Source of the DNA: an uncultured Clostridiaceae bacterium
GTDB lineage: Bacteria > Bacillota > Clostridia > TANB77 > CAG-508
Direction: 5' to 3'
Length of the DNA stretch: 64,000 nt
Assembly: GCA_948444845.1 (NCBI GenBank)
Contig: CAOJVB010000003.1
Coordinates: 12,723 to 76,722, forward strand
In this document: positions 1 through 64,000 of the stretch, piece after piece
Layout: the number at the start of each line of letters is the position of its first letter
Numbering within the stretch: position 1 is the first letter of the stretch
The notes under the pieces: generated by a model
Seen by the model: the letters and a program-made list of their open reading frames with translations, nothing else
Told to the model about the DNA's origin: nothing
Databases searched by the model: none
Position numbers and translations under genes: made by a program

Positions 1-8234: not shown

Positions 8235-9422
8235 ATGAAAATAATTGGAATAGATGATGGAGAAAATATAAAAAAAATAAATAAAAAGAAAATAATGATA
8301 GTTTCTATAATAACTACAGTTTTACTGGTGCTACTAATTATATTTATTATATATTGCGTTAACAAGCAATTTAGAGATATTATGGATAAATATGTTTTAA
8401 TGAAAAATGTAATAGAAGATAGTACAAATTCCATTCCTTTAGATGAAAATGAAAATAATAACATATATGCAAATGATAAATACATATCAATACTAAATAA
8501 CAATACTTTAAAAAACTATAATTCACTTGGAAAGATAGATGGGGAACTTACAGTAGAAATATCTACTCCAATAACAAGTTCAAATGGAAGGTTTTTATTA
8601 ATTGCTGAAAAAGGCCAAAACAAAATATACTTAATTTCTGGAAATGAAATTATTTGGAAAAACGAGTTAGAGGGAAATATAGATAAAATAAAAGTAAACA
8701 AAAATGGATATGTAGCAGTAATTTTATCAGGAACAACGCATAAGTCTGTAATAGAAACATTTGATAGTTCAGGAAAGGAACTATTTAAAACATATTTAGC
8801 AAATACAATAGCTATGGACGTTGACATATCATTAGACAACCAATACATGGCATTTTCTGAAATTAATACAGGAGGAACACAAGTACAATCTATCGTAAAA
8901 ATAATATCTATTCAAAAGGCAAAATCAGCTGAAGAAGGTTCAATTGTATACACATATCAGGAACCTAATGGAAATTTAATAACAAATATAAAATACCAAG
9001 AACAAAACAGACTAATATGTATGTATAATGATGGAATATATGCTATTAAAAATGAAACTAATGAAAAAATAGCAAACTTTGTAGAAGACAATGCACGTAT
9101 AAGTTTTGCAGATATAGAATTAAATAACCACGTATTTAGAGTAATAGAAAAGACATCATTATTAAGTACACAAACCAATATAGAAATAATAAACACTAAT
9201 ACCAAAAAAACAAATATATATAGTTTTGATGGAGCATTAAAAGAAATATGTAGTTATAATGATAAAATATCAGTAAATATGGGATCAGAAGTACACTTTA
9301 TAAGTACAAATGGCTGGTTAATAAAAAAATATATTTCAAAACAAGAGATTAGAAAAGTTGTAATTAATAATAACTTTGCAGGAATAGTATATAGGGGAAA
9401 AATAGAAATAGTAGATATATAG
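8235..9422 (+). CDS. membrane-anchored hypothetical protein with repeated beta-strand units (resembles DUF5711 proteins found next to cvpA)
   Basis: SD TAGGAG, an N-terminal TM (IMIVSIITTVLLVLLIIFIIY), then repeated G-x-I/V..V..NGY blocks. Adjacent to cvpA. Confidence 0.55.
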   Translation: MKIIGIDDGENIKKINKKKIMIVSIITTVLLVLLIIFIIYCVNKQFRDIMDKYVLMKNVIEDSTNSIPLDENENNNIYANDKYISILNNNTLKNYNSLGKIDGELTVEISTPITSSNGRFLLIAEKGQNKIYLISGNEIIWKNELEGNIDKIKVNKNGYVAVILSGTTHKSVIETFDSSGKELFKTYLANTIAMDVDISLDNQYMAFSEINTGGTQVQSIVKIISIQKAKSAEEGSIVYTYQEPNGNLITNIKYQEQNRLICMYNDGIYAIKNETNEKIANFVEDNARISFADIELNNHVFRVIEKTSLLSTQTNIEIINTNTKKTNIYSFDGALKEICSYNDKISVNMGSEVHFISTNGWLIKKYISKQEIRKVVINNNFAGIVYRGKIEIVDI

Positions 9423-9433
9423 GAGGTTTTAAT

Positions 9434-10090
9434 ATGTCATTAATAATAGATTTAATAATTTTAGGTTTAATACTACTTTGTGTATTCTTTGGGTATAAAA
9501 AAGGTTTAACAAAATGTGTAATAAAAATTTTATCATTTGTAATAGCAATAGTAATAGCAGTAGTATTATTTAAGCCAATAAGTAACTTTGTAATAAATAA
9601 TACTCAGGTAGATGATAATATAAAAAATTCAATAATAGAAATAGTATCAGATGATGTTACTGAAACTGGAAAAGTAAAGGAAGATAGCAATTTACCAAAA
9701 TCTATAGTAAATCATATAAATGAATCTATAGAGACTTCTGTAAATGAAGCAAAACAAACAGTAGTAAACCAAGTTGCAGAACAAATATCAAAAACAGCTG
9801 TAAATGTAGGAGTAGCAATTGGTTTATTTATAATAGTAAGAATTGCATTAATATTTGTAAGTGCATTATCTTCATTAATAACAGACCTACCAATAATAAA
9901 GCAATTTGATAAGGCTGGAGGAATTATATATGGGTTAGTGGAAGCATTAATAATAATATTTATAATATTTGCAATAATCTCATTTGTAAGTCCAATGATA
10001 GAAGGTTCAGGGTTAATTGCAGCAATTAACAAATCAATAGTAGGGAGTGTTTTCTATAACAATAATATATTAATAAATATAATTTTTTAA
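9434..10090 (+). CDS. CvpA family membrane protein
   Basis: MSLIIDLIILGLILLCVFFGYKKGLTKCVIKILSFVIAIVIAVVLFKP is a typical CvpA N-terminus. Four TM segments. SD TAGGAGG upstream. Confidence 0.75.
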   Translation: MSLIIDLIILGLILLCVFFGYKKGLTKCVIKILSFVIAIVIAVVLFKPISNFVINNTQVDDNIKNSIIEIVSDDVTETGKVKEDSNLPKSIVNHINESIETSVNEAKQTVVNQVAEQISKTAVNVGVAIGLFIIVRIALIFVSALSSLITDLPIIKQFDKAGGIIYGLVEALIIIFIIFAIISFVSPMIEGSGLIAAINKSIVGSVFYNNNILINIIF

Positions 10091-10541
10091 CATAGTAGGT
10101 TCCTATTTTATGCCAAAATAGCATTAAGAGAGGAACCTATAATTTCACTCAAAAGTACGAACGAATTTTCATAAAAGCATTGTGAATTTTTACAATTATA
10201 ATATAATTATACTATTAAGAAATACCAACTACAAAAAGTCAAGCAAAATTTGGAAAAAATTAAAAAAATTTTAAAAAGAAAAAGAAACATCATAAATCAG
10301 TAATTTTTAATAATAAAAACTACTGGTAATATATGTAAACGAGAATCTGTTGGTTAGTTATAAATGAACTTAATTTTAATTGAAAAGTAAAACTTTCTTT
10401 AGAGAAAGTATCACCACAGGAATTTTTAGCAAAATTAATAAGTTTTTCAGCAGTGCTTATGACATCAAAGAATAGACTAGGAATACTATAGGACATAGAA
10501 AAGTTTACAAAATATGTAAATAAAAATTTTGAATAAAATTA

Positions 10542-10570
10542 TTGAAAAAAAATGTTATATTTGTTATAAT
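10542..10570 (+). promoter_or_regulatory. sigma-A-like promoter for the LCP gene
   Basis: TTGAAA (10542-10547), a 17-nt spacer, then TATAAT (10565-10570). Confidence 0.55.
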
Positions 10571-10604
10571 TTTATCAATAAATAATTATTGGGAGTGAAT
10601 TTAG

Positions 10605-11945
10605 TTGAAAAAAGATGTGAAATCAAATGATAAAAAGAAAAGAAGCAAAGTAAGAGTATTTTTTAGAATATTATTATTAATTATATTAGCACTTATAATA
10701 GGTTATGGAATTTGGTTTGCAATAAATTATAGTAAACATGTATCAAAAGGAGAGGAAAACCATTATGATCCACTTTCAGCAACAGCATTAGGTATAGACC
10801 CAGAAAAATTAAAGGAAGTTGGGAGAATTAATGTTTTAATATTAGGGGAAAGTGGTTATGAAGATGATTATAAATTAACAGACAGTATAATGGTAGCATC
10901 ATATAACCCACAAACACAGCAAGCCTCTATGTTATCAATCCCTAGAGATACCTATGTTGGAAGAAAAGATAAAAACTCAGCGACACCAAACTATTTAGCA
11001 AGCTATAAAATGAATTCAGTATATAGAAATGGTACAAACATACCAGAAACAATTACTAGAGTAGAAGAATTAGTAGGAATAAAAATACACAATTATGTAT
11101 TAGTAGATACAGATGCTATAATACAAATAGTAGATGCTATAGGAGGAGTTACCTTCAATGTACCAATAGATATGAACTATGATGACACAAATCAAAACTT
11201 ACATATTCATTTAAAAGCAGGTGAGCAACTAATAGATGGAGCGAAAGCTGAACAATTATTGCGTTTTAGGCATAACCAAGACTGGACAAGTTATCCAGAA
11301 GAATATGGAGACAACGACTTAGGAAGAATGAGAACACAAAGAGAATTTATACAAGCAACATTAAAGCAATTAATACGTTTTGAAAATGTAACTAAAGTAC
11401 TAAATTTATTAGATATAGTATTTAATAATGTAAAAACAGATTTAACTTTGGAAACAATAAAATATTATATACCATATGCATTCAAGTTTAATATGGAAAA
11501 CATAAAATCCGGAATGGTACCAGGAGAAAGCGAAAAATGTAATGGAATATGGATATATGTTGCAAATAAAAAACAAACAAAGCAAATGGCAGATGACTTA
11601 TTTACAGACATACTACCACAAGAGCCAGTAACAAATACAATAGAAGGCACAAACAGCAATGAAGAAGATAAAAAACAAGAAAAAATAAAAATAGAATTAT
11701 TAAATGGAACAGGACAAAGTGAAAAACTAGAAGAAGTAAAACAAAAACTTATTAGAGAAGGTTATGATGTAACAAAAGCTGGTAATACAAACAATACATC
11801 AAATAGTGTAATAATAAATAGAACAATGAAATCCAAAAATATAGAAGAAGACTTAAAAGAAATACTAAATATAGACAAAATAAATAATAACTCAAACAAT
11901 TCAAATGTAGACTTTACAATAATAATTGGAAAAGATTATGAATAA
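10605..11945 (+). CDS. LCP (LytR-CpsA-Psr) family cell-wall polymer transferase with LytR_C domain
   Basis: TTG start after GGGAGTGA. N-terminal TM. LCP core INVLILGESG..LTDSIMVASYNP..SMLSIPRDTYV. C-terminal IKIELLNGTGQSEKLEEVKQKLIREGYDV matches LytR_C. Confidence 0.85.
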   Translation: MKKDVKSNDKKKRSKVRVFFRILLLIILALIIGYGIWFAINYSKHVSKGEENHYDPLSATALGIDPEKLKEVGRINVLILGESGYEDDYKLTDSIMVASYNPQTQQASMLSIPRDTYVGRKDKNSATPNYLASYKMNSVYRNGTNIPETITRVEELVGIKIHNYVLVDTDAIIQIVDAIGGVTFNVPIDMNYDDTNQNLHIHLKAGEQLIDGAKAEQLLRFRHNQDWTSYPEEYGDNDLGRMRTQREFIQATLKQLIRFENVTKVLNLLDIVFNNVKTDLTLETIKYYIPYAFKFNMENIKSGMVPGESEKCNGIWIYVANKKQTKQMADDLFTDILPQEPVTNTIEGTNSNEEDKKQEKIKIELLNGTGQSEKLEEVKQKLIREGYDVTKAGNTNNTSNSVIINRTMKSKNIEEDLKEILNIDKINNNSNNSNVDFTIIIGKDYE

Positions 11946-12000
11946 AAAAATAGGGGCACTTTTATTAAAGTTGCCCTCTTTTTTAGTGAATGAAAAAATC

Positions 12001-12066
12001 AATTCTAAATTGTAGGAGCGGCTATCTGCCGTCAGCGTAGCGAAGCCACTTTTATCTAATATAGAA
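12001..12066 (+). repeat. T-element, one unit
   Basis: TCTAAATTGTAGGAGCGGCTATCTGCCGTCAGCGTAGCGAAGCCACTTTTATCTAATATAG. Confidence 0.8.
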
Positions 12067-12072
12067 TAAAAA

Positions 12073-13375
12073 TCACCTATACAAATAACCATTTCTCCTA
12101 TTATACTTTCTCTTTTTCCTCTTTCTCTTTTTACTATTATTATTTAAATTTAATAACCTATATAATAAAAATAGTACTAAAATAACAGAACAAACAGTTA
12201 AAAAAGTATTAAATCCATTTGACTCTATAACATCAGAACCAGCTAAAAGCTTAGAAGAATATTCATTTCCATCAATATTATAAGTTATTTTTCCTATAAC
12301 AGTATTTTGGGAAATAGGAGCTGTTAAATCTGAGTTTATTTCAACTGTAGGAGTTATAGTCATAGTATCAAAATCCTTTTTTATAAGTACAGCTATTTCA
12401 TCTTCAACAACAACATTCAAATTTTTTGTGCTACTGCTTGCTTTGGCTACTTTAGTAGTTCTTAAAACAGAATTTGCTTCATTCAAAGTTTTAACTGTAT
12501 AATTTTCAAAAGCATAGTTAAATAAAGAAATACAATCCAAATTTCTTGCAGAAAGTCCATTTTCAGTAGTTCCAGCACCTAAAATGGTAACAATATATTC
12601 AATGCCATCCTTCATAGCGGTAGCAACAATACAACTTTTAGCAGGGTTTGTATAACCAGTTTTGGCTCCAGTAGTATATTCATAATAGTAATTATCAACT
12701 CTATCTGATGTATCCTTTTTTAATAAAGTATTAGTAGTTCCAAATACTCTATCGTTTTTGTCATACTTATTAGTAGCAGGAAGAGTATAAACGGCCGTAC
12801 CAACAATTTTTCTAAAAGTTTCATTTTGCATAGCGTAACGCCCCATTAAGCTTAAATCATATGCAGTAGAATAATGGTTGCTATTATGAACACCATTAGC
12901 ATTAACAAAATTAGTATTCAAACAACCAATTTCTTTAGCCTTTGTATTCATCATAGTAGCAAAGCTTTCCACAGAACCAGCAATATGTTCAGCTATAATA
13001 GTTCCTGCTTCATTTGCAGAAGGAATTAAAAGAACATGTAATAATTGATTTATAGTAAGTTCTTCGCCAACTTGAATATTAGCATTACTATAACCGAACT
13101 GGTACTGAGAAAACAGCCTCATAACTAGCAGTAGCGACATCTGTTAATTCACAATGTTCTAAGGCAAGAATAGCAGTCATAATTTTAGTAGTACTTGCAG
13201 GAAACATTTTTTCATGCGCATTTTTTTCATAAATTATTTTACCAGTTTTAGCCTCCATTAAAAGGCAAGATGGTGAATAAGTAGTTATATCATTTGTAGC
13301 ACTAAATGTACTTGTAGTGTATAAGCCAAAAAAGGTAATTAAAAGTACAAGTGCTAGTTTTTTTAAATATTTCAT
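12073..13375 (-). pseudogene. D-alanyl-D-alanine carboxypeptidase (S11, PBP5/DacB-like) split by a 1-nt frameshift near 13095-13100
   Basis: ORF 13088..13375 carries the signal peptide and the SxxK motif (ASTTKIMTAILALE) and ends ..EAVFSVPVRL*. ORF 12073..13140 continues in another frame with GYSNANIQVGEELT..SANEAG..KTGYT and a C-terminal anchor. The junction is not in a homopolymer. Confidence 0.8.
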
Positions 13376-13517
13376 ATCATTCTCCTTTAAGTAACAATAA
13401 CGCTTATATAATATATTAAAAAGGGAGAAAATTCAATACTAAAAGGAGGTTTTTTATATTAAAAGTTATAAACAAATTATAATAATATGTGGATTAATAG
13501 GGGGAATTATTATTGGA

Positions 13518-14066
13518 GTGTGTAGTTATTTTTATTTAAAGAATAAAGAAGATTATACTTATTTAGAAGTTTCAAATGAAGAGATAAATTTTACAAATGT
13601 TATAGAAGAAGAAAAAACACAAATTGTAGTACACATTACAGGACAAGTTATAAATCAAGGAATTGTAAAGTTAGAAGAAGGGGCAAGAGTAATTGATGCA
13701 ATAGAAGCAGCAGGAGGCGCAACTAAAGAGGCAAACTTAAGTAAAATTAACTTAGCATATTTATTAGAAGATGGAATGAAATTATATGTTCCAAGTGTAA
13801 AAGATAAAGAAGAGGAAGAACAAATTTTAAGCAGTATTACAAACACAAAAGGTGAAAATACTAAACAAGCATTAAAAGTTAATATAAATACAGCAACAAG
13901 TGAAGAACTACAAAAGCTTCCAGGAATAGGAGAAGCAATGGCTAGTAGAATAATTACATATAGAAAAGAAAAGGGTAAGTTTAGCAAATTAGAGGATTTG
14001 AAGAGTGTTAGTGGAATAGGAGAAGCTAAATTTAATAATATTAAAAATTATATATATATAAAATAA
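13518..14066 (+). CDS. comEA: competence protein ComEA (SLBB + helix-hairpin-helix DNA-binding domains)
   Basis: SLBB-like VHITGQVINQGIVKLEEGARVIDAIEAAGG and HhH ININTATSEELQKLPGIGEAMASRIITYRKEKGKFSKLEDLKSVSGIGEAKF. The frame is open upstream to AAAAGGAGG (13441-13449) and encodes a TM segment there, so the true start is probably non-canonical near 13458. Confidence 0.8.
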   Translation: MCSYFYLKNKEDYTYLEVSNEEINFTNVIEEEKTQIVVHITGQVINQGIVKLEEGARVIDAIEAAGGATKEANLSKINLAYLLEDGMKLYVPSVKDKEEEEQILSSITNTKGENTKQALKVNINTATSEELQKLPGIGEAMASRIITYRKEKGKFSKLEDLKSVSGIGEAKFNNIKNYIYIK

Positions 14067-14178
14067 TATTTTAAGATTTATTTCACATAATATGAAAAAT
14101 AAATAAAAAGATGATATACTTAGAAAGTTAATAAATATAGGTTTCTTAAAAACGAGTGTTTTAAAGGAGGAAAAGCAT

Positions 14179-14550
14179 ATGAAAATTTTAGTAATTGGTG
14201 GAAGTTATTTTTTAGGAAGAGCATTTACACTTATTGCAAGTAAAGAGCATGAACTAACTCTTATAAACAGAGGAACATATTCAATGGCACGGTATGGAAT
14301 AAAAGAGTATAAGGCAGATAGGAGAGATGAAAAAGCTCTACAAAGTATTCCACCTGACAATTATGATGCTATGGAAGTCTTAAGCCAAGTTTCAGAAGTG
14401 CCTATAAAACTTGCACCAATAAGTACAAAAGAAGCACTAAAAGAATATGCAGAAGAAACAATATATTTGCCATTTCCAGTAACTAAAGAGGAAGACGAAA
14501 GGTATGAAGGAAGCAAAGCTGAAAGAGAACTTAATATACAAGTTTACTAG
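14179..14550 (+). pseudogene. remnant of an NAD-dependent epimerase/dehydratase (internal deletion)
   Basis: Rossmann N-terminus MKILVIGGSYFLGRAF..LINRG runs up to ..YDA, then jumps straight to a C-terminal-like tail. It is 123 aa, whereas I expect roughly 300 aa for this family. Confidence 0.5.
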
Positions 14551-14590
14551 AAGGTATGACAAAAACGTATAGATGTTATAGATAAGAAGG

Positions 14591-14632
14591 AAAAAACAAG
14601 CGATTAAATTAAATTTAAAAGCTTGTTTTTTA
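14591..14632 (+). terminator. intrinsic terminator after the epimerase remnant
   Basis: ACAAGC - 19-nt loop - GCTTGT - TTTTT, flanked by an A-run. Confidence 0.5.
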
Positions 14633-14720
14633 TTATAGAGAAACTAATAGATAAGGAGCAATAAAATAAATAATAGTTAATATTAATTATACAAAAGGAT
14701 TACTTTAGCAAATTCCAGAA

Positions 14721-14775
14721 ATTACAAAGGCAGCTAGTAGCTAGTCAGAGTAGCGAAACCACTTTTTTGTGAGAA
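14721..14775 (+). repeat. T-element, partial unit
   Basis: ATTACAAAGGCAGCTAGTAGCTAGTCAGAGTAGCGAAACCACTTTTTTGTGAG. Confidence 0.65.
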
Positions 14776-14956
14776 TTATAATTTTCAATAAATATTAAAT
14801 GAAACAATATTTAATTTTTACCTCTGAGTAGTTACAATTTAAAAAATTTTTTATAAATGTTCGCTAGACAACAAGTAAAAAATAGTATAGACTATGAATT
14901 ATAGAAAATGAGAATAAATAGATGTGGTTTGCCTCCAACAAAAGGAGGTGAGGCGT

Positions 14957-15076
14957 ATGATAGAAACACAATTACTAAATATTATATACATATTATTTTA
15001 TGGATTACTAGGAGTAACTATCGTTGCCTTTGCCTTAATTATAGCATTAGTTATAATTTTAAGCAAAAGCAAATAA
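14957..15076 (+). CDS. 39-aa hydrophobic peptide (type I toxin-like)
   Basis: MIETQLLNIIYILFYGLLGVTIVAFALIIALVIILSKSK. ATG lies 8 nt after GGAGG within AAAGGAGGTGAGG. One TM helix plus a KSK tail. Too short for the ORF track. See finding. Confidence 0.45.
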   Translation: MIETQLLNIIYILFYGLLGVTIVAFALIIALVIILSKSK

Positions 15077-15078
15077 CC

Positions 15079-15167
15079 AATAAAAAGACACATCTGTAAC
15101 CTCACCAAAGTACGATGTGTCAAAACATTTTATAGAGGTCAACCACGTTTGTGGTTTCTCATTTTCT
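15079..15167 (-). ncRNA. candidate convergent antisense sRNA (antitoxin-like), about 90 nt
   Basis: Start predicted about 7 nt downstream of the minus-strand TTGACA-17-TATAAT promoter (15202-15174). The end is predicted at the GACACATC..GATGTGTC hairpin, which on the minus strand is followed by TTTTTATT (15086-15079). Confidence 0.3.
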
Positions 15168-15173
15168 ATATTT

Positions 15174-15202
15174 ATTATAAAAAAAAAACAGCAAAATGTC
15201 AA
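15174..15202 (-). promoter_or_regulatory. consensus sigma-A-type promoter on the minus strand
   Basis: Reverse complement reads TTGACA (15202-15197), an exactly 17-nt spacer, then TATAAT (15179-15174). It points toward the small peptide ORF. Confidence 0.5.
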
Positions 15203-15222
15203 TAGAAAAGAGGAAATAAAAA

Positions 15223-17559
15223 GTGCAAGAATTAATAGAAGGATTAAATGATAAACAAAAAGAAGCAGTATTACAAACAGAGGGACCATGTTTAGTAATA
15301 GCAGGTGCAGGAAGTGGTAAAACAAAAGTATTAACACACAAAATAGCATATTTAATGAGTGAAAAGAATGTACTACCTTGGAATATATTAGCAATAACAT
15401 TTACAAATAAAGCGGCAAGTGAAATGAAAGAGAGAATAGAAAAGCTAGTAGGTGATAATGCAAAAGATTTATGGATGGGAACATTCCACTCTATATGTGT
15501 ACGTATTTTAAGAAAATTTATAGATAGAATAGGTTTTGACTCCTCATTTATAATATTTGATACATCTGACCAAAAAACATTAGTAAAGGAATGTTTAAAA
15601 GCTTTAAATATAGACGATAAAATGTTTTCAGATAGAAGTGTATTATCTGAAATTAGTAATGCAAAAAATGAAATGTTAGAACCAAAAGCTTATAAAATAA
15701 AATATGATGGAGACTTTAGAAAAGCTAAAATTGGTGAAATATATGAATTATACCAAAAAAGACTAAAAGAAAATAATGCAATAGATTTTGATGACATTAT
15801 AAACTATACTATAAAAATACTAACAGAAAATGCAGATGTATTTGAATACTATACAGACAAATTCAAATATGTATTAGTAGATGAATACCAAGATACAAAC
15901 AAAGCACAATTTACACTAGTATCAATATTAGCATCAAGATATGGAAATATAACAGTAGTAGGAGATAACGATCAAGGAATATATTCTTTTCGTGGCGCAG
16001 ATATTTCAAACATACTAAACTTTGAAAAAGATTTTCCAGGAACTACAATTATTAAATTAGAGCAGAATTATAGATGTACTGGAAATATTTTAAAAGCAGC
16101 AAATGCAGTAATTAAAAATAATGAGAATAAATATGATAAAAAACTATGGACAGAAAACGGAGAAGGCAACTTGCCAACTATTTATCAAGGTGATGATGAA
16201 TATGATGAAGCAAGGTATATAGTAGAACAAATAAACCATTTAAAAACAGAAGAATATTACAAATATTCAAACTTTTCAGTTTTATATAGAATGAATTCTC
16301 AATCAAGAGCTATAGAAGATATTTTAAACAGAGAGGGAATTCCTTACAAAGTAATAGGAGGCCTTAAATTCTATGAAAGAAAAGAAATAAAAGATGCACT
16401 TTGCTATTTAAGGCTAATTGCAAACACAGCAGATAATCTATCATTAAAAAGAATTATAAATGAGCCAAAACGTGGAATAGGAAAAACAAGTTTAGACAAA
16501 ATTAGTGAAATATCAGATAGAACAGGAACTTCTATGTATGAAATAATAAAAGAAGCTGATAAATACGAATTAAATAGAGTATTTGCAAACTCAAGAGAAT
16601 TTATAAACTTGATAGAAGAACTAAGAGCAAAAAAAGAAGAACTTTCAGTATCAGAATTATTAAGTGAAACTATGAAAAAGTCTGGTTACACAAAAGCATT
16701 AGAACTTGAAAATACTATAGAAGCACAAACGAGAATACAAAACTTAGAAGAACTTATGACTGTAGCAATAGAATTTGAAGAGCAAGAAGCAGAAAATACA
16801 TTAAATAATTTCTTAGAAGGAATAACATTATCATCTGATATTGATAACCTAGAAGAAACAGAAGAAATGGTTACACTTATGACACTTCATAGTGCAAAAG
16901 GTTTAGAATTCGAGACTGTATTCTTAGTAGGAATGGAAGAAGGAATATTCCCAGGATATAAAGTACTAGGAGAACCAAAAGAATTAGAAGAAGAAAGACG
17001 TCTATTTTATGTTGGAATAACAAGAGCAAAAGAACACTTATATTTAACATGTGCAAAACATAGAACAATATTTGGTTCAACAAGTTATAACTCAGTGTCA
17101 AGATTTATACAAGAAATTCCAGAAGAGCTATTAGAAGGATATGATAAAATGAAAGGCTCAAAAGAAGATGAATTTAAAGACTCAAGCTATGGATGGAGCT
17201 ATGGAAATAATTTTGCAGGAAAAGTTAAAACATATAAATTTGATGAAATGGCAGGAAGTCAAAAGCAGGTGGCGGGAAGTATAGCAGTGTTATCCACAAA
17301 CAATACAAAAAATGTGGATAGCAACAATTCATTTGCTTTTAGAACGCCAGAAAGTTTCTTAAATAATTTAAACAAACCAAAAACTCAAATAGATGTATCA
17401 AATTATAAAGCTGGGCAAAGAGTATACCATAAAAAATTTGGAGAAGGAACAATCAACTATGTAGAACGTGAAGGAGAAGACTTAAAAGTAGATATAAACT
17501 TTGATAAAGTAGGGCATAAGAGATTAATGGCGAAATTTGCAGGTTTAGAAATACTATAA
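15223..17559 (+). CDS. pcrA: ATP-dependent DNA helicase PcrA (UvrD/Rep family)
   Basis: GTG start. LNDKQKEAV..GPCLVIAGAGSGKTKVLTHKIAYL, TFTNKAASEM, VLVDEYQDTN, VGDNDQGIYSFRGA, LEQNYRC and TLHSAKGLEFETVFLVG are the helicase motifs. Length 778 aa. Confidence 0.92.
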   Translation: MQELIEGLNDKQKEAVLQTEGPCLVIAGAGSGKTKVLTHKIAYLMSEKNVLPWNILAITFTNKAASEMKERIEKLVGDNAKDLWMGTFHSICVRILRKFIDRIGFDSSFIIFDTSDQKTLVKECLKALNIDDKMFSDRSVLSEISNAKNEMLEPKAYKIKYDGDFRKAKIGEIYELYQKRLKENNAIDFDDIINYTIKILTENADVFEYYTDKFKYVLVDEYQDTNKAQFTLVSILASRYGNITVVGDNDQGIYSFRGADISNILNFEKDFPGTTIIKLEQNYRCTGNILKAANAVIKNNENKYDKKLWTENGEGNLPTIYQGDDEYDEARYIVEQINHLKTEEYYKYSNFSVLYRMNSQSRAIEDILNREGIPYKVIGGLKFYERKEIKDALCYLRLIANTADNLSLKRIINEPKRGIGKTSLDKISEISDRTGTSMYEIIKEADKYELNRVFANSREFINLIEELRAKKEELSVSELLSETMKKSGYTKALELENTIEAQTRIQNLEELMTVAIEFEEQEAENTLNNFLEGITLSSDIDNLEETEEMVTLMTLHSAKGLEFETVFLVGMEEGIFPGYKVLGEPKELEEERRLFYVGITRAKEHLYLTCAKHRTIFGSTSYNSVSRFIQEIPEELLEGYDKMKGSKEDEFKDSSYGWSYGNNFAGKVKTYKFDEMAGSQKQVAGSIAVLSTNNTKNVDSNNSFAFRTPESFLNNLNKPKTQIDVSNYKAGQRVYHKKFGEGTINYVEREGEDLKVDINFDKVGHKRLMAKFAGLEIL

Positions 17560-17778
17560 AAATTTATATAAATGCTTAATGTAGAAAACTGTATATAAAA
17601 TATATTACAATTATATTACGATTATATTAAAATTGAATTAAAGTTGATTTGAAATATAGACAATTAAAAAACAATAGTATAAAATTAATAACATAAAATA
17701 TGAAAAATAGTAAAAAATATATAAGTATAAGTTTAATATAAAAAATAGTAAATAAGATATTTAAAAGAGAGGTTTGAT

Positions 17779-19449
17779 ATGAGAAAAGTATTAACAAAGG
17801 AAAAAAAAGTAAAAATAAGTATATTAATAGTAATAATACTAATTAGTATTTTATTTATATATTCATTATATAAAGTAAATATATTTCAAATACTAACAAA
17901 AGGAATAAATCAAGCAAAAAGGGAAGAAATACCAATAGAAACAAAAGCACAGTATCAAATAATGAAAGCAAATGGAGAAGACTACGAAATAGTAATAACA
18001 ATAGAAAACCAAAATGGAATAGAAAAAATAATAGGTGAAGATTTAAGCATACAAGGTAAAGGAAAAAATAAAATAGCAATAGATAAAAAAATGAAAGAGG
18101 GAGAAGAATACAAAATAAAAATAAAAGCAGTAGGAGAAGAAGAAGAAGAATATGTATTAATAGCAACATCTAAACCAATTATAACAATAACAAATATGGA
18201 CACAACAGGTGATGGAACGACAAAAACAGTAGAAATAGAGTATCCAAACAATGAAAAGTTAAAAAATTATTACAGTTTAGATGATGGAATAACATGGCAA
18301 GAATATAGTGGAGAAATAAATGCACTAGAAGTAGAAAATAGAACAATAAATGCAAAAGTAGAAGTAAAAGAAGGAAAAACAATACAAAAAACAGGAGTAG
18401 AAGCAGTAATAGTAAGTGATAGTTTATTGTCAGCAGCAGAAAAAGCAGTTATAGGAAATAATAGATATTATAGAATAGCAATAAAAGATGAAGTATACCC
18501 AGTACACACATATGTAGAAAATGGTGACACAACATATACAGCTAATAAAAGTTATGGAGATGCTAACGATGTTGGTACAGCAAGTGCAAATGCTAAAAAT
18601 ATGGTATTAGTAAAAGTAAATGGAGACCTAACAATAAATAGTGGAGTAACAGTAACATCATATGGAACAAGTTATGGAGGAACAAAGGGAATGCTACTAT
18701 ATGTAACAGGAAACTTAGAAAACAGAGGAACAATAACAATGACAGCAAGAGGAGCAAAAGCAGAAGGTCAAAATGTATACTTATGGAAAAACGCAGATGC
18801 TTCTCAAAGAGGAGAGTACGAATTTGTACCTAAAGTAGGTGCCTCTGGAGGACTGGAGAAGAGTTATGGATTTTTTCCTGACGTAACGTTAATTGGAAAC
18901 CCAGGAGAAAATGGAACTTCTAGAAAAACAGGAGGAGGCTCCTCAGGAAGTATTCGAATGAGGACCACCACTTCAGTGTCAGGAAGAGGAGGAAATGGAA
19001 CATCTTACTCTGGAGGAACTGGTAGTGGAGGGGCATATCATGGAACAACTCAGAACGGTAGTGACAATGGAGGAGCAGGAGGAAACTCTATAAATCCCAA
19101 ATCATGGGGAGGAGGGGGCGCAGGAAACCCAGGAGGGACTGGGGGTTCGATTGCTCCAGCTAGTTGTGGAACAGGTGGGCTGTTAATATTATATGGTAAT
19201 TCAATAGAAAACAAAGGAACAATATCTTCAAATGGAACAAATGGGGGTATCGACAGCAACGCACCTGGAGGCTCATCTGGAGGAGGAAGTATAAATATAT
19301 TTTATAATGAAGGTATAACAAAAGGAACAATTTTAGCAACAGGAGGTAAGGTTGCAAGTCAACCTTATGTTCCTGTAGGAGGAGCGGCAGGAGGAAATGG
19401 CTGTATATCAGTAGGAACTATAATAGAAGGAACATATTCAGCAAAATAA
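17779..19449 (+). CDS. membrane-anchored glycine-rich surface protein, paralog 1 (556 aa)
   Basis: SD AGAGAGG. N-terminal TM. Conserved ectodomain, then about 200 aa of Gly-rich C-terminal module with islands SGRGGNGTSYSGG, GSDNGGAGGN, GTGGLLILYGN, GGSSGGGSINIFYNE. Has its own upstream promoter-like region. Confidence 0.8.
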   Translation: MRKVLTKEKKVKISILIVIILISILFIYSLYKVNIFQILTKGINQAKREEIPIETKAQYQIMKANGEDYEIVITIENQNGIEKIIGEDLSIQGKGKNKIAIDKKMKEGEEYKIKIKAVGEEEEEYVLIATSKPIITITNMDTTGDGTTKTVEIEYPNNEKLKNYYSLDDGITWQEYSGEINALEVENRTINAKVEVKEGKTIQKTGVEAVIVSDSLLSAAEKAVIGNNRYYRIAIKDEVYPVHTYVENGDTTYTANKSYGDANDVGTASANAKNMVLVKVNGDLTINSGVTVTSYGTSYGGTKGMLLYVTGNLENRGTITMTARGAKAEGQNVYLWKNADASQRGEYEFVPKVGASGGLEKSYGFFPDVTLIGNPGENGTSRKTGGGSSGSIRMRTTTSVSGRGGNGTSYSGGTGSGGAYHGTTQNGSDNGGAGGNSINPKSWGGGGAGNPGGTGGSIAPASCGTGGLLILYGNSIENKGTISSNGTNGGIDSNAPGGSSGGGSINIFYNEGITKGTILATGGKVASQPYVPVGGAAGGNGCISVGTIIEGTYSAK

Positions 19450-19504
19450 TAAAATAAAAAGGGGATATTTTAACGTAAAAATGTTGAAATGTCCTCCTTC
19501 TTTT

Positions 19505-19605
19505 ATATAATAAGAAAGTACGCTATTTTAAGTTAAGATAATGTAGGGGCGTATCCTCTAAGTCTGGCCATGTGGTAAAGTCACTTTTGTTCTATAATAT
19601 AGAAT
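19505..19605 (+). repeat. T-element, one full unit
   Basis: TATAATAAGAAAGTACGCTATTTTAAGTTAAGATAATGTAGGGGCGTATCCTCTAAGTCTGGCCATGTGGTAAAGTCACTTTTGTTCTATAATATAG. Confidence 0.8.
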
Positions 19606-19681
19606 AAAAAAATATATAAAAATTGTATGAAAATGAAAAAAACGTCTATAATAAAAATAAAAAAGAAAGGAATGATTATAT

Positions 19682-19870
19682 ATGGCAAACCTAACACAAG
19701 TAGAATTACAAAACTTACGACATTTAATAGGAGCTCATGAAACATCATATCAAAAATTAAACACGTACGCATCACAAGCAGTAGATCCACAAATAAAGCA
19801 AATGTTTACAAAATCAGCACAAGAAGCACTAAACACAAAACAAAAATTAATGTCATTTTTAAATAATTAA
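19682..19870 (+). CDS. CotF-like small spore coat protein (62 aa)
   Basis: MANLTQVELQNLRHLIGAHETSYQKLNTYASQAVDPQIKQMF matches the Coat_F pattern (LT..E...L.......KY..YA.Q..DPQLKQ.F) as I recall it. SD AAAGGAA upstream. Confidence 0.6.
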   Translation: MANLTQVELQNLRHLIGAHETSYQKLNTYASQAVDPQIKQMFTKSAQEALNTKQKLMSFLNN

Positions 19871-19999
19871 GGTGCAATATAGAATTAGGATACTTACTTT
19901 TGTGAAGTTTATTCTTTCCTAGTTGTATTATTTGAAAGAATAAGTAATTCAAAAGGAAATGTTTCTAATATGTAAAAAATGGAAAAAGGAGAGATTATT

Positions 20000-20243
20000 A
20001 TGGATGAAAAAACAATGGTAAACGATATTTTAAGTAATGTAAAGGCAAGTCTTACAACATACCAAATGGCTATTTCAGAATCAGAAAATATACGGTTTAA
20101 GGCAAACAATACAACAAATAAGAAATAATGATGAGAGTTTTCAATATGAATTATTTAAAGTAGCTCAAGCTAAAGGATATTATAAGCCAGCTTCACCAGC
20201 TACTGTAACAGAAATACAAACTGTAAAAAATGAATTACAGTAA
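20000..20243 (+). pseudogene. CotF-like spore coat protein, frameshifted
   Basis: ATG 20000 after AAAGGAGAG gives MDEKTMVNDILSNVKASLTTYQMAISESEN.. and stops at 20126-20128. The +1 frame continues ..YGLRQTIQQIRNNDESFQYELFKVAQAKGYYKPASPA.. to TAA 20241-20243. A 1-nt indel lies at or near the A-run 20085-20088. Confidence 0.6.
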
Positions 20244-20495
20244 ACTTTATAAAATGAAATTATCTACACTAAAATATAATGTGTAGATAATTTTATTTCA
20301 CAATTATTGCTATTAAAAAAATAAAAAAGTGATAAATATTATGAAAATAAATATATATAAATTAATTTATAATATTGACATAGAAAAAATAATAGTATAA
20401 ACTTAATGACATAAAAATGAAAAATACAAACATAATAAAAATAAACGAAGCCAATAAAAAAATAATAAATAATATATTTAAAAGAGAGGTTTAGT

Positions 20496-22199
20496 ATGAG
20501 AAAAGTATTAACAAAGGAAAAAATATTAAAAATAAGTATATTAATAGGAACAATACTAGTTGGTATTTTATTTATATACTCATTATATAAAGTAAATATA
20601 TTTCAAATACTAAGAAATGGAATAAATGAAGCAAAAAGGGAAGAAATACAAATACAAACAAAAGCACAATATCAAATAATGAAAGCAAATGGAGAAGACT
20701 ATGAAATAGTAATAACAATAGAAAATCAAAATGGAATAGAAAAAATAGTGAGTGAAGACTTAAGCATAGAAGGAAAAGGAAAAAATAAAATAGCAATAGA
20801 TAAAAAGATGAGAGAAGGAGAAGAGTATAGACTAAATATAAAAGCAGTAGGAGAAGAAGAGGAAGAATATGTATTAATAGCAACATCACAAATACCAGTT
20901 ATAACAATAACAAATATGGATGTAACAGGAGATGGAACAACAAAAGGAGTGAAAATAGAATATCCAAATAATGAAAAGTTTAATAATTATTATAGTTTAG
21001 ATGATGGAATAACATGGCAAGAATATAGTGAAGAAATAACCGCATTAGAAATAGAAAATAAAACAATAAATGCAAAAGTAGAAGTAAAGGAAGCAAAAAC
21101 AATACAAAATGTAGCAGAAGTACAAGCAATAATAGTAAGTGATAGTTTATTATCAGCAGCACAAAAAGCAGTAATAGGAAATAATAGACATTACCGAATA
21201 GCAATAAAAGATGAAGTATATCCAGTGCACACATATGTAGAAAATGGAGACACAACATATACAACAAATAAAACTTATGGAGATGCAAACGATGCTGGCA
21301 CAGCAAGTGCAAATGCTAAAAATATGGTATTGGTAAAAGTAAATGGAGACCTAACTGTAAACAGTGGAGTAACAGTAACATCATATGGAACAAGTTATGG
21401 AGGAACAAAAGGAATGTTACTATATGTAACAGGAACCTTAGAAAACAGGGGAACAATAACAATGACGGCAAGAGGAGCAAAAGCAGAAGGTCAAAATGTA
21501 TACCTATGGAAAAATGCGGATGCTTCCCAAAGAGGAGAATATGAATTTGTACCTAAAATAGGTGCATTAGGAGGTACATCGGTAAGTTTGAGCTCAAGCT
21601 ATAGAACTGGAAGAGCTGGAGCAACAGGAGGAAATGGAACATCTAGAAAAACAGGAGGAGGAGCATCAGGAGCAGTTTATTGTGATTTTACATCAAGTAC
21701 AGCAACATCAGGAAGAGGAGGAAATGGAACATCCTATTCTGGAGGATCAGGTGGCGGAGGAGCAAGAAATGGCACAAATGCTCAACAAGGAAGTGACAAT
21801 GGAGGAGCAGGAGGAAATGGAGCACGACCATCTAACTATGGCTCAGGAGCAGGAGGAGGAGCAGGAAACCCAGGAGGAGGTTCATCAGGTGGACAAAGTA
21901 ACTCGGGAGGAAATGGAACAGGCGGACTATTAATACTATATGGTAATACAATTCAAAACAGAGGAACAATATCTTCAAATGGTGCAGTAGGAGGTTCAGC
22001 ATATTATGCAGGAGGAGGTTCATCAGGAGGAGGAAGTATAAATATATTTTATAATGAAGCTATAACAAGAGGCACAATTTCCGCAGCAGGAGGAAGTGTA
22101 AGTGGAGTTATAGGATATGAGGGATATAGAGGTGGCGCAGGAGGAAGTGGCTCTATATCAATAGGAAATATAGTAGAAGGAACATATTCACCAAAGTAA
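20496..22199 (+). CDS. membrane-anchored glycine-rich surface protein, paralog 2 (567 aa)
   Basis: Same architecture as paralog 1. By eye the first ~350 aa are about nine-tenths identical to paralog 1. The Gly-rich module differs by many indels. Confidence 0.8.
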   Translation: MRKVLTKEKILKISILIGTILVGILFIYSLYKVNIFQILRNGINEAKREEIQIQTKAQYQIMKANGEDYEIVITIENQNGIEKIVSEDLSIEGKGKNKIAIDKKMREGEEYRLNIKAVGEEEEEYVLIATSQIPVITITNMDVTGDGTTKGVKIEYPNNEKFNNYYSLDDGITWQEYSEEITALEIENKTINAKVEVKEAKTIQNVAEVQAIIVSDSLLSAAQKAVIGNNRHYRIAIKDEVYPVHTYVENGDTTYTTNKTYGDANDAGTASANAKNMVLVKVNGDLTVNSGVTVTSYGTSYGGTKGMLLYVTGTLENRGTITMTARGAKAEGQNVYLWKNADASQRGEYEFVPKIGALGGTSVSLSSSYRTGRAGATGGNGTSRKTGGGASGAVYCDFTSSTATSGRGGNGTSYSGGSGGGGARNGTNAQQGSDNGGAGGNGARPSNYGSGAGGGAGNPGGGSSGGQSNSGGNGTGGLLILYGNTIQNRGTISSNGAVGGSAYYAGGGSSGGGSINIFYNEAITRGTISAAGGSVSGVIGYEGYRGGAGGSGSISIGNIVEGTYSPK

Positions 22200-22310
22200 T
22201 AAACAAAATAAATGTTATAGATTATAAAAATATATGATAAATAATATTATATTGAGTACTTTAAAAAAAGATATATAAGTAAAAAAATTAAGTAAATATT
22301 ACAAAGTGAA

Positions 22311-22347
22311 AATAGTGGAATAGTTAAATATTCCATTATTTTTTTGT
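22311..22347 (+). terminator. intrinsic terminator after glycine-rich paralog 2
   Basis: AATAGTGGAAT-agttaaat-ATTCCATTATT-TTTTTT, with one G-U pair. Confidence 0.75.
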
Positions 22348-22541
22348 TATTATTAAAAAATCAATTTTGGATTAATAGAAAAGTAGTACTTGTTTGCATG
22401 AAAAAGTTACTTTTGAATTAATAATGAAAATATAAAAAATAAAAAATTAAAATTTAATAAATTATATTGATAAATGTAAATAAATAAACAATTAAGGGTA
22501 TAATAGTTAAAGAAGTATAAAAAAGATTTTTAATAAATTTA

Positions 22542-22570
22542 TTGACAGAAAAATAAATTAGTGATAAAAG
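22542..22570 (+). promoter_or_regulatory. sigma-A-like promoter for glycine-rich paralog 3
   Basis: TTGACA, a 17-nt spacer ending in TGA (extended -10), then TAAAAG. Paralogs 1 and 2 have TAGACA/TTGACA boxes at equivalent positions (about 17656 and 20375). Confidence 0.45.
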
Positions 22571-22601
22571 TAAATAAAAAAACAAAAGAGAGGAAAAAGA
22601 A

Positions 22602-24500
22602 ATGGAAAGAAAAATACAAAAAAATAAACTACTAAGAATGGCTATAATATTAATAATAATAGTATTAATTTTTATTATAGGTGCTATTACTATGAAAAAA
22701 GCAGGTATTATACAAATGTCTGAGAACAAAATACAAGAATTAAGAAAAGCAGAAATAGAAACAGACATACAAAACATAATAGATACGACAAAACAAGAAA
22801 TTATGGAAACCCAAGGGAGAGAAGCAACATTAACAGATTTAAAAGAAAAGCTTAGGGAACAAGGATATGACTTAAATGAAACAACTGGAGAAGTAAAATA
22901 TAATGAACATTATGTAAAAATAAATAGTGACCTAACCATAGCAAGTATAGAAGAAATAATAACAAAAGCAGAATGTAAAATAGCAAATGTAAATGGGGAT
23001 GAACTAGAAACAGTAATAACCATAGAAAACAGATATGGAATAGAAAAAATAATAACACCAGATGTAACTATAGAAGGTAATGGTAGAGAAAAGGTGGCTT
23101 TAGATAGAAAACTAGCAAATGGGGGAATGTATGAAATAAAAGTAAAACCCGTAGGAAAAGATATAGAAGAGCAGTACACAATATTAGCAGAAAAAGTACC
23201 TAATATAGTAGTAACAAACAAAGACACTACAGGTGATGGTAGCACAAAAACAGTAGAAATACAATATCCATTAACTGATAACGTTATAAATTATTATAGT
23301 TTAGATGATGGAGCAACATGGCAGGAGTATACAGGAGGTTTAAATGTATTAGAAGAAGATAATAAAACAATAGCAGCAAAAACAGAAGCAAAAGAAGAAA
23401 AAGTAAAGGGGAAACTTATAGTAGGAAAAACAGGAGAAGAAATAGCATTAGTAGTAAGCAAAAGTTTACTAACGGCAACAGAAAAAGCAATAATGAAAGA
23501 TAATACACATTATAGAATAGCAATAAAAGATGAAGAATATAGAGTGCATACATATGTGCAAAATGAAGACTTAGTATTAGAACAAAATAAAGCATATGGA
23601 GATGGGGCAGATGTAGGAACAGCAAGTGAAAATGCAAATAGTATGGTAATAGTAAAAGTAAATGGAAACTTAACAATAAACAGTGGAGTGACACTAACAT
23701 CATATGGAACAACATATGGAGGACCAAAAGGAATGTTATTATATGTAACAGGAAAACTACAAAATAATGGAACAGTAACAATGACAGCAAGAGGAGCAAA
23801 AGCACCAGGTCAAAACGTATACTTATGGAAAAATGAAAATAATACCTATGAATATATTCCAAGCGTTGGAGGTTCAGGCGCAGCTGGAAGCCAAGGTGTA
23901 ACGTATGACAACGGGCGTACAGGAGGGACAGCAGCAGCAGCTTCTAACAGAAGAACAGCTGGAGGAGGCGGAGGCGGAGGCCAAGGCAATTACAACAACG
24001 GTACTTTGGATGGACGAGGAGGAAATGGAAGTGCTGGAACGTCATATTCAGGTGGAAGCGGCGGAGGCGGAGGCTCTTATAGCATAGCCTCAAATGCAGC
24101 TGGAAATGGAGGAGCAGGAGGAAATGCAAAAGTCAATAGACCAAGTGGAGGCTATTCAGTAGGTGCAGGAGGCGGTGCAGGAAATCCGGGAGGAGCACAA
24201 GCAAGCCTAAAAGGAAGTGCACAAGCTGGTTCAAATGGAACAGGAGGATTATTAATAATATATGCCGACACCTTCGAAAATAATTCAACAATATCAGCAA
24301 ATGGAAGTGCTGGAGGTTCAGCTTATAGAGCAGGAGGAGGAGGCTCAGGAGGAGGCTCAGTAAATATATTCTGCAAAACTAATAATAAAACAGGAACAAT
24401 AACTGCTACAGGAGGAGCAGGAGGAATAGGAACAAGAGGTGGACAATCAGCAAATGGAGGTGCTGGTGGAACAGGCTCAGTAACAATAGGAAATATATAA
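22602..24500 (+). CDS. membrane-anchored glycine-rich surface protein, paralog 3 (632 aa, more divergent, extra N-terminal segment)
   Basis: Shares the blocks ..VITIENRYGIEKI.., TNKDTTGDGSTKTVEIQYP, YYSLDDGATWQEY, HYRIAIKDEEYRVHTYV, VKVNGNLTINSGVTLTSYGTTYGGPKGMLLYVTG, GTGGLLIIY and GGGSGGGSVNIF. Confidence 0.8.
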   Translation: MERKIQKNKLLRMAIILIIIVLIFIIGAITMKKAGIIQMSENKIQELRKAEIETDIQNIIDTTKQEIMETQGREATLTDLKEKLREQGYDLNETTGEVKYNEHYVKINSDLTIASIEEIITKAECKIANVNGDELETVITIENRYGIEKIITPDVTIEGNGREKVALDRKLANGGMYEIKVKPVGKDIEEQYTILAEKVPNIVVTNKDTTGDGSTKTVEIQYPLTDNVINYYSLDDGATWQEYTGGLNVLEEDNKTIAAKTEAKEEKVKGKLIVGKTGEEIALVVSKSLLTATEKAIMKDNTHYRIAIKDEEYRVHTYVQNEDLVLEQNKAYGDGADVGTASENANSMVIVKVNGNLTINSGVTLTSYGTTYGGPKGMLLYVTGKLQNNGTVTMTARGAKAPGQNVYLWKNENNTYEYIPSVGGSGAAGSQGVTYDNGRTGGTAAAASNRRTAGGGGGGGQGNYNNGTLDGRGGNGSAGTSYSGGSGGGGGSYSIASNAAGNGGAGGNAKVNRPSGGYSVGAGGGAGNPGGAQASLKGSAQAGSNGTGGLLIIYADTFENNSTISANGSAGGSAYRAGGGGSGGGSVNIFCKTNNKTGTITATGGAGGIGTRGGQSANGGAGGTGSVTIGNI

Positions 24501-24524
24501 ACTATAATATATACTAAATATATT

Positions 24525-24562
24525 AAATAGTGGGATAATTAGACATTCCACTATTTTTTTTA
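24525..24562 (+). terminator. intrinsic terminator after glycine-rich paralog 3
   Basis: AAATAGTGGG-ataattagacat-TCCACTATTT-TTTTT. The stem sequence is related to the paralog 2 terminator. Confidence 0.7.
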
Positions 24563-24830
24563 TTATAGAAAAGTACGATAGTTTAACTTAAAATTGTAGG
24601 GGGCGGCTATTAGCTCATCCGCGTGGCGAAGGCACTTTTATTCTAGTATAGTAAGAATTTATATTTTCTTTAAGCAAATTCGCTGGAGCGTGGACAGCGG
24701 CGGCACTTTCTCTACATCTATTTATTTTAAACTATTATCCCTTTAGTTAACAGAAGTGATTCAGAAGTAGGGTAGCCTTTGTGGAAATACCTCGTAGGAT
24801 AAGCCACCACTGTGCCTGTTATTCTATGGC
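24563..24830 (+). repeat. T-element array (three units of different subtypes)
   Basis: Unit 1 is ..AAAGTACGATAGTTTAACTTAAAATTGTAGGGGGCGGCTATTAGCTCATCCGCGTGGCGAAGGCACTTTTATTCTAGTATAG. Unit 2 is the degenerate ..GGAGCGTGGACAGCGGCGGCACTTTCTCTACA. Unit 3 is subtype B, AGTAGGGTAGCCTTTGTGGAAATACCTCGTAGGATAAGCCACCACTGTGCCTGTTATTCTATGG. Confidence 0.75.
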
Positions 24831-25060
24831 AAATATTTAAATAACAGAAAAATAAATTATAACTAATTTAAACCAACTTTTGCTATTTAATACACACGAA
24901 ACTATGCTATTCCCTAGCAAAAGTCGAAAAAGGACATTTTTTGTAAAATAATTATAATACAAATATAAAAAAAGAAAAAATAGATAAAAAAAGCCTTATT
25001 TCCGTATAAAAAAGTAAAAGTAAGTGTTTGTAATAATTACAGAATTGGCAATTTCTTTAA

Positions 25061-25089
25061 TTGACTTTAAATCAAAAATTTTTTATAGT
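25061..25089 (+). promoter_or_regulatory. sigma-A-like promoter for the giant adhesin gene
   Basis: TTGACT (25061-25066), a 17-nt spacer, then TATAGT (25084-25089), about 40 nt upstream of ATG 25130. Confidence 0.5.
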
Positions 25090-25129
25090 AGAGTTACATG
25101 AAAAAACAATAAAAGGAGAGGTAAAGAAA

Positions 25130-28100
25130 ATGTCAAAAGAAAAAATTAGAAAAGCAGTAAGCAATAATCAAAATAGAATATTAGCAATGCTTGTTATGAT
25201 AATTTCTATTTTATTAATAGTAGGCATAACTGTAAATGCTAATAAAAATGATGATTATGCAGTTGAAATTAAAGACAATGGTGAACAAAACATTGCTACA
25301 AATGAAGACTATGATAGCGATAATCCAAAAAATTATGATTCTAGCATAACTAAGAAAATAGTAGCAGATACACCAAAAAGTTTAACATATGAGGTGCAAG
25401 TTAAAAACTTAGCTCCCAATATAGTGCCAGAGCTAGCTATCGTAATAGATAGTTCTAGAAGTATGGGCATAAATGATATAGATAATAAAGTAAAGGAAAA
25501 AGTTATACAATTAGTAACTGAACTTAGAACAAACTCACCAAAAACAAAGATATCTATATCTACTAATACAGGAGTAAAAGTAGGGTTATCAACTCAAACA
25601 GTAGATCAGTATACTACTGCTATAAATGGTATAAGCTTTTCAGATGGAGAAAGTGTAGGAAAAGGTATAGACTATGCTACAAGTACACTATCAGCAGGAG
25701 ATAGAGGAAAATACTTAGTAATATTCTCAGATGCAACTGATTCACTAAAAGAAAAATTAGAAGACTTAACAGTGAATAGACATTTGGAAATATTTTCTAT
25801 ATTAACTGACATTACTAATAATGAGTATGAAACAAGTACACTAATGGGAACAAACCAAATGATAAGTGATGTTCAAGATTTTTCTAATTTATACTATAAA
25901 ACTAATACTAGTATGGTAGATGTTAAATTAACAGATATATTTACTAGCGAAGTAAATGAATATTTTGAATTTACAGAAGTTTTTAAAGATACTAATGTAG
26001 AGATTGAAAAGACCTCGAATGGATATATATTAAAATGTAATGAAATAAAAGCAGGAGAAACTAAAACATATAAATATACATTAACATTAAAAGATGATGC
26101 AAAAATAGATGCGGGAAAAATATATAGAGAGTTAAATACAAGTGATAATTTAACTATAGAATATAAAGATAGAGATGAGCAAAGTCATACATACAATATG
26201 GAAACAACTCCTACATTTGTAATATGTAAAAAATATAGCTTAACTATAAAAGCAGTTAGTGAAAAAAGTAATGACTTACCTTTAGAGAACTTAGATGTAA
26301 AAGTAGTAGGAACAACAGTTACAGGTCAAGATGAAAATGGAAATGATATAGTAAAAACTGTATTTGACGAAACATTAACAACAGATTCAAAAGGAAGAAT
26401 ATTAATAGATAACTTAAAAACATTAGGAGATATTACATTTGAAATAAAACCAATAGTTAATAGGTTTGGATATCAAGAAACATCAGCAACTCAAGTTATA
26501 GTACATAATGACCCAACAGGTGTAGGAACAATATGGGCAGAATCAGATATCAGAACACCAGATGTAGATGTTGTAAATAGAAACATAACAGTATTATTAC
26601 CAATATCAGTAGAAACATATGATATGGAAATAGAAACTGTAGACTTAACCAATAATAACATTAAATTAGGAAATGCAGAATATAGATTAATTCAACCTAA
26701 ATTAAATAGTAAATATGAAATGGAAGCATTGTATGGAACTTCAGGACCAGATGGCAAATTAGTATTTAAACCAGCAGTAATGACTAAAGATGGTTCATAT
26801 CAATATATATTAACACAAATGAATAAAGTTCCAGACTATGATCCAATGGGAAATGCTACTATAATTGTAACATTTGAAAATGGAAAAGTAACAAAAATAG
26901 CACATCAATATAATGAAAATGTTGAAACAGAACTAATAAGCAATACACAAACAAAAGTAATAGTAGGAAATGCTTCATTACAAGATGATACATTTAATTT
27001 AGAAATAAACTTAAGTGATGAATTAACAGGAGAAAAATTATTTGGTGGTATATATGACATATTAGTTGAAAGAACAACTCCAGCAGGAGACCCAGTGTCA
27101 TCACTATTAAGTGGATATATGACAGATAATGATGGAAAAATAAACATTGAAACACCAGGAACAGGATATATAAGACTAAAAATAGTAGAAACTAGTCCAA
27201 AAGCAGGATATGTTGCAGACCCAACTGAAAAGGAATTAACCTTTTTCAGAGATGGTGGAACTGTACAATATATAACAGCTAAAAATCCACCAACAATGGA
27301 TGCAATAGCAGATTCAGATAATAACAAAATAATAATTAACTTTAAAAGCAAAGTAGCAAATGAGCAAAATAGAATACAAGTACGATTAATGGATGAGCAA
27401 GTACATACTGACAATATACCAGGAGTAACATTATCATTAAATAAAGTTGGAAGTTCAGACATAATATATGCTACAACAAATAGAGATGGTATAGCAAACT
27501 TCATAATACCAAATGAAGATATAGGAAGCTACCAATATGAAATTGGTTTATTCTCAGCAGTACCAAAAGGATATTTAACACCAGCTACTACACAATTAGG
27601 AGTAATAACAGTTACTTATGATGGAACTAGATATATGGTTGATGCAGGAGCAGTAAGTACTAATGTACCAACAATGAATGTAAGCTATAACCAAAGTACT
27701 GAAACAGGTTTCATATATCATACTGCACGAGTAGACCTAAGCTTAGATGTAGACCCAGCATATGCATACCAATTAAAAATAAACTTACTAGATGGAAGCA
27801 CAATGAGAGGTTTAGCTGGAGGAAAATATAGTATATTAATGGAATCAGATGGAGTAGAAGTAAAATACTTATCAGGAAAACTTACAGACAGTAATGGTGA
27901 CTATACTACAAGGATAGTAGGTGGAGGACAAAGTATAGTAATAACAATTACAGAAACAGCAACATTACCAGGTTATATATTAAATACAACTACTCAAGTA
28001 ATAGAATTAGAATTAACAGATGCAGGTTATGTAGTTGCAAACAGCTCACCAAATATATATGACCCATCAGCAGGAAGCTATATAGGAGTAACAACATCAC

Positions 28101-31100
28101 CTTCAGGCAAAGAATTTGTATATCATGACATAAACAATAGTAAAACAGGTGCAAACACAATATTAAACTTACATGTAAACAAAATGGACCTAAATGATTT
28201 CTTAGTAGCAGGAGTAAGAGTAAAATTAAGCTCACCAACACTACTAAGAGCAGATGGAACTACACTAGACTCTATGTATGATGTATTAGATGATAATGGA
28301 ACTGTTATAGGAAGAAGAGATTATTATGTAACAGACCAAAATGGATATTTTGAAGAACTAGCAATAAAAGTAAAAGGTGACGAATTAACTAATGGAGAAA
28401 GAATAGATTACCTATATATGAATGAACTAGATGCAGACGGAAACATTATACCAAACACAGATATTACATTTAAGTTAACATTTAGACAAAATAAAAACAC
28501 ATATGTAGTAGAAGTAACAAACGTAGAAGCAACTTGGGGAAATAGACTAGTAAAAGGTAAAACATATAGCTCAAGAGAAACAGATGTAGCATACGAAAGT
28601 GATGTATACTTAGACATATATACAAACTTCGATGATGTAGGAAACTTCTCAATAGACTTAAAGAAATTAGACAAGGATGGCAAAAAATTATCAGGAGCAA
28701 AATATGATATAGTAGTAATGAGACCAGATTCTACAACATTAGTAAGAAGAGATATAAATGTTACAGACAGTGTAGAATTAGATGGAATACTAGTAAGTGA
28801 AGGAACAAAAATAGAAATAACAGAAAAACAAGCACCAATAGGATATAATATAAATGAATACACAGAAGTAATAACAATAACAAAAGTAGACTCAATAACA
28901 GGTCTAGTAGAATGTAGACTAGAGCCAAGTTCATACACACCATCAAGAGCAACAATATCAGCAACTCAGCCAATAGTAAGTTCAGATGGAAGATATAAAC
29001 TATGTATTACATTAGATATGATAGATTATGAATCTGATACATTTAAACTAGGAATAACAGCTAAAGATTCTACAACGGGAAATGGAATTAAAGACTATAG
29101 ATTTAAAGCTGAAACAAGTCAAGGAGCACAAAAGAATTTAGCACCAACCGATAGCAATGGAAAAACTTCAAACTTATTAGGTGCAAACTATAAAATAGAT
29201 AATTTTGAAGTAATATACACAATAGATACTTTAAGGGTAGCAGACTACTATAAAAGATTAGTAAACCCAATTGAGTTAAAAGTAATATTTGACTTAAATG
29301 GAAATGTAAAAACAGCTGAAACAGATGCCGCAAACATAGGACAACCAGGTTATGGAACAATTTGGAGCATAGTAGGTACAAATACAATAGGTGGAAATGA
29401 TATAGACTTAGACATAAAAATAGACCCATGTGATCCACTAGTAGTAAATATTCAAACAACAGATACAATAACAGGAAATCAATTAACAAATATAGCTTAT
29501 CAAATAGTACCAAGTGTAAACTTACCAGCAACAGGAAATACACAAATAACAGTTGGATATGTATTACCAGGAGGAGCACAAACATACACAATAAAACAAA
29601 CAAATGCAGCTTCAATAGGAAATTACAAAGCAGTACCAGAACAAAGAATAAAAGTAACATATGATATAGATGGAAATGTAACAGCAGTAGATGAATTAAC
29701 AAATGAAGTACACGAAGTATCAATAAATGGAAAACAAATAACAATAAAAATAGATATAGAACCAGAAGTACCATTTACTATGAAAAACGTAGCATACTTC
29801 CATAATGATGTAAATATTGGAAATGCAAAATTTGAAATAAGTGTAGATGATGACAATACAAAACAATTACTAACAACTTCATTAGGAGAAGACGTAAAAT
29901 ATACAGGTAAATTTGAAACAGATACAAGCAAAATATATACAGTAAAACAAATAAGTGCAGGAACAGGTTATGCAAAAATAAAAGATTTCCAAATAGAAGT
30001 ATTCTTTGATGCAGACAGAAATATTACAAAGGCTGAAATAGTAGGAAATAAAGATGTAGGAAATGTAAATGAATTTGTAGAATTTGTAGAAGTAAGTGTA
30101 ACAAGACCATCAACAGCAGCAGATAGAGGATACAACGGAAATGACAAAGGAATAGTAAATATTACAGTTAAGAGCTACCCACAAGTTGAATTCAAAATTA
30201 AGAATGTTGATAGAAGAGATGACACAATAAATCTTCAAGGAACAGTTTATAAAGTAGAATCTACTATAGATACTAGAGATGAAAGCATAGTTACAGGAAG
30301 CGATGGAATAGGAACAGCAAAACTAGATAAAAGTGGATATAGCACACACGTTAAATATACAATTACAGAAATGCAACCAGCAGCTAGATATCAAACATTA
30401 GCAATACCAGCTGTAATAGATGTAGAATTTAATGAAAGAGGTTATATTGTAAATACTACAATAGAAAAGAGAGATGATGTAGTAACAGTAGTAAGACCAG
30501 AAGTGTTTGACCCAGAAGATAACTTTAAATTAGACATAAAAATAAAGAGTAATCCAGAACTTAAAGTAAACATTACAAAAGTAGATGAAGAAGACAATAC
30601 TATATTAATACCAAATGTAAGTTTTGAAGTAACAGCAAGAATTCTAAAAGACAATTTAGCAGAATTTAGTACAGAAGACCAAGATAAATTAACATTAAAT
30701 ACATCAACATTAACAGAAGAAAACTACTTAGCACAAGTATTGGATAGACTAAAGATAGACAGAGAAGATGTAGAAAGCTTAAGAAAGAGCATAGGAGTTA
30801 AAAACGTAATAGAAGAACTAAAGAATAGCAATAATTTAACAGCAGCAGAAGAAGACGAAATAAATTCACAATTAAATGATAACTTAAGAATTAACAAAAT
30901 AGTATCTTTAGGAAAACGTACAAAAACACAAATAAACCAAAAAATAGCAGAAGTAACTAATAGAACAATTATAGATAAATTAATAGAAGAGGACAAAACT
31001 TCTAATGACGCTGTAAATGACCTATTAAACAAAGTTAAAAATCAAATAAGATTAGATGTAGATAATATTGTAACAAATGCAAATGGATTAGGCGTAGCAT

Positions 31101-34100
31101 ATATGGATAAAACATTAGCAAATAAAACAATAGAATATACATTAAAAGAAACAAGAAAAGTAGCAGGATATGATTGGTTAGATGAAGTAGTAATATTAGA
31201 AATAACATATGATGAAAATGGAAAAATGGTAGCAGATAACCCAGTAAGAGTAGTTTCAGGGGCAATTGATATAACAAATGTAAATCAACAAGGCTTTGAA
31301 ATATCAGCAACAGTTAAAAATAAACCAAGTAAAGAAATACAAATACACCTATCAGTAGAAGATGTATATGACTCAAATAAAAAACTTGAAGTAGCAAAAT
31401 TTGATGCATACTTAGTTTCAACTGAAGCAGATGATAGACTAACATTTTCACCAGATAATGACTTTAGAGTAGCATTAGAAACAGGTTCAGTAACATCAGG
31501 AACAGGATTAACAACAGCACATGGAGAAGACACAGAAAGTATGGGTGTATATGACAGAGGAGCAGGTTCAAGATTATTAAGACTAGTACAAAAACAAACA
31601 CCAAGCGCATACTACTTAGGAAATGACAAATTTGATAGTGTTTATCAATCTATTCAATATGCATTACTTGTAAATGTAAGTTTTGATGATGAAGGTCGTA
31701 TAACAGGCACAAGTTTACATTCACCAGGTAAAGATTCAATATATATTGGATATATAGCAGATGGAAGATATATACAAGTATCAAATACAAGAAATACTAT
31801 AAACATAACAATTAAATATTACCCAATGTTACAAGTACAAATGCAAACAGTGGATATGTACACTAAACAAAGTTTAGCAGCAAATTATACAATAGATACA
31901 CGTTTATGGGGTACATCATGGCAACCAGATTCAATAGTAAGTGCAGGATATATAAATCCACTTTTCACAACTTGGTGGGATGGAGTACATACTTATGGAT
32001 ATGACCATTATGGTAGAACATATAGTGCTGGATATACAACAAGCGCATCATTAGCTTCTTTAGAACAAGCACCAAGAGTTGCAATAGCACCAACAGATGC
32101 AGATAGATTCCCAGAAAATAAAAATCCTAATAAAGACAGGAAAGAAAGAACATTATATGTATATGAAAATGCAGAACCAAATTCACCAGTACAATATCAA
32201 ACATATTTACCAAGACATGTAACAAGGTCAGCACAATATTTAATAGCAACATTAAAAGTAAAATATGATGATATAGGACAAGTAAAAGATGTAGAAGTAA
32301 TACAAGAATATTCATCAACAAATATAACATCAGGTTTCACAAAAATAGTAAAAGCAACAGTAAATCAATACACAATAGGAATAACAATAGAATATGCACC
32401 AATAACAACAATAAATGCAACAGTTATAGATGAAGTAAGTGGAGCAGGACTTTCAGGAATAAGAGTTAACCCTTACTTAGGAGGAACAAGTGTAACAAAT
32501 ACATCTTATGAATATAGAACAACATTATATTATACAACAAATAGTAATGGTAGAACAGGATGGACATATTGGGGAGCAAGTCAACCAGATTCATTAAATA
32601 GATATATATTAGACACATACACAGTAGGTTCAGGATATGAAGGATACTTTGACCCAGGAAATATAATATTAGATGTAGCATATGATGACAATGGTAGAGT
32701 TTCAAGTGTTACACCAAAGAGTACAGACGCCTTTGGAGATGTAAATGCAATAAATATAAGCTGGGTAAATAATAACATTCAAGTTACAATTAGATATTCA
32801 AGGAAATTTAATGTAAAATTAAATAAAGTTGATTACTATGATAGTAACAAGAAACTAAACGCAGTATTTAATATAACATCTAGCAATGGAGTAGAAACAT
32901 CAATGGCTGCAAATACAACTACAACATTAGGAAAAGTATATCCAGGAAAATTAGTACAATATACACTATCTGAAACAACAGTACCAGCAGGATATATACC
33001 AGTAGAAAATATGGACATATTAGTACAATTTAATAACAATGGAACTATTAGAGCAGCAACATCTTTAAGTGATTACTATCAATTTGTAAGATGTGCGCCA
33101 CTAGACTCAGGAACAAATAGTTTAAAGAAGACAGACTTAGAAGCAAATATTAAAAATAAACCAAGGTTTGATGTTACAGTACAATTATCAGATAAATTCT
33201 ATCCAACATTAAAACTTGCAGGCGGAACATTTACAATGGAAAGCAGCAAAGGAGAAATAGCATCAGGAGGAGTTCAAACTGACAGTAATGGAATACTTGA
33301 AACTTATGTAGGAACAGTATATCCAAATGAAGAAGTAACATATACAATAAAACAAACAAACGTAATACCAGGTTATTACCAAAACAATACTGTAGTTAAA
33401 TTTAAAGTACACTTTAACGCAAATGGCAAATTAGATAATTATAGTTTAATAGATGGTAGTGATGTAGCAACAATAAATCCAACAGCACATATTGGAACAC
33501 AGAAGGTAAAAGTAAACATTACAAATAAACCAAAAGATGTTAGATTAGGAATTTACAAAAAGGATCAATTAGATGGTTCACCATTATCAGACATTAAATT
33601 TAAACTAACAACTATGGAAGACGGAAAGAAAGATATTGTAAAAGATGTTGTAACAAATGCAAATGGAACAGTAATAGACGTAGTAGATGAATTTAAAGAA
33701 TTAGCAGGAAGCAACAGAGTTGTAACATATAAGATATCTGAAATAGAAGCAGCACCAACATATAGAAAGATACAAGACATAGTAATAAAAGTAACATATA
33801 AACCAGATGGAAGTATGTACCTATATGATGTAGTAAGTAACCCAAGCAATGTAGGAATAGAAATGGCTACAAATGGACAAATAAAATATTTAGATAATAC
33901 ACCAATACATATTAAACTTACAATTCCAAACGACAACGCATATGACTTAATAATTAAAAACGAAGATAAAAACTTACCAGGTTTAGGAATTGAAGGAACT
34001 GTATATGATGTAATAATAGATGGAATAGTTCAAAGCCCTATAACTACAAATGCAAATGGTATAGCAAAAATTGCAAACCAAACTCAAACAGGTGAAATTA

Positions 34101-37100
34101 CAATAGATATTGCTGAAAGAACTATAGGAGAAGGATACAGAGCAGACAATAACAACTATACAACAATTAAAGTAGAAAAAGGTGTAGATGAATATACACT
34201 AGTATACACAGACCATACAAATCAAACATATGCAACTGTAGATGTAAATGAAGAGTATGGAACAATAACAGTAACATTCAAAAATGAGACAAAATTAGAA
34301 TTAACTATGCAAAAGAATGATATAAATACAGGAGCTGTATTACAAGGAGCAGTATTTGAAATTAAAGAAGAAGAACTAGATAATACAGGAAATGTAATTA
34401 CAGGAACAGAAAAAATAATAACAGGAGATACTACAAATACAACAGATGCAGATGGACTACTATACTTTGACTTAGGATTATCAAAACGAAATGCAACAGT
34501 AAGATATACATTTACAGAAACAACACCACCAGCAGGATATGACCAAATATTCCCAATAACTATGACAGTAGAATTTGACAATTATGGAAATATAATATCA
34601 ATGACAGATGATTCATTTAGAGCTAGAGAAACATTAGCATCAAATACAGGAAAATCACATCATATGATAGTAACTATAGGTAATGGAACAGTAAATGAAC
34701 AATATAGTGTAAAAATAGTTAAAGAAGACTCACAATCAGGAAGAAGAATAAATAATGCACTATTTGAAGTAGAGGTAATAGAAGAAAATACAGGAGCAAC
34801 AAATAGATCAGCAAAAGGATATACCAAAGACTTAACAAGTACACTTGCTGGAGAAACAGTAATATTCGAAAGAGGAGCATATCAAGTAAATGGAATAACA
34901 GCAGAAGGAAATGTAAAAATTAACTTTAGAGAAATAGAACCAGCAGTAGGATATGTAGTAGGACAAAACCCTGTATCAGGAACAGTAACAATAAATGCAC
35001 AATTTGACGTAGTAGAATCAAGCCAAGAAAAAGAAGTAACATTAACAGAAGTAAACAATGGTGGATTTGATGTAGTAGTAGACACAGTTAATAGAGAAGT
35101 TACAATAAAAGTAAAAAATGACCCAGATGTAACATTTGAAATAACAAAAATAGATGGAGATACAAAAGTACCAATGCAAAACGTAAAATTCCATATAACC
35201 TCAGCAGTAGTAACAAATGGAACACCAGGACCAATAACTTTAGATAAAGATATGCAATTAACAGATGAAAGAGGATTTATATCAGAAAGTGTTGGATATG
35301 CATATGCAAATAAAACAGTAATATACACATTAACAGAGGAAAAAGTGGAAGCATATGATAAGCTAGATGATATAGTATTAGAAGTTCAATATGATACAAA
35401 TGGAAACATTATAAATTGTAATGTATTAAGTAGCCCAGATGATATTACAATAAAACCTAATGCAGAAAAAACTATAAGAAAACAAATAATAAAAGAAACA
35501 GGCACTCCAGGTAATGTAAGTATACAATATTCAGATATTAAAATTCCAACAGGAATAGGAACTAGAATATTACAAATGGAAATAAACAACCATAGAACAA
35601 TAATACCAAAAGATTATCGAATTCAAATAGGTAAATACCATGAAGACACAACATATCCATATTTAATACCAGGAGCAAAATATGAAATAACAGTAACACA
35701 ACAATATGGAAAGAAAGAAACAACATGGACAGATATAACAGATGAAAACGGTGTAATAACAAGCCCATACTTTAGTGGATTTGGAGAAATAGAAGTACAA
35801 ATAAAAGAAGTATCAGCACCAGACGGATATAAACTAGATGGAATAACAAAAACAACAAGATTTATAAGATATGAAACTTCACAAAGAATGGTAGTAATAT
35901 CTTCAGACTCAGGCTGTACATTTAATGATGACTTTACAATGGTAAACTTAAAAGCAGTAGATGAAGTAATTGGTGGATTATATGATATTGTAATTAACAA
36001 AGTAGATGTAAGAAGCGGAGCATTAATACCAGATAACCCAGCAAAGATAAAAGTAGAGATGGAAGAAAAATACGAAACAATAACACAAGAAATTGATGAA
36101 GAAACAGGAGAAGTAGTAGAAAATGTAGAAATCTCAACAGTAAGAGTTCCAGTAGTAGAAGATGTAACAGACGAAAATGGTAGACTAATTGTAAGTAAGT
36201 TAAAAGCACCAGCAAAAGCAGGAGAATATAAATACATTCTATCAGAAATACAAGCACCAGTAGGATATAATGGAATAGCTGAAAGTGAAGTAGAAATATT
36301 AGTAACATTTGAAGAAAATGAAGACCAAGAAATGATAATTACAAATGTAGTTGTAGCAAATGCAGAAGACGTAAGGGCAGCAAAAACTTCAAATAAAGTA
36401 ATGAGCATAATTGTATACAATGGTGGAGATAACTATGATGATGTAACATTAAACGATGATGAATTTGCAATCGACTTAAGAAAAGTAGATAGTGAATTAT
36501 ATCAAATAACAACAACAACAGCAGAATTCAAATTAACAAACTTAGAAACAATGGATGAAACACAAATTATTACAGATGAACTAGGTAGAGCAGAAGTAGT
36601 AAAACTAAAAATGCCAAAAGAACCAGGACGTTATAAATATAAACTAGAAGAATTAAGAGCACCAAAAGGATATAAAATAACTGAAGAACCTATGTACCTA
36701 TTACTAGAATTCTTAGAAGACGAAGAAGGAAAATTATATTTAAATAGTGTAGGAACAGAAGGTAAAAACCTAGTACATGCTAATAAGGCAGTAGGAAATA
36801 CATTACCAAACAGAATAATAAAATTACAGGCAATAAATGAAGATAGACCATATACACTAATAATAGAAAAACACCATGAAGCAGACCCATATTATCCACA
36901 ATTCATAGCTGATGTACAATTTGAAATAAAAGTAACACCAGAATTCGGAGAAAAATTAGAAACAACACAAACAACAAATGCAGAAGGTATTATAACAATA
37001 GAGAACTTAGAAGGATATGGACGTATCAAAGTAGAAATAAAAGAGTTAGCAGCACCAAACAAATATAAGCAAGACTTTTCTGTAAAACATCTTGAATTCT

Positions 37101-38956
37101 ACAGAGAGAAAGGTTCAAAAGAATTAAAAGAATACGACGCTAATGTACACTATGAACTAAGAGATGATGAACAAGAAGTAGTATTAATGCCAGTAAATGA
37201 ATTAGCAGCAGGAATATATGATATTGTAATAAGCAAGGTAGATAAGACAAATAATACTGTAATAACTAATAACCCAGCAGAATTTAGCTTATATAGAATT
37301 GATAAATACGATACAGTAGCAGAAGATGGAGTAACACCAATAGTATCAGAGGTAAGAGTTCCAATAGTAGAAAATAAATTAACAAACAACTTAGGAATGC
37401 TAATAACTGAAGAAGTAAAAATGCCAACAGAACCAGGAACATATACATTTGAATTAGAGGAAATAACAGCTCCAAATGGATATGAAGGATTAACATCACC
37501 AGTTAGATATGAAATAACTGTAGAAGAAGATGCTATAGGAGATACAATGATTACAGATGTTAAATTATTAAATAATACAGATAAAGTAAAAATACTTTCA
37601 TTTAAGAAACAATTCCTATCATTATCTGTAGCAAATAATAATGGAATACCAGAAGGAAGCATATCAATAGATGTAGCAAAAGTAAATAAAGACAAAAATC
37701 CAATTTCAACAGATACAGCAGTATTCAAAGTGACAGATGAGAAAACTGGAAAAGTATTAAATTATATAGAAACAGCTAAAGGAAGTGGAACAGGATATGC
37801 ATATATTACTAAACCAACTACTGCAGGAGAGTATACATATATACTAAACGAAATAAAAGCACCAGAAGGATATGCATTAAATAGAAAAGACATAAAAGTA
37901 AAAGTAAAATATGAATACAACGATGAAGGCGGATTAGATATAACTAATGTAGAAGTAGACGGAGAAAATGTAATATATGAAATACCAGAAACAGGAGTAG
38001 AGGCAAATAGAGTATCATTAAGTGTTAAAAACGAGGTAGCAGAAGGTGGTAGTGGCAATGCAAATGATAAGCCATATACAGTAATAATAAACAAATTAGA
38101 TGTAGATACAAGAAATCATATTAAAGATCGTGCAACATTTGATGTAGCGTTAGTAAGTGGCGAAATAGTACATGCATCAACAAACGAAAGAGGCCAAATG
38201 ATAATAGAAAATGTACATATGCCAGCAACACCAGATCAATATGAATTACTAATAAAAGAAACAAAAGCACCAGAAGGCTATATATTAGACTCAGACATAA
38301 AAGTTGTAAAAGTAACATTTAGTGGAAATGCTCAAGACATGATAATATCAAACCTTGCATTAGGAGCAGGAAGTACTAATATAGAAATAGTAGAAGCAGA
38401 ATGTACAGAAGATAAAATAGTACTTAATGTAATGAACAAATCAACAAATTCAGACTACGACCCATTATATGTAGTATCAAGAAAGTACGAAAGCGGAGAA
38501 GACATATATGATGTACTAGAAGGATTCACAGGAGACGACTATAGTATTGACAAGCCATTTATAGATACAAAGGTTGCAAGATACATGAAAGACACAACAG
38601 TAGAACAATTTATAGGAAACTTAGAATCAAATGGAGTAATGACAGTACTAGATAAAAACGGAAATGAATTATCACCAACAGCAAGAGTAAAAACAGGAAT
38701 GACACTAAGAGCAGTAAAAGGAAATGAAGAATTAAGATTCACAATTATTATAAAAGGTGATAGTAGCAAAGACGGAAGATTAACAGCAACAGATTTACAC
38801 CAATTTGAGGACCATGTATCAGGTAAGAAACCAATAACAGATCCAATAAAACTAAGAGCAATTGACTTAGTAAAAAATTACGGAGACGGAAAAATAAGAG
38901 CAACAGACTTAAACGAATTCTACAAATTAATAAGCAAAGGTGAACTACCAGACTAA
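25130..38956 (+). CDS. giant surface adhesin (~4600 aa): N-terminal TM anchor, VWA domain, more than twenty SpaA/Cna-B-type (prealbumin-like) beta-sandwich modules, C-terminal dockerin
   Basis: One uninterrupted frame. Preferred start is ATG 25130 (MSKEKIRK) after AAAAGGAGAG. The track start at 25061 is a TTG that coincides with the -35 box. Repeated ..TD.NG...L..G.Y...E..AP.GY.. modules run throughout. Confidence 0.9.
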   Translation: MSKEKIRKAVSNNQNRILAMLVMIISILLIVGITVNANKNDDYAVEIKDNGEQNIATNEDYDSDNPKNYDSSITKKIVADTPKSLTYEVQVKNLAPNIVPELAIVIDSSRSMGINDIDNKVKEKVIQLVTELRTNSPKTKISISTNTGVKVGLSTQTVDQYTTAINGISFSDGESVGKGIDYATSTLSAGDRGKYLVIFSDATDSLKEKLEDLTVNRHLEIFSILTDITNNEYETSTLMGTNQMISDVQDFSNLYYKTNTSMVDVKLTDIFTSEVNEYFEFTEVFKDTNVEIEKTSNGYILKCNEIKAGETKTYKYTLTLKDDAKIDAGKIYRELNTSDNLTIEYKDRDEQSHTYNMETTPTFVICKKYSLTIKAVSEKSNDLPLENLDVKVVGTTVTGQDENGNDIVKTVFDETLTTDSKGRILIDNLKTLGDITFEIKPIVNRFGYQETSATQVIVHNDPTGVGTIWAESDIRTPDVDVVNRNITVLLPISVETYDMEIETVDLTNNNIKLGNAEYRLIQPKLNSKYEMEALYGTSGPDGKLVFKPAVMTKDGSYQYILTQMNKVPDYDPMGNATIIVTFENGKVTKIAHQYNENVETELISNTQTKVIVGNASLQDDTFNLEINLSDELTGEKLFGGIYDILVERTTPAGDPVSSLLSGYMTDNDGKINIETPGTGYIRLKIVETSPKAGYVADPTEKELTFFRDGGTVQYITAKNPPTMDAIADSDNNKIIINFKSKVANEQNRIQVRLMDEQVHTDNIPGVTLSLNKVGSSDIIYATTNRDGIANFIIPNEDIGSYQYEIGLFSAVPKGYLTPATTQLGVITVTYDGTRYMVDAGAVSTNVPTMNVSYNQSTETGFIYHTARVDLSLDVDPAYAYQLKINLLDGSTMRGLAGGKYSILMESDGVEVKYLSGKLTDSNGDYTTRIVGGGQSIVITITETATLPGYILNTTTQVIELELTDAGYVVANSSPNIYDPSAGSYIGVTTSPSGKEFVYHDINNSKTGANTILNLHVNKMDLNDFLVAGVRVKLSSPTLLRADGTTLDSMYDVLDDNGTVIGRRDYYVTDQNGYFEELAIKVKGDELTNGERIDYLYMNELDADGNIIPNTDITFKLTFRQNKNTYVVEVTNVEATWGNRLVKGKTYSSRETDVAYESDVYLDIYTNFDDVGNFSIDLKKLDKDGKKLSGAKYDIVVMRPDSTTLVRRDINVTDSVELDGILVSEGTKIEITEKQAPIGYNINEYTEVITITKVDSITGLVECRLEPSSYTPSRATISATQPIVSSDGRYKLCITLDMIDYESDTFKLGITAKDSTTGNGIKDYRFKAETSQGAQKNLAPTDSNGKTSNLLGANYKIDNFEVIYTIDTLRVADYYKRLVNPIELKVIFDLNGNVKTAETDAANIGQPGYGTIWSIVGTNTIGGNDIDLDIKIDPCDPLVVNIQTTDTITGNQLTNIAYQIVPSVNLPATGNTQITVGYVLPGGAQTYTIKQTNAASIGNYKAVPEQRIKVTYDIDGNVTAVDELTNEVHEVSINGKQITIKIDIEPEVPFTMKNVAYFHNDVNIGNAKFEISVDDDNTKQLLTTSLGEDVKYTGKFETDTSKIYTVKQISAGTGYAKIKDFQIEVFFDADRNITKAEIVGNKDVGNVNEFVEFVEVSVTRPSTAADRGYNGNDKGIVNITVKSYPQVEFKIKNVDRRDDTINLQGTVYKVESTIDTRDESIVTGSDGIGTAKLDKSGYSTHVKYTITEMQPAARYQTLAIPAVIDVEFNERGYIVNTTIEKRDDVVTVVRPEVFDPEDNFKLDIKIKSNPELKVNITKVDEEDNTILIPNVSFEVTARILKDNLAEFSTEDQDKLTLNTSTLTEENYLAQVLDRLKIDREDVESLRKSIGVKNVIEELKNSNNLTAAEEDEINSQLNDNLRINKIVSLGKRTKTQINQKIAEVTNRTIIDKLIEEDKTSNDAVNDLLNKVKNQIRLDVDNIVTNANGLGVAYMDKTLANKTIEYTLKETRKVAGYDWLDEVVILEITYDENGKMVADNPVRVVSGAIDITNVNQQGFEISATVKNKPSKEIQIHLSVEDVYDSNKKLEVAKFDAYLVSTEADDRLTFSPDNDFRVALETGSVTSGTGLTTAHGEDTESMGVYDRGAGSRLLRLVQKQTPSAYYLGNDKFDSVYQSIQYALLVNVSFDDEGRITGTSLHSPGKDSIYIGYIADGRYIQVSNTRNTINITIKYYPMLQVQMQTVDMYTKQSLAANYTIDTRLWGTSWQPDSIVSAGYINPLFTTWWDGVHTYGYDHYGRTYSAGYTTSASLASLEQAPRVAIAPTDADRFPENKNPNKDRKERTLYVYENAEPNSPVQYQTYLPRHVTRSAQYLIATLKVKYDDIGQVKDVEVIQEYSSTNITSGFTKIVKATVNQYTIGITIEYAPITTINATVIDEVSGAGLSGIRVNPYLGGTSVTNTSYEYRTTLYYTTNSNGRTGWTYWGASQPDSLNRYILDTYTVGSGYEGYFDPGNIILDVAYDDNGRVSSVTPKSTDAFGDVNAINISWVNNNIQVTIRYSRKFNVKLNKVDYYDSNKKLNAVFNITSSNGVETSMAANTTTTLGKVYPGKLVQYTLSETTVPAGYIPVENMDILVQFNNNGTIRAATSLSDYYQFVRCAPLDSGTNSLKKTDLEANIKNKPRFDVTVQLSDKFYPTLKLAGGTFTMESSKGEIASGGVQTDSNGILETYVGTVYPNEEVTYTIKQTNVIPGYYQNNTVVKFKVHFNANGKLDNYSLIDGSDVATINPTAHIGTQKVKVNITNKPKDVRLGIYKKDQLDGSPLSDIKFKLTTMEDGKKDIVKDVVTNANGTVIDVVDEFKELAGSNRVVTYKISEIEAAPTYRKIQDIVIKVTYKPDGSMYLYDVVSNPSNVGIEMATNGQIKYLDNTPIHIKLTIPNDNAYDLIIKNEDKNLPGLGIEGTVYDVIIDGIVQSPITTNANGIAKIANQTQTGEITIDIAERTIGEGYRADNNNYTTIKVEKGVDEYTLVYTDHTNQTYATVDVNEEYGTITVTFKNETKLELTMQKNDINTGAVLQGAVFEIKEEELDNTGNVITGTEKIITGDTTNTTDADGLLYFDLGLSKRNATVRYTFTETTPPAGYDQIFPITMTVEFDNYGNIISMTDDSFRARETLASNTGKSHHMIVTIGNGTVNEQYSVKIVKEDSQSGRRINNALFEVEVIEENTGATNRSAKGYTKDLTSTLAGETVIFERGAYQVNGITAEGNVKINFREIEPAVGYVVGQNPVSGTVTINAQFDVVESSQEKEVTLTEVNNGGFDVVVDTVNREVTIKVKNDPDVTFEITKIDGDTKVPMQNVKFHITSAVVTNGTPGPITLDKDMQLTDERGFISESVGYAYANKTVIYTLTEEKVEAYDKLDDIVLEVQYDTNGNIINCNVLSSPDDITIKPNAEKTIRKQIIKETGTPGNVSIQYSDIKIPTGIGTRILQMEINNHRTIIPKDYRIQIGKYHEDTTYPYLIPGAKYEITVTQQYGKKETTWTDITDENGVITSPYFSGFGEIEVQIKEVSAPDGYKLDGITKTTRFIRYETSQRMVVISSDSGCTFNDDFTMVNLKAVDEVIGGLYDIVINKVDVRSGALIPDNPAKIKVEMEEKYETITQEIDEETGEVVENVEISTVRVPVVEDVTDENGRLIVSKLKAPAKAGEYKYILSEIQAPVGYNGIAESEVEILVTFEENEDQEMIITNVVVANAEDVRAAKTSNKVMSIIVYNGGDNYDDVTLNDDEFAIDLRKVDSELYQITTTTAEFKLTNLETMDETQIITDELGRAEVVKLKMPKEPGRYKYKLEELRAPKGYKITEEPMYLLLEFLEDEEGKLYLNSVGTEGKNLVHANKAVGNTLPNRIIKLQAINEDRPYTLIIEKHHEADPYYPQFIADVQFEIKVTPEFGEKLETTQTTNAEGIITIENLEGYGRIKVEIKELAAPNKYKQDFSVKHLEFYREKGSKELKEYDANVHYELRDDEQEVVLMPVNELAAGIYDIVISKVDKTNNTVITNNPAEFSLYRIDKYDTVAEDGVTPIVSEVRVPIVENKLTNNLGMLITEEVKMPTEPGTYTFELEEITAPNGYEGLTSPVRYEITVEEDAIGDTMITDVKLLNNTDKVKILSFKKQFLSLSVANNNGIPEGSISIDVAKVNKDKNPISTDTAVFKVTDEKTGKVLNYIETAKGSGTGYAYITKPTTAGEYTYILNEIKAPEGYALNRKDIKVKVKYEYNDEGGLDITNVEVDGENVIYEIPETGVEANRVSLSVKNEVAEGGSGNANDKPYTVIINKLDVDTRNHIKDRATFDVALVSGEIVHASTNERGQMIIENVHMPATPDQYELLIKETKAPEGYILDSDIKVVKVTFSGNAQDMIISNLALGAGSTNIEIVEAECTEDKIVLNVMNKSTNSDYDPLYVVSRKYESGEDIYDVLEGFTGDDYSIDKPFIDTKVARYMKDTTVEQFIGNLESNGVMTVLDKNGNELSPTARVKTGMTLRAVKGNEELRFTIIIKGDSSKDGRLTATDLHQFEDHVSGKKPITDPIKLRAIDLVKNYGDGKIRATDLNEFYKLISKGELPD
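25448..25462 (+). other. MIDAS motif (D-x-S-x-S) of the VWA domain
   Basis: LAIVIDSSRSMG, followed about 100 aa later by LVIFSDATD, fits a von Willebrand A fold near the N-terminus of the giant protein. Confidence 0.65.
38756..38953 (+). other. type I dockerin-like module (two EF-hand-like repeats)
   Basis: GDSSKDGRLTATDLHQFEDHV ... NYGDGKIRATDLNEFYKLI. Two D-x-D/N-G-x-I/L-x-A-x-D-L segments sit at the extreme C-terminus. Confidence 0.7.
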
Positions 38957-38974
38957 AAATAAATAAGTACACAA

Positions 38975-39002
38975 AAAACAGGCAAAATTGCCTGTTTTTT
39001 TA
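38975..39002 (+). terminator. intrinsic terminator after the giant adhesin gene
   Basis: AAAAAACAGGCA-aaat-TGCCTGTTTTTTT. Confidence 0.85.
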
Positions 39003-39166
39003 TATACTAGGAAAGTACGCTATTTTAAGTTAAATGTGTAGGGGAGTAGCCTTGTGTCTGCCCGTGTGGCAAAGCCACTTTTGCTCTATACTAGCAAAGT
39101 ACCATATTTCAAGTTAAAATTGTAAGGGCGACTACTAGCTCATCCATGTGCCCAGGGCCATTTCAT
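39003..39166 (+). repeat. T-element array (two head-to-tail units, 84-nt period)
   Basis: TATACTAG occurs at 39003-39010 and again at 39087-39094. Both units contain AAGTTAAA(A)T(T)GTAGGGG/AAGGGCG .. GCCAC/GGCCA-TTT. Confidence 0.85.
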
Positions 39167-39244
39167 AAAAAAATAAAAAATATGTATTGAAAAAAAAATA
39201 AAAATAGTATAATATATTATAAGTAAAAATAAAAAAAGATAGGA

Positions 39245-40240
39245 GTGTTCAAAATAAGTAATATAAAAAATACAATAATACATTTAAGAAAATGTATAAA
39301 AGCAGTAATAATAGTAGCAATTTCAACATTTTTAATAACAGGAATAGTCTTAACATGCTATAAACCAATATATAGTGTAACACTAAATGGAGAGATGATA
39401 GGTTATAGCCAAAACAAAAATGAATTACAACAAAAAATAAACGCATACATAGAAAAGGGAAACGGTGGTAATGTAGCATTTGTGGATATAAAAGAACTTC
39501 CACAATATAAGCTTTGCCTATTAAAAAAACATATTACAGCAAATGATGATGAAATATTTGAAAAAGTAATTTCTGGTGGAACACAATACTATAAATACTA
39601 TGGAATAACTGTAGATAGCGAAGAAAAGCTATATGTAGCTAGCTTCGAAGAAGCAGAAGAAGTAATAAATAAACTAAAAGAAAAAAATAGTAACAATAAA
39701 GACAAATTAGGAGTTAAAGAAAAATATAACACTGAGCTCGTAGAATTTACAACAGTGGAACAAAGCATTGATAAGCTATATGTAAAAAAAGTGGTACAAA
39801 AGCCAGTATCAAATGTAACAATAGCATCAACAGGAGTAAATACCTCAAATAAAGTAGTAAATTTAGGAATATCCTTAATAAGACCAGTATCAGGAGTGTT
39901 AACATCAAGGTTTGGTGCAAGGTGGGGAAGAAGTCACAAAGGAATAGACATAGGCGCACCAAAAGGAACAACAATAGTAGCAGCCGCCTCAGGAACAGTA
40001 ACTTTTTCACAATATGGTTATGGTGGAGGATATGGAAACCATATAATAATATCACATGGAAATGGAGTACAAACTTTATATGGTCACTGCACAAGCTTAC
40101 TAGTAAATAAAGGAACATATGTAACACAAGGTCAACCAATAGCAACAGTAGGCAATACAGGAAATTCACAAGGAAACCACCTACATTTAGAAATAAGGGT
40201 AAATGGTGTAGCACAAAACCCACAAAATTATTTATATTAA
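39245..40240 (+). CDS. M23 family peptidoglycan metalloendopeptidase with N-terminal TM anchor
   Basis: LytM core HKGIDIGAPKGTTIVAAASGTV..GGGYGNHIIISHGNGVQTLYGHC..GNTGNSQGNHLHLEIRVNG. The GTG start at 39245 overlaps TAGGAG, so the exact start is uncertain. There is no in-frame ATG before the TM segment. Confidence 0.8.
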   Translation: MFKISNIKNTIIHLRKCIKAVIIVAISTFLITGIVLTCYKPIYSVTLNGEMIGYSQNKNELQQKINAYIEKGNGGNVAFVDIKELPQYKLCLLKKHITANDDEIFEKVISGGTQYYKYYGITVDSEEKLYVASFEEAEEVINKLKEKNSNNKDKLGVKEKYNTELVEFTTVEQSIDKLYVKKVVQKPVSNVTIASTGVNTSNKVVNLGISLIRPVSGVLTSRFGARWGRSHKGIDIGAPKGTTIVAAASGTVTFSQYGYGGGYGNHIIISHGNGVQTLYGHCTSLLVNKGTYVTQGQPIATVGNTGNSQGNHLHLEIRVNGVAQNPQNYLY

Positions 40241-40279
40241 TAAAAATAAGTAGTATAAAATCAATGTATAAATATTAAT

Positions 40280-40336
40280 ACAAAAATAGAGTATATTTTA
40301 CTGTATAGTAATTTAATATACTCTATTTTTGTATAT
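40280..40336 (+). terminator. long hairpin terminator after the M23 peptidase gene
   Basis: ACAAAAATAGAGTATATT (40280-40297) is the exact reverse complement of AATATACTCTATTTTTGT (40315-40332). The loop is 17 nt. Confidence 0.7.
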
Positions 40337-40996
40337 AATTGTAATAAAATTAAAGATAAGGGCACAAAACATGAAATAGTAGTAATGGAAGATATACATG
40401 AAAATGGTAGTATAATAGTAATACATTTATCAGTTCTAAATGAGCACTAATAAAAAATAACAGTATAAAATACAAATTGATATACAAATAGAATTTATAG
40501 TATTAGTAAAAAAGTATTTAAAATAATATAAAGAATAAATGAGTTATCAATTTATAAAGGTGATATGATTAAAATAAAAGTATATACTCTTTTTTCTAAA
40601 TTAAAAATACAAGAAGAGTAAAATTACCAAATAGTATCTTAACAGTAAAAACATGAATATGAATGGTCAATTTAAAATAACGCCCCAAAATATGCAAAGT
40701 AGAAATAGAACCTGATGTAAAATTTCTTAATACTACTAAAAATTCACTTTTATATAGGGAACGTAAAGTTCTAGGCTTTAAACATGTAAGTTACTATTTT
40801 ACATATATAATAATTACAAAAATGTCATAAAAAAATATATTTTTTTCATATAAATTTCAAAAAACTATTTCTGTAAACAAATTACCACATATTTTAGTAA
40901 TATATGTAAAAGCTGGAAAACATTGATATTGAAATAAAAGTAGAAATAGAGTAAATTATAATTAGTATAATAGATTTTTAATAGGGGGAAATTTAA

Positions 40997-43900
40997 ATGA
41001 ATAAAGTTATAAAAAAGATAATTACACTACAATTAGTCATAATAACAATAATAGTAATTGTAATTTCTAATAAACAAATTATAGAAAAATCTAATATAGC
41101 AAAAAATTAAATGAAGGAGTCAAACAATCAACAACAGAAAAAACATTTACAGAAGAGGATTTTCCATATAATATTAAATTTAAAGATATAGCAGCCACAA
41201 GCGATGTATCAATTGCATTAGATGAAGAAGGATACTTATGGACTTGGGGATCGGCAAACTCATGACATGAGAAAGGAAAAACAGTATTATCAGCATTAGC
41301 AGATCCTTCTGTGAGTGGAACAAGGGTATATCCTAAAAAAATTAGTAAAAAAAGTTTAGCAAAATATATTCAGGTCATGATACTGCTTTTGCAATAGACG
41401 AAGAAGGGTACTTATATGGATGGGGAAATAACAATACGTATCAAATAGGAGATGGAACATTTAAAAGTAAGTCTGTATTAACGGAAATTAAGCCCAATTT
41501 ATATTTTTCAAGTATTGATACATCAAGAAATATTACAGCAGCAATAGATGAGAATGGTGAAATTTGGATTTGGGGTAGGTTGTCGTGTGATGATGATAAA
41601 GCAGATAGGTATAGTCATTGTAGCAATTTGAAAGAATACCAATACGAAGTTCCAACAAAAATATCAGATGCAACTAAAGCTAAATTTGTTGATGTGGCAG
41701 TAACAAATTCAGTATGTGCTGCTATTGATGAAGAAGGCAATATTTGGACATATGGATATAATGGAGTACATGAATATAGTGCAGGAAGTCAAACTTTTTA
41801 TAATAGAGGAATGTTAGGAAACAATAACAAGACTAAACCAGAGACATTAGTTCAATTAACTAAAATAACAAAAGATGTAGTGTATAAAGAAATAGAGGCA
41901 GGAGAGTATCATATAATTGCAAAAGATGAAGATAATCATTTGTGGGCTTGGGGATGTAACAGAGAAGGGCAATTAGGAATTGGAAATACAACTCAATATA
42001 ATGTACCAACATTAATTACTAATAAAAGAGCATTTAAAGAAATTGATATTAATGAAAATTTATGTATAGCAATAGATATCAATGGAGATGTATATACATG
42101 GGGGGAAAACGAAAAGTACCAATTAGGAGATGGAACTAGGAGTGATAAGACAAGCATTAGTAAAATAGAGTTAGATAAAAAATATAAAAAATGTGCAATT
42201 TCTGGAACACATTCTTTAATATTAGCAGAAGATGGAACATTATATGGAGTAGGTAATGGACCAGCTATAGGTAGAAATGATGAAAGTGTAACATATATAC
42301 AGATAACAGACCCAAACTCTAGTTATAATGTTACTTTTATGGATGGAGGAAATACAATAGATACACAAACAGTACAAGAAGGACAAGCAGCAACAGCACC
42401 AGTATTAACAAAACAAGGATACTCTCTAAGTTGGGATAAGGATTTTTCTAATATAACAAGTGACTTAATAGTAAATGCAATATGGACACCAGATGTATAT
42501 AATGTAACACTAAACACAAATGTAGGAGGAGTAACAGGAGCGCAAATAGCAGAAGGAAAAGAAATAACAAGCTATACATATGGAATAGGAGCAAACCTAC
42601 CAACATTAACAGAAGTAAGCAAAGCGTTTTATGTATTTAGAGGATGGTATGAAAACGAAAACTGTGAAGGAACAGCAGTAACAAGAATAACAGAAACAGA
42701 CACAGGAGCAAAGACATACTATGCAAAATGGTTAGTAGATACAGATGGAGATGGAATACCAGACATAGAAGATGACGACACACAAGTGCCATATAAAATA
42801 GAACACTATAAACAAAAACTAGATAAAACAGGATATGACCTAGCAGAAACACAAACAACAATAGTAGTAACAAACGAGGAAACAGAAGCTCAAGAAACAA
42901 AAACATTAACAGGAAACTTAGGCCATGAAGTAACAGCAGTAGCAAAGAACTACACAGGATTTAGAGAAAACCAAACAGCACAAGGAAGAGTAGCAAGTGG
43001 AATAGTAGTAATAGATGGAAGTTTAACATTAAAATTATACTATGATAGAAATAGTTATAAACTACCATTAGATGTAAATGGTACGAAAGAAGAAATAGAC
43101 TATGTGTATGGAGAAGAAGTGATATTACCAATTGATAAACAAAAGCCAGGATATACATTTGAAGGGTGGTATGACAATGAAGACTTAACAGGAGAACCAA
43201 TACAAAAAGTAGACACAAGTAAAATAGACCCAGAAAATCCACTAACACACTACATAAAATGGACAGCAAATACAAACACACTATACAAAGTAGAATATTA
43301 CATACGTACACTAGATAATGAAGTAGTAGGATACAAATTATATGAAACAGAAACCTTAAATGGAACAACAGATACATTGGCAACAGCAATAGTAAAAACA
43401 TATGTAGGTTGCACAGAAAATATAACAATAGTAGATAGGGTGCCAAGTGGAAACATAAATGCAGACGGAAGTTTAGTACTAAAATTATATTATGATAGAA
43501 ATATATATAAAATAAATTACGAACTGAATGGAGGAACAACAAATAATCCTTTAGATAATACTTATACCTATGGAGAAGAAATGATCCTTTCTAATAGAGT
43601 ACAAAAGGAAGGACACACATTTGCAGGATGGTATGAAAATGAAGAATGTACAGGAGAGGCTATTACGAAAATACAAAATACACAAACAGGAGATAAAACA
43701 TACTATGCAAAATGGATAAAGCAACAAGAAATACCATTTACAATAAGTTCACAAGAATATGAAATATCAAATTTAGAAAAGTACATATCTAAAGTAAAAC
43801 CAGAAACTACAGTACAAACATTTATGAATAATATATCTACAAATGGAACTATGAGAGTAGTAAACTCAAAAGGAGAAGAGATACAAAATGAACAACCAGT

Positions 43901-44153
43901 AGGAACAGGTTACAAACTAAAAGTAGAATATAAAGGAACAGAATATGAATATGAAGTAGCCGTAAGAGGAGATATAGATGGAAATGGAAAAATAACCGCA
44001 ACAGACCTATCAACTCTAAACCAAGCTGTAATCAAAAAAATAACATTAACAGGAATAAGGCAAAAAGCAGCAGATATAGATTATAATGGACAAATAACAG
44101 CAACAGATTTATCAACATTAAACCAAGCTGTAATCAAAAAAATAACATTATAA
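40997..44153 (+). pseudogene. decayed surface protein gene: signal/TM - RCC1-like repeats - InlB-B-repeat (Flg_new)/MucBP-like modules - dockerin
   Basis: ATG 40997 after GGGGGA gives MNKVIKKIITLQLVIITIIVIVI.. There is a frame change at A6 (41101-41106), an in-frame TGA at 41263-41265, and a second frame change at A7 (41347-41353). The remaining long frame runs to 44153 with W-G-x-N..GQLG-type RCC1 blades, F.GWYENE.C.G......YYAKW repeats and a double dockerin. Confidence 0.75.
43968..44150 (+). other. type I dockerin-like module
   Basis: GDIDGNGKITATDLSTLNQAVIKKITL and ADIDYNGQITATDLSTLNQAVIKKITL. The two halves share a 30-nt identical DNA stretch. Confidence 0.75.
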
Positions 44154-44163
44154 ACGATAAATT

Positions 44164-44190
44164 AAAAAACCGAGCAATTCTCGGTTTTTT
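44164..44190. terminator. bidirectional intrinsic terminator between the dockerin pseudogene and mecA
   Basis: AAAAAA-CCGAG-caatt-CTCGG-TTTTTT between convergent stops. Confidence 0.85.
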
Positions 44191-44193
44191 AGT

Positions 44194-44814
44194 TTATCCA
44201 AAATGCTGGATAGCTGTTTTAATAGCATTATTTTTCATAATTAATGTACCATTTTCCGCTAACTTTCGTTTTACTAAATCACTATTACTTATATATGTTG
44301 CAAATTCTGTAATATAACTAAATATTTTCTTTAAATCATTATAGTATAAATTGATATTAGAAAATGATAAATAAAATTTGTTTTTATATTCATATAAAGA
44401 AATATTTTTAGCAATATTAAAAATTTTAACAAAATTTTTATTCAAAAATGAGCAAAATTCACAAAAATCATCAAAACATTCAAAACAATATAATGCATCT
44501 GTGTTTTTTAAATTATTATTTTTCCTTTTAATATGTAACCTTTTCTTTTCTAAATATTTTTTTGTTTCTGGAACACTTCTAGTTATAATTAAAATAAAGT
44601 CTCCATTAGAAACTTGCAAAGCTTCAATTTTAATTTGATAGTTCTTAGTAATAAAGCCAATTTCCTTCTCAGCAATATCTAACATATCTAAAAATAAATC
44701 TTGAGATTCAATTGGGTTTGCCATAAAAGAATGAAAATCAATATTTTTCTTTTTTAAGTCCTGATTTGTAAGAGTAACTCTAATTTTATTTTCATTAAGT
44801 TTTTCAAAACGCAT
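44194..44814 (-). CDS. mecA: adaptor protein MecA
   Basis: MRFEKLNENKIRVTLTNQDLKKKNIDFHSFMANPIESQDLFLDMLDIAEKEIGF.. is a typical MecA N-terminal domain. Length 206 aa. Confidence 0.75.
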   Translation of the reverse strand: MRFEKLNENKIRVTLTNQDLKKKNIDFHSFMANPIESQDLFLDMLDIAEKEIGFITKNYQIKIEALQVSNGDFILIITRSVPETKKYLEKKRLHIKRKNNNLKNTDALYCFECFDDFCEFCSFLNKNFVKIFNIAKNISLYEYKNKFYLSFSNINLYYNDLKKIFSYITEFATYISNSDLVKRKLAENGTLIMKNNAIKTAIQHFG

Positions 44815-45080
44815 ATTTGTAAATCCTCCTAATACTATATATAATTTAATTATAACATGTATAATAAAAAAAATAAACGAACAATATTTGGTAAAATATC
44901 TATTTTATAATATGTAGAATAATAAAATAAGTACCAATCAATATAACATATTGATATAAAAAATAAAAGATATTTTGGAAAATTTTTCTAGATATTTACT
45001 TGAAAAAAAATGTAAATGCATATATAATTAGAAAAACAAAAGATAAAAGAATTACATACAAAGAAAGGTAGGAGTAAAAA

Positions 45081-45338
45081 ATGGCTACAAGAGACAAAAA
45101 TGTATGGATATTATTATTATTTATATTATCAGGACTAGTAATAGGAGGTTTATTGGGGGAACTTGCTGGACAAGTTGACTTTTTATGGTGGTTATCATAT
45201 GGGCAAAGTTTTGGTTTAACATCACCAGTAGAACTAAACTTAAGCATTGTACAGATAACATTTGCATTGATGCTTAAAATAAACATTGCAAGTATAATTG
45301 GATTAATAATAGCAATATTAGTATACAGAAAAGTTTAG
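45081..45338 (+). CDS. DUF4321 family small membrane protein
   Basis: 85 aa, ..LLLFILSGLVIGGLLGELAG..LSYGQSFGL.SPVELNLSIVQITFAL.LKINIASIIGLIIAILVYRK. Sits upstream of radC-mreB, the position I recall for this family in Clostridia. Confidence 0.65.
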   Translation: MATRDKNVWILLLFILSGLVIGGLLGELAGQVDFLWWLSYGQSFGLTSPVELNLSIVQITFALMLKINIASIIGLIIAILVYRKV

Positions 45339-45380
45339 AATAAAAAATATATAAAAAAGGGGCTTAGGAAAGGAAAATAA

Positions 45381-46079
45381 ATGTCAATAAGCTTAAAAGA
45401 CTTACCATTATCAGAAAGGCCATATGAAAAGCTAGAAATGTATGGTGAAAGTACTTTATCTAACTCTGAACTATTAGCAATAATTATAAAAACAGGAACT
45501 AAGGAAGAAACAGCATTACAACTGGCACAAAAAGTAATGTTATTAAATAACGAAACTAATAACCTAAGGTTTTTAGCAGGAATTTCAATAGAAGAACTAA
45601 CAAAAATAAAGGGAATAGGAAAAGTAAAAGCAATACAGTTAAAAGCAGTTTGCGAAATCGCAAAAAGAATGGGAAGACCAATAAACACTAAAAAAATAGT
45701 TATAAAAAAGCCACAAGATGTAGCAAATTTGCTAATAGAGGAATTAAAATACGAAAAAAGAGAAATATTAAAAGTAATAATGCTAAATACTAAAAATGAA
45801 ATACAAAAGATAATAGATATTGCAATAGGTGGAACATCTTCAATAAATATAGAAGCAAAAGATGTATTAAAAGAAGCCGTAAAAATGGAAGTGCCTAAAA
45901 TAATAATGGTACATAACCATCCAAGTGGCAATGCAACTCCAAGTAGTACCGACATAGAATTTACACAAACAGTAAAGCAAAGCGCCAAACTATTAGGTCT
46001 GCAACTGTTAGATCATATTGTAATAGGAGATGGAACATATGAAAGTATATTAGCAAAGAAGACAAAAGATAAAAGATAA
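45381..46079 (+). CDS. radC: RadC-like JAB domain protein
   Basis: LKDLPLSERPYEKLEMYGESTLSNSELLAIIIKTGTKEETALQLAQ, HhH IKGIGKVKAIQLKA and JAB motif HNHPSGNATPSSTD. Confidence 0.88.
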   Translation: MSISLKDLPLSERPYEKLEMYGESTLSNSELLAIIIKTGTKEETALQLAQKVMLLNNETNNLRFLAGISIEELTKIKGIGKVKAIQLKAVCEIAKRMGRPINTKKIVIKKPQDVANLLIEELKYEKREILKVIMLNTKNEIQKIIDIAIGGTSSINIEAKDVLKEAVKMEVPKIIMVHNHPSGNATPSSTDIEFTQTVKQSAKLLGLQLLDHIVIGDGTYESILAKKTKDKR

Positions 46080-46119
46080 AAGGAATAAAGAGGGATAGAT
46101 ATAAAAAGTAAAAAAACAT

Positions 46120-46312
46120 ATCTGCCCTTTTGTCATAGTATAGAATAAATCAATTAAAAAGCATACAGACACTGTTTGAGGAAATATCTCTTTGGCAATG
46201 GTACCACTTAGCCCTTTGTTCTATACTAGGAAAGTACTGTATTTTAAGTTAAAATGTAGGAGCGGCTATTAACCCGTCAGTATGGCGAAGCCACTTTTGC
46301 TCTATACAATAG
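46120..46312 (+). repeat. T-element array (3' fragment + subtype B unit + full unit)
   Basis: ..GCCCTTTTGTCATAGTATAG / ..ACTGTTTGAGGAAATATCTCTTTGGCAATGGTACCACTTAGCCCTTTGTTCTATACTAG / GAAAGTACTGTATTTTAAGTTAAAATGTAGGAGCGGCTATTAACCCGTCAGTATGGCGAAGCCACTTTTGCTCTATAC. Confidence 0.8.
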
Positions 46313-46328
46313 AAACTTAAACAGATAA

Positions 46329-47379
<1,051 letters not shown>

Positions 47380-47433
47380 AAAGAAAAAAGAATACAAAAT
47401 AATATTATAAAAAAATACCAAAAAATCAAAAGG

Positions 47434-47482
47434 AATTGTAGGGGCGAGCAGTGCTCGTCAGTGCTTCGAAGAAATGGCTTTA
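47434..47482 (+). repeat. T-element, core only
   Basis: AATTGTAGGGGCGAGCAGTGCTCGTCAGTGCTTCGAAGAAATGGCTTTA, located between mreB and mreC. Confidence 0.7.
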
Positions 47483-47530
47483 ATAAATAATGAATAATAA
47501 AAAACTCTTCGAGTTTTAGGAGGATAGATT

Positions 47531-48346
47531 ATGTATAACAAAAAGAAAAAGCAAATAATTGGAATATCAATATCAATAATTATACTTATAATCATAGTAA
47601 TAATGTCAAATATAAAAATAGATAATCTATCATATGCACAAGGTATTACAAACTTTTTTGTAATGCCAATTCAAAATGGTCTAACTTATTTAAAAAATTG
47701 GATATCAGGGAATAATCAATTTTTTACAGATGTAAGCAATTTGAAATTGGAAAATGAAAAACTAAAAGAGGAAAATAGTAACTTACAAAAATCTTTAAGG
47801 GAATATGAAATTATAAAATCGGAAAATGAAACATTAAAAGAGTATGTTAACTTAAAAGACAAATATACTGAATATCAAACAATACCAGCATATGTAATAA
47901 ATAAAGATATAAGTAATTATAGTAATGTAATAGTAATAAATGTAGGAACAAACGATGGAGTAGATGTAAATATGCCAGTAATATCAGACAAAGGACTAGT
48001 AGGTCATATAATATCAGCAACACCTACAACTGCAAAGGTTCAAACAATAATAGACACAGCAAGTAATGTAAGTTGTACACTAACATCTTCAAGAGATACC
48101 TTAATAGCAAAAGGTACATTAGAAGGTAACTCTAACCTAAAAGCCACATATATAGCACCAGAAGCAACTATAATGCAAGGAAACACAATAGAAACATCAG
48201 GTTTAGGAGGAATATACCCAAAAGGAATATTAGTAGGAACAATAAATAAGGTAGTAACCACAAAAAATATAACAGACAGATATGCCCTAATAGACACAGC
48301 AGTAAACTTTAGCAAATTAGAAACAGTATTAGTAATTACAAAATAG
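47531..48346 (+). CDS. mreC: rod-shape protein MreC
   Basis: N-terminal TM, a coiled coil (LKLENEKLKEENSNLQKSLREYE), then VINVGTNDGVDVNMPVISDKGLVGHI and SGLGGIYPKGILVG motifs. Confidence 0.82.
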   Translation: MYNKKKKQIIGISISIIILIIIVIMSNIKIDNLSYAQGITNFFVMPIQNGLTYLKNWISGNNQFFTDVSNLKLENEKLKEENSNLQKSLREYEIIKSENETLKEYVNLKDKYTEYQTIPAYVINKDISNYSNVIVINVGTNDGVDVNMPVISDKGLVGHIISATPTTAKVQTIIDTASNVSCTLTSSRDTLIAKGTLEGNSNLKATYIAPEATIMQGNTIETSGLGGIYPKGILVGTINKVVTTKNITDRYALIDTAVNFSKLETVLVITK

Positions 48347-48387
48347 TTAATGCTGTCAACTTAAAGGATAGTAGTTGAAAATAAAGA

Positions 48388-48535
48388 CATGGAGGGGCTG
48401 CTATTAACCAGTCAGTGCAGCGAAGCCACTTTTGTTCTAATATAGGAAAAATAAATTTCTGATTGTAGGAGTGCCGTTTGTGGTAATACCTCGTGGGACA
48501 AGACTTAAGTTGTGCCCTTTTGTTCAAAGAACAGA
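48388..48535 (+). repeat. T-element array (one unit + one subtype B unit)
   Basis: ATGGAGGGGCTGCTATTAACCAGTCAGTGCAGCGAAGCCACTTTTGTTCTAATATAGG and GATTGTAGGAGTGCCGTTTGTGGTAATACCTCGTGGGACAAGACTTAAGTTGTGCCCTTTTGTTCAAAG, located between mreC and mreD. Confidence 0.8.
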
Positions 48536-48597
48536 TGGACACTAGAAGCAAACTCTGAATATATACAAAGCATGAACAAAAAAGAAAGGAAAAAATA

Positions 48598-49131
48598 GTG
48601 AAAAAATTAATAGTAGTAATAGGAATATTCATAACATTTTTAATTACATATTTTCTACAGTCAAACTTTTTTAGTTGGTTTACAATTGCTGGAATAAAGC
48701 CAAACTTATTTGTAATGCTAACACTATTTATTACACTATTTGCAGGAATAAAATTAGGAATATGTTACAGTTTATTTTTTGGTATATTCTTAGACATAGT
48801 AATAGGAAAAAACATAGGAATATATTTAACTATGTTATTACTTGTTTCAATACTAGGAGGGTACTTTGATAAGAACTTTTCAAAAGATAGTAGAATAACA
48901 ATAATGCTTATGGTATTAGCAAGTACATTATTATTTGAAATAGGAAGTTATATATTAAGTATAATAATGCAAAATATAAATGTTCAAATATTAGAATTTG
49001 TAAAAATATTATTTATAGAAATAATATTTAATACAATAATTACAGTAATAATATATCCAATAATAATACAAGTAGGATATAAAATAGAAGATATATTTAA
49101 AGGGCAAAAAATATTAACAAAATATTTTTAA
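48598..49131 (+). CDS. mreD: rod-shape protein MreD
   Basis: GTG start. A 177-aa polytopic membrane protein directly after mreC. The call rests on position and topology. Confidence 0.65.
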   Translation: MKKLIVVIGIFITFLITYFLQSNFFSWFTIAGIKPNLFVMLTLFITLFAGIKLGICYSLFFGIFLDIVIGKNIGIYLTMLLLVSILGGYFDKNFSKDSRITIMLMVLASTLLFEIGSYILSIIMQNINVQILEFVKILFIEIIFNTIITVIIYPIIIQVGYKIEDIFKGQKILTKYF

Positions 49132-49167
49132 ATGTGTACACAAATAATTTAAAAAGGAGGTAAATAG

Positions 49168-51274
49168 TTGAACAGAATAAGAAGTAAACAAGAAAAATTG
49201 AGATATAATATTGTAACAACATTTGTATATATAGTAGGAATAATACTAATTAGTCAACTTTTTAACCTTCAAATTGTAAAAGGAAAGGAATATAGGCAGC
49301 AATCTAATACACGTTTATCTAGAGAAAGTGTACTTAATGCAGCTAGAGGGGATATATTAGACCAAACAGGAAATAAACTTGCAACAACTAAACTAGGAAA
49401 TGTATTAAATTTATATAAAACAAAAATAGATGATGAAACATTAAACACATCATTGTTAAAAATAGTAAATATATTAGAGCAAAATGGAGATACATATATA
49501 GATAATTTACCAATAAAATTACAACCAATAGAATTTACTATAAATGATGAAGAAGAACAAAGAAAATGGAAAAAGCAAAATAATATAGAAGAAAATAAAA
49601 CCGCAGTAGAATGTTTTGAATTACTAAAAACTAAATACAAAATAACTCAAAGCGATGAAGTAGAAGCTAGAAAAATAATGACACTAAGATATAAAATAGC
49701 AAAAGAAGGATATAGTAACACAAAAACAGTAGAACTTGCAAGTAATGTATCAGAAAAGTCAGTAGCAGTATTTAATGAAAGAAATGATGAATTTCCAGGA
49801 CTAACAATTAGTGTGACACCTATAAGAAATTATTCCTTAGGGAGTGTAGCATCACATATTTTAGGATATGTAAGTAGAATAGATGAAAACGAACTTAAAC
49901 AAAATAAAGGGTACTTATTAAATGATAGAATAGGAAAAACAGGAATAGAATATATTTTCGAACCATATCTAAAAGGCAAAAATGGAATAAAGCAAATAGA
50001 TATGGCAGTAGATGGAAGTATTACAGGAGAAGCAGTAGTAGAAGAAGCAATTTCAGGAAGTGATGTAGTATTAACAATAGATGGTAATCTTCAAAAAGTA
50101 ACAGAAGATGCATTAAAGAATAATATTGAAAAAATAAGAGCAGGTGGATATGGGAAAGCTTATGAAGCAAATGCAGCATCAGCAGTAGTAATGAATGTAA
50201 AAACAGGTGAAGTGCTATCAATGGCAAGTTTTCCAAACTTTGAACCTCAACTATTTGTAGATGGAATAAGCCAAGAAAAATATAATGAATATACTTCAAA
50301 AGAGGCAAATTCACCATTTTTAAATAGAAGTATTTCATCAGTATATGCACCAGGCTCAACTTTTAAAATGGTAACAGCCCTAGCAGCATTAGAAACAGGA
50401 GCAATAACAATTAATGAAAAAATAAATGATGTAGGAATATATAACTATTCAGCAGACTATAAGCCAAAATGTTGGATATATAGTTCTTATGGTAGAGGAC
50501 ATGGATATTTAAATGTAACAGATGCAATAAAACATTCATGCAATTATTTTTTCTATGAAATGGGAGAAAGAATAGGGATAGACACATTATCAAAGTATAC
50601 AAGAACATTAGGACTAGGAAACAAAACAGGAATAGAACTATTAGGAGAGGTACAAGGAACAGTATCTAGTAAAGAAACATCAAAGGAAAAAAATGAAACC
50701 TTTACACGGAGGAAATACTCTGCAAGCAGCAATAGGTCAGCATGATAACAGTTTTACACCGATACAAATGGCAAAATATATTAGTATTTTGGCAAATGGT
50801 GGAAGTAATATAGATGTAACAATAATAAAAGGAATAATAGATTCAAATGGAAACAATATACCAAAGGAAGAAATAAACGAATTTGTAAAAGAGCGCTTGG
50901 GAATAAATAAAGGACCTTTAAACCAATTAACCTTTAATAAACAAAATCTAAATGCTATACTAGAAGGAATGAGAGGAGTTACAAGTGAATCGGGAGGAAC
51001 AGCATATTCATACTTCAAAGACTTCAATATAGAAATAGGAGGAAAAACAGGTTCTGCCCAAACGGGAATTGCAGGAAAGACAAATGCATGGTTTGTAGGG
51101 TTTGCACCATTCGATAATCCAGAAATAGCAGTAGTAGTAATGACAGAAAATGGAGGAAGCGGTAGTTATAACTGTGAAGTAGCACGAAATATAATAGCAG
51201 AATACTTCGGAATGAATGCAACAAAAGTAACAGAAGATATGAGTGCAAAACCAAGCATACAAATACAAAATTAG
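49168..51274 (+). pseudogene. mrdA: penicillin-binding protein 2 (elongation transpeptidase, MrdA-like), frameshifted in an A7 run (50687-50693)
   Basis: TTG start after AAAGGAGG. ORF 49168..50745 carries the PBP dimerisation domain and SxxK (PGSTFKMVTALAALE). ORF 50693..51274 continues in the +1 frame with GGNTLQAAIGQHDNSFTPIQMAKYI and KTGSAQ (KTG motif). Reading A6 instead of A7 joins ..SKEK-MKPLHGGNT.. Confidence 0.8.
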
Positions 51275-51318
51275 AAGTTATTGAAATAGCGCATGGCAAA
51301 GCCACTTTTGTTCACAAA
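51274..51318 (+). repeat. T-element, 3' half-unit
   Basis: GAAATAGCGCATGGCAAAGCCACTTTTGTTCACAAACC, located between mrdA and minC. Confidence 0.6.
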
Positions 51319-51341
51319 CCAAAAAAGAAAGGAGACCTCAA

Positions 51342-51962
51342 ATGATAACATCAGACATATCAGTAAATCTAAAAAAAGACAAAATTGTTATAAAAATAAA
51401 AGACAAAATTACACAAGAAGAAATAATAAAAGAATTAAAGAAAAAGTTGCCCGAATTAAAAAAGTTATATAAAGAAGAAAAAACGCCAATAGAAATACAA
51501 GGAAAGGTATTAAAAAGTAAAGAAATGGACGAAATACAAGAAATAATAAAAGAGCAAATAGATGTAAATATAGAATTTGAAACACCAAAAACATTAGGTC
51601 TTCATAGCATAAAAAAAACATTCAATAAAGAAATAGAAGACTCAAAAACTAAATTTTATAGGACCTCAGTGCGTTCAGGCCAAAAAGTAGAATATGAAGG
51701 AAGTATAGTAATACTAGGTGATGTAAATGCGGGGGCAGAAGTAATAGCAGAAGAAAATATAGTAATATTAGGAAACTTAAGAGGACTAGCTCATGCAGGA
51801 GCAAAAGGAAATAAAAAAGCAATAATAGCTGCAAACATGATAGTAAGTCCACAACTACGTATAGCAAATATCATAAAAGAAAACAAAATAAATGATTACA
51901 CCGACCAAGAAATAAAAAATTATGCATATGTAGATGAAAATGATACGATAATATTAGAATGA
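51342..51962 (+). CDS. minC: septum site-determining protein MinC
   Basis: C-terminal beta-helix motif VRSGQKVEYEGSIVILGDVNAGAEVIAEENIVILGNLRGLAHAGAKGNKKAIIAA. TGA stop. Confidence 0.8.
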   Translation: MITSDISVNLKKDKIVIKIKDKITQEEIIKELKKKLPELKKLYKEEKTPIEIQGKVLKSKEMDEIQEIIKEQIDVNIEFETPKTLGLHSIKKTFNKEIEDSKTKFYRTSVRSGQKVEYEGSIVILGDVNAGAEVIAEENIVILGNLRGLAHAGAKGNKKAIIAANMIVSPQLRIANIIKENKINDYTDQEIKNYAYVDENDTIILE

Positions 51963-51965
51963 GTT

Positions 51966-52024
51966 ATTGGGGACCGTTTCCTTTTGTGTCATTAAAAAAT
52001 GACGCAAAAGGAAACGGCCCCAAT
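51966..52024. repeat. P-element hairpin filling the minC / convergent-gene gap
   Basis: ATTGGGGACCGTTTCCTTTTGTGTCATT-AAAA-AATGACGCAAAAGGAAACGGCCCCAAT. Arms of about 27 bp with one bulge and one G-U. Shares AAAAGGAAACG(G/T)CCCCAATG with the 632 and 8086 copies. Confidence 0.8.
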
Positions 52025-52027
52025 GAC

Positions 52028-52501
52028 TCAATTAAAAAGTAGCATAATTAAAACAATATATAAATAATTATCTTTAACATCCTCAGTATTTAAAAACAAA
52101 AGCAAGGCCAAAATTAATATATCATCAAAATATAAATCTATTCCAAAAATACTAAAAAATGGGGAATATTCATCTTCAATATGTTTAGTTCTGTCTGAGT
52201 CATTAGGAAAATAGTTTTTGGAATATTCATTATTATTAGTTTCACTATTAAAATTAAATTTATTTGGTATTTTATTGTTCTTCTCTATAGAGTTATTCTT
52301 AAAAGAAGAACCAGCTGGAACATTATCATTTCTATTATTAAATATAGAAGAATTATTTATAGGAGACTTTGGTGTTTGTGTTCCCATAGAATTAGAAAAC
52401 TTATTCTTATCAAATTCCTTAGGGACATAGGTATTATAAGCGTTACTATACCTTCTTTTATAATAAGGGTTAAAACCAAAAAAAGGTGGAAACATCATCA
52501 T
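52028..52501 (-). CDS. hypothetical protein, Asn-rich with a C-terminal hydrophobic segment
   Basis: 157-aa ORF coupled (ATGA overlap) to the upstream minus-strand ORF. The C-terminus is ..FGIDLYFDDILILALLLFLNTEDVKDNYLYIVLIMLL. Confidence 0.5.
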   Translation of the reverse strand: MMMFPPFFGFNPYYKRRYSNAYNTYVPKEFDKNKFSNSMGTQTPKSPINNSSIFNNRNDNVPAGSSFKNNSIEKNNKIPNKFNFNSETNNNEYSKNYFPNDSDRTKHIEDEYSPFFSIFGIDLYFDDILILALLLFLNTEDVKDNYLYIVLIMLLFN

Positions 52502-52875
52502 TTTATATTTTCACCACCCATAGTATTAAAAGTATCTAACATAGAAGCTAAGTTCATAAACTTCATATATTGATCTAACTTTTCCTTTCTAGAAGGCTTT
52601 AAATATGGTTTTAACGATAAGAGCAAATTAGACCTAGGGTCATCTTTTTTTGAATTAAATGCTCCCATAATATTTTTCATTTTCATAATAGTTTCCATAT
52701 CTATATTAGAAAAATCAAAATTATTATTAGAAGTATTGTCAGTAGTATTATTACTACTATTATTGTTACTATTATTAAAGTTTGAAGCAAAATTAGAAAT
52801 TACATTATTAAAATCCCCAGAAGAATTTGAATTTCCAAGCATGCTAGAAAGATTTTTAAACATTTCATCATTCAT
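52498..52875 (-). CDS. hypothetical protein, Asn/Ser-rich centre, conserved-looking C-terminus
   Basis: 125 aa. SD AGGTGA on the minus strand. The C-terminal DPRSNLLLSLKPYLKPSRKEKLDQYMKFMNLASML resembles a small protein family I recall from clostridia, with no assigned function. Confidence 0.5.
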   Translation of the reverse strand: MNDEMFKNLSSMLGNSNSSGDFNNVISNFASNFNNSNNNSSNNTTDNTSNNNFDFSNIDMETIMKMKNIMGAFNSKKDDPRSNLLLSLKPYLKPSRKEKLDQYMKFMNLASMLDTFNTMGGENIK

Positions 52876-53225
52876 AAAATCACCTCAATACTTAATATAT
52901 ATTTAATAATATTCAACAATATATAAATGTGTTACAAAAAAATGTAAAAATGTAACAAAAATTTAATATAAAATCGTCAAAATAATGTTCCGTAATAGTA
53001 AGAAGAAAAGTTTTGAGATATAAACATATTTTAACATTGAAAAATACATAAAAATATGTAAAAATATAGTAAAAAATATAATATGTCGTAATTGTATTTA
53101 AAAATAATTATAAAAACACTATAAATATACATAAAAAGTTTGAAAAATGCCGATGAAGTGTTGAAAAATAATGAAAAATAAGGTATAATAAAGTATGAGC
53201 GAATTATAGATAGGAGGATTTTTTT

Positions 53226-56200
53226 ATGTACAAAAAATATAAAAAGATAGTAGCAAGCATGTTAGTTTTGATAATTATGCTAACTAACTTAAATGTTATT
53301 GGACTTCATATAGGAGAAGTAATAGCAGCAGATTTAAATAATCAAAATTCAAAAACAAAAAATCAAAATGTTGAGATGGATGTATACTTTTTAGAAAAAG
53401 AAGATAAAAAAGCATATGAAGCAACGAAAAACATTGGTGAAGAAAATAAAATAATTGCACAAATAATGGTAAAAAATTCAGGGTACTTAAAAAATGCTAA
53501 AATAAAATTTGAAGAATCAAATTTTAATATTTTAGAAACTATAAATTCTGAATTTATTTCTCATGTAAATACACAAAATAATGAAATAGAGCTAAAACAA
53601 ATAGATGCAGGGGAAAATATAAAAATAGAAATACCAATAGAATTTAAAAGCTCTGAAAACTATAATCCAAAACAATTCAACTTAGTAAATAAAATCAAAA
53701 TATCAGGAATATATGTTGACAACAAAGCTAATCAAAATGAGATAGAAAAAGAATTGTTTTTAAGTTTAAATTGGAATACCATATCAGAAGCATACTTACA
53801 AGCAAACGTAAGTAAATTTGTACCTTTTAACATAAATGGACAAAAAGGTTTAATAATGCAAACCATTATAACATCAGGAGTTAAAGAAAATAGTGCGCCA
53901 ATAAAAAACACAGAATTAAAAATAGAAATCCCAAACATAAATAACATTCCTCCAAAAGATATAAAAGTTAATGCAAATAATATGTCAGCAACAAGCGGGG
54001 AAGAAAATGCAATATCATTTAATGAAAATAACTATGTAATTAAAGATGGAATAATAACAATTAATACTCAAAATATTAAAGATGAAAACGAAAATATTTC
54101 ATGGAAAAAGCAAGGGCAAGATGAATATGTAATAACATACATATACCCAGAAGAAGCATTAAATGGAGAACAAGCAAGTTTAAATTTAAAAGTAAATTCA
54201 AATATTACTCTATATAATGCAAATGAAACTGTATTACAAGGAAACAGTGAAAATACTATAGATATACAAGGAAAAATAGGAAATGTAGTAGACTTTGAAG
54301 TAGAAATGACGGAAAATTTAAGTAAGGGTCAAATATATACAAATTATATATCACCTGATAAACAAGAACTAATATACAATGAAAAGATAGCAGCTAATAT
54401 AGGTTTATCAAGCTTAATAGATGAAATAGTAATTGAACAAAATGCAGATACATTCAAGTCAGAAAAAATGCAAGGAAGTACAACATATGCAAATCAAAAT
54501 TATGCATACTACAAAAACATAAATATATCAAAAGAAAACTTAAGGAAAATTCTAGGAGAAGAAGGATATATAAAAATATATTCAGGAAGTACTGAAATAG
54601 CAACAATAGATAAAAATATGCAAGTAAACGAAAATGGAATACTAGAATTAAATGTAAGTGAATTAGACATAAATAGTATAAAAATAAAAACAAGTAAACC
54701 ACAAATAGAGGGAAAACTTGAAATAAGCATTCAAAAAGCAATAAAAACAGATATAGGTTATAGTAAAGAACAAATATCAAACTTTGAAAAAATAAATGCA
54801 AGCCTAAAGATGGTAGCAAGTTTAAACGGAGAAATATTAGTAGAACAAAATGCCGAAGCAAATATAAACTTAGTAGAACCACAAACAAAAGTAGAACTTA
54901 TGTCAAATATAAAAGATTTATCTACAATAGTAAAAAATGAAAATATAGAATTAAGAGCTATATTAAATACAGCATCAAATTACAATAAATTATATACAAA
55001 TCCTAAAATAATATTAGAATTTCCATCATATGTAGAACAAATTGATATAAAAAACATTGAACTATTATATGAAGACGAACTAATAAAGGAAAAGGAAGAA
55101 TTAAAAGTAGCGCCAGATGGAACAAAAATATTAGAAATATCATTAAAAGGAACACAAACGAAATACTCTAAAGATGATATAACAGGAGGAACAAATATAC
55201 TTATAACAGCAGACATAACTACAAATAATTTAACACCAAGTAAAGAAGATACAATAGTAATGACTGTTATAAACGAAAACGAACAAACTAAGGTTAATAT
55301 GAATGTTAACTTTGTTGCACCAATAGGAATAGTAACAGTAAATAAAATATTAAACTATGCACAAGGAAAAGAAGTTACAGCATTAACATCAAATGAAGAA
55401 GTAACTTTAGAAGTACAAGAAGAATCAAGGAATGCAGTAGCTGAAATTCAAATAATTAACAATTATAGAAAACCTATAAAGAATGTAAAAATATTAGGAA
55501 GAACATTTACACAAGGTACAACTAATACAGAGAAAACAAGTGAAAACTTGAATAATACATTAAACATTCCAATGTTAAGTGCAATAAGATCAAATGGAGT
55601 AGAAAATGTAACTATATATTATAGTGAAAATGGTAATGCAGATAAAGACTTAAATAATCCTGCAAATGGATGGAAACAAGAAGTAACAGACTTTAGTAAC
55701 ATAAAATCATATTTAATAGAATTAAATAATAATGAAGATATGAATGTAGGAGAAAGTGTAAAATTTTCATATAATATGCAAGTACCAGAAGGCTTAAATT
55801 ATTCACAAATAGCAAGTTCACTATATACTGTATATTTTGATAATGAGCAAGAAGAACAAATATTAGAAGATAGAGCAACATCAAGAATAGTAACACTTTC
55901 TACAGGTGTAGCACCCGAATTAAAAGTAAAATTAACCTCATCAATGGCAGAAAACTCTATAGTAAGAGATGGGTCATATGTAAGATTTATAGCAGAAGTA
56001 GAAAACCAAGGAACAGTAGATGCAAAAAATACTAAATTAAATATAACAGCGCCAAGAGATGAGAATGAAATAGGAAGATATGTAACATTACATACAGAAT
56101 ATAAAGAAGAAGACTTCTTTAATGGATATGATGACTCAGAAGAACCACTAAAAACGATAAATATAGGAGAATTAAAAGCAGGTCAAAAAGTAAAAGTTGA

Positions 56201-58196
56201 ATTTGATATAAAAATACAAAGTGTAAAAATAAATTCTACTGAAAATTCAGAGTTACTAATACCAATGGTTGTAAAAGCTATTGCAGATGATATGCAAAAA
56301 GAAGTAAGTTCTAATGAATATATATTAAAAGCAGAAAAAGCAAATATAGCACTTATGGTAAAACATAGTATGACTACAGATTCAATATTAATTAAAGGTG
56401 ATGAGCTTACATATACTGCAAAAGTAGATCAAAAGAATAATCATAATTCACTAAAAAATGTAAGTATAAAAATGAAAATACCAAAAGGTTTAGAGATTGA
56501 AGAAGCAACAGTAGAAAACTTAGTAACATTAGAAGAGGAAATAGTAGCAGACATAAATATAAATAAAAATACTAATATTGTAGAATTCATAGTACAAGAA
56601 CTATATATAGGCTCAGAAATAAATTGTAATGTAAAAACGAAGATAGGAGATATAACAGGAGAAATATCACCAACAGTTACAGCAGTAGTAGACAAAGAAG
56701 AATATACTGGAAATATAATAAAAAATACAGTAAGCAAATTAAACTTTACAATTGTGCAAGCAAAATTAGATAATCCATATGTAAAAGAAGATGAAAAAAT
56801 TACTTTTGAATATACAGTAAAAAATACAAGTAATGTATACTCAAGTGACTTTACATTTGAAAATATAGTTCCAGAGGGAATGAAAATAGTAGACGTAGAA
56901 ACTATAATAGGTAGCGAAAGTGTAAAAATAAAAAATTATGACGAAGAAAAATTAGTTATAAATAAAACATTTAAAGAAGGACAAACAATTAAATTTAGAG
57001 TAACAATGCAAGCTAATTTATTACCAGAAGGCGAAAAACAAAAAGAAATAGAAAATTATGCAAGCATATATGCACAAGGCTTTGACAAAATAGAATCAAA
57101 CAAAGTAAAAGTAACAATAGAATACAATGAGGAAGCATATAGAGGAGAAGAAGATACCCCAGATGATCCAAATAACCCAAATAATCCAACAGATAATAAA
57201 AAGGTAATTTCAGGTTTAGCATGGCTTGACGCAAATGCAAATGGAGGAAGAGACGATGGTGAAATGCTACTTCCAGGAATAGAAGTAAGGTTATTAAATA
57301 AGAAAACAAACAAAGTTATAAAAACAGATGCAACATCATCAAATGGTGAATATATATTTAGTGGAATTGATGAAGGTGAATATTTAGTAGTATTTGTATA
57401 TGATACTGGATTATATAAATTAGCTGAATATAGGAAAAATAATGTAAGCCAAAGTACAAATTCAGACTTTATAAATGTAACTATGGATATAAACGGAAAA
57501 GAACAAACAGTTGCAGTTTCAGACACAATAAAAATAACAAACTCTAATGCAAGAAATATAGACATAGGTTTAATAGAGCTTGATAAATCTGATATGAAAC
57601 TTGATAAATATATATCATCAGTAACAGTTACTTATGGAAATACAGTAAAAACATATAGTTATAACAATTTAAAAGTAGCAAAGGTTGAAATTCCAGCAAA
57701 AGAACTTAAAAATGCAACAGTTATAGTAGACTACAAAATAGTAGTTACAAATGAAGGATCTATAGCGAACTATGTAAAAAAAGTAGTAGATTACACACCA
57801 AAAGATATGAAATTCAACTCAGAATTAAATAAAGATTGGTATGCAGCAAGCAATGGAGACTTATACAATTCAAGTTTGGCAAATACAAAAATAGAAGCAG
57901 GACAAAGTAAAGAACTAACCTTAACATTAACTAAAAAGATGACAGAAAATAATGTAGGAATAGTAAATAATAATGCAGAAATATATGAAGTATACAATGA
58001 AGAAGGGAAAAAAGATATAGATTCGATAGCAGGAAATAAAGTAAGTGGTGAAGACGACATGTCAGCAGCAGATCTTGTAATAAGTGTAAAAACAGGTGAT
58101 GCAATTATATACACACTAATTATTTCAAGTATAATATGTACAATTGCAGCAGTAAGTATTTACTATATAAGAAAAATAGTATTAAGAAGAATGTAG
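53226..58196 (+). CDS. large cell-surface protein (1656 aa): signal peptide, DUF11-like repeats, SdrD-B-like domain, C-terminal TM plus basic tail
   Basis: SD TAGGAGG. Signal-like MYKKYKKIVASMLVLIIMLTNLNVIG. DUF11-type blocks (VRFIAEVENQGTVDAKNTKLNITAP, ITFEYTVKNTSNVYSSDFTFENIVPEGM). SdrD-B-like GLAWLDANANGGRDDGE..GIEVRLL..SNGEYIFSGIDEGEYLVVF. Ends ..SVKTGDAIIYTLIISSIICTIAAVSIYYIRKIVLRRM. Confidence 0.85.
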   Translation: MYKKYKKIVASMLVLIIMLTNLNVIGLHIGEVIAADLNNQNSKTKNQNVEMDVYFLEKEDKKAYEATKNIGEENKIIAQIMVKNSGYLKNAKIKFEESNFNILETINSEFISHVNTQNNEIELKQIDAGENIKIEIPIEFKSSENYNPKQFNLVNKIKISGIYVDNKANQNEIEKELFLSLNWNTISEAYLQANVSKFVPFNINGQKGLIMQTIITSGVKENSAPIKNTELKIEIPNINNIPPKDIKVNANNMSATSGEENAISFNENNYVIKDGIITINTQNIKDENENISWKKQGQDEYVITYIYPEEALNGEQASLNLKVNSNITLYNANETVLQGNSENTIDIQGKIGNVVDFEVEMTENLSKGQIYTNYISPDKQELIYNEKIAANIGLSSLIDEIVIEQNADTFKSEKMQGSTTYANQNYAYYKNINISKENLRKILGEEGYIKIYSGSTEIATIDKNMQVNENGILELNVSELDINSIKIKTSKPQIEGKLEISIQKAIKTDIGYSKEQISNFEKINASLKMVASLNGEILVEQNAEANINLVEPQTKVELMSNIKDLSTIVKNENIELRAILNTASNYNKLYTNPKIILEFPSYVEQIDIKNIELLYEDELIKEKEELKVAPDGTKILEISLKGTQTKYSKDDITGGTNILITADITTNNLTPSKEDTIVMTVINENEQTKVNMNVNFVAPIGIVTVNKILNYAQGKEVTALTSNEEVTLEVQEESRNAVAEIQIINNYRKPIKNVKILGRTFTQGTTNTEKTSENLNNTLNIPMLSAIRSNGVENVTIYYSENGNADKDLNNPANGWKQEVTDFSNIKSYLIELNNNEDMNVGESVKFSYNMQVPEGLNYSQIASSLYTVYFDNEQEEQILEDRATSRIVTLSTGVAPELKVKLTSSMAENSIVRDGSYVRFIAEVENQGTVDAKNTKLNITAPRDENEIGRYVTLHTEYKEEDFFNGYDDSEEPLKTINIGELKAGQKVKVEFDIKIQSVKINSTENSELLIPMVVKAIADDMQKEVSSNEYILKAEKANIALMVKHSMTTDSILIKGDELTYTAKVDQKNNHNSLKNVSIKMKIPKGLEIEEATVENLVTLEEEIVADININKNTNIVEFIVQELYIGSEINCNVKTKIGDITGEISPTVTAVVDKEEYTGNIIKNTVSKLNFTIVQAKLDNPYVKEDEKITFEYTVKNTSNVYSSDFTFENIVPEGMKIVDVETIIGSESVKIKNYDEEKLVINKTFKEGQTIKFRVTMQANLLPEGEKQKEIENYASIYAQGFDKIESNKVKVTIEYNEEAYRGEEDTPDDPNNPNNPTDNKKVISGLAWLDANANGGRDDGEMLLPGIEVRLLNKKTNKVIKTDATSSNGEYIFSGIDEGEYLVVFVYDTGLYKLAEYRKNNVSQSTNSDFINVTMDINGKEQTVAVSDTIKITNSNARNIDIGLIELDKSDMKLDKYISSVTVTYGNTVKTYSYNNLKVAKVEIPAKELKNATVIVDYKIVVTNEGSIANYVKKVVDYTPKDMKFNSELNKDWYAASNGDLYNSSLANTKIEAGQSKELTLTLTKKMTENNVGIVNNNAEIYEVYNEEGKKDIDSIAGNKVSGEDDMSAADLVISVKTGDAIIYTLIISSIICTIAAVSIYYIRKIVLRRM

Positions 58197-58214
58197 AAAG
58201 GAAGGTATATTAAT

Positions 58215-61200
58215 ATGAAAGAAAAAATAAGAAAAATAATTAATTTAATAATTCTTACAATGTTAGCAATAATAGTATTTGTACTTGCAAAAAATATACC
58301 TTTTATTCTAACAGGTAAAAAACAAAATGAAGAAATAGATACTATAAAAACAATACAAAAAGTAGGAAATGAAAAAATACAAGCCTTAGATGGTGGACCA
58401 ACAGGTGCACTATTTGAACTACACGAAGGTAATGTGGTAAAAGATGGAGATCATTGGAGAGTTATAGGTGACGGAATACCAACACCACTATATTGTGCTC
58501 AAAAAGGATCATCTTTAAATGGTCATGGAAAGTCATATAAAGAAATTTCAGATTATGCAAAATCAAAAAATGGTGCAACAACTGGCTGGGTTACAGGAAA
58601 TACACATATAGGAGTATTTGAATATACATCAAGGGCATATTATTTCGATGATGGTACAAGAGCAGCTAGTGATTATGAAGCATATGTAGTAACATTTCCA
58701 GATCCAGAATGGGACAGTTGGTCAGCAATAAAACAAGAGGCAATTTGGGATACAGTAACTTTATCAAACAACAAAAAAGTTCCTAAGCCAACAAGTAGTG
58801 GAATAGTAGCAGAAGCACTAGGACAACAGGCAGCAGCTTATACTGACTTTATAACAAAAGTAAAAGCTAATAATGGGACTATGAAAAAAGAAGACAAAAC
58901 TACTAAAGAAAATGTAAGAGTTAACTATAACAATGAGACAAAAGAATATGTAGCTGGACCATTTAAAATAGATTATATACCTGGAGACTATGGCTTAGTG
59001 ATGGGTGGAATAAAAGACATGTATATAATTGGCGAAAAAACACCAAGGATAGAAATAAAATCTTTTATAATAGCGGGACAAGAAATTAAACCTAACTATT
59101 TTAAGCCAATGGATGACAAACACTTAGTAGGTATAGATGAACAAAGATATCCAAAGCCAAACGAGGAGTTTTGGGTAAAATTCGATGAAAAGCCAGATGA
59201 AGATATAGAGAAAATACATATAGATTTCGAATGGGTGGAAGCAGAAGCAACACTATCATACTATAAAGCAAAAAAATATAAAAATACATATAAAGAAACT
59301 GACGAAGATAAAACAGAAAATGAAAAGACTGGTACAAAAGACAAACTTGATGAAAACGGAAACGTAATAGGTACAGAGGATGTATATGAAGATGTTAAGT
59401 ACTATAAATGTACAATATCTGATTCAAAAGTAGTAGCGGTAGATGCTGGTTTTCAAAGATTATTGGCAACAAAAGGAACAAGAAGCTTAAAGCAAGATAT
59501 GATGGAAATAGAAATACCAAATCCAGAAGAACCACCAACAACTCCACCACCACCAGACTTACCACCACCACCTAAAAAACTACAAATAAAATTAGCAGGT
59601 TATGTATGGGAAGATGAGAAATCAAGTAAAGAGTCAAAGGTTAATGGTGTTAAAGATGGAGAAGAAAGTTTTAAAAGAGGAGTAGAAGTAATATTACACT
59701 ACGAAGATGGCTCAATAGTTACTAAAGATGCTAATAGGAAACAATTAGTAAATCCATATGTAACAGGTGATGATGGATATTATGAATTTACTCACTTAGA
59801 CTCTAAAAAGAAATACTATATAGAATTTGTATATGATGGGCAAATATATCAAGCAACCCAATATACAGGAGCAAGACTTCCACTAAGTAACAGTGATGTA
59901 AACTCAAATGCTATTGAAAATGCTAGTCAAAGAATTGATTTTAATAATAATTTTGAACATATTAATTCAGCACCTCAAAGTTACAATATAAGAAGAAGTT
60001 TATATATGAGCGGGACAAATATAGTATATATTGTAAGTAAATATAGCAGTGATTATTGCAATACAAACCATAATCATAGTACAGATGAAGAAAGGGCAGG
60101 ATGTTCAACTCCTTATGGAATAAAAGAAATATATGATTATGTAGTAGATAAAGCTATAGAGTTAAATAGTTATTCTTCAGCATATAGTAGTGCATTAGGA
60201 GCATTTGGAGACAGCGATAATACAAGAAGTAAATTACAATTTATAGAAGATTGTAGAATATCTTCATCTACAAATGAAAATCCTGGGGGAATATATCCAA
60301 TATATGATAAATTCGTAATAGGAACTAAAGATAAAACTATAGGCGGAATAAAATATAAAGCATTATATCCAGAACACTTAAATATAGACTTTGGTTTAAC
60401 AAAAAGAGAAACATTCGACTTAGCATTAAGAAAAGACGTACAAAAAGCAACAATCGAAATGAATGGTAAGTCACATATATACACATATGATACATTAGAT
60501 AAATTCCATTGTAACGATTGTGGACATGAAGGAAAGAATGAAGAATTATTAAATAACTTACAATGTCCAAAATGTAATAGTGAAAATATAAGGGAACTAT
60601 GGGATATTGATATAAGGCTTTCAGATATAGGCGTTAATAATAAGAAATATTATGATACTAACTACTCAAGAGAGATATTTGCATCAGATTATCAATATAA
60701 AGTATCTGATTATAAAGACCAAGATGGCAATAACATAAGTAACCAATATGGAAAAACAAAGTCAGATGAATTAAATGTATATGTAACATATAAATTAACA
60801 GTTCATAACCAATCACAAAGTGTACTAGGAGAAGTAATGGAAATAGTAGATTACTTTGACGAAGACTATGAATATATAGACGAACGTTCATACATTCAAA
60901 TAAGATATGGTGTAGATGCTAATAGTTCAGAACATAATGACGAGCACTTAGCAGCAGTAGGAACTAATATGCCAGTGGGAGTAAATTATACAAGTAGATA
61001 TCCAGATAGTACTACAGATATACAAGGATACAAAAAACTATATATAACTGGACTAGAAAATAAGAAACTTTCATCAGGTCAAACAGCGTATATTTATCTA
61101 ACGTTTAGAGTAACAAAAGAGAAAATAAACAATGAAGATTGGATTAAGTTAGATGAAAATATACAAACTACAAATCCAATAGGGGTAGGTAAAGAGAATA

Positions 61201-63473
61201 TTGTAGAAATAAATGGATATAAAACATATTACAAAAGTGGAACAGAAATACCAAATGTAGGAACAGTTTCAGGATATAGTAAAGTGGCAGGACTACTTGA
61301 CATAGACTCAATACCAGGAAACTTAAATCCAAATGATGTACCAAAAGATGGAAATATTAACTATGAAAATTTTGAAGACGATACAGACAAAGCACCAAAT
61401 ATTAGGCTAGTATTATATAGGGAAAAAGGTCCAAATGGAGAAGAGATAATAACATTTAGAAGTACAGACGGAATTATATGGGAAGACTTAAGAGATGAAA
61501 AAAATGATGACCAAAAGACAACAGTAGGAAATGGAATATTTGAGCCAGATAAAAATGAACCACAAATAAATGGTGTAACTGTGCAACTAGTAGAGCTTAT
61601 GGATAATGGAAAAGAATATATATGGAAAACATTTTCATCAGGAGTAGGAAGTTATTCACCAGTAATAAGAACAATAGGAAATGATAAATATGGAAAGGTA
61701 GAAATACCAACACAACAGGATGATACAAGAGGAAAATATATATTCAACTCATATATTCCAGGAAACTATATTGTTAGATTTATATATGGAGATACAGTAC
61801 AAACCGTATTACCAAATACTTCTACAAATATAACAGAAGCATTTGGAAGCAAAGGTCAGAATTCTAAATCATACAATGGTCAAGACTATAAGTCAACAAC
61901 ATATCAAGAAGGAATAAACCAAAACCTTGTATCAGAGAATAGAAAACAAAGCGTATGGAAAAATGAAAATGGTAACCTTAAATACGTTTGGAGAGAAAAC
62001 TCAAGTTGGAAGGATGGTAAAGAAACATTAGGAAAAGAAAAGACTAAAATATCTACATTTAAGTCAGATGCTTCAAACAATGAAACTGTAAAAGTATTAC
62101 CAGATGGAACAAAGGTACCAGAAAAGGATCAAAATGGATACATTTACGATATAACAGCTTCAGAGGCTAAGCAAAATGTATCAGATGCAAAAGACATAAT
62201 GAGAGATGACAACGAAAATACACAAAATGGAAGGCAAAGTAAAACATTAAATAGTAGAGAAGATGTAATAGGATATTCAAATAGCGATGTTAAAAACTTC
62301 ATTGCAGAAGTGCTAGCATCACATGAAAAAATGCCATTGAATGACAATGACTTAAGTGCTAAACTAAATGAATTAATGGCAAAGACTCAAATGACAGCAG
62401 AAACAGGTATGATGGTAATAGAATTTGAATGTGATAAACAAGAAACAGAGGGTCAAACAGAAAAAAATAATACTTCATACAAAATTACTAATGTAAACTT
62501 AGGATTAGAAGAAAGACCAAAAGCACAGCTTGCAGTAAATAAAAAAGTAACAAATATTAAATTAACATTAGCCGATGGTTCAACATTATTTGATGCAACT
62601 CAAAAAGCAGATAACCTATTATGGATAAAACGAGAAGACAGAGAAACTAACTATAAATATGGTGACTATAAGCTAGAGGGTGACCCAATGCAATATATAA
62701 GAAATAAAGGAAAACAACAACAATTTGGTTTTGCACAATTAACAATGGATGAAGAATTAATGCATGGAGCAACAATAAAAATTTCGTATGAAATAAAAGT
62801 AACTAATATAGGTGAAGTAGACTACAAAGATAACTTATTCTACTATACAGGAAATGTAAGTAATAAAGAAGATACAGTAGTAAAAACACAAGCAAATAAA
62901 TTGATAGATTATGTAGCAAATAACTTACAATTCTACTCAGTAGATAACCCAGCATGGGAAATAATTGAAAAAGATACATTATTTGCAGGAAGCGAAAATA
63001 ACTTCAATTCAAGTGAAACTCTAGTACATAATAACTTAAGGGGTGAAGCAAATAAATACAATACAATTATACAAACAAGTTCAAACTCTAAAATTGCACA
63101 AACCGAACTAATACCAACGATATATTATGATACAGATAATGATAGAGAAAATAATAGTATGGTAGCTGATGAACTAGTATTAACACAATTAATTACTTCA
63201 GAAAACAAATCAGACGATTTAAAATACAGAAATATTACAGAAATAGTAGTTACAAGTAATGATGTAGGAAGAAGAAATGCATATTCAGTAGTAGGAAATC
63301 AAAACCCAGGAGAAGAACCACAAGAAATAGATACTGACAGAGCAGATATAGTTCAAATATTACCACCATATGGTAGAACAGGAACAAACTACATAATAGC
63401 AATAACAGTAATAGTATCAAGTATTATACTAATAGCAGGAATAATATTTATCAAGAAAAAAGTACTAAAATAG
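58215..63473 (+). CDS. large cell-surface protein (1752 aa): TM/signal anchor, possible thioester (TQXA-like) domain, Pro-rich linker, SdrD-B-like domains, DUF11-like C-terminal region, TM plus basic tail
   Basis: Starts 18 nt after the previous stop, with SD GAAAGGAAGG. Contains YCAQ (Cys at 58494-58496) and KQEAIW (Gln at 58734-58736), PEEPPTTPPPPDLPPPPKK, GYVWEDE..GVEVILH..DDGYYEFTHL and TDGIIWEDL..GVTVQLVE..GKYIFNSYIPGNYIVRF. Confidence 0.85.
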   Translation: MKEKIRKIINLIILTMLAIIVFVLAKNIPFILTGKKQNEEIDTIKTIQKVGNEKIQALDGGPTGALFELHEGNVVKDGDHWRVIGDGIPTPLYCAQKGSSLNGHGKSYKEISDYAKSKNGATTGWVTGNTHIGVFEYTSRAYYFDDGTRAASDYEAYVVTFPDPEWDSWSAIKQEAIWDTVTLSNNKKVPKPTSSGIVAEALGQQAAAYTDFITKVKANNGTMKKEDKTTKENVRVNYNNETKEYVAGPFKIDYIPGDYGLVMGGIKDMYIIGEKTPRIEIKSFIIAGQEIKPNYFKPMDDKHLVGIDEQRYPKPNEEFWVKFDEKPDEDIEKIHIDFEWVEAEATLSYYKAKKYKNTYKETDEDKTENEKTGTKDKLDENGNVIGTEDVYEDVKYYKCTISDSKVVAVDAGFQRLLATKGTRSLKQDMMEIEIPNPEEPPTTPPPPDLPPPPKKLQIKLAGYVWEDEKSSKESKVNGVKDGEESFKRGVEVILHYEDGSIVTKDANRKQLVNPYVTGDDGYYEFTHLDSKKKYYIEFVYDGQIYQATQYTGARLPLSNSDVNSNAIENASQRIDFNNNFEHINSAPQSYNIRRSLYMSGTNIVYIVSKYSSDYCNTNHNHSTDEERAGCSTPYGIKEIYDYVVDKAIELNSYSSAYSSALGAFGDSDNTRSKLQFIEDCRISSSTNENPGGIYPIYDKFVIGTKDKTIGGIKYKALYPEHLNIDFGLTKRETFDLALRKDVQKATIEMNGKSHIYTYDTLDKFHCNDCGHEGKNEELLNNLQCPKCNSENIRELWDIDIRLSDIGVNNKKYYDTNYSREIFASDYQYKVSDYKDQDGNNISNQYGKTKSDELNVYVTYKLTVHNQSQSVLGEVMEIVDYFDEDYEYIDERSYIQIRYGVDANSSEHNDEHLAAVGTNMPVGVNYTSRYPDSTTDIQGYKKLYITGLENKKLSSGQTAYIYLTFRVTKEKINNEDWIKLDENIQTTNPIGVGKENIVEINGYKTYYKSGTEIPNVGTVSGYSKVAGLLDIDSIPGNLNPNDVPKDGNINYENFEDDTDKAPNIRLVLYREKGPNGEEIITFRSTDGIIWEDLRDEKNDDQKTTVGNGIFEPDKNEPQINGVTVQLVELMDNGKEYIWKTFSSGVGSYSPVIRTIGNDKYGKVEIPTQQDDTRGKYIFNSYIPGNYIVRFIYGDTVQTVLPNTSTNITEAFGSKGQNSKSYNGQDYKSTTYQEGINQNLVSENRKQSVWKNENGNLKYVWRENSSWKDGKETLGKEKTKISTFKSDASNNETVKVLPDGTKVPEKDQNGYIYDITASEAKQNVSDAKDIMRDDNENTQNGRQSKTLNSREDVIGYSNSDVKNFIAEVLASHEKMPLNDNDLSAKLNELMAKTQMTAETGMMVIEFECDKQETEGQTEKNNTSYKITNVNLGLEERPKAQLAVNKKVTNIKLTLADGSTLFDATQKADNLLWIKREDRETNYKYGDYKLEGDPMQYIRNKGKQQQFGFAQLTMDEELMHGATIKISYEIKVTNIGEVDYKDNLFYYTGNVSNKEDTVVKTQANKLIDYVANNLQFYSVDNPAWEIIEKDTLFAGSENNFNSSETLVHNNLRGEANKYNTIIQTSSNSKIAQTELIPTIYYDTDNDRENNSMVADELVLTQLITSENKSDDLKYRNITEIVVTSNDVGRRNAYSVVGNQNPGEEPQEIDTDRADIVQILPPYGRTGTNYIIAITVIVSSIILIAGIIFIKKKVLK
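58494..58736 (+). other. candidate Cys...Gln thioester pair of a TED/TQXA-like domain
   Basis: PLYCAQKG (Cys94) and SAIKQEAIWD (Gln174) resemble the [YF]C and TQxA[IV]W motifs of Gram-positive thioester domains. The Cys-Gln spacing is shorter than I remember for typical members. Confidence 0.35.
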
Positions 63474-63485
63474 AATATTCAAAAT

Positions 63486-63522
63486 AAAAAATTGCAAACC
63501 TTAAACAGTTTGCAATTTTTTA
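63486..63522 (+). terminator. intrinsic terminator after the 1752-aa surface protein gene
   Basis: AAAAA-ATTGCAAAC-cttaaaca-GTTTGCAAT-TTTTT. Confidence 0.85.
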
Positions 63523-63590
63523 TATTTTATATAATATAAAAAGTAATAAAAACAAATAAACAGCATAAATTAAAAAAGGTGATATAAGTG

Positions 63591-64000: not shown

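Follow-up and report, generated by a model that had tools for sequence, protein, structure and literature searches.

The 64,000-nt stretch of DNA from an uncultured Clostridiaceae bacterium analysed here, called the window below, probably carries a type I toxin-antitoxin (TA)-like module of about 365 bp, one of a previously undescribed family of such modules found in uncultured low-GC gut Clostridia. Comparative data make this module a well-supported TA candidate. In the proposed organization, a weak promoter would drive synthesis of an mRNA of about 270 nt encoding the presumed toxin, a membrane peptide of 39 aa with a single helix. A convergent, near-perfect promoter would give an antisense RNA of about 89 nt, ending at terminator T1 just past the stop codon (Table 1). 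An earlier sequence-only reading of this DNA had proposed such a layout, in which a small hydrophobic peptide gene is overlapped at its 3' end by a convergent antisense RNA, as in bsrG/SR4 and txpA/RatA; comparison with relatives supports this proposal. Every feature that it described is present where it had been placed, and all but one are conserved in relatives.

Table 1. Features of the module, with positions in the window and strand.
Feature	Position	Strand	Description
Upstream motif	14857..14864	+	ATGTTCGC; conserved, adjoins the -35 box of the peptide promoter
Peptide (candidate toxin) promoter	14865..14893	+	TAGACA-17-TAGACT, 9/12 consensus matches
mRNA leader (5' UTR)	14901..14956	+	block A = 14901-14914
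Anti-SD arm	14922-14936	+	ATGTGGTTTGCCTCC; holds the upstream anti-SD GCCTCC
SD arm	14944-14958	+	GGAGGTGAGGCGTAT; pairs with the anti-SD arm
Peptide ORF	14957-15076	+	39 aa, one transmembrane helix; product MIETQLLNIIYILFYGLLGVTIVAFALIIALVIILSKSK
Intra-ORF element	15017..15036	+	ACTATCGTTGCCTTTGCCTT; complementary to SD spacer, start codon and codons 2-3
T1, intrinsic terminator of the antisense RNA	15079..15121	-	hairpin 15087-15121; followed, read on the minus strand, by TTTTTATT
Predicted antisense RNA (candidate antitoxin)	15079..15167	-	about 89 nt; ends inferred from promoter and terminator
mRNA 3' tail	15135..15169	+	3' strand of the long-range helix (GAGGTCAACCAC ... TTCTCATTTTCTAT); contains T2
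T2 hairpin	15141-15156	+	AACCAC-GTTT-GTGGTT, then TCTCATTTTC; may be a weak mRNA terminator
Antisense promoter	15174..15202	-	perfect TTGACA-17-TATAAT

The peptide gene

The peptide has a glutamate at position 3, no charged residue between positions 4 and 36, and a final K-S-K. It is therefore of the kind expected for a type I toxin, a small hydrophobic product (less than about 60 aa) with a predicted membrane helix. Intact homologues are 36 to 46 aa long (n=74). Substitutions in the ORF indicate purifying selection (dN/dS about 0.33), and entropy by codon position (0.72/0.36/0.83) shows that the second position is the most conserved. The gene is thus conserved as a coding sequence in relatives, a point on which the sequence-only reading had made its proposal depend. 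A longer ORF of 50 aa, starting with GTG at 14924, was also considered and rejected: the upstream stretch falls in differing frames among homologues, indicating conservation of the RNA rather than of a protein. Within the ORF, synonymous sites of the intra-ORF element are frozen (ACT ATC, ACG, TTT GCC), and its pairing with the start region (ATGATAG:CTATCAT), which is predicted by folding, is retained in 49/49 sequences.

The ORF was left uncalled by gene callers in the source organism, as well as in identical contigs from other samples, and is annotated as 'hypothetical' elsewhere. Looking up the exact 39-aa sequence returned no record, and a full-text literature search for peptide motifs found no paper. 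When the peptide and 46 family members were scanned against Pfam and NCBIfam, the only matches were weak, of chance level, and to unrelated transmembrane segments. None of these was named as a toxin, and none belonged to a type I toxin, Fst or Hok/Gef family; the window peptide itself matched no Pfam family. The earlier remark that the peptide belongs to no nameable toxin family thus holds in these searches, and homology to known type I toxins was undetectable by Pfam, NCBIfam and a profile comparison with BsrG.

Promoters, leader and terminators

The two promoters differ markedly in strength. Among 65 loci, the peptide promoter is found at the same place and is always sub-consensus (mean 9.0/12, never 12), with a spacer of 17 nt in 62/65 loci and a distance of 7 nt from the -10 box to the leader motif in 51/65. 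Upstream of it, TGTTCGCT(AGACA/TGTTT) was found repeatedly, at many loci in different neighbourhoods. The antisense promoter has a mean score of 11.5/12 and at least 11/12 matches in 63/65 loci. Its -10 box lies exactly 4 nt from a conserved motif in 65/65 loci, and its spacer sequence is variable. In the window, this promoter, already noted as a perfect consensus, is the only perfect match on either strand of the 64 kb, for a chance expectation of 0.07.

The mRNA leader carries the strong and well-spaced Shine-Dalgarno (SD) sequence previously pointed out (GGAGG at 14944-14948, 8 nt before the ATG). Its sequestration by the upstream GCCTCC, also suggested then, appears as part of a longer predicted hairpin formed by the two arms listed in Table 1 (-15.0 kcal/mol, z = -3.6). 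An alignment of 49 mRNAs shows no variation in leader positions 21-36 or in the SD arm. Folding thus predicts a sequestered ribosome-binding site, as is typical of type I toxin mRNAs. The whole predicted mRNA (14901-15169) folds at -81.3 kcal/mol, compared to -44.1 kcal/mol for shuffled sequences (z = -8.6).

On the opposite strand, the predicted antisense RNA would consist of a single-stranded 5' end, a stem-loop (SL1), a variable linker and terminator T1. The positions of promoter and terminator are conserved, and the sequence between them varies. A consensus built from 61 sequences displays compensatory pairs in SL1 and T1. At the level of the DNA sequence, the module therefore has what a cis-antisense RNA gene requires, namely a promoter and a terminator of its own and complementarity to the mRNA. 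As the sequence-only reading had it, this RNA would match the 3' UTR in full if the mRNA ends at T2, being complementary to both the tail and T1.

The hairpin at 15087-15121 (GACACATC/GATGTGTC) is found as described (-11.7 kcal/mol, z = -4.4). It is followed by a minus-strand T run in 60/60 loci, and compensatory changes affect two of its stem pairs (11 and 2 sequences). On the plus strand, a T run (at least 5/8 T) follows T1 in 33/60 relatives and only 2/8 T follow it in the window. Thus, T1 could terminate both RNAs in those relatives but not in the window. In these relatives, which make up more than half, the mRNA might end at T1 and lack the tail. Complementarity between CCTCACC in the T1 loop and GGTGAGG of the SD region had also been proposed. 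In the window it stands (-13.9 kcal/mol vs -6.8 for shuffled loops, p = 0.005), but it is not conserved: with a mean z of 0.09 in 51 relatives, this pairing was rejected as a family feature and is specific to the window. As for the mRNA 3' end, T2, where it had been placed, was the only terminator-like plus-strand site in our scan. An mRNA stopping 7-9 nt past T2 would lack part of helix block A.

Pairing of the two mRNA ends

A feature that had escaped the sequence-only reading is complementarity between the two ends of the peptide mRNA, its first 36 nt or so matching the 3' tail. The corresponding inverted repeat is 46 nt long (14897-14942 with 15128-15173), and the leader:tail duplex in the window amounts to -41.4 kcal/mol. 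Block A of this helix joins 14901-14914 to 15156-15169, and block B joins 14924-14936 to 15135-15146. Across the family, 97% of helix cells are paired, compared to 41-50% when the partner is slid. Changes on both sides of the helix affect 6 pairs and 16 cells, values matched by 1 and 0 of 500 shuffles, respectively. Block A contains 21 G-U cells and 21 unpaired ones, of which 8 belong to the terminal pair.

Two subfamilies exist, whose leader, tail and terminator differ but match internally. The duplex of a leader with its own tail reaches -41 kcal/mol in the main subfamily and -37 kcal/mol in the long one; between subfamilies, the values fall to -30 and -24.5 kcal/mol, and shuffled tails give -13 kcal/mol. 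On this comparison of sequences, leader-tail pairing co-evolves between the two subfamilies. Because the antisense RNA covers the mRNA tail, its 5' end copies the mRNA leader.

Distribution of the family

Homologous peptides form 501 clusters at E <= 0.01; none has a functional name fitting a 36-46-aa peptide, the names being 'hypothetical' and, once, 'ABC-type permease component'. Scanning of genomes yielded 167 loci; the 80 retrieved contain the 74 intact ORFs from genome contigs. The exact leader pattern was found in more than 120 metagenome contigs, many of them labelled human gut, and all copies come from uncultured, mostly gut, Clostridia. A search for further copies, suggested by the sequence-only reading, thus revealed many elsewhere; by tblastn and nhmmer there is no second copy in the 64-kb window. 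Several MAG assemblies contain 2-3 loci each, tandem copies occur at some loci, and the two subfamilies sometimes lie side by side in one genome. Some copies are decayed, having lost the start codon or the SD.

The neighbourhoods are highly variable. Clustering of the 348 flanking ORFs gave 247 clusters, no more than 9 loci have a neighbouring gene in common, and the neighbours of the window module are common to no other locus. Diverged copies within a genome, in variable neighbourhoods, are a common although not obligatory trait of type I systems. Many type I systems reside on phages or plasmids. No copy of this family was found in phages and plasmids by tblastn, or in IMG/VR with peptide and DNA patterns. 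Rfam gave no match at the gathering score for the whole window, and only chance-level matches for the local region at E <= 10.

Comparison with known type I systems

The closest parallel in layout and proposed working is bsrG/SR4 from the SPbeta prophage of Bacillus subtilis. There, nt 1-35 of the bsrG mRNA pair with nt 232-262, as shown by probing, and binding of SR4 to the 3' part releases the 5' end and lengthens the SD helix from 4 to 8 bp; SR4 also triggers decay of the mRNA by RNase III (PMC3834814). Both modules encode a hydrophobic peptide with a short basic tail (38 aa for BsrG, 39 aa here). In both, a convergent RNA with the stronger promoter overlaps the mRNA 3' end, and the first 35 nt or so of the mRNA pair with the 3' segment that this RNA covers. 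Freeing of the 5' end and tighter SD sequestration upon antitoxin binding are proposed for the window module. This likeness concerns the way of working and not family membership. Indeed, the module shares no sequence homology with bsrG/SR4 and has no Rfam match, and homology to BsrG was rejected after hhalign of the family profile against BsrG, the sequence of which was verified against SPbeta (probability 0.5%, E = 0.11). The antisense RNA is also shorter (about 89 nt vs about 180 nt for SR4), stops short of the ORF and has a leader-like segment at its very 5' end, so that, just past their -10 boxes, both RNAs would start with the same 14 nt or so. ORF and tail are separated by a further hairpin, T1. 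The module resides on the chromosome of uncultured Clostridia, and the searches above revealed no prophage copy.

Other systems share fewer traits. txpA/RatA, from the B. subtilis skin element, likewise has convergent RNAs overlapping at their 3' ends and a small membrane toxin; the duplex-dependent decay known there is presumed here. Neither its peptide nor its RNAs are related to those of the present module, whose overlap does not extend beyond the 3' UTR, and TxpA, with 59 aa, is much longer than the present candidate. Rfam likewise detected no antitoxin RNA of the RatA/SR4 type. The par locus (Fst/RNA II) of Enterococcus faecalis pAD1 also combines convergent RNAs, a small single-helix toxin and a translation-limiting 5' structure. 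Its two RNAs share a bidirectional terminator, an arrangement that the plus-strand T run after T1 would permit in 33/60 relatives but not in the window. Direct DNA repeats make the 5' ends of the two par RNAs mutually complementary. By contrast, the repeats of the window module are inverted, so that the two RNAs have the same 5' end and not complementary ones; the Rfam fstAT model scored 17.7 bits against a gathering score of 72 (E = 3.2).

In hok/Sok (plasmid R1) and AapA/IsoA (Helicobacter pylori), long-distance 5'-3' pairing closes the full-length mRNA and SD sequestration is layered (T1TAdb paper), as predicted here. This fold-back principle is the only common point with Hok/Gef systems: in these Gram-negative systems, the antisense RNAs lie fully inside the mRNA and target the 5' or translation-initiation region, whereas the present one, at the 3' end, targets the 3' strand of the long-range helix, and there is no sequence similarity. 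The type I systems of C. difficile (CD2517.1-RCd8, CD0956.2-RCd10 and others) also come from the class Clostridia and have convergent overlapping toxin and antitoxin genes. Their toxins combine a hydrophobic N-terminus with a Lys-rich C-terminal end, and are also carried by C. difficile phages and prophages (PMC6563280). The window peptide has the same two features. These toxins are 34-53 aa long and associated with prophages or CRISPR arrays, whereas no such association was seen for the window module. A tblastn search of the peptide against 50,697 phage records gave no match at E <= 1. If C. difficile phages are among these records, this speaks against similarity to the CD0956.2/CD2517.1 family, which is common in such phages; the same kind of search does detect BsrG.

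Proposed mechanism and alternative explanations

Translation of the peptide would be limited at three levels. The leader hairpin would bury the SD sequence, the intra-ORF element would pair with the start codon and, in the full-length mRNA, the first 36 nt or so would pair with the 3' tail. By analogy with the action of SR4 on bsrG mRNA, the antisense RNA is expected to bind the 3' UTR and open the 5'-3' helix. The freed leader would then refold into the SD-sequestering hairpin, and the long antisense:mRNA duplex would become accessible to RNase III. More tentatively, the module might be a self-contained RNA switch with two promoters and an almost palindromic layout. The antitoxin would mimic the leader and compete for the 3' tail, with no direct block of the ribosome site, thereby deciding between a closed, stable mRNA and a silenced, degraded one. 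The nested terminators, T1 inside and T2 outside, would then set the share of mRNAs bearing the tail. Folding gave no clear on/off contrast in SD accessibility between states. The SD is mostly buried in every predicted state (unpaired probability 0.03-0.13), the full-length form exposing it only a little more (0.13 vs 0.03), and these values thus hint only faintly at the direction of a switch.

This mechanism relies on RNA pairing, and the 36-nt inverted repeat might instead be kept for its DNA or sequence identity, as an operator or initial-transcribed element common to the two promoters, or as a 5' tag by which both RNAs are recognised. The mRNA would then end at T1 or T2 without forming the helix, and the antisense RNA would act through its T1 overlap only. 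We regard this as possible but doubtful. The identical start of the two RNAs after their -10 boxes, the plus-strand T run that follows T1 in many relatives and the clipping of block A by termination at T2 would all fit such a role. Gene conversion between the repeat arms would also produce two-sided changes, and those seen in the helix could in part reflect homogenisation of the DNA inverted repeat. Yet the differences between leader and antisense RNA are biased towards G-U-compatible transitions (190 to 70). Moreover, the six central leader bases GCAGAU all pair with GUUUGU in the tail, three of these pairs being fixed wobbles, even though the antisense RNA is not identical to the leader there. 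Finally, block B sequences are entirely different between the two subfamilies and still complementary, and the helix is of the same kind as that probed in bsrG (PMC3834814). A different reading of the same repeats, that the module is mainly a selfish, MITE-like miniature mobile element whose conserved features reflect mobility, seems very improbable. Some 270 bp between imperfect inverted repeats of 36-46 nt, present in several copies in many neighbourhoods and at the end of several short metagenome contigs, do resemble such an element. Conservation, however, reaches beyond the repeats to both promoters and the upstream motif, the interior peptide is under purifying selection, and no transposase is associated. 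Besides, mobility and TA function can coexist.

The remaining alternatives concern what the module serves. The peptide could be a harmless small membrane protein, such as a subunit or a regulator, whose expression is tuned by the cis-antisense RNA. Its composition is common among small membrane proteins and it matches no known toxin family. We nevertheless consider this unlikely, since the module lacks a fixed gene partner, with neighbourhoods differing almost everywhere, and occurs as diverged paralogues within one genome. Together with the three predicted layers of translational blockade, an antisense promoter much stronger than that of the peptide and decayed copies that have specifically lost start codon or SD, these traits form a pattern typical of silenced toxins and not of a housekeeping subunit. 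The module could also be imagined as a leader or attenuator regulating the downstream gene pcrA, which starts 20 nt from the antisense -35 box with no further promoter-like site in between, and whose ribosome-binding site is overlapped by a leader-like motif. With its own ORF, promoters and terminator, and with pcrA adjoining it in 0/83 other loci, where the downstream genes differ, the module is hardly credible in this role. Altogether, a type I TA-like module remains the preferred reading.

Significance

If this reading is correct, uncultured gut Clostridia carry a widespread and hidden family of type I TA candidates, overlooked by annotation because the ORF is uncalled or labelled 'hypothetical'. 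The family would also provide comparative support for a bsrG/SR4-type mechanism outside Bacillus. Should the switch reading hold, termination read-through would be a third control point, undescribed for type I systems. In Clostridia, the peptide might find use in counter-selection, and the two RNAs together might serve as a compact regulatory part. Finally, since the subfamilies differ yet match internally and are sometimes co-resident, they would constitute a natural experiment in which the specificity of an antitoxin RNA for its own toxin mRNA can be studied.

Anatomy of the module

Every sequence feature listed by the sequence-only reading was located in the window (28.6% G+C) at the position assigned to it. 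The family-wide anatomy of the module is given in the table in left-to-right order on the plus strand, with neighbouring features below.

Anatomy of the module and neighbouring features in the window (promoter counts over 65 loci)
Feature	Position in window	Strand	Description
1. Peptide promoter, sub-consensus		+	Mean 9.0/12 matches, never 12
2. Leader		+	ATAGGAAATGAGAATAAGCAGATGTGGTTTGCCTCC-loop-GGAGGTGAGGCGTATG
3. Peptide ORF	14957-15076	+	39 aa, MIETQLLNIIYILFYGLLGVTIVAFALIIALVIILSKSK
4. A run, then hairpin T1	15087-15121		
5. Variable linker			~12 nt
6. Hairpin T2 and tail			GGCAAACCAC-GTTT-GTGGTTT-CTCCATTTCCTAT
7. Antisense promoter, 4 nt further on	15202..15174	-	Reverse complements of TATAAT, 16-18 variable nt, TTGACA; spacer 17 nt in window
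Leader:tail inverted repeat	14897-14942 with 15128-15173		46 nt, imperfect
Upstream motif	14857-14864		TGTTCGCT
Promoter-like site inside peptide ORF	15030-15057	+	TTGCCT-16-TATAAT, 10/12
Third leader-like motif copy	15202-15216	+	ATAGAAAAGAGGAAA, overlaps pcrA ribosome-binding site
Split Peptidase_S11 (D-Ala-D-Ala carboxypeptidase) gene	12073-13375	-	Overlapping ORFs of 95 and 355 aa
123-aa ORF	14179-14550	+	Rossmann-like N-terminus (GGSYFLG), no Pfam match on record
556-aa ORF	17779-19449		Gly-rich, no Pfam match
Very large ORFs	25061-38956 (4631 aa); 53226-58196; 58215-63473		

The claimed perfect antisense promoter proved to be the sole perfect consensus promoter in 64 kb (0.07 expected by chance), with at least 11/12 matches in 63 of the 65 loci. 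The peptide promoter has a 17-nt spacer in 62/65 loci, and 7 nt separate it from the leader in 51/65. The upstream motif often precedes it in the family, directly 5' of or overlapping its -35 (TAGACA or TTGTTT) at many loci in unrelated neighbourhoods; it may bind a regulator or form part of an extended promoter.

The antisense terminator was also recovered as proposed: T1 (z = -4.4) is followed on the minus strand by TTTTTATT, and a T run is found 3' of T1 on this strand in 60/60 loci. On the plus strand, a T run beyond T1 is present in 33/60 loci, the window not being one of them. T2 (AACCAC-GTTT-GTGGTT plus T-rich tract), the proposed end of the mRNA, was the sole plus-strand terminator-like site found. 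The predicted antisense RNA of ~89 nt consists of a 5' single strand, a stem-loop (SL1), a variable linker and T1. In the SL1 and T1 stems, pairs have changed in a compensatory way, both between subfamilies (11 sequences) and within the main one (2 sequences).

Coding signal of the peptide ORF

A search with the ORF as query returned ten homologues (69-83% identity). Their reading frames differ upstream of the ATG; therefore conservation there is at the RNA level, and the start is the ATG at 14957. The 80 retrieved loci and the first three metagenome contigs contained 74 intact ORFs of 36-46 aa. Entropy at codon positions 1/2/3 (0.72/0.36/0.83) and dN/dS (median 0.34; 0.33 by summed ratio) indicate that the ORF evolves as a protein and is conserved as coding in relatives. 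About six copies are decayed (L017, L051, L057, L078, L080, L083), by change of the start codon to ATA or AGG, SD mutation, 5' truncation or an in-frame stop codon, and these losses hit peptide expression.

Profile search gave 501 protein clusters, none with a Pfam domain and those bearing a name being 'hypothetical', save one mislabelled ABC permease component. Contigs identical to the window occur in other samples, where gene callers left the ORF uncalled. The sequence-only reading could not assign the peptide to a toxin family, and Pfam and NCBIfam had no meaningful match to it. Rfam likewise had no meaningful match to the module, and across the whole 64 kb no family reached its gathering score. 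A full-text literature search for the peptide motifs found no paper.

Pairing of leader and tail

The inverted repeat had escaped the sequence-only reading. Through it, the first ~36 nt of the predicted mRNA pair with the last ~35 nt, forming a duplex of -41.4 kcal/mol in the window. When the 269-nt mRNA is folded in silico (-81.3 kcal/mol, z = -8.6), this duplex is the dominant structure. In the second, long-leader subfamily, the leader is ~79 nt, and T1 and block B (the helix segment 14924-14936 with 15135-15146 in the window) are wholly different; leader:tail complementarity is retained. Own-pair duplexes reach -41 (main) and -37 (long) kcal/mol, cross-subfamily duplexes -30 and -24.5 kcal/mol, and shuffled tails -13. 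In the main subfamily, 97% of cells are paired, versus 41-50% with the partner slid. Both-sided changes affect 6 pairs and 16 cells; among 500 shuffles, 1 reached the pair count and none the cell count.

Our reading of these sequence comparisons is that pairing at the RNA level has been selected for. Rival explanations of the leader:tail match are a homogenised DNA repeat and a 5' tag common to both RNAs. Also pointing to pairing, differences between leader and antisense RNA comprise 190 G-U-compatible transitions versus 70 incompatible changes, and with three fixed wobble pairs the leader pairs with the same bases that form T2.

Predicted control of translation start

The claimed strong Shine-Dalgarno sequence (SD) is GGAGG, 8 nt 5' of the ATG. 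Folding supported its proposed sequestration: the upstream GCCTCC lies in a predicted 14-bp hairpin, ATGTGGTTTGCCTCC with GGAGGTGAGGCGTAT, in which the SD and two bases of the start codon, the first and second, are paired (-15.0 kcal/mol, z = -3.6). Complementarity of the T1-loop CCTCACC to the SD is significant for the window (p = 0.005); the family as a whole shows no such signal (mean z = 0.09). Synonymous sites in the ORF are frozen at ACT ATC ... ACG TTT GCC and at AGC. Pairing with the ORF interior was found for ATGATAG:CTATCAT in 49/49 sequences, and for GTTTGC:GCAAAC with compensatory changes. Predicted SD accessibility was low in every state; in the main subfamily it was 0.13 for the full-length mRNA versus 0.03 with the 3' UTR masked, mimicking the antisense RNA. 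Locus by locus, the full-length form exposed the SD more in 25 cases and less in 1.

Distribution and genomic context

When a single genome of each species was scanned, 167 loci came up, 80 of which were retrieved. All of these are carried by MAGs of uncultured Clostridia or Bacillota or by uncultured isolates; to judge by the record titles, the samples were from human, mouse, rabbit and chicken. The invariant leader pattern was also matched in more than 120 contigs from metagenomes, many of which bear a human-gut label. The flanking ORFs (n = 348) form 247 clusters, the biggest set of loci with a common neighbour gene numbers 9, and the pcrA neighbourhood was found at no other locus examined. 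No copies were detected in phages or plasmids (tblastn) or in IMG/VR contigs (peptide and DNA patterns). Judged by this distribution, the module is an independent element.

The suggested search for further copies (tblastn, nhmmer) found none in the window besides this one; several genomes hold 2-3, some in tandem and some of both subfamilies. Tandem copies lie at L053:2014-3216, L079:534-1719, L083 and L065. Since L053 and L079 each combine a main-type copy with a divergent long-leader one, every copy having a leader and tail of its own, and MAG assemblies CATLFA01 and CAADUZ01 carry both subfamilies on separate contigs, such pairs are suggested to be paralogues without cross-reaction. A second, partial copy in opposite orientation occupies a contig end (L001:1-113, minus strand), and several further short metagenome contigs terminate at the module, as expected if it is an assembly-breaking repeat.

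In the window, just 20 nt separate the pcrA GTG start (15223) from the antisense -35. Besides the promoter-like site inside the peptide ORF, there is none on the plus strand between module and pcrA (15170-15223); thus pcrA may depend on transcription through the module. The third leader-like motif copy shows 80% complementarity to the mRNA tail (15155-15169; pair I2). In AT-rich DNA this may be coincidence, or it may tie the translation of pcrA to read-through transcripts. Just upstream of the module, the 123-aa ORF may be a truncated epimerase/dehydratase remnant. The identical Peptidase_S11 split is present in independent contigs and is apparently a frameshift rather than an assembly error of the window alone.

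Relation to known systems

The closest worked-out case is bsrG/SR4. Nucleotides 1-35 of bsrG mRNA pair with 232-262; SR4 binds the 3' region and releases the 5' end, the SD helix extends from 4 to 8 bp, and the duplex is degraded by RNase III, the SR4 promoter being stronger than that of bsrG (PMC3834814). The module has a counterpart of each structural feature, and the same mechanism is therefore proposed: the antisense RNA would act at every step on the peptide mRNA as SR4 does on bsrG. The family profile did not match BsrG (hhalign probability 0.5%; BsrG sequence verified against SPbeta). Whereas par/Fst has direct repeats, the module has inverted ones; it differs from hok/Sok and AapA/IsoA in that the target of its antisense RNA is the fold-back helix's 3' strand. 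Type I systems of C. difficile are found in association with prophages or CRISPR arrays (PMC6563280); no similarity to them was detectable (peptide tblastn against phage records).

Altogether, family conservation, promoters, terminator and RNA pairing support the type I toxin-antitoxin-like layout first proposed, and make the module a strong candidate for a new family of this known kind.

Follow-up and report, generated by a model that had tools for sequence, protein, structure and literature searches.

Three tandem membrane-anchored proteins of an uncultured Clostridiaceae bacterium carry a candidate ligand-binding head of a new Gly-rich domain family

The three tandem paralogous proteins described here, encoded within a 64,000-nucleotide stretch of DNA from an uncultured Clostridiaceae bacterium (the window), end in a Gly-rich region that is predicted to form one compact domain and belongs to a family lacking any recognised name. 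On balance we favour a reading in which this domain belongs to a new family and serves as a ligand-binding head displayed on the surface, carried on a short helix and an immunoglobulin (Ig)-like stalk; the surface exposure, binding function and ligand of the head are ones that we infer. The open reading frames are intact, all on the plus strand, and lie exactly where the first-pass annotation, made from the DNA letters alone, had placed three consecutive genes of one architecture. Their features are:

17779..19449, + strand: paralog 1, 556 aa; TM anchor, helix, two Ig-like domains and C-terminal Gly-rich head (ORF and alignment)
about 18388-19446, + strand: head domain of paralog 1
19461..19496, + strand: terminator-like hairpin and T-run 3' of paralog 1 (terminator scan)
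20496..22199, + strand: paralog 2, 567 aa; the copy modelled with AF2 (ORF)
20514..20591, + strand: signal-anchor TM helix of paralog 2, residues 7-32 (AF2 DSSP, residue counts)
20661..21086, + strand: tandem Ig-like β-sandwich domains of paralog 2, residues 56-128 and 135-197 (AF2 strands, Foldseek)
21108..22196, + strand: head domain of paralog 2, residues 205-567, about 360 aa, family-defining (AF2 module-alone model)
21561..21923, + strand: Gly-rich insert of paralog 2, residues 356-476 (AF2/DSSP, family alignment)
22309..22346, + strand: AT-rich terminator-like hairpin and T-run 3' of paralog 2 (sequence inspection)
22602..24500, + strand: paralog 3, 632 aa; diverged copy (ORF)
22758..22952, + strand: paralog 3-specific segment, about 65 aa, following the TM (residues 53-117; alignment)
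about 23409-24497, + strand: head domain of paralog 3
24525..24556, + strand: terminator-like hairpin and T-run 3' of paralog 3 (terminator scan)

A GAGAGG Shine-Dalgarno sequence lies 5' of the ATG of each gene. The terminators initially noted after paralogs 2 and 3 are both present, and paralog 1 has one too; the hairpin of paralog 2 was missed by the scanner, being too AT-rich, but was seen by eye and resembles that of paralog 3. A promoter-like region had been assigned to each gene at first pass; promoter-like hexamers do exist, but with 44 matches against 37 +/- 5.7 expected they are no commoner than in shuffled AT-rich sequence, and separate promoters for the three genes can therefore be called plausible at most. 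The 1 kb spacer between paralogs 1 and 2 contains two small CotF-type genes (Coat_F, PF07875), a neighbourhood that would suit spore-surface or sporulation-specific roles for the paralogs. We regard such roles as highly improbable, as one CotF gene of the pair carries a frameshift, coat proteins are not deposited by way of an N-terminal signal-anchor TM, no sporulation gene recurs near homologues at 77 other loci, and several carriers are labelled as Bacilli or 'Tenericutes' MAGs, some of them suspected to be non-sporulating.

The paralogs have 5-6 Lys/Arg ahead of a hydrophobic helix (five in paralog 2, with AF2 placing the helix at residues 7-32), in keeping with the short N-terminus and single TM anchor first described; this fits an N-in/C-out signal anchor. 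In paralog 2 another helix comes after the TM helix, at residues 35-49 (AF2 DSSP), and then the pair of Ig-like domains, for which Foldseek returned tandem-Ig matches to SiiE, CD45 and GPVI (E 7e-3 to 2e-2). The second Ig-like domain bears an Asp-box-like YYSLDDGITWQEY, and its Pfam matches to BNR (E=0.0096) and CHB_HEX_C (PF03174, E=0.19) both fall under the cut-offs. The chitobiase-C flavour attributed to this region passes the Pfam cut-off in the relative P0130 alone (CHB_HEX_C 28.9 bits vs 23.6; BNR 27.3 vs 27) and stays below threshold in the paralogs themselves.

Attaching a functional module to a pilin is an established way to adhesion, and the proteins share with modular type IV pilins such as PilB and PilC of Streptococcus sanguinis the display of a module on an N-terminal hydrophobic helix (PMC8179133). 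They differ in being plainly signal-anchored: the prepilin motif G|[FI]TL[IV]E (Gly(-1)/Glu5) is absent from all three, where K-I-S-I-L-I or R-M-A-I-I-L is found instead, and the proteins have no N_methyl (PF07963) Pfam match. The annotated genes of the window and the neighbour clusters common to at least three loci contain no recognised type IV pilus machinery. When the paralog anchors were compared with a GITL[IV]AL variant class of homologue N-termini, hhalign gave 93% with the TM included and 4% with the TM left out.

AF2 modelled full-length paralog 2 with a pLDDT of 94.3 and a pTM of 0.87, and its head module alone as one compact unit with values of 96.5 and 0.94, respectively. In the head model a rung of the 'long strand + short strand' type occurs five times, with long β-strand rungs from the N and C parts flanking a Gly-rich insert of about 120 aa. 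The insert has no DSSP secondary structure, yet is confidently placed (pLDDT 91-99), and from the model we consider it likely to be polyglycine-II-like. A conserved ectodomain and a separate Gly module had originally been distinguished; the prediction instead unites the YRIAIKDE.../NMVLVKVNGDLT... block and the Gly region in one domain, and this unit is duplicated in the relative P0025. The described dominance of Gly in the C-terminal stretch was borne out, as the last 218-227 residues after the YLWKN motif contain 27.5-32.6% Gly, the most frequent residue. In the family alignment, 53 Gly columns with at least 80% conservation alternate with hypervariable segments, and the Gly motifs include GTSYSGGxGGG, GGGAGNPGG and NGTGGLLIxY. 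Spacing of the conserved Gly at i/i+3 was weakly enriched, with p=0.02 under a uniform null and p=0.11 when Gly clustering was preserved.

The head had been called a module of unknown type, and no significant match to it was found in Pfam, NCBIfam, PHROGs, PDB sequences or, using Foldseek on the AlphaFold model as had been proposed, PDB structures; a confident profile match placing it in a characterised family was looked for and none was found. Apart from phage gp38, the only weak Foldseek neighbours in the PDB were the β-helix proteins HpmA, MinC, FwdC, tapirin and SufD (E>=2.8, TM<=0.24), which together with the modelled rungs agree with the early suggestion of a β-solenoid. Right-handed β-helix enzymes and adhesins (pectate-lyase-like, TPS, tapirin) gave no significant structural or profile match, and no Pfam β-helix family was matched at E<=10 by the head module or its sub-regions.

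Eight residues (D266, K281, K305, N317, N340, E350, R384 and Y414) are invariant or nearly invariant across 91 sequences, and D266, K281, K305, E350, R384 and Y414 could equally form a catalytic or metal-binding site. This conservation, the β-helix-like rungs with their weak β-helix neighbours, and the β-helix tailspike-like proteins adjoining stand-alone head copies in phage loci would be expected if the head were an enzyme, i.e. a β-helix carbohydrate-active enzyme or other hydrolase or lyase acting on cell-wall, dietary or host polymers, with the invariant charged and aromatic residues as its active site and the Gly-rich part as a structural buttress. We consider an enzyme quite unlikely, since Pfam and NCBIfam searches relaxed to E<=10 matched no enzyme family and no enzyme structure in the PDB rose above noise in Foldseek. 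Furthermore, the head varies most in the loops that separate conserved motifs, as recognition surfaces typically do, and it occurs in multiple copies within giant repeat proteins, an arrangement seldom seen for catalytic domains.

The top PDB neighbour in Foldseek was the receptor-binding domain of PP01 gp38 (9V85), with S16 gp38 also listed; the gp38 matches had E 0.18 and TM 0.16-0.21. In gp38, a β-helix formed from the N and C termini surrounds a polyglycine-II sandwich with Gly-rich motifs and hypervariable loops (PMC12032242). The head resembles these Straboviridae adhesins (S16, 6F45; PP01, 9V85) in that a predicted β scaffold from its N and C parts encloses conserved Gly motifs, which alternate with hypervariable segments where the divergence between paralogs is concentrated. 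In contrast to gp38 of about 250 aa, the head has about 360 aa and more Gly motifs, is without a gp37-attachment domain, and forms one polypeptide with a TM anchor and Ig stalk, encoded on a bacterial chromosome. Because the Foldseek matches are non-significant and hhalign of the head profile against seven gp38 sequences gave a probability of 0.3%, the resemblance is best regarded as analogy, not homology; homology is also opposed by an hmmsearch of the head profile against PDB sequences, which found no match, and the GP38 Pfam model was not matched either.

Matches to the head on viral contigs numbered only seven, and none was found in GenBank phage records. Three large viral contigs (110-214 kb) encode stand-alone head proteins in their tail-fibre loci, the genes either adjoining tail-fibre genes or sitting between endolysin and virion structural genes, with β-helix tailspike-like proteins among the neighbouring gene products. 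While the paralogs are chromosomal, these relatives resemble gp38, itself part of a tail-fibre gene neighbourhood, in location. The loose likeness to phage tail fibres perceived at first pass thus recurs in the top, though non-significant, structural neighbour, in conserved segments that alternate with variable ones and in the tail-fibre-locus copies.

ALK_LTK_GRD (PF12810) is likewise a Gly-rich extracellular domain, and an extra C-terminal PF12810 is present in the relatives P0114, P0087 and P0082; in P0114 and P0087 it follows the region that aligns to the head. Membership of the head in this family is ruled against by the HMM searches, with no PF12810 match at E<=1 for the full proteins or E<=10 for the module and sub-regions, and by hhalign of an 81-row module profile against six PF12810-type domains from relatives (probability 0.3%). 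The Gly-rich domains of mycobacterial PE_PGRS proteins are surface-associated, highly polymorphic and, according to AlphaFold, compact rather than disordered (PMC9436101). The head shares a polymorphic Gly-rich domain predicted to be compact and, putatively, surface association; it differs in lineage, in its motifs, in having no PE domain and in a Gly region set in a β-strand scaffold.

Paralogs 1 and 2 are 78% identical overall, and paralogs 3 and 1 are 54% identical (alignment). Over residues 1-355 the identity of paralogs 1 and 2 is 82-91% depending on the region, so that their description as near-identical over some 350 aa was right in direction and somewhat overstated; in the Gly insert and C-terminal rungs it is 58-67% (58% for the Gly insert). 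The N part of the head module is 91% identical with a dN/dS of 0.16, and dN/dS is about 1 at residues 370-409 and 522-560. If the head binds ligands, a type II (N-in, C-out) protein would lift it off the membrane into the extracellular space on the helix and two Ig-like domains. The rungs of the N and C parts would then serve as a solenoid-like scaffold. The Gly insert, which probably takes the form of polyglycine-II-type helices, would pack onto or within it; conserved Gly motifs would make up the core, and ligand specificity would be set by hypervariable segments exposed as loops. As the paralogs differ mostly in loops, the cell would display three specificities from three separately terminated genes. 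Host or dietary glycans and surface polymers of other bacteria are candidate ligands.

The head family comprises 2,518 clusters at 50% identity with almost no source-given names, and even an exact copy of paralog 1 in public collections is nameless. The term undescribed surface structure therefore holds for undescribed, and surface exposure is presumed. A profile of spread and copy number, one of the checks first suggested, showed almost all listed loci of a one-genome-per-species scan to be uncultured, mostly gut-derived Bacillota MAGs, with tandem arrays of head-bearing genes common in other genomes. Plain TM anchors were counted in 107 of 238 collected homologues, the majority of which are N-terminally complete, the canonical GFTLIE type IV pilin N-terminus in 17 and the GITL[IV]AL variant in 19. 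ORFs of 1,000-7,000 aa at the 77 genome loci hold one to three copies of the module, and as many as 17 matched stretches per protein were seen when a library of 1.84 billion representative proteins was searched. Judged by these sequences, the head behaves as display cargo and is mobile across many architectures. Neighbouring genes are not conserved across 78 loci, and since no operon partner is conserved, each head protein probably acts alone.

The helix and two Ig domains may not clear the thick Gram-positive wall, and the head may for this reason act within or at the wall. A stalk that is apparently short relative to the wall would also suit a head that binds its own envelope or its own copies, in wall attachment or sensing, cell-cell cohesion or phage-receptor masking. 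The envelope-biogenesis genes of the window (LytR-CpsA-Psr, D-Ala-D-Ala carboxypeptidase, mreBCD and PBP2) point the same way, as do the phage versions, which would be expected to recognise Gram-positive surface polymers, so that the cellular copies might bind the same polymers. We nevertheless find such self-directed binding unlikely: with neighbours unconserved, the linkage to wall genes is probably incidental, the pilin-type N-termini and giant proteins suggest reach away from the cell, and loop hypervariability with tandem diversification is a better fit to variable external targets than to an unchanging ligand of the cell's own.

More speculatively, and with considerable doubt, the heads could constitute a new superfamily of polyglycine-II/β-solenoid heads in gut Bacillota and large phages, a cellular counterpart of gp38 carried on TM anchors, pilin-like helices and giant fibrillar proteins, with the Gly motifs as sites at which tandem paralogs recombine and exchange specificity loops. 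The family, largely confined to uncultured gut Bacillota, has about 2,500 clusters and no Pfam/NCBIfam model or structural neighbour, yet its fold is predicted with very high AlphaFold confidence. Should the head prove to be a variable recognition module, it would represent a major uncharacterised class of adhesin or receptor-binding domain in gut commensals and their phages, with bearing on colonisation, on cell-cell and phage-host specificity and on binder engineering on a compact monomeric scaffold. Gly-rich protein cores, probably polyglycine-II in type, would then be known from four independent settings, the other three being gp38, ALK/LTK GRD and PE_PGRS.

The extra segment that the first-pass annotation had seen after the TM of paralog 3 is present, with a length of about 65 aa rather than about 100. 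The N-termini of homologues showed this insert, with ...IETQIQNIIDETKQ..., to be common to a subfamily of them.

Three neighbouring open reading frames in the window encode paralogous proteins, here called par1, par2 and par3, and the coordinates given for them by a first-pass annotation, made from the sequence alone, were exact:

17779-19449, + strand: par1, ORF of 556 aa
20496-22199, + strand: par2, ORF of 567 aa
22602-24500, + strand: par3, ORF of 632 aa

The G+C content of the window is ~28%. A ribosome-binding site (GAGAGG) is present for each gene, and terminator-like sites (hairpin and T-run) were found 3' of all three paralogs, where the first reading had noted those of par2 and par3. 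Promoter-like hexamers showed no enrichment over shuffled sequence, and independent transcription of the three genes can therefore only be called plausible. Rfam searching at gathering thresholds was negative for the whole window, as it was for 17400-25200 at E ≤ 1. When aligned, par1 and par2 share 78% overall identity and par3 and par1 54%; the extra segment of par3, previously estimated at ~100 aa, was shortened to ~65 aa (residues 53–117). Glycine makes up 27.5–32.6% of the last 218–227 residues of the proteins, all of which are contained in public collections, without names.

An AlphaFold2 (AF2) model of full-length par2, built with a 91-sequence alignment, reached a pLDDT of 94.3 and a pTM of 0.87 and comprises the following parts:

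residues 7-32: TM helix
residues 35-49: second helix
residues 56-128 and 135-197: two beta-sandwich domains
residue ~205 to the end: C-terminal unit

The five Lys/Arg ahead of the TM helix indicate a predicted N-in, C-out topology. Modelled alone, residues 205–567 gave a pLDDT of 96.5 and a pTM of 0.94, and this confident stand-alone model replaces the proposed ectodomain block (YRIAIKDE..., NMVLVKVNGDLT..., GMLLYVTG...) and separate Gly module with one single domain, hereafter the module or head. The domain boundaries are confirmed by homologues, as other architectures align from par2 residue ~206 onward and the homologous protein P0025 contains the unit twice. Five repeats of a 7–11-residue strand followed by a 3–4-residue strand were found in the model (277-283/286-288, 307-317/320-322, 478-488/491-493, 514-524/527-529 and 553-560/563-566), in agreement with the beta-solenoid suggested from the sequence. 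Amid these rungs lies a Gly-rich stretch of ~120 residues with isolated bridges, without regular secondary structure, at a pLDDT of 91–99. Polyglycine-II helices appear to DSSP as a Gly-dominated segment without secondary structure, and since the insert is confidently placed, Gly-dominated and devoid of secondary structure, it is probably polyglycine-II-like; a sequence test for i/i+3 spacing of conserved Gly was weakly positive.

The module was compared to known families and folds. Searches of Pfam, NCBIfam and PHROGs with par1-3 gave no significant match, the best being phrog_6202 "tail fiber" (E = 1.3e-4, par3 only) and a sub-threshold match to BNR, and Pfam searches with the module and its parts returned nothing even at E ≤ 10. 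Among PDB sequences none was found with either phmmer (single sequence) or hmmsearch (91-sequence profile), and the literature search found no paper on the signature motifs of the family. Foldseek with the whole par2 model gave only weak tandem-Ig matches to the stalk (SiiE, CD45, GPVI; E 7e-3 to 2e-2), and the module had zero PDB matches at E ≤ 1e-3. Its top PDB neighbour was the receptor-binding domain of the PP01 tail-fibre adhesin gp38 (E 0.18, TM 0.16/0.21), and the remaining matches had E > 2, several of them beta-helices, with S16 gp38 at E 9.9. Against the predicted viral structures of BFVD, eight matches at E ≤ 1e-3 were obtained; they involve "collagen-like" proteins of giant viruses and phage proteins that are uncharacterised, and were set aside as compositional or low-quality (TM ≤ 0.34, rmsd > 12 Å). 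The ALK/LTK glycine-rich domain (GRD, PF12810) was first suspected, because some homologues carry it; it was ruled out, as in relatives having both it is an additional domain located after the module-homologous region, and hhalign of the module against these PF12810-type domains gave a probability of 0.3%. Homology to gp38 was rejected likewise (hhalign against seven gp38 adhesins, probability 0.3%). The module thus belongs to no known family, consistent with the "unknown type" of the first-pass annotation, given the lack of significant matches in Pfam, NCBIfam, PHROGs and PDB.

An 81-row alignment of the module contained 53 Gly columns conserved at ≥80%, with the motifs RxTGGGxSG, GTSYSGGxGGG, NGGAGG, GGGAGNPGG, NGTGGLLIxY, GGGxSGGGSINIF and GGxGGxG separated by hypervariable, indel-prone segments, into which most par1/par2 differences fall. 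In par2 the hypervariable segments occupy residues 365–382, 394–404, 423–433, 441–451, 463–472, 521–525 and 535–545. Over residues 1–355 par1 and par2 are 82–91% identical, with a dN/dS of 0.16–0.22 in the Ig domains and the N-terminal part of the module; identity drops to 58% in the Gly insert (356–476) and 67% in the C-terminal rungs, and dN/dS is ~1 at two hot spots (residues 370–409 and 522–560). As dS is also raised in the C-terminal half, the pair is mosaic. The invariant residues D266, K281, K305, E350, R384 and Y414 would be compatible with the head being an enzymatic beta-helix, a reading we consider quite improbable.

The gp38 adhesins have a polyglycine-II sandwich made up of conserved Gly-rich motifs, receptor-contacting loops supplied by hypervariable segments, and a beta-helix assembled from the N- and C-terminal parts (PMC12032242). 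The module resembles gp38 in that it too alternates conserved Gly motifs with hypervariable segments. It is rare in viruses: tblastn against 50,697 GenBank phage records gave no match, and IMG/VR contained seven. Three large viral contigs encode anchor-less stand-alone proteins consisting nearly entirely of the module:

L079, 6274-9539, from a 214-kb viral contig: tandem pair, immediately preceded by tail-fibre genes upstream (phrog_6320, E 3e-41)
L080, 7884-9194, from a 138-kb viral contig: gene flanked by endolysin and virion structural protein
L081, 7983-9286, from a 110-kb viral contig: tail protein nearby

Word-indexed searching brought up 764 relatives, of which nearly all lack a name. 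When 1.84 billion representatives were searched exhaustively with the profile, 2,518 matched at E ≤ 1e-3 and 768 at E ≤ 1e-30, and some proteins showed up to 17 matched stretches; the multi-copy giant proteins were essentially without Pfam domains. With one genome per species, 240 stretches code for relatives. The 77 loci listed derive almost entirely from uncultured Bacillota MAGs, mostly from the gut (labelled Clostridiaceae, Clostridia, Bacilli, Oscillospiraceae and "Tenericutes", with Muribaculaceae in two), a single genome often contributing several, and at least eight hold tandem arrays. Together with the window they contain 96 module-bearing ORFs, most of them TM-anchored and ~550–630 aa long as in par1-3, at least 14 with pilin-type N-termini, and others of 1,000–7,000 aa with 1–3 module copies. 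No conserved neighbour or operon was found, the best cluster being an unannotated small secreted protein at 11/78 loci. The finding is a genuine domain family, large and lacking annotation, whose fold is predicted with confidence and has no significant neighbour.

In other MAGs, 11 out of 64 near-full copies of the module are frame-split (L004, L009, L037, L041, L054, L064, L072), mostly within the GGA-rich Gly region and in L064 copies also at module position ~92; the L064 array holds at least five copies, most of them broken. Possible causes are assembly error, decay and switching by slippage. The three copies in the window are intact.

The collected homologues comprised 17 with a canonical GFTLIE prepilin N-terminus, 19 with a GITL[IV]AL variant and 107 with plain anchors. 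The pilin-type genes are dispersed among housekeeping genes, at times beside other pilin-like genes, and lie outside pilus operons. The anchors of par1-3 (encoded at 17779-17930, 20496-20650 and 22602-22760) resemble the GITL[IV]AL N-termini of relatives such as P0049 and P0183 (K-I-S-I-L-I versus G-I-T-L-I-A), and a similar G-I-[IL]-x-x-A-x-x-A-K segment follows the helix in both. This likeness suggests that the anchor may derive from a pilin-like helix with loss of the cleavage site; hhalign of the two groups gave 93% with the TM segment and 4% without it.

The best-supported proposal is a display architecture of anchor, stalk and head, in which the head would be a recognition module: variable loops carried by a Gly-rich core would set its specificity, and tandem duplication would diversify it. 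Alternatively, the head may bind self or the cell wall in a structural role, which the stalk, short relative to a Gram-positive wall, would fit; we regard this as unlikely. By design the head, a putative recognition module, groups with the Gly-rich recognition domains gp38, ALK/LTK GRD and mycobacterial PGRS; it is a member of neither of the first two by the tests applied and was set against PE_PGRS by features alone. Its structure and ligand should interest structural and gut-microbiome specialists.

The window is ordinary chromosome, with pcrA upstream and mreBCD, PBP2, minC, radC and mecA downstream, and with large surface-protein genes interspersed. Its further features are:

19682-19870 and 20000-20243: two small CotF-type genes (PF07875) in the par1-par2 spacer
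25061-38956: giant protein of 4,631 aa directly downstream of par3, with N-terminal VWA and many SpaA-type prealbumin-fold repeats
41580-44153: RCC1 and Flg_new protein with a Pfam Dockerin_1 match
49168-50745 and 50693-51274: PBP2-type transpeptidase split in two overlapping ORFs, part of the Transpeptidase domain in each
53226-58196 and 58215-63473: adjacent pair of giant ORFs, 1,656 aa and 1,752 aa long, carrying repeats of SdrD_B/DUF11 type
19516, 24571, 39013, 39097 and 46232, + strand: repeated intergenic element, ~110 nt each, core AAGTACGMTAKTTTAASTTAARAT

The interposed CotF genes are the sole hint at a sporulation role for par1-3, which is unlikely; the second is frameshifted near 20090, its halves matching Coat_F profile positions 1–29 and 32–62. 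The split PBP2-type gene indicates a frameshift, from pseudogenization or assembly error. The core AAGTACGMTAKTTTAASTTAARAT occurs five times against zero expected: one copy each lies just 3' of the par1 and par3 terminators, two lie just 3' of that of the 4,631-aa giant gene, and one is located upstream of mreB. The element had no Rfam match and a folding energy no better than shuffled; its end is formed by a small hairpin (GTGGC-AAA-GCCAC) and a T-run, with pairing apparently kept despite changes between copies, and it is a candidate sRNA, leader or REP-like element. The 4,631-aa protein has a C-terminus that is dockerin-like by eye, and very large putative surface proteins are unusually abundant in the window.
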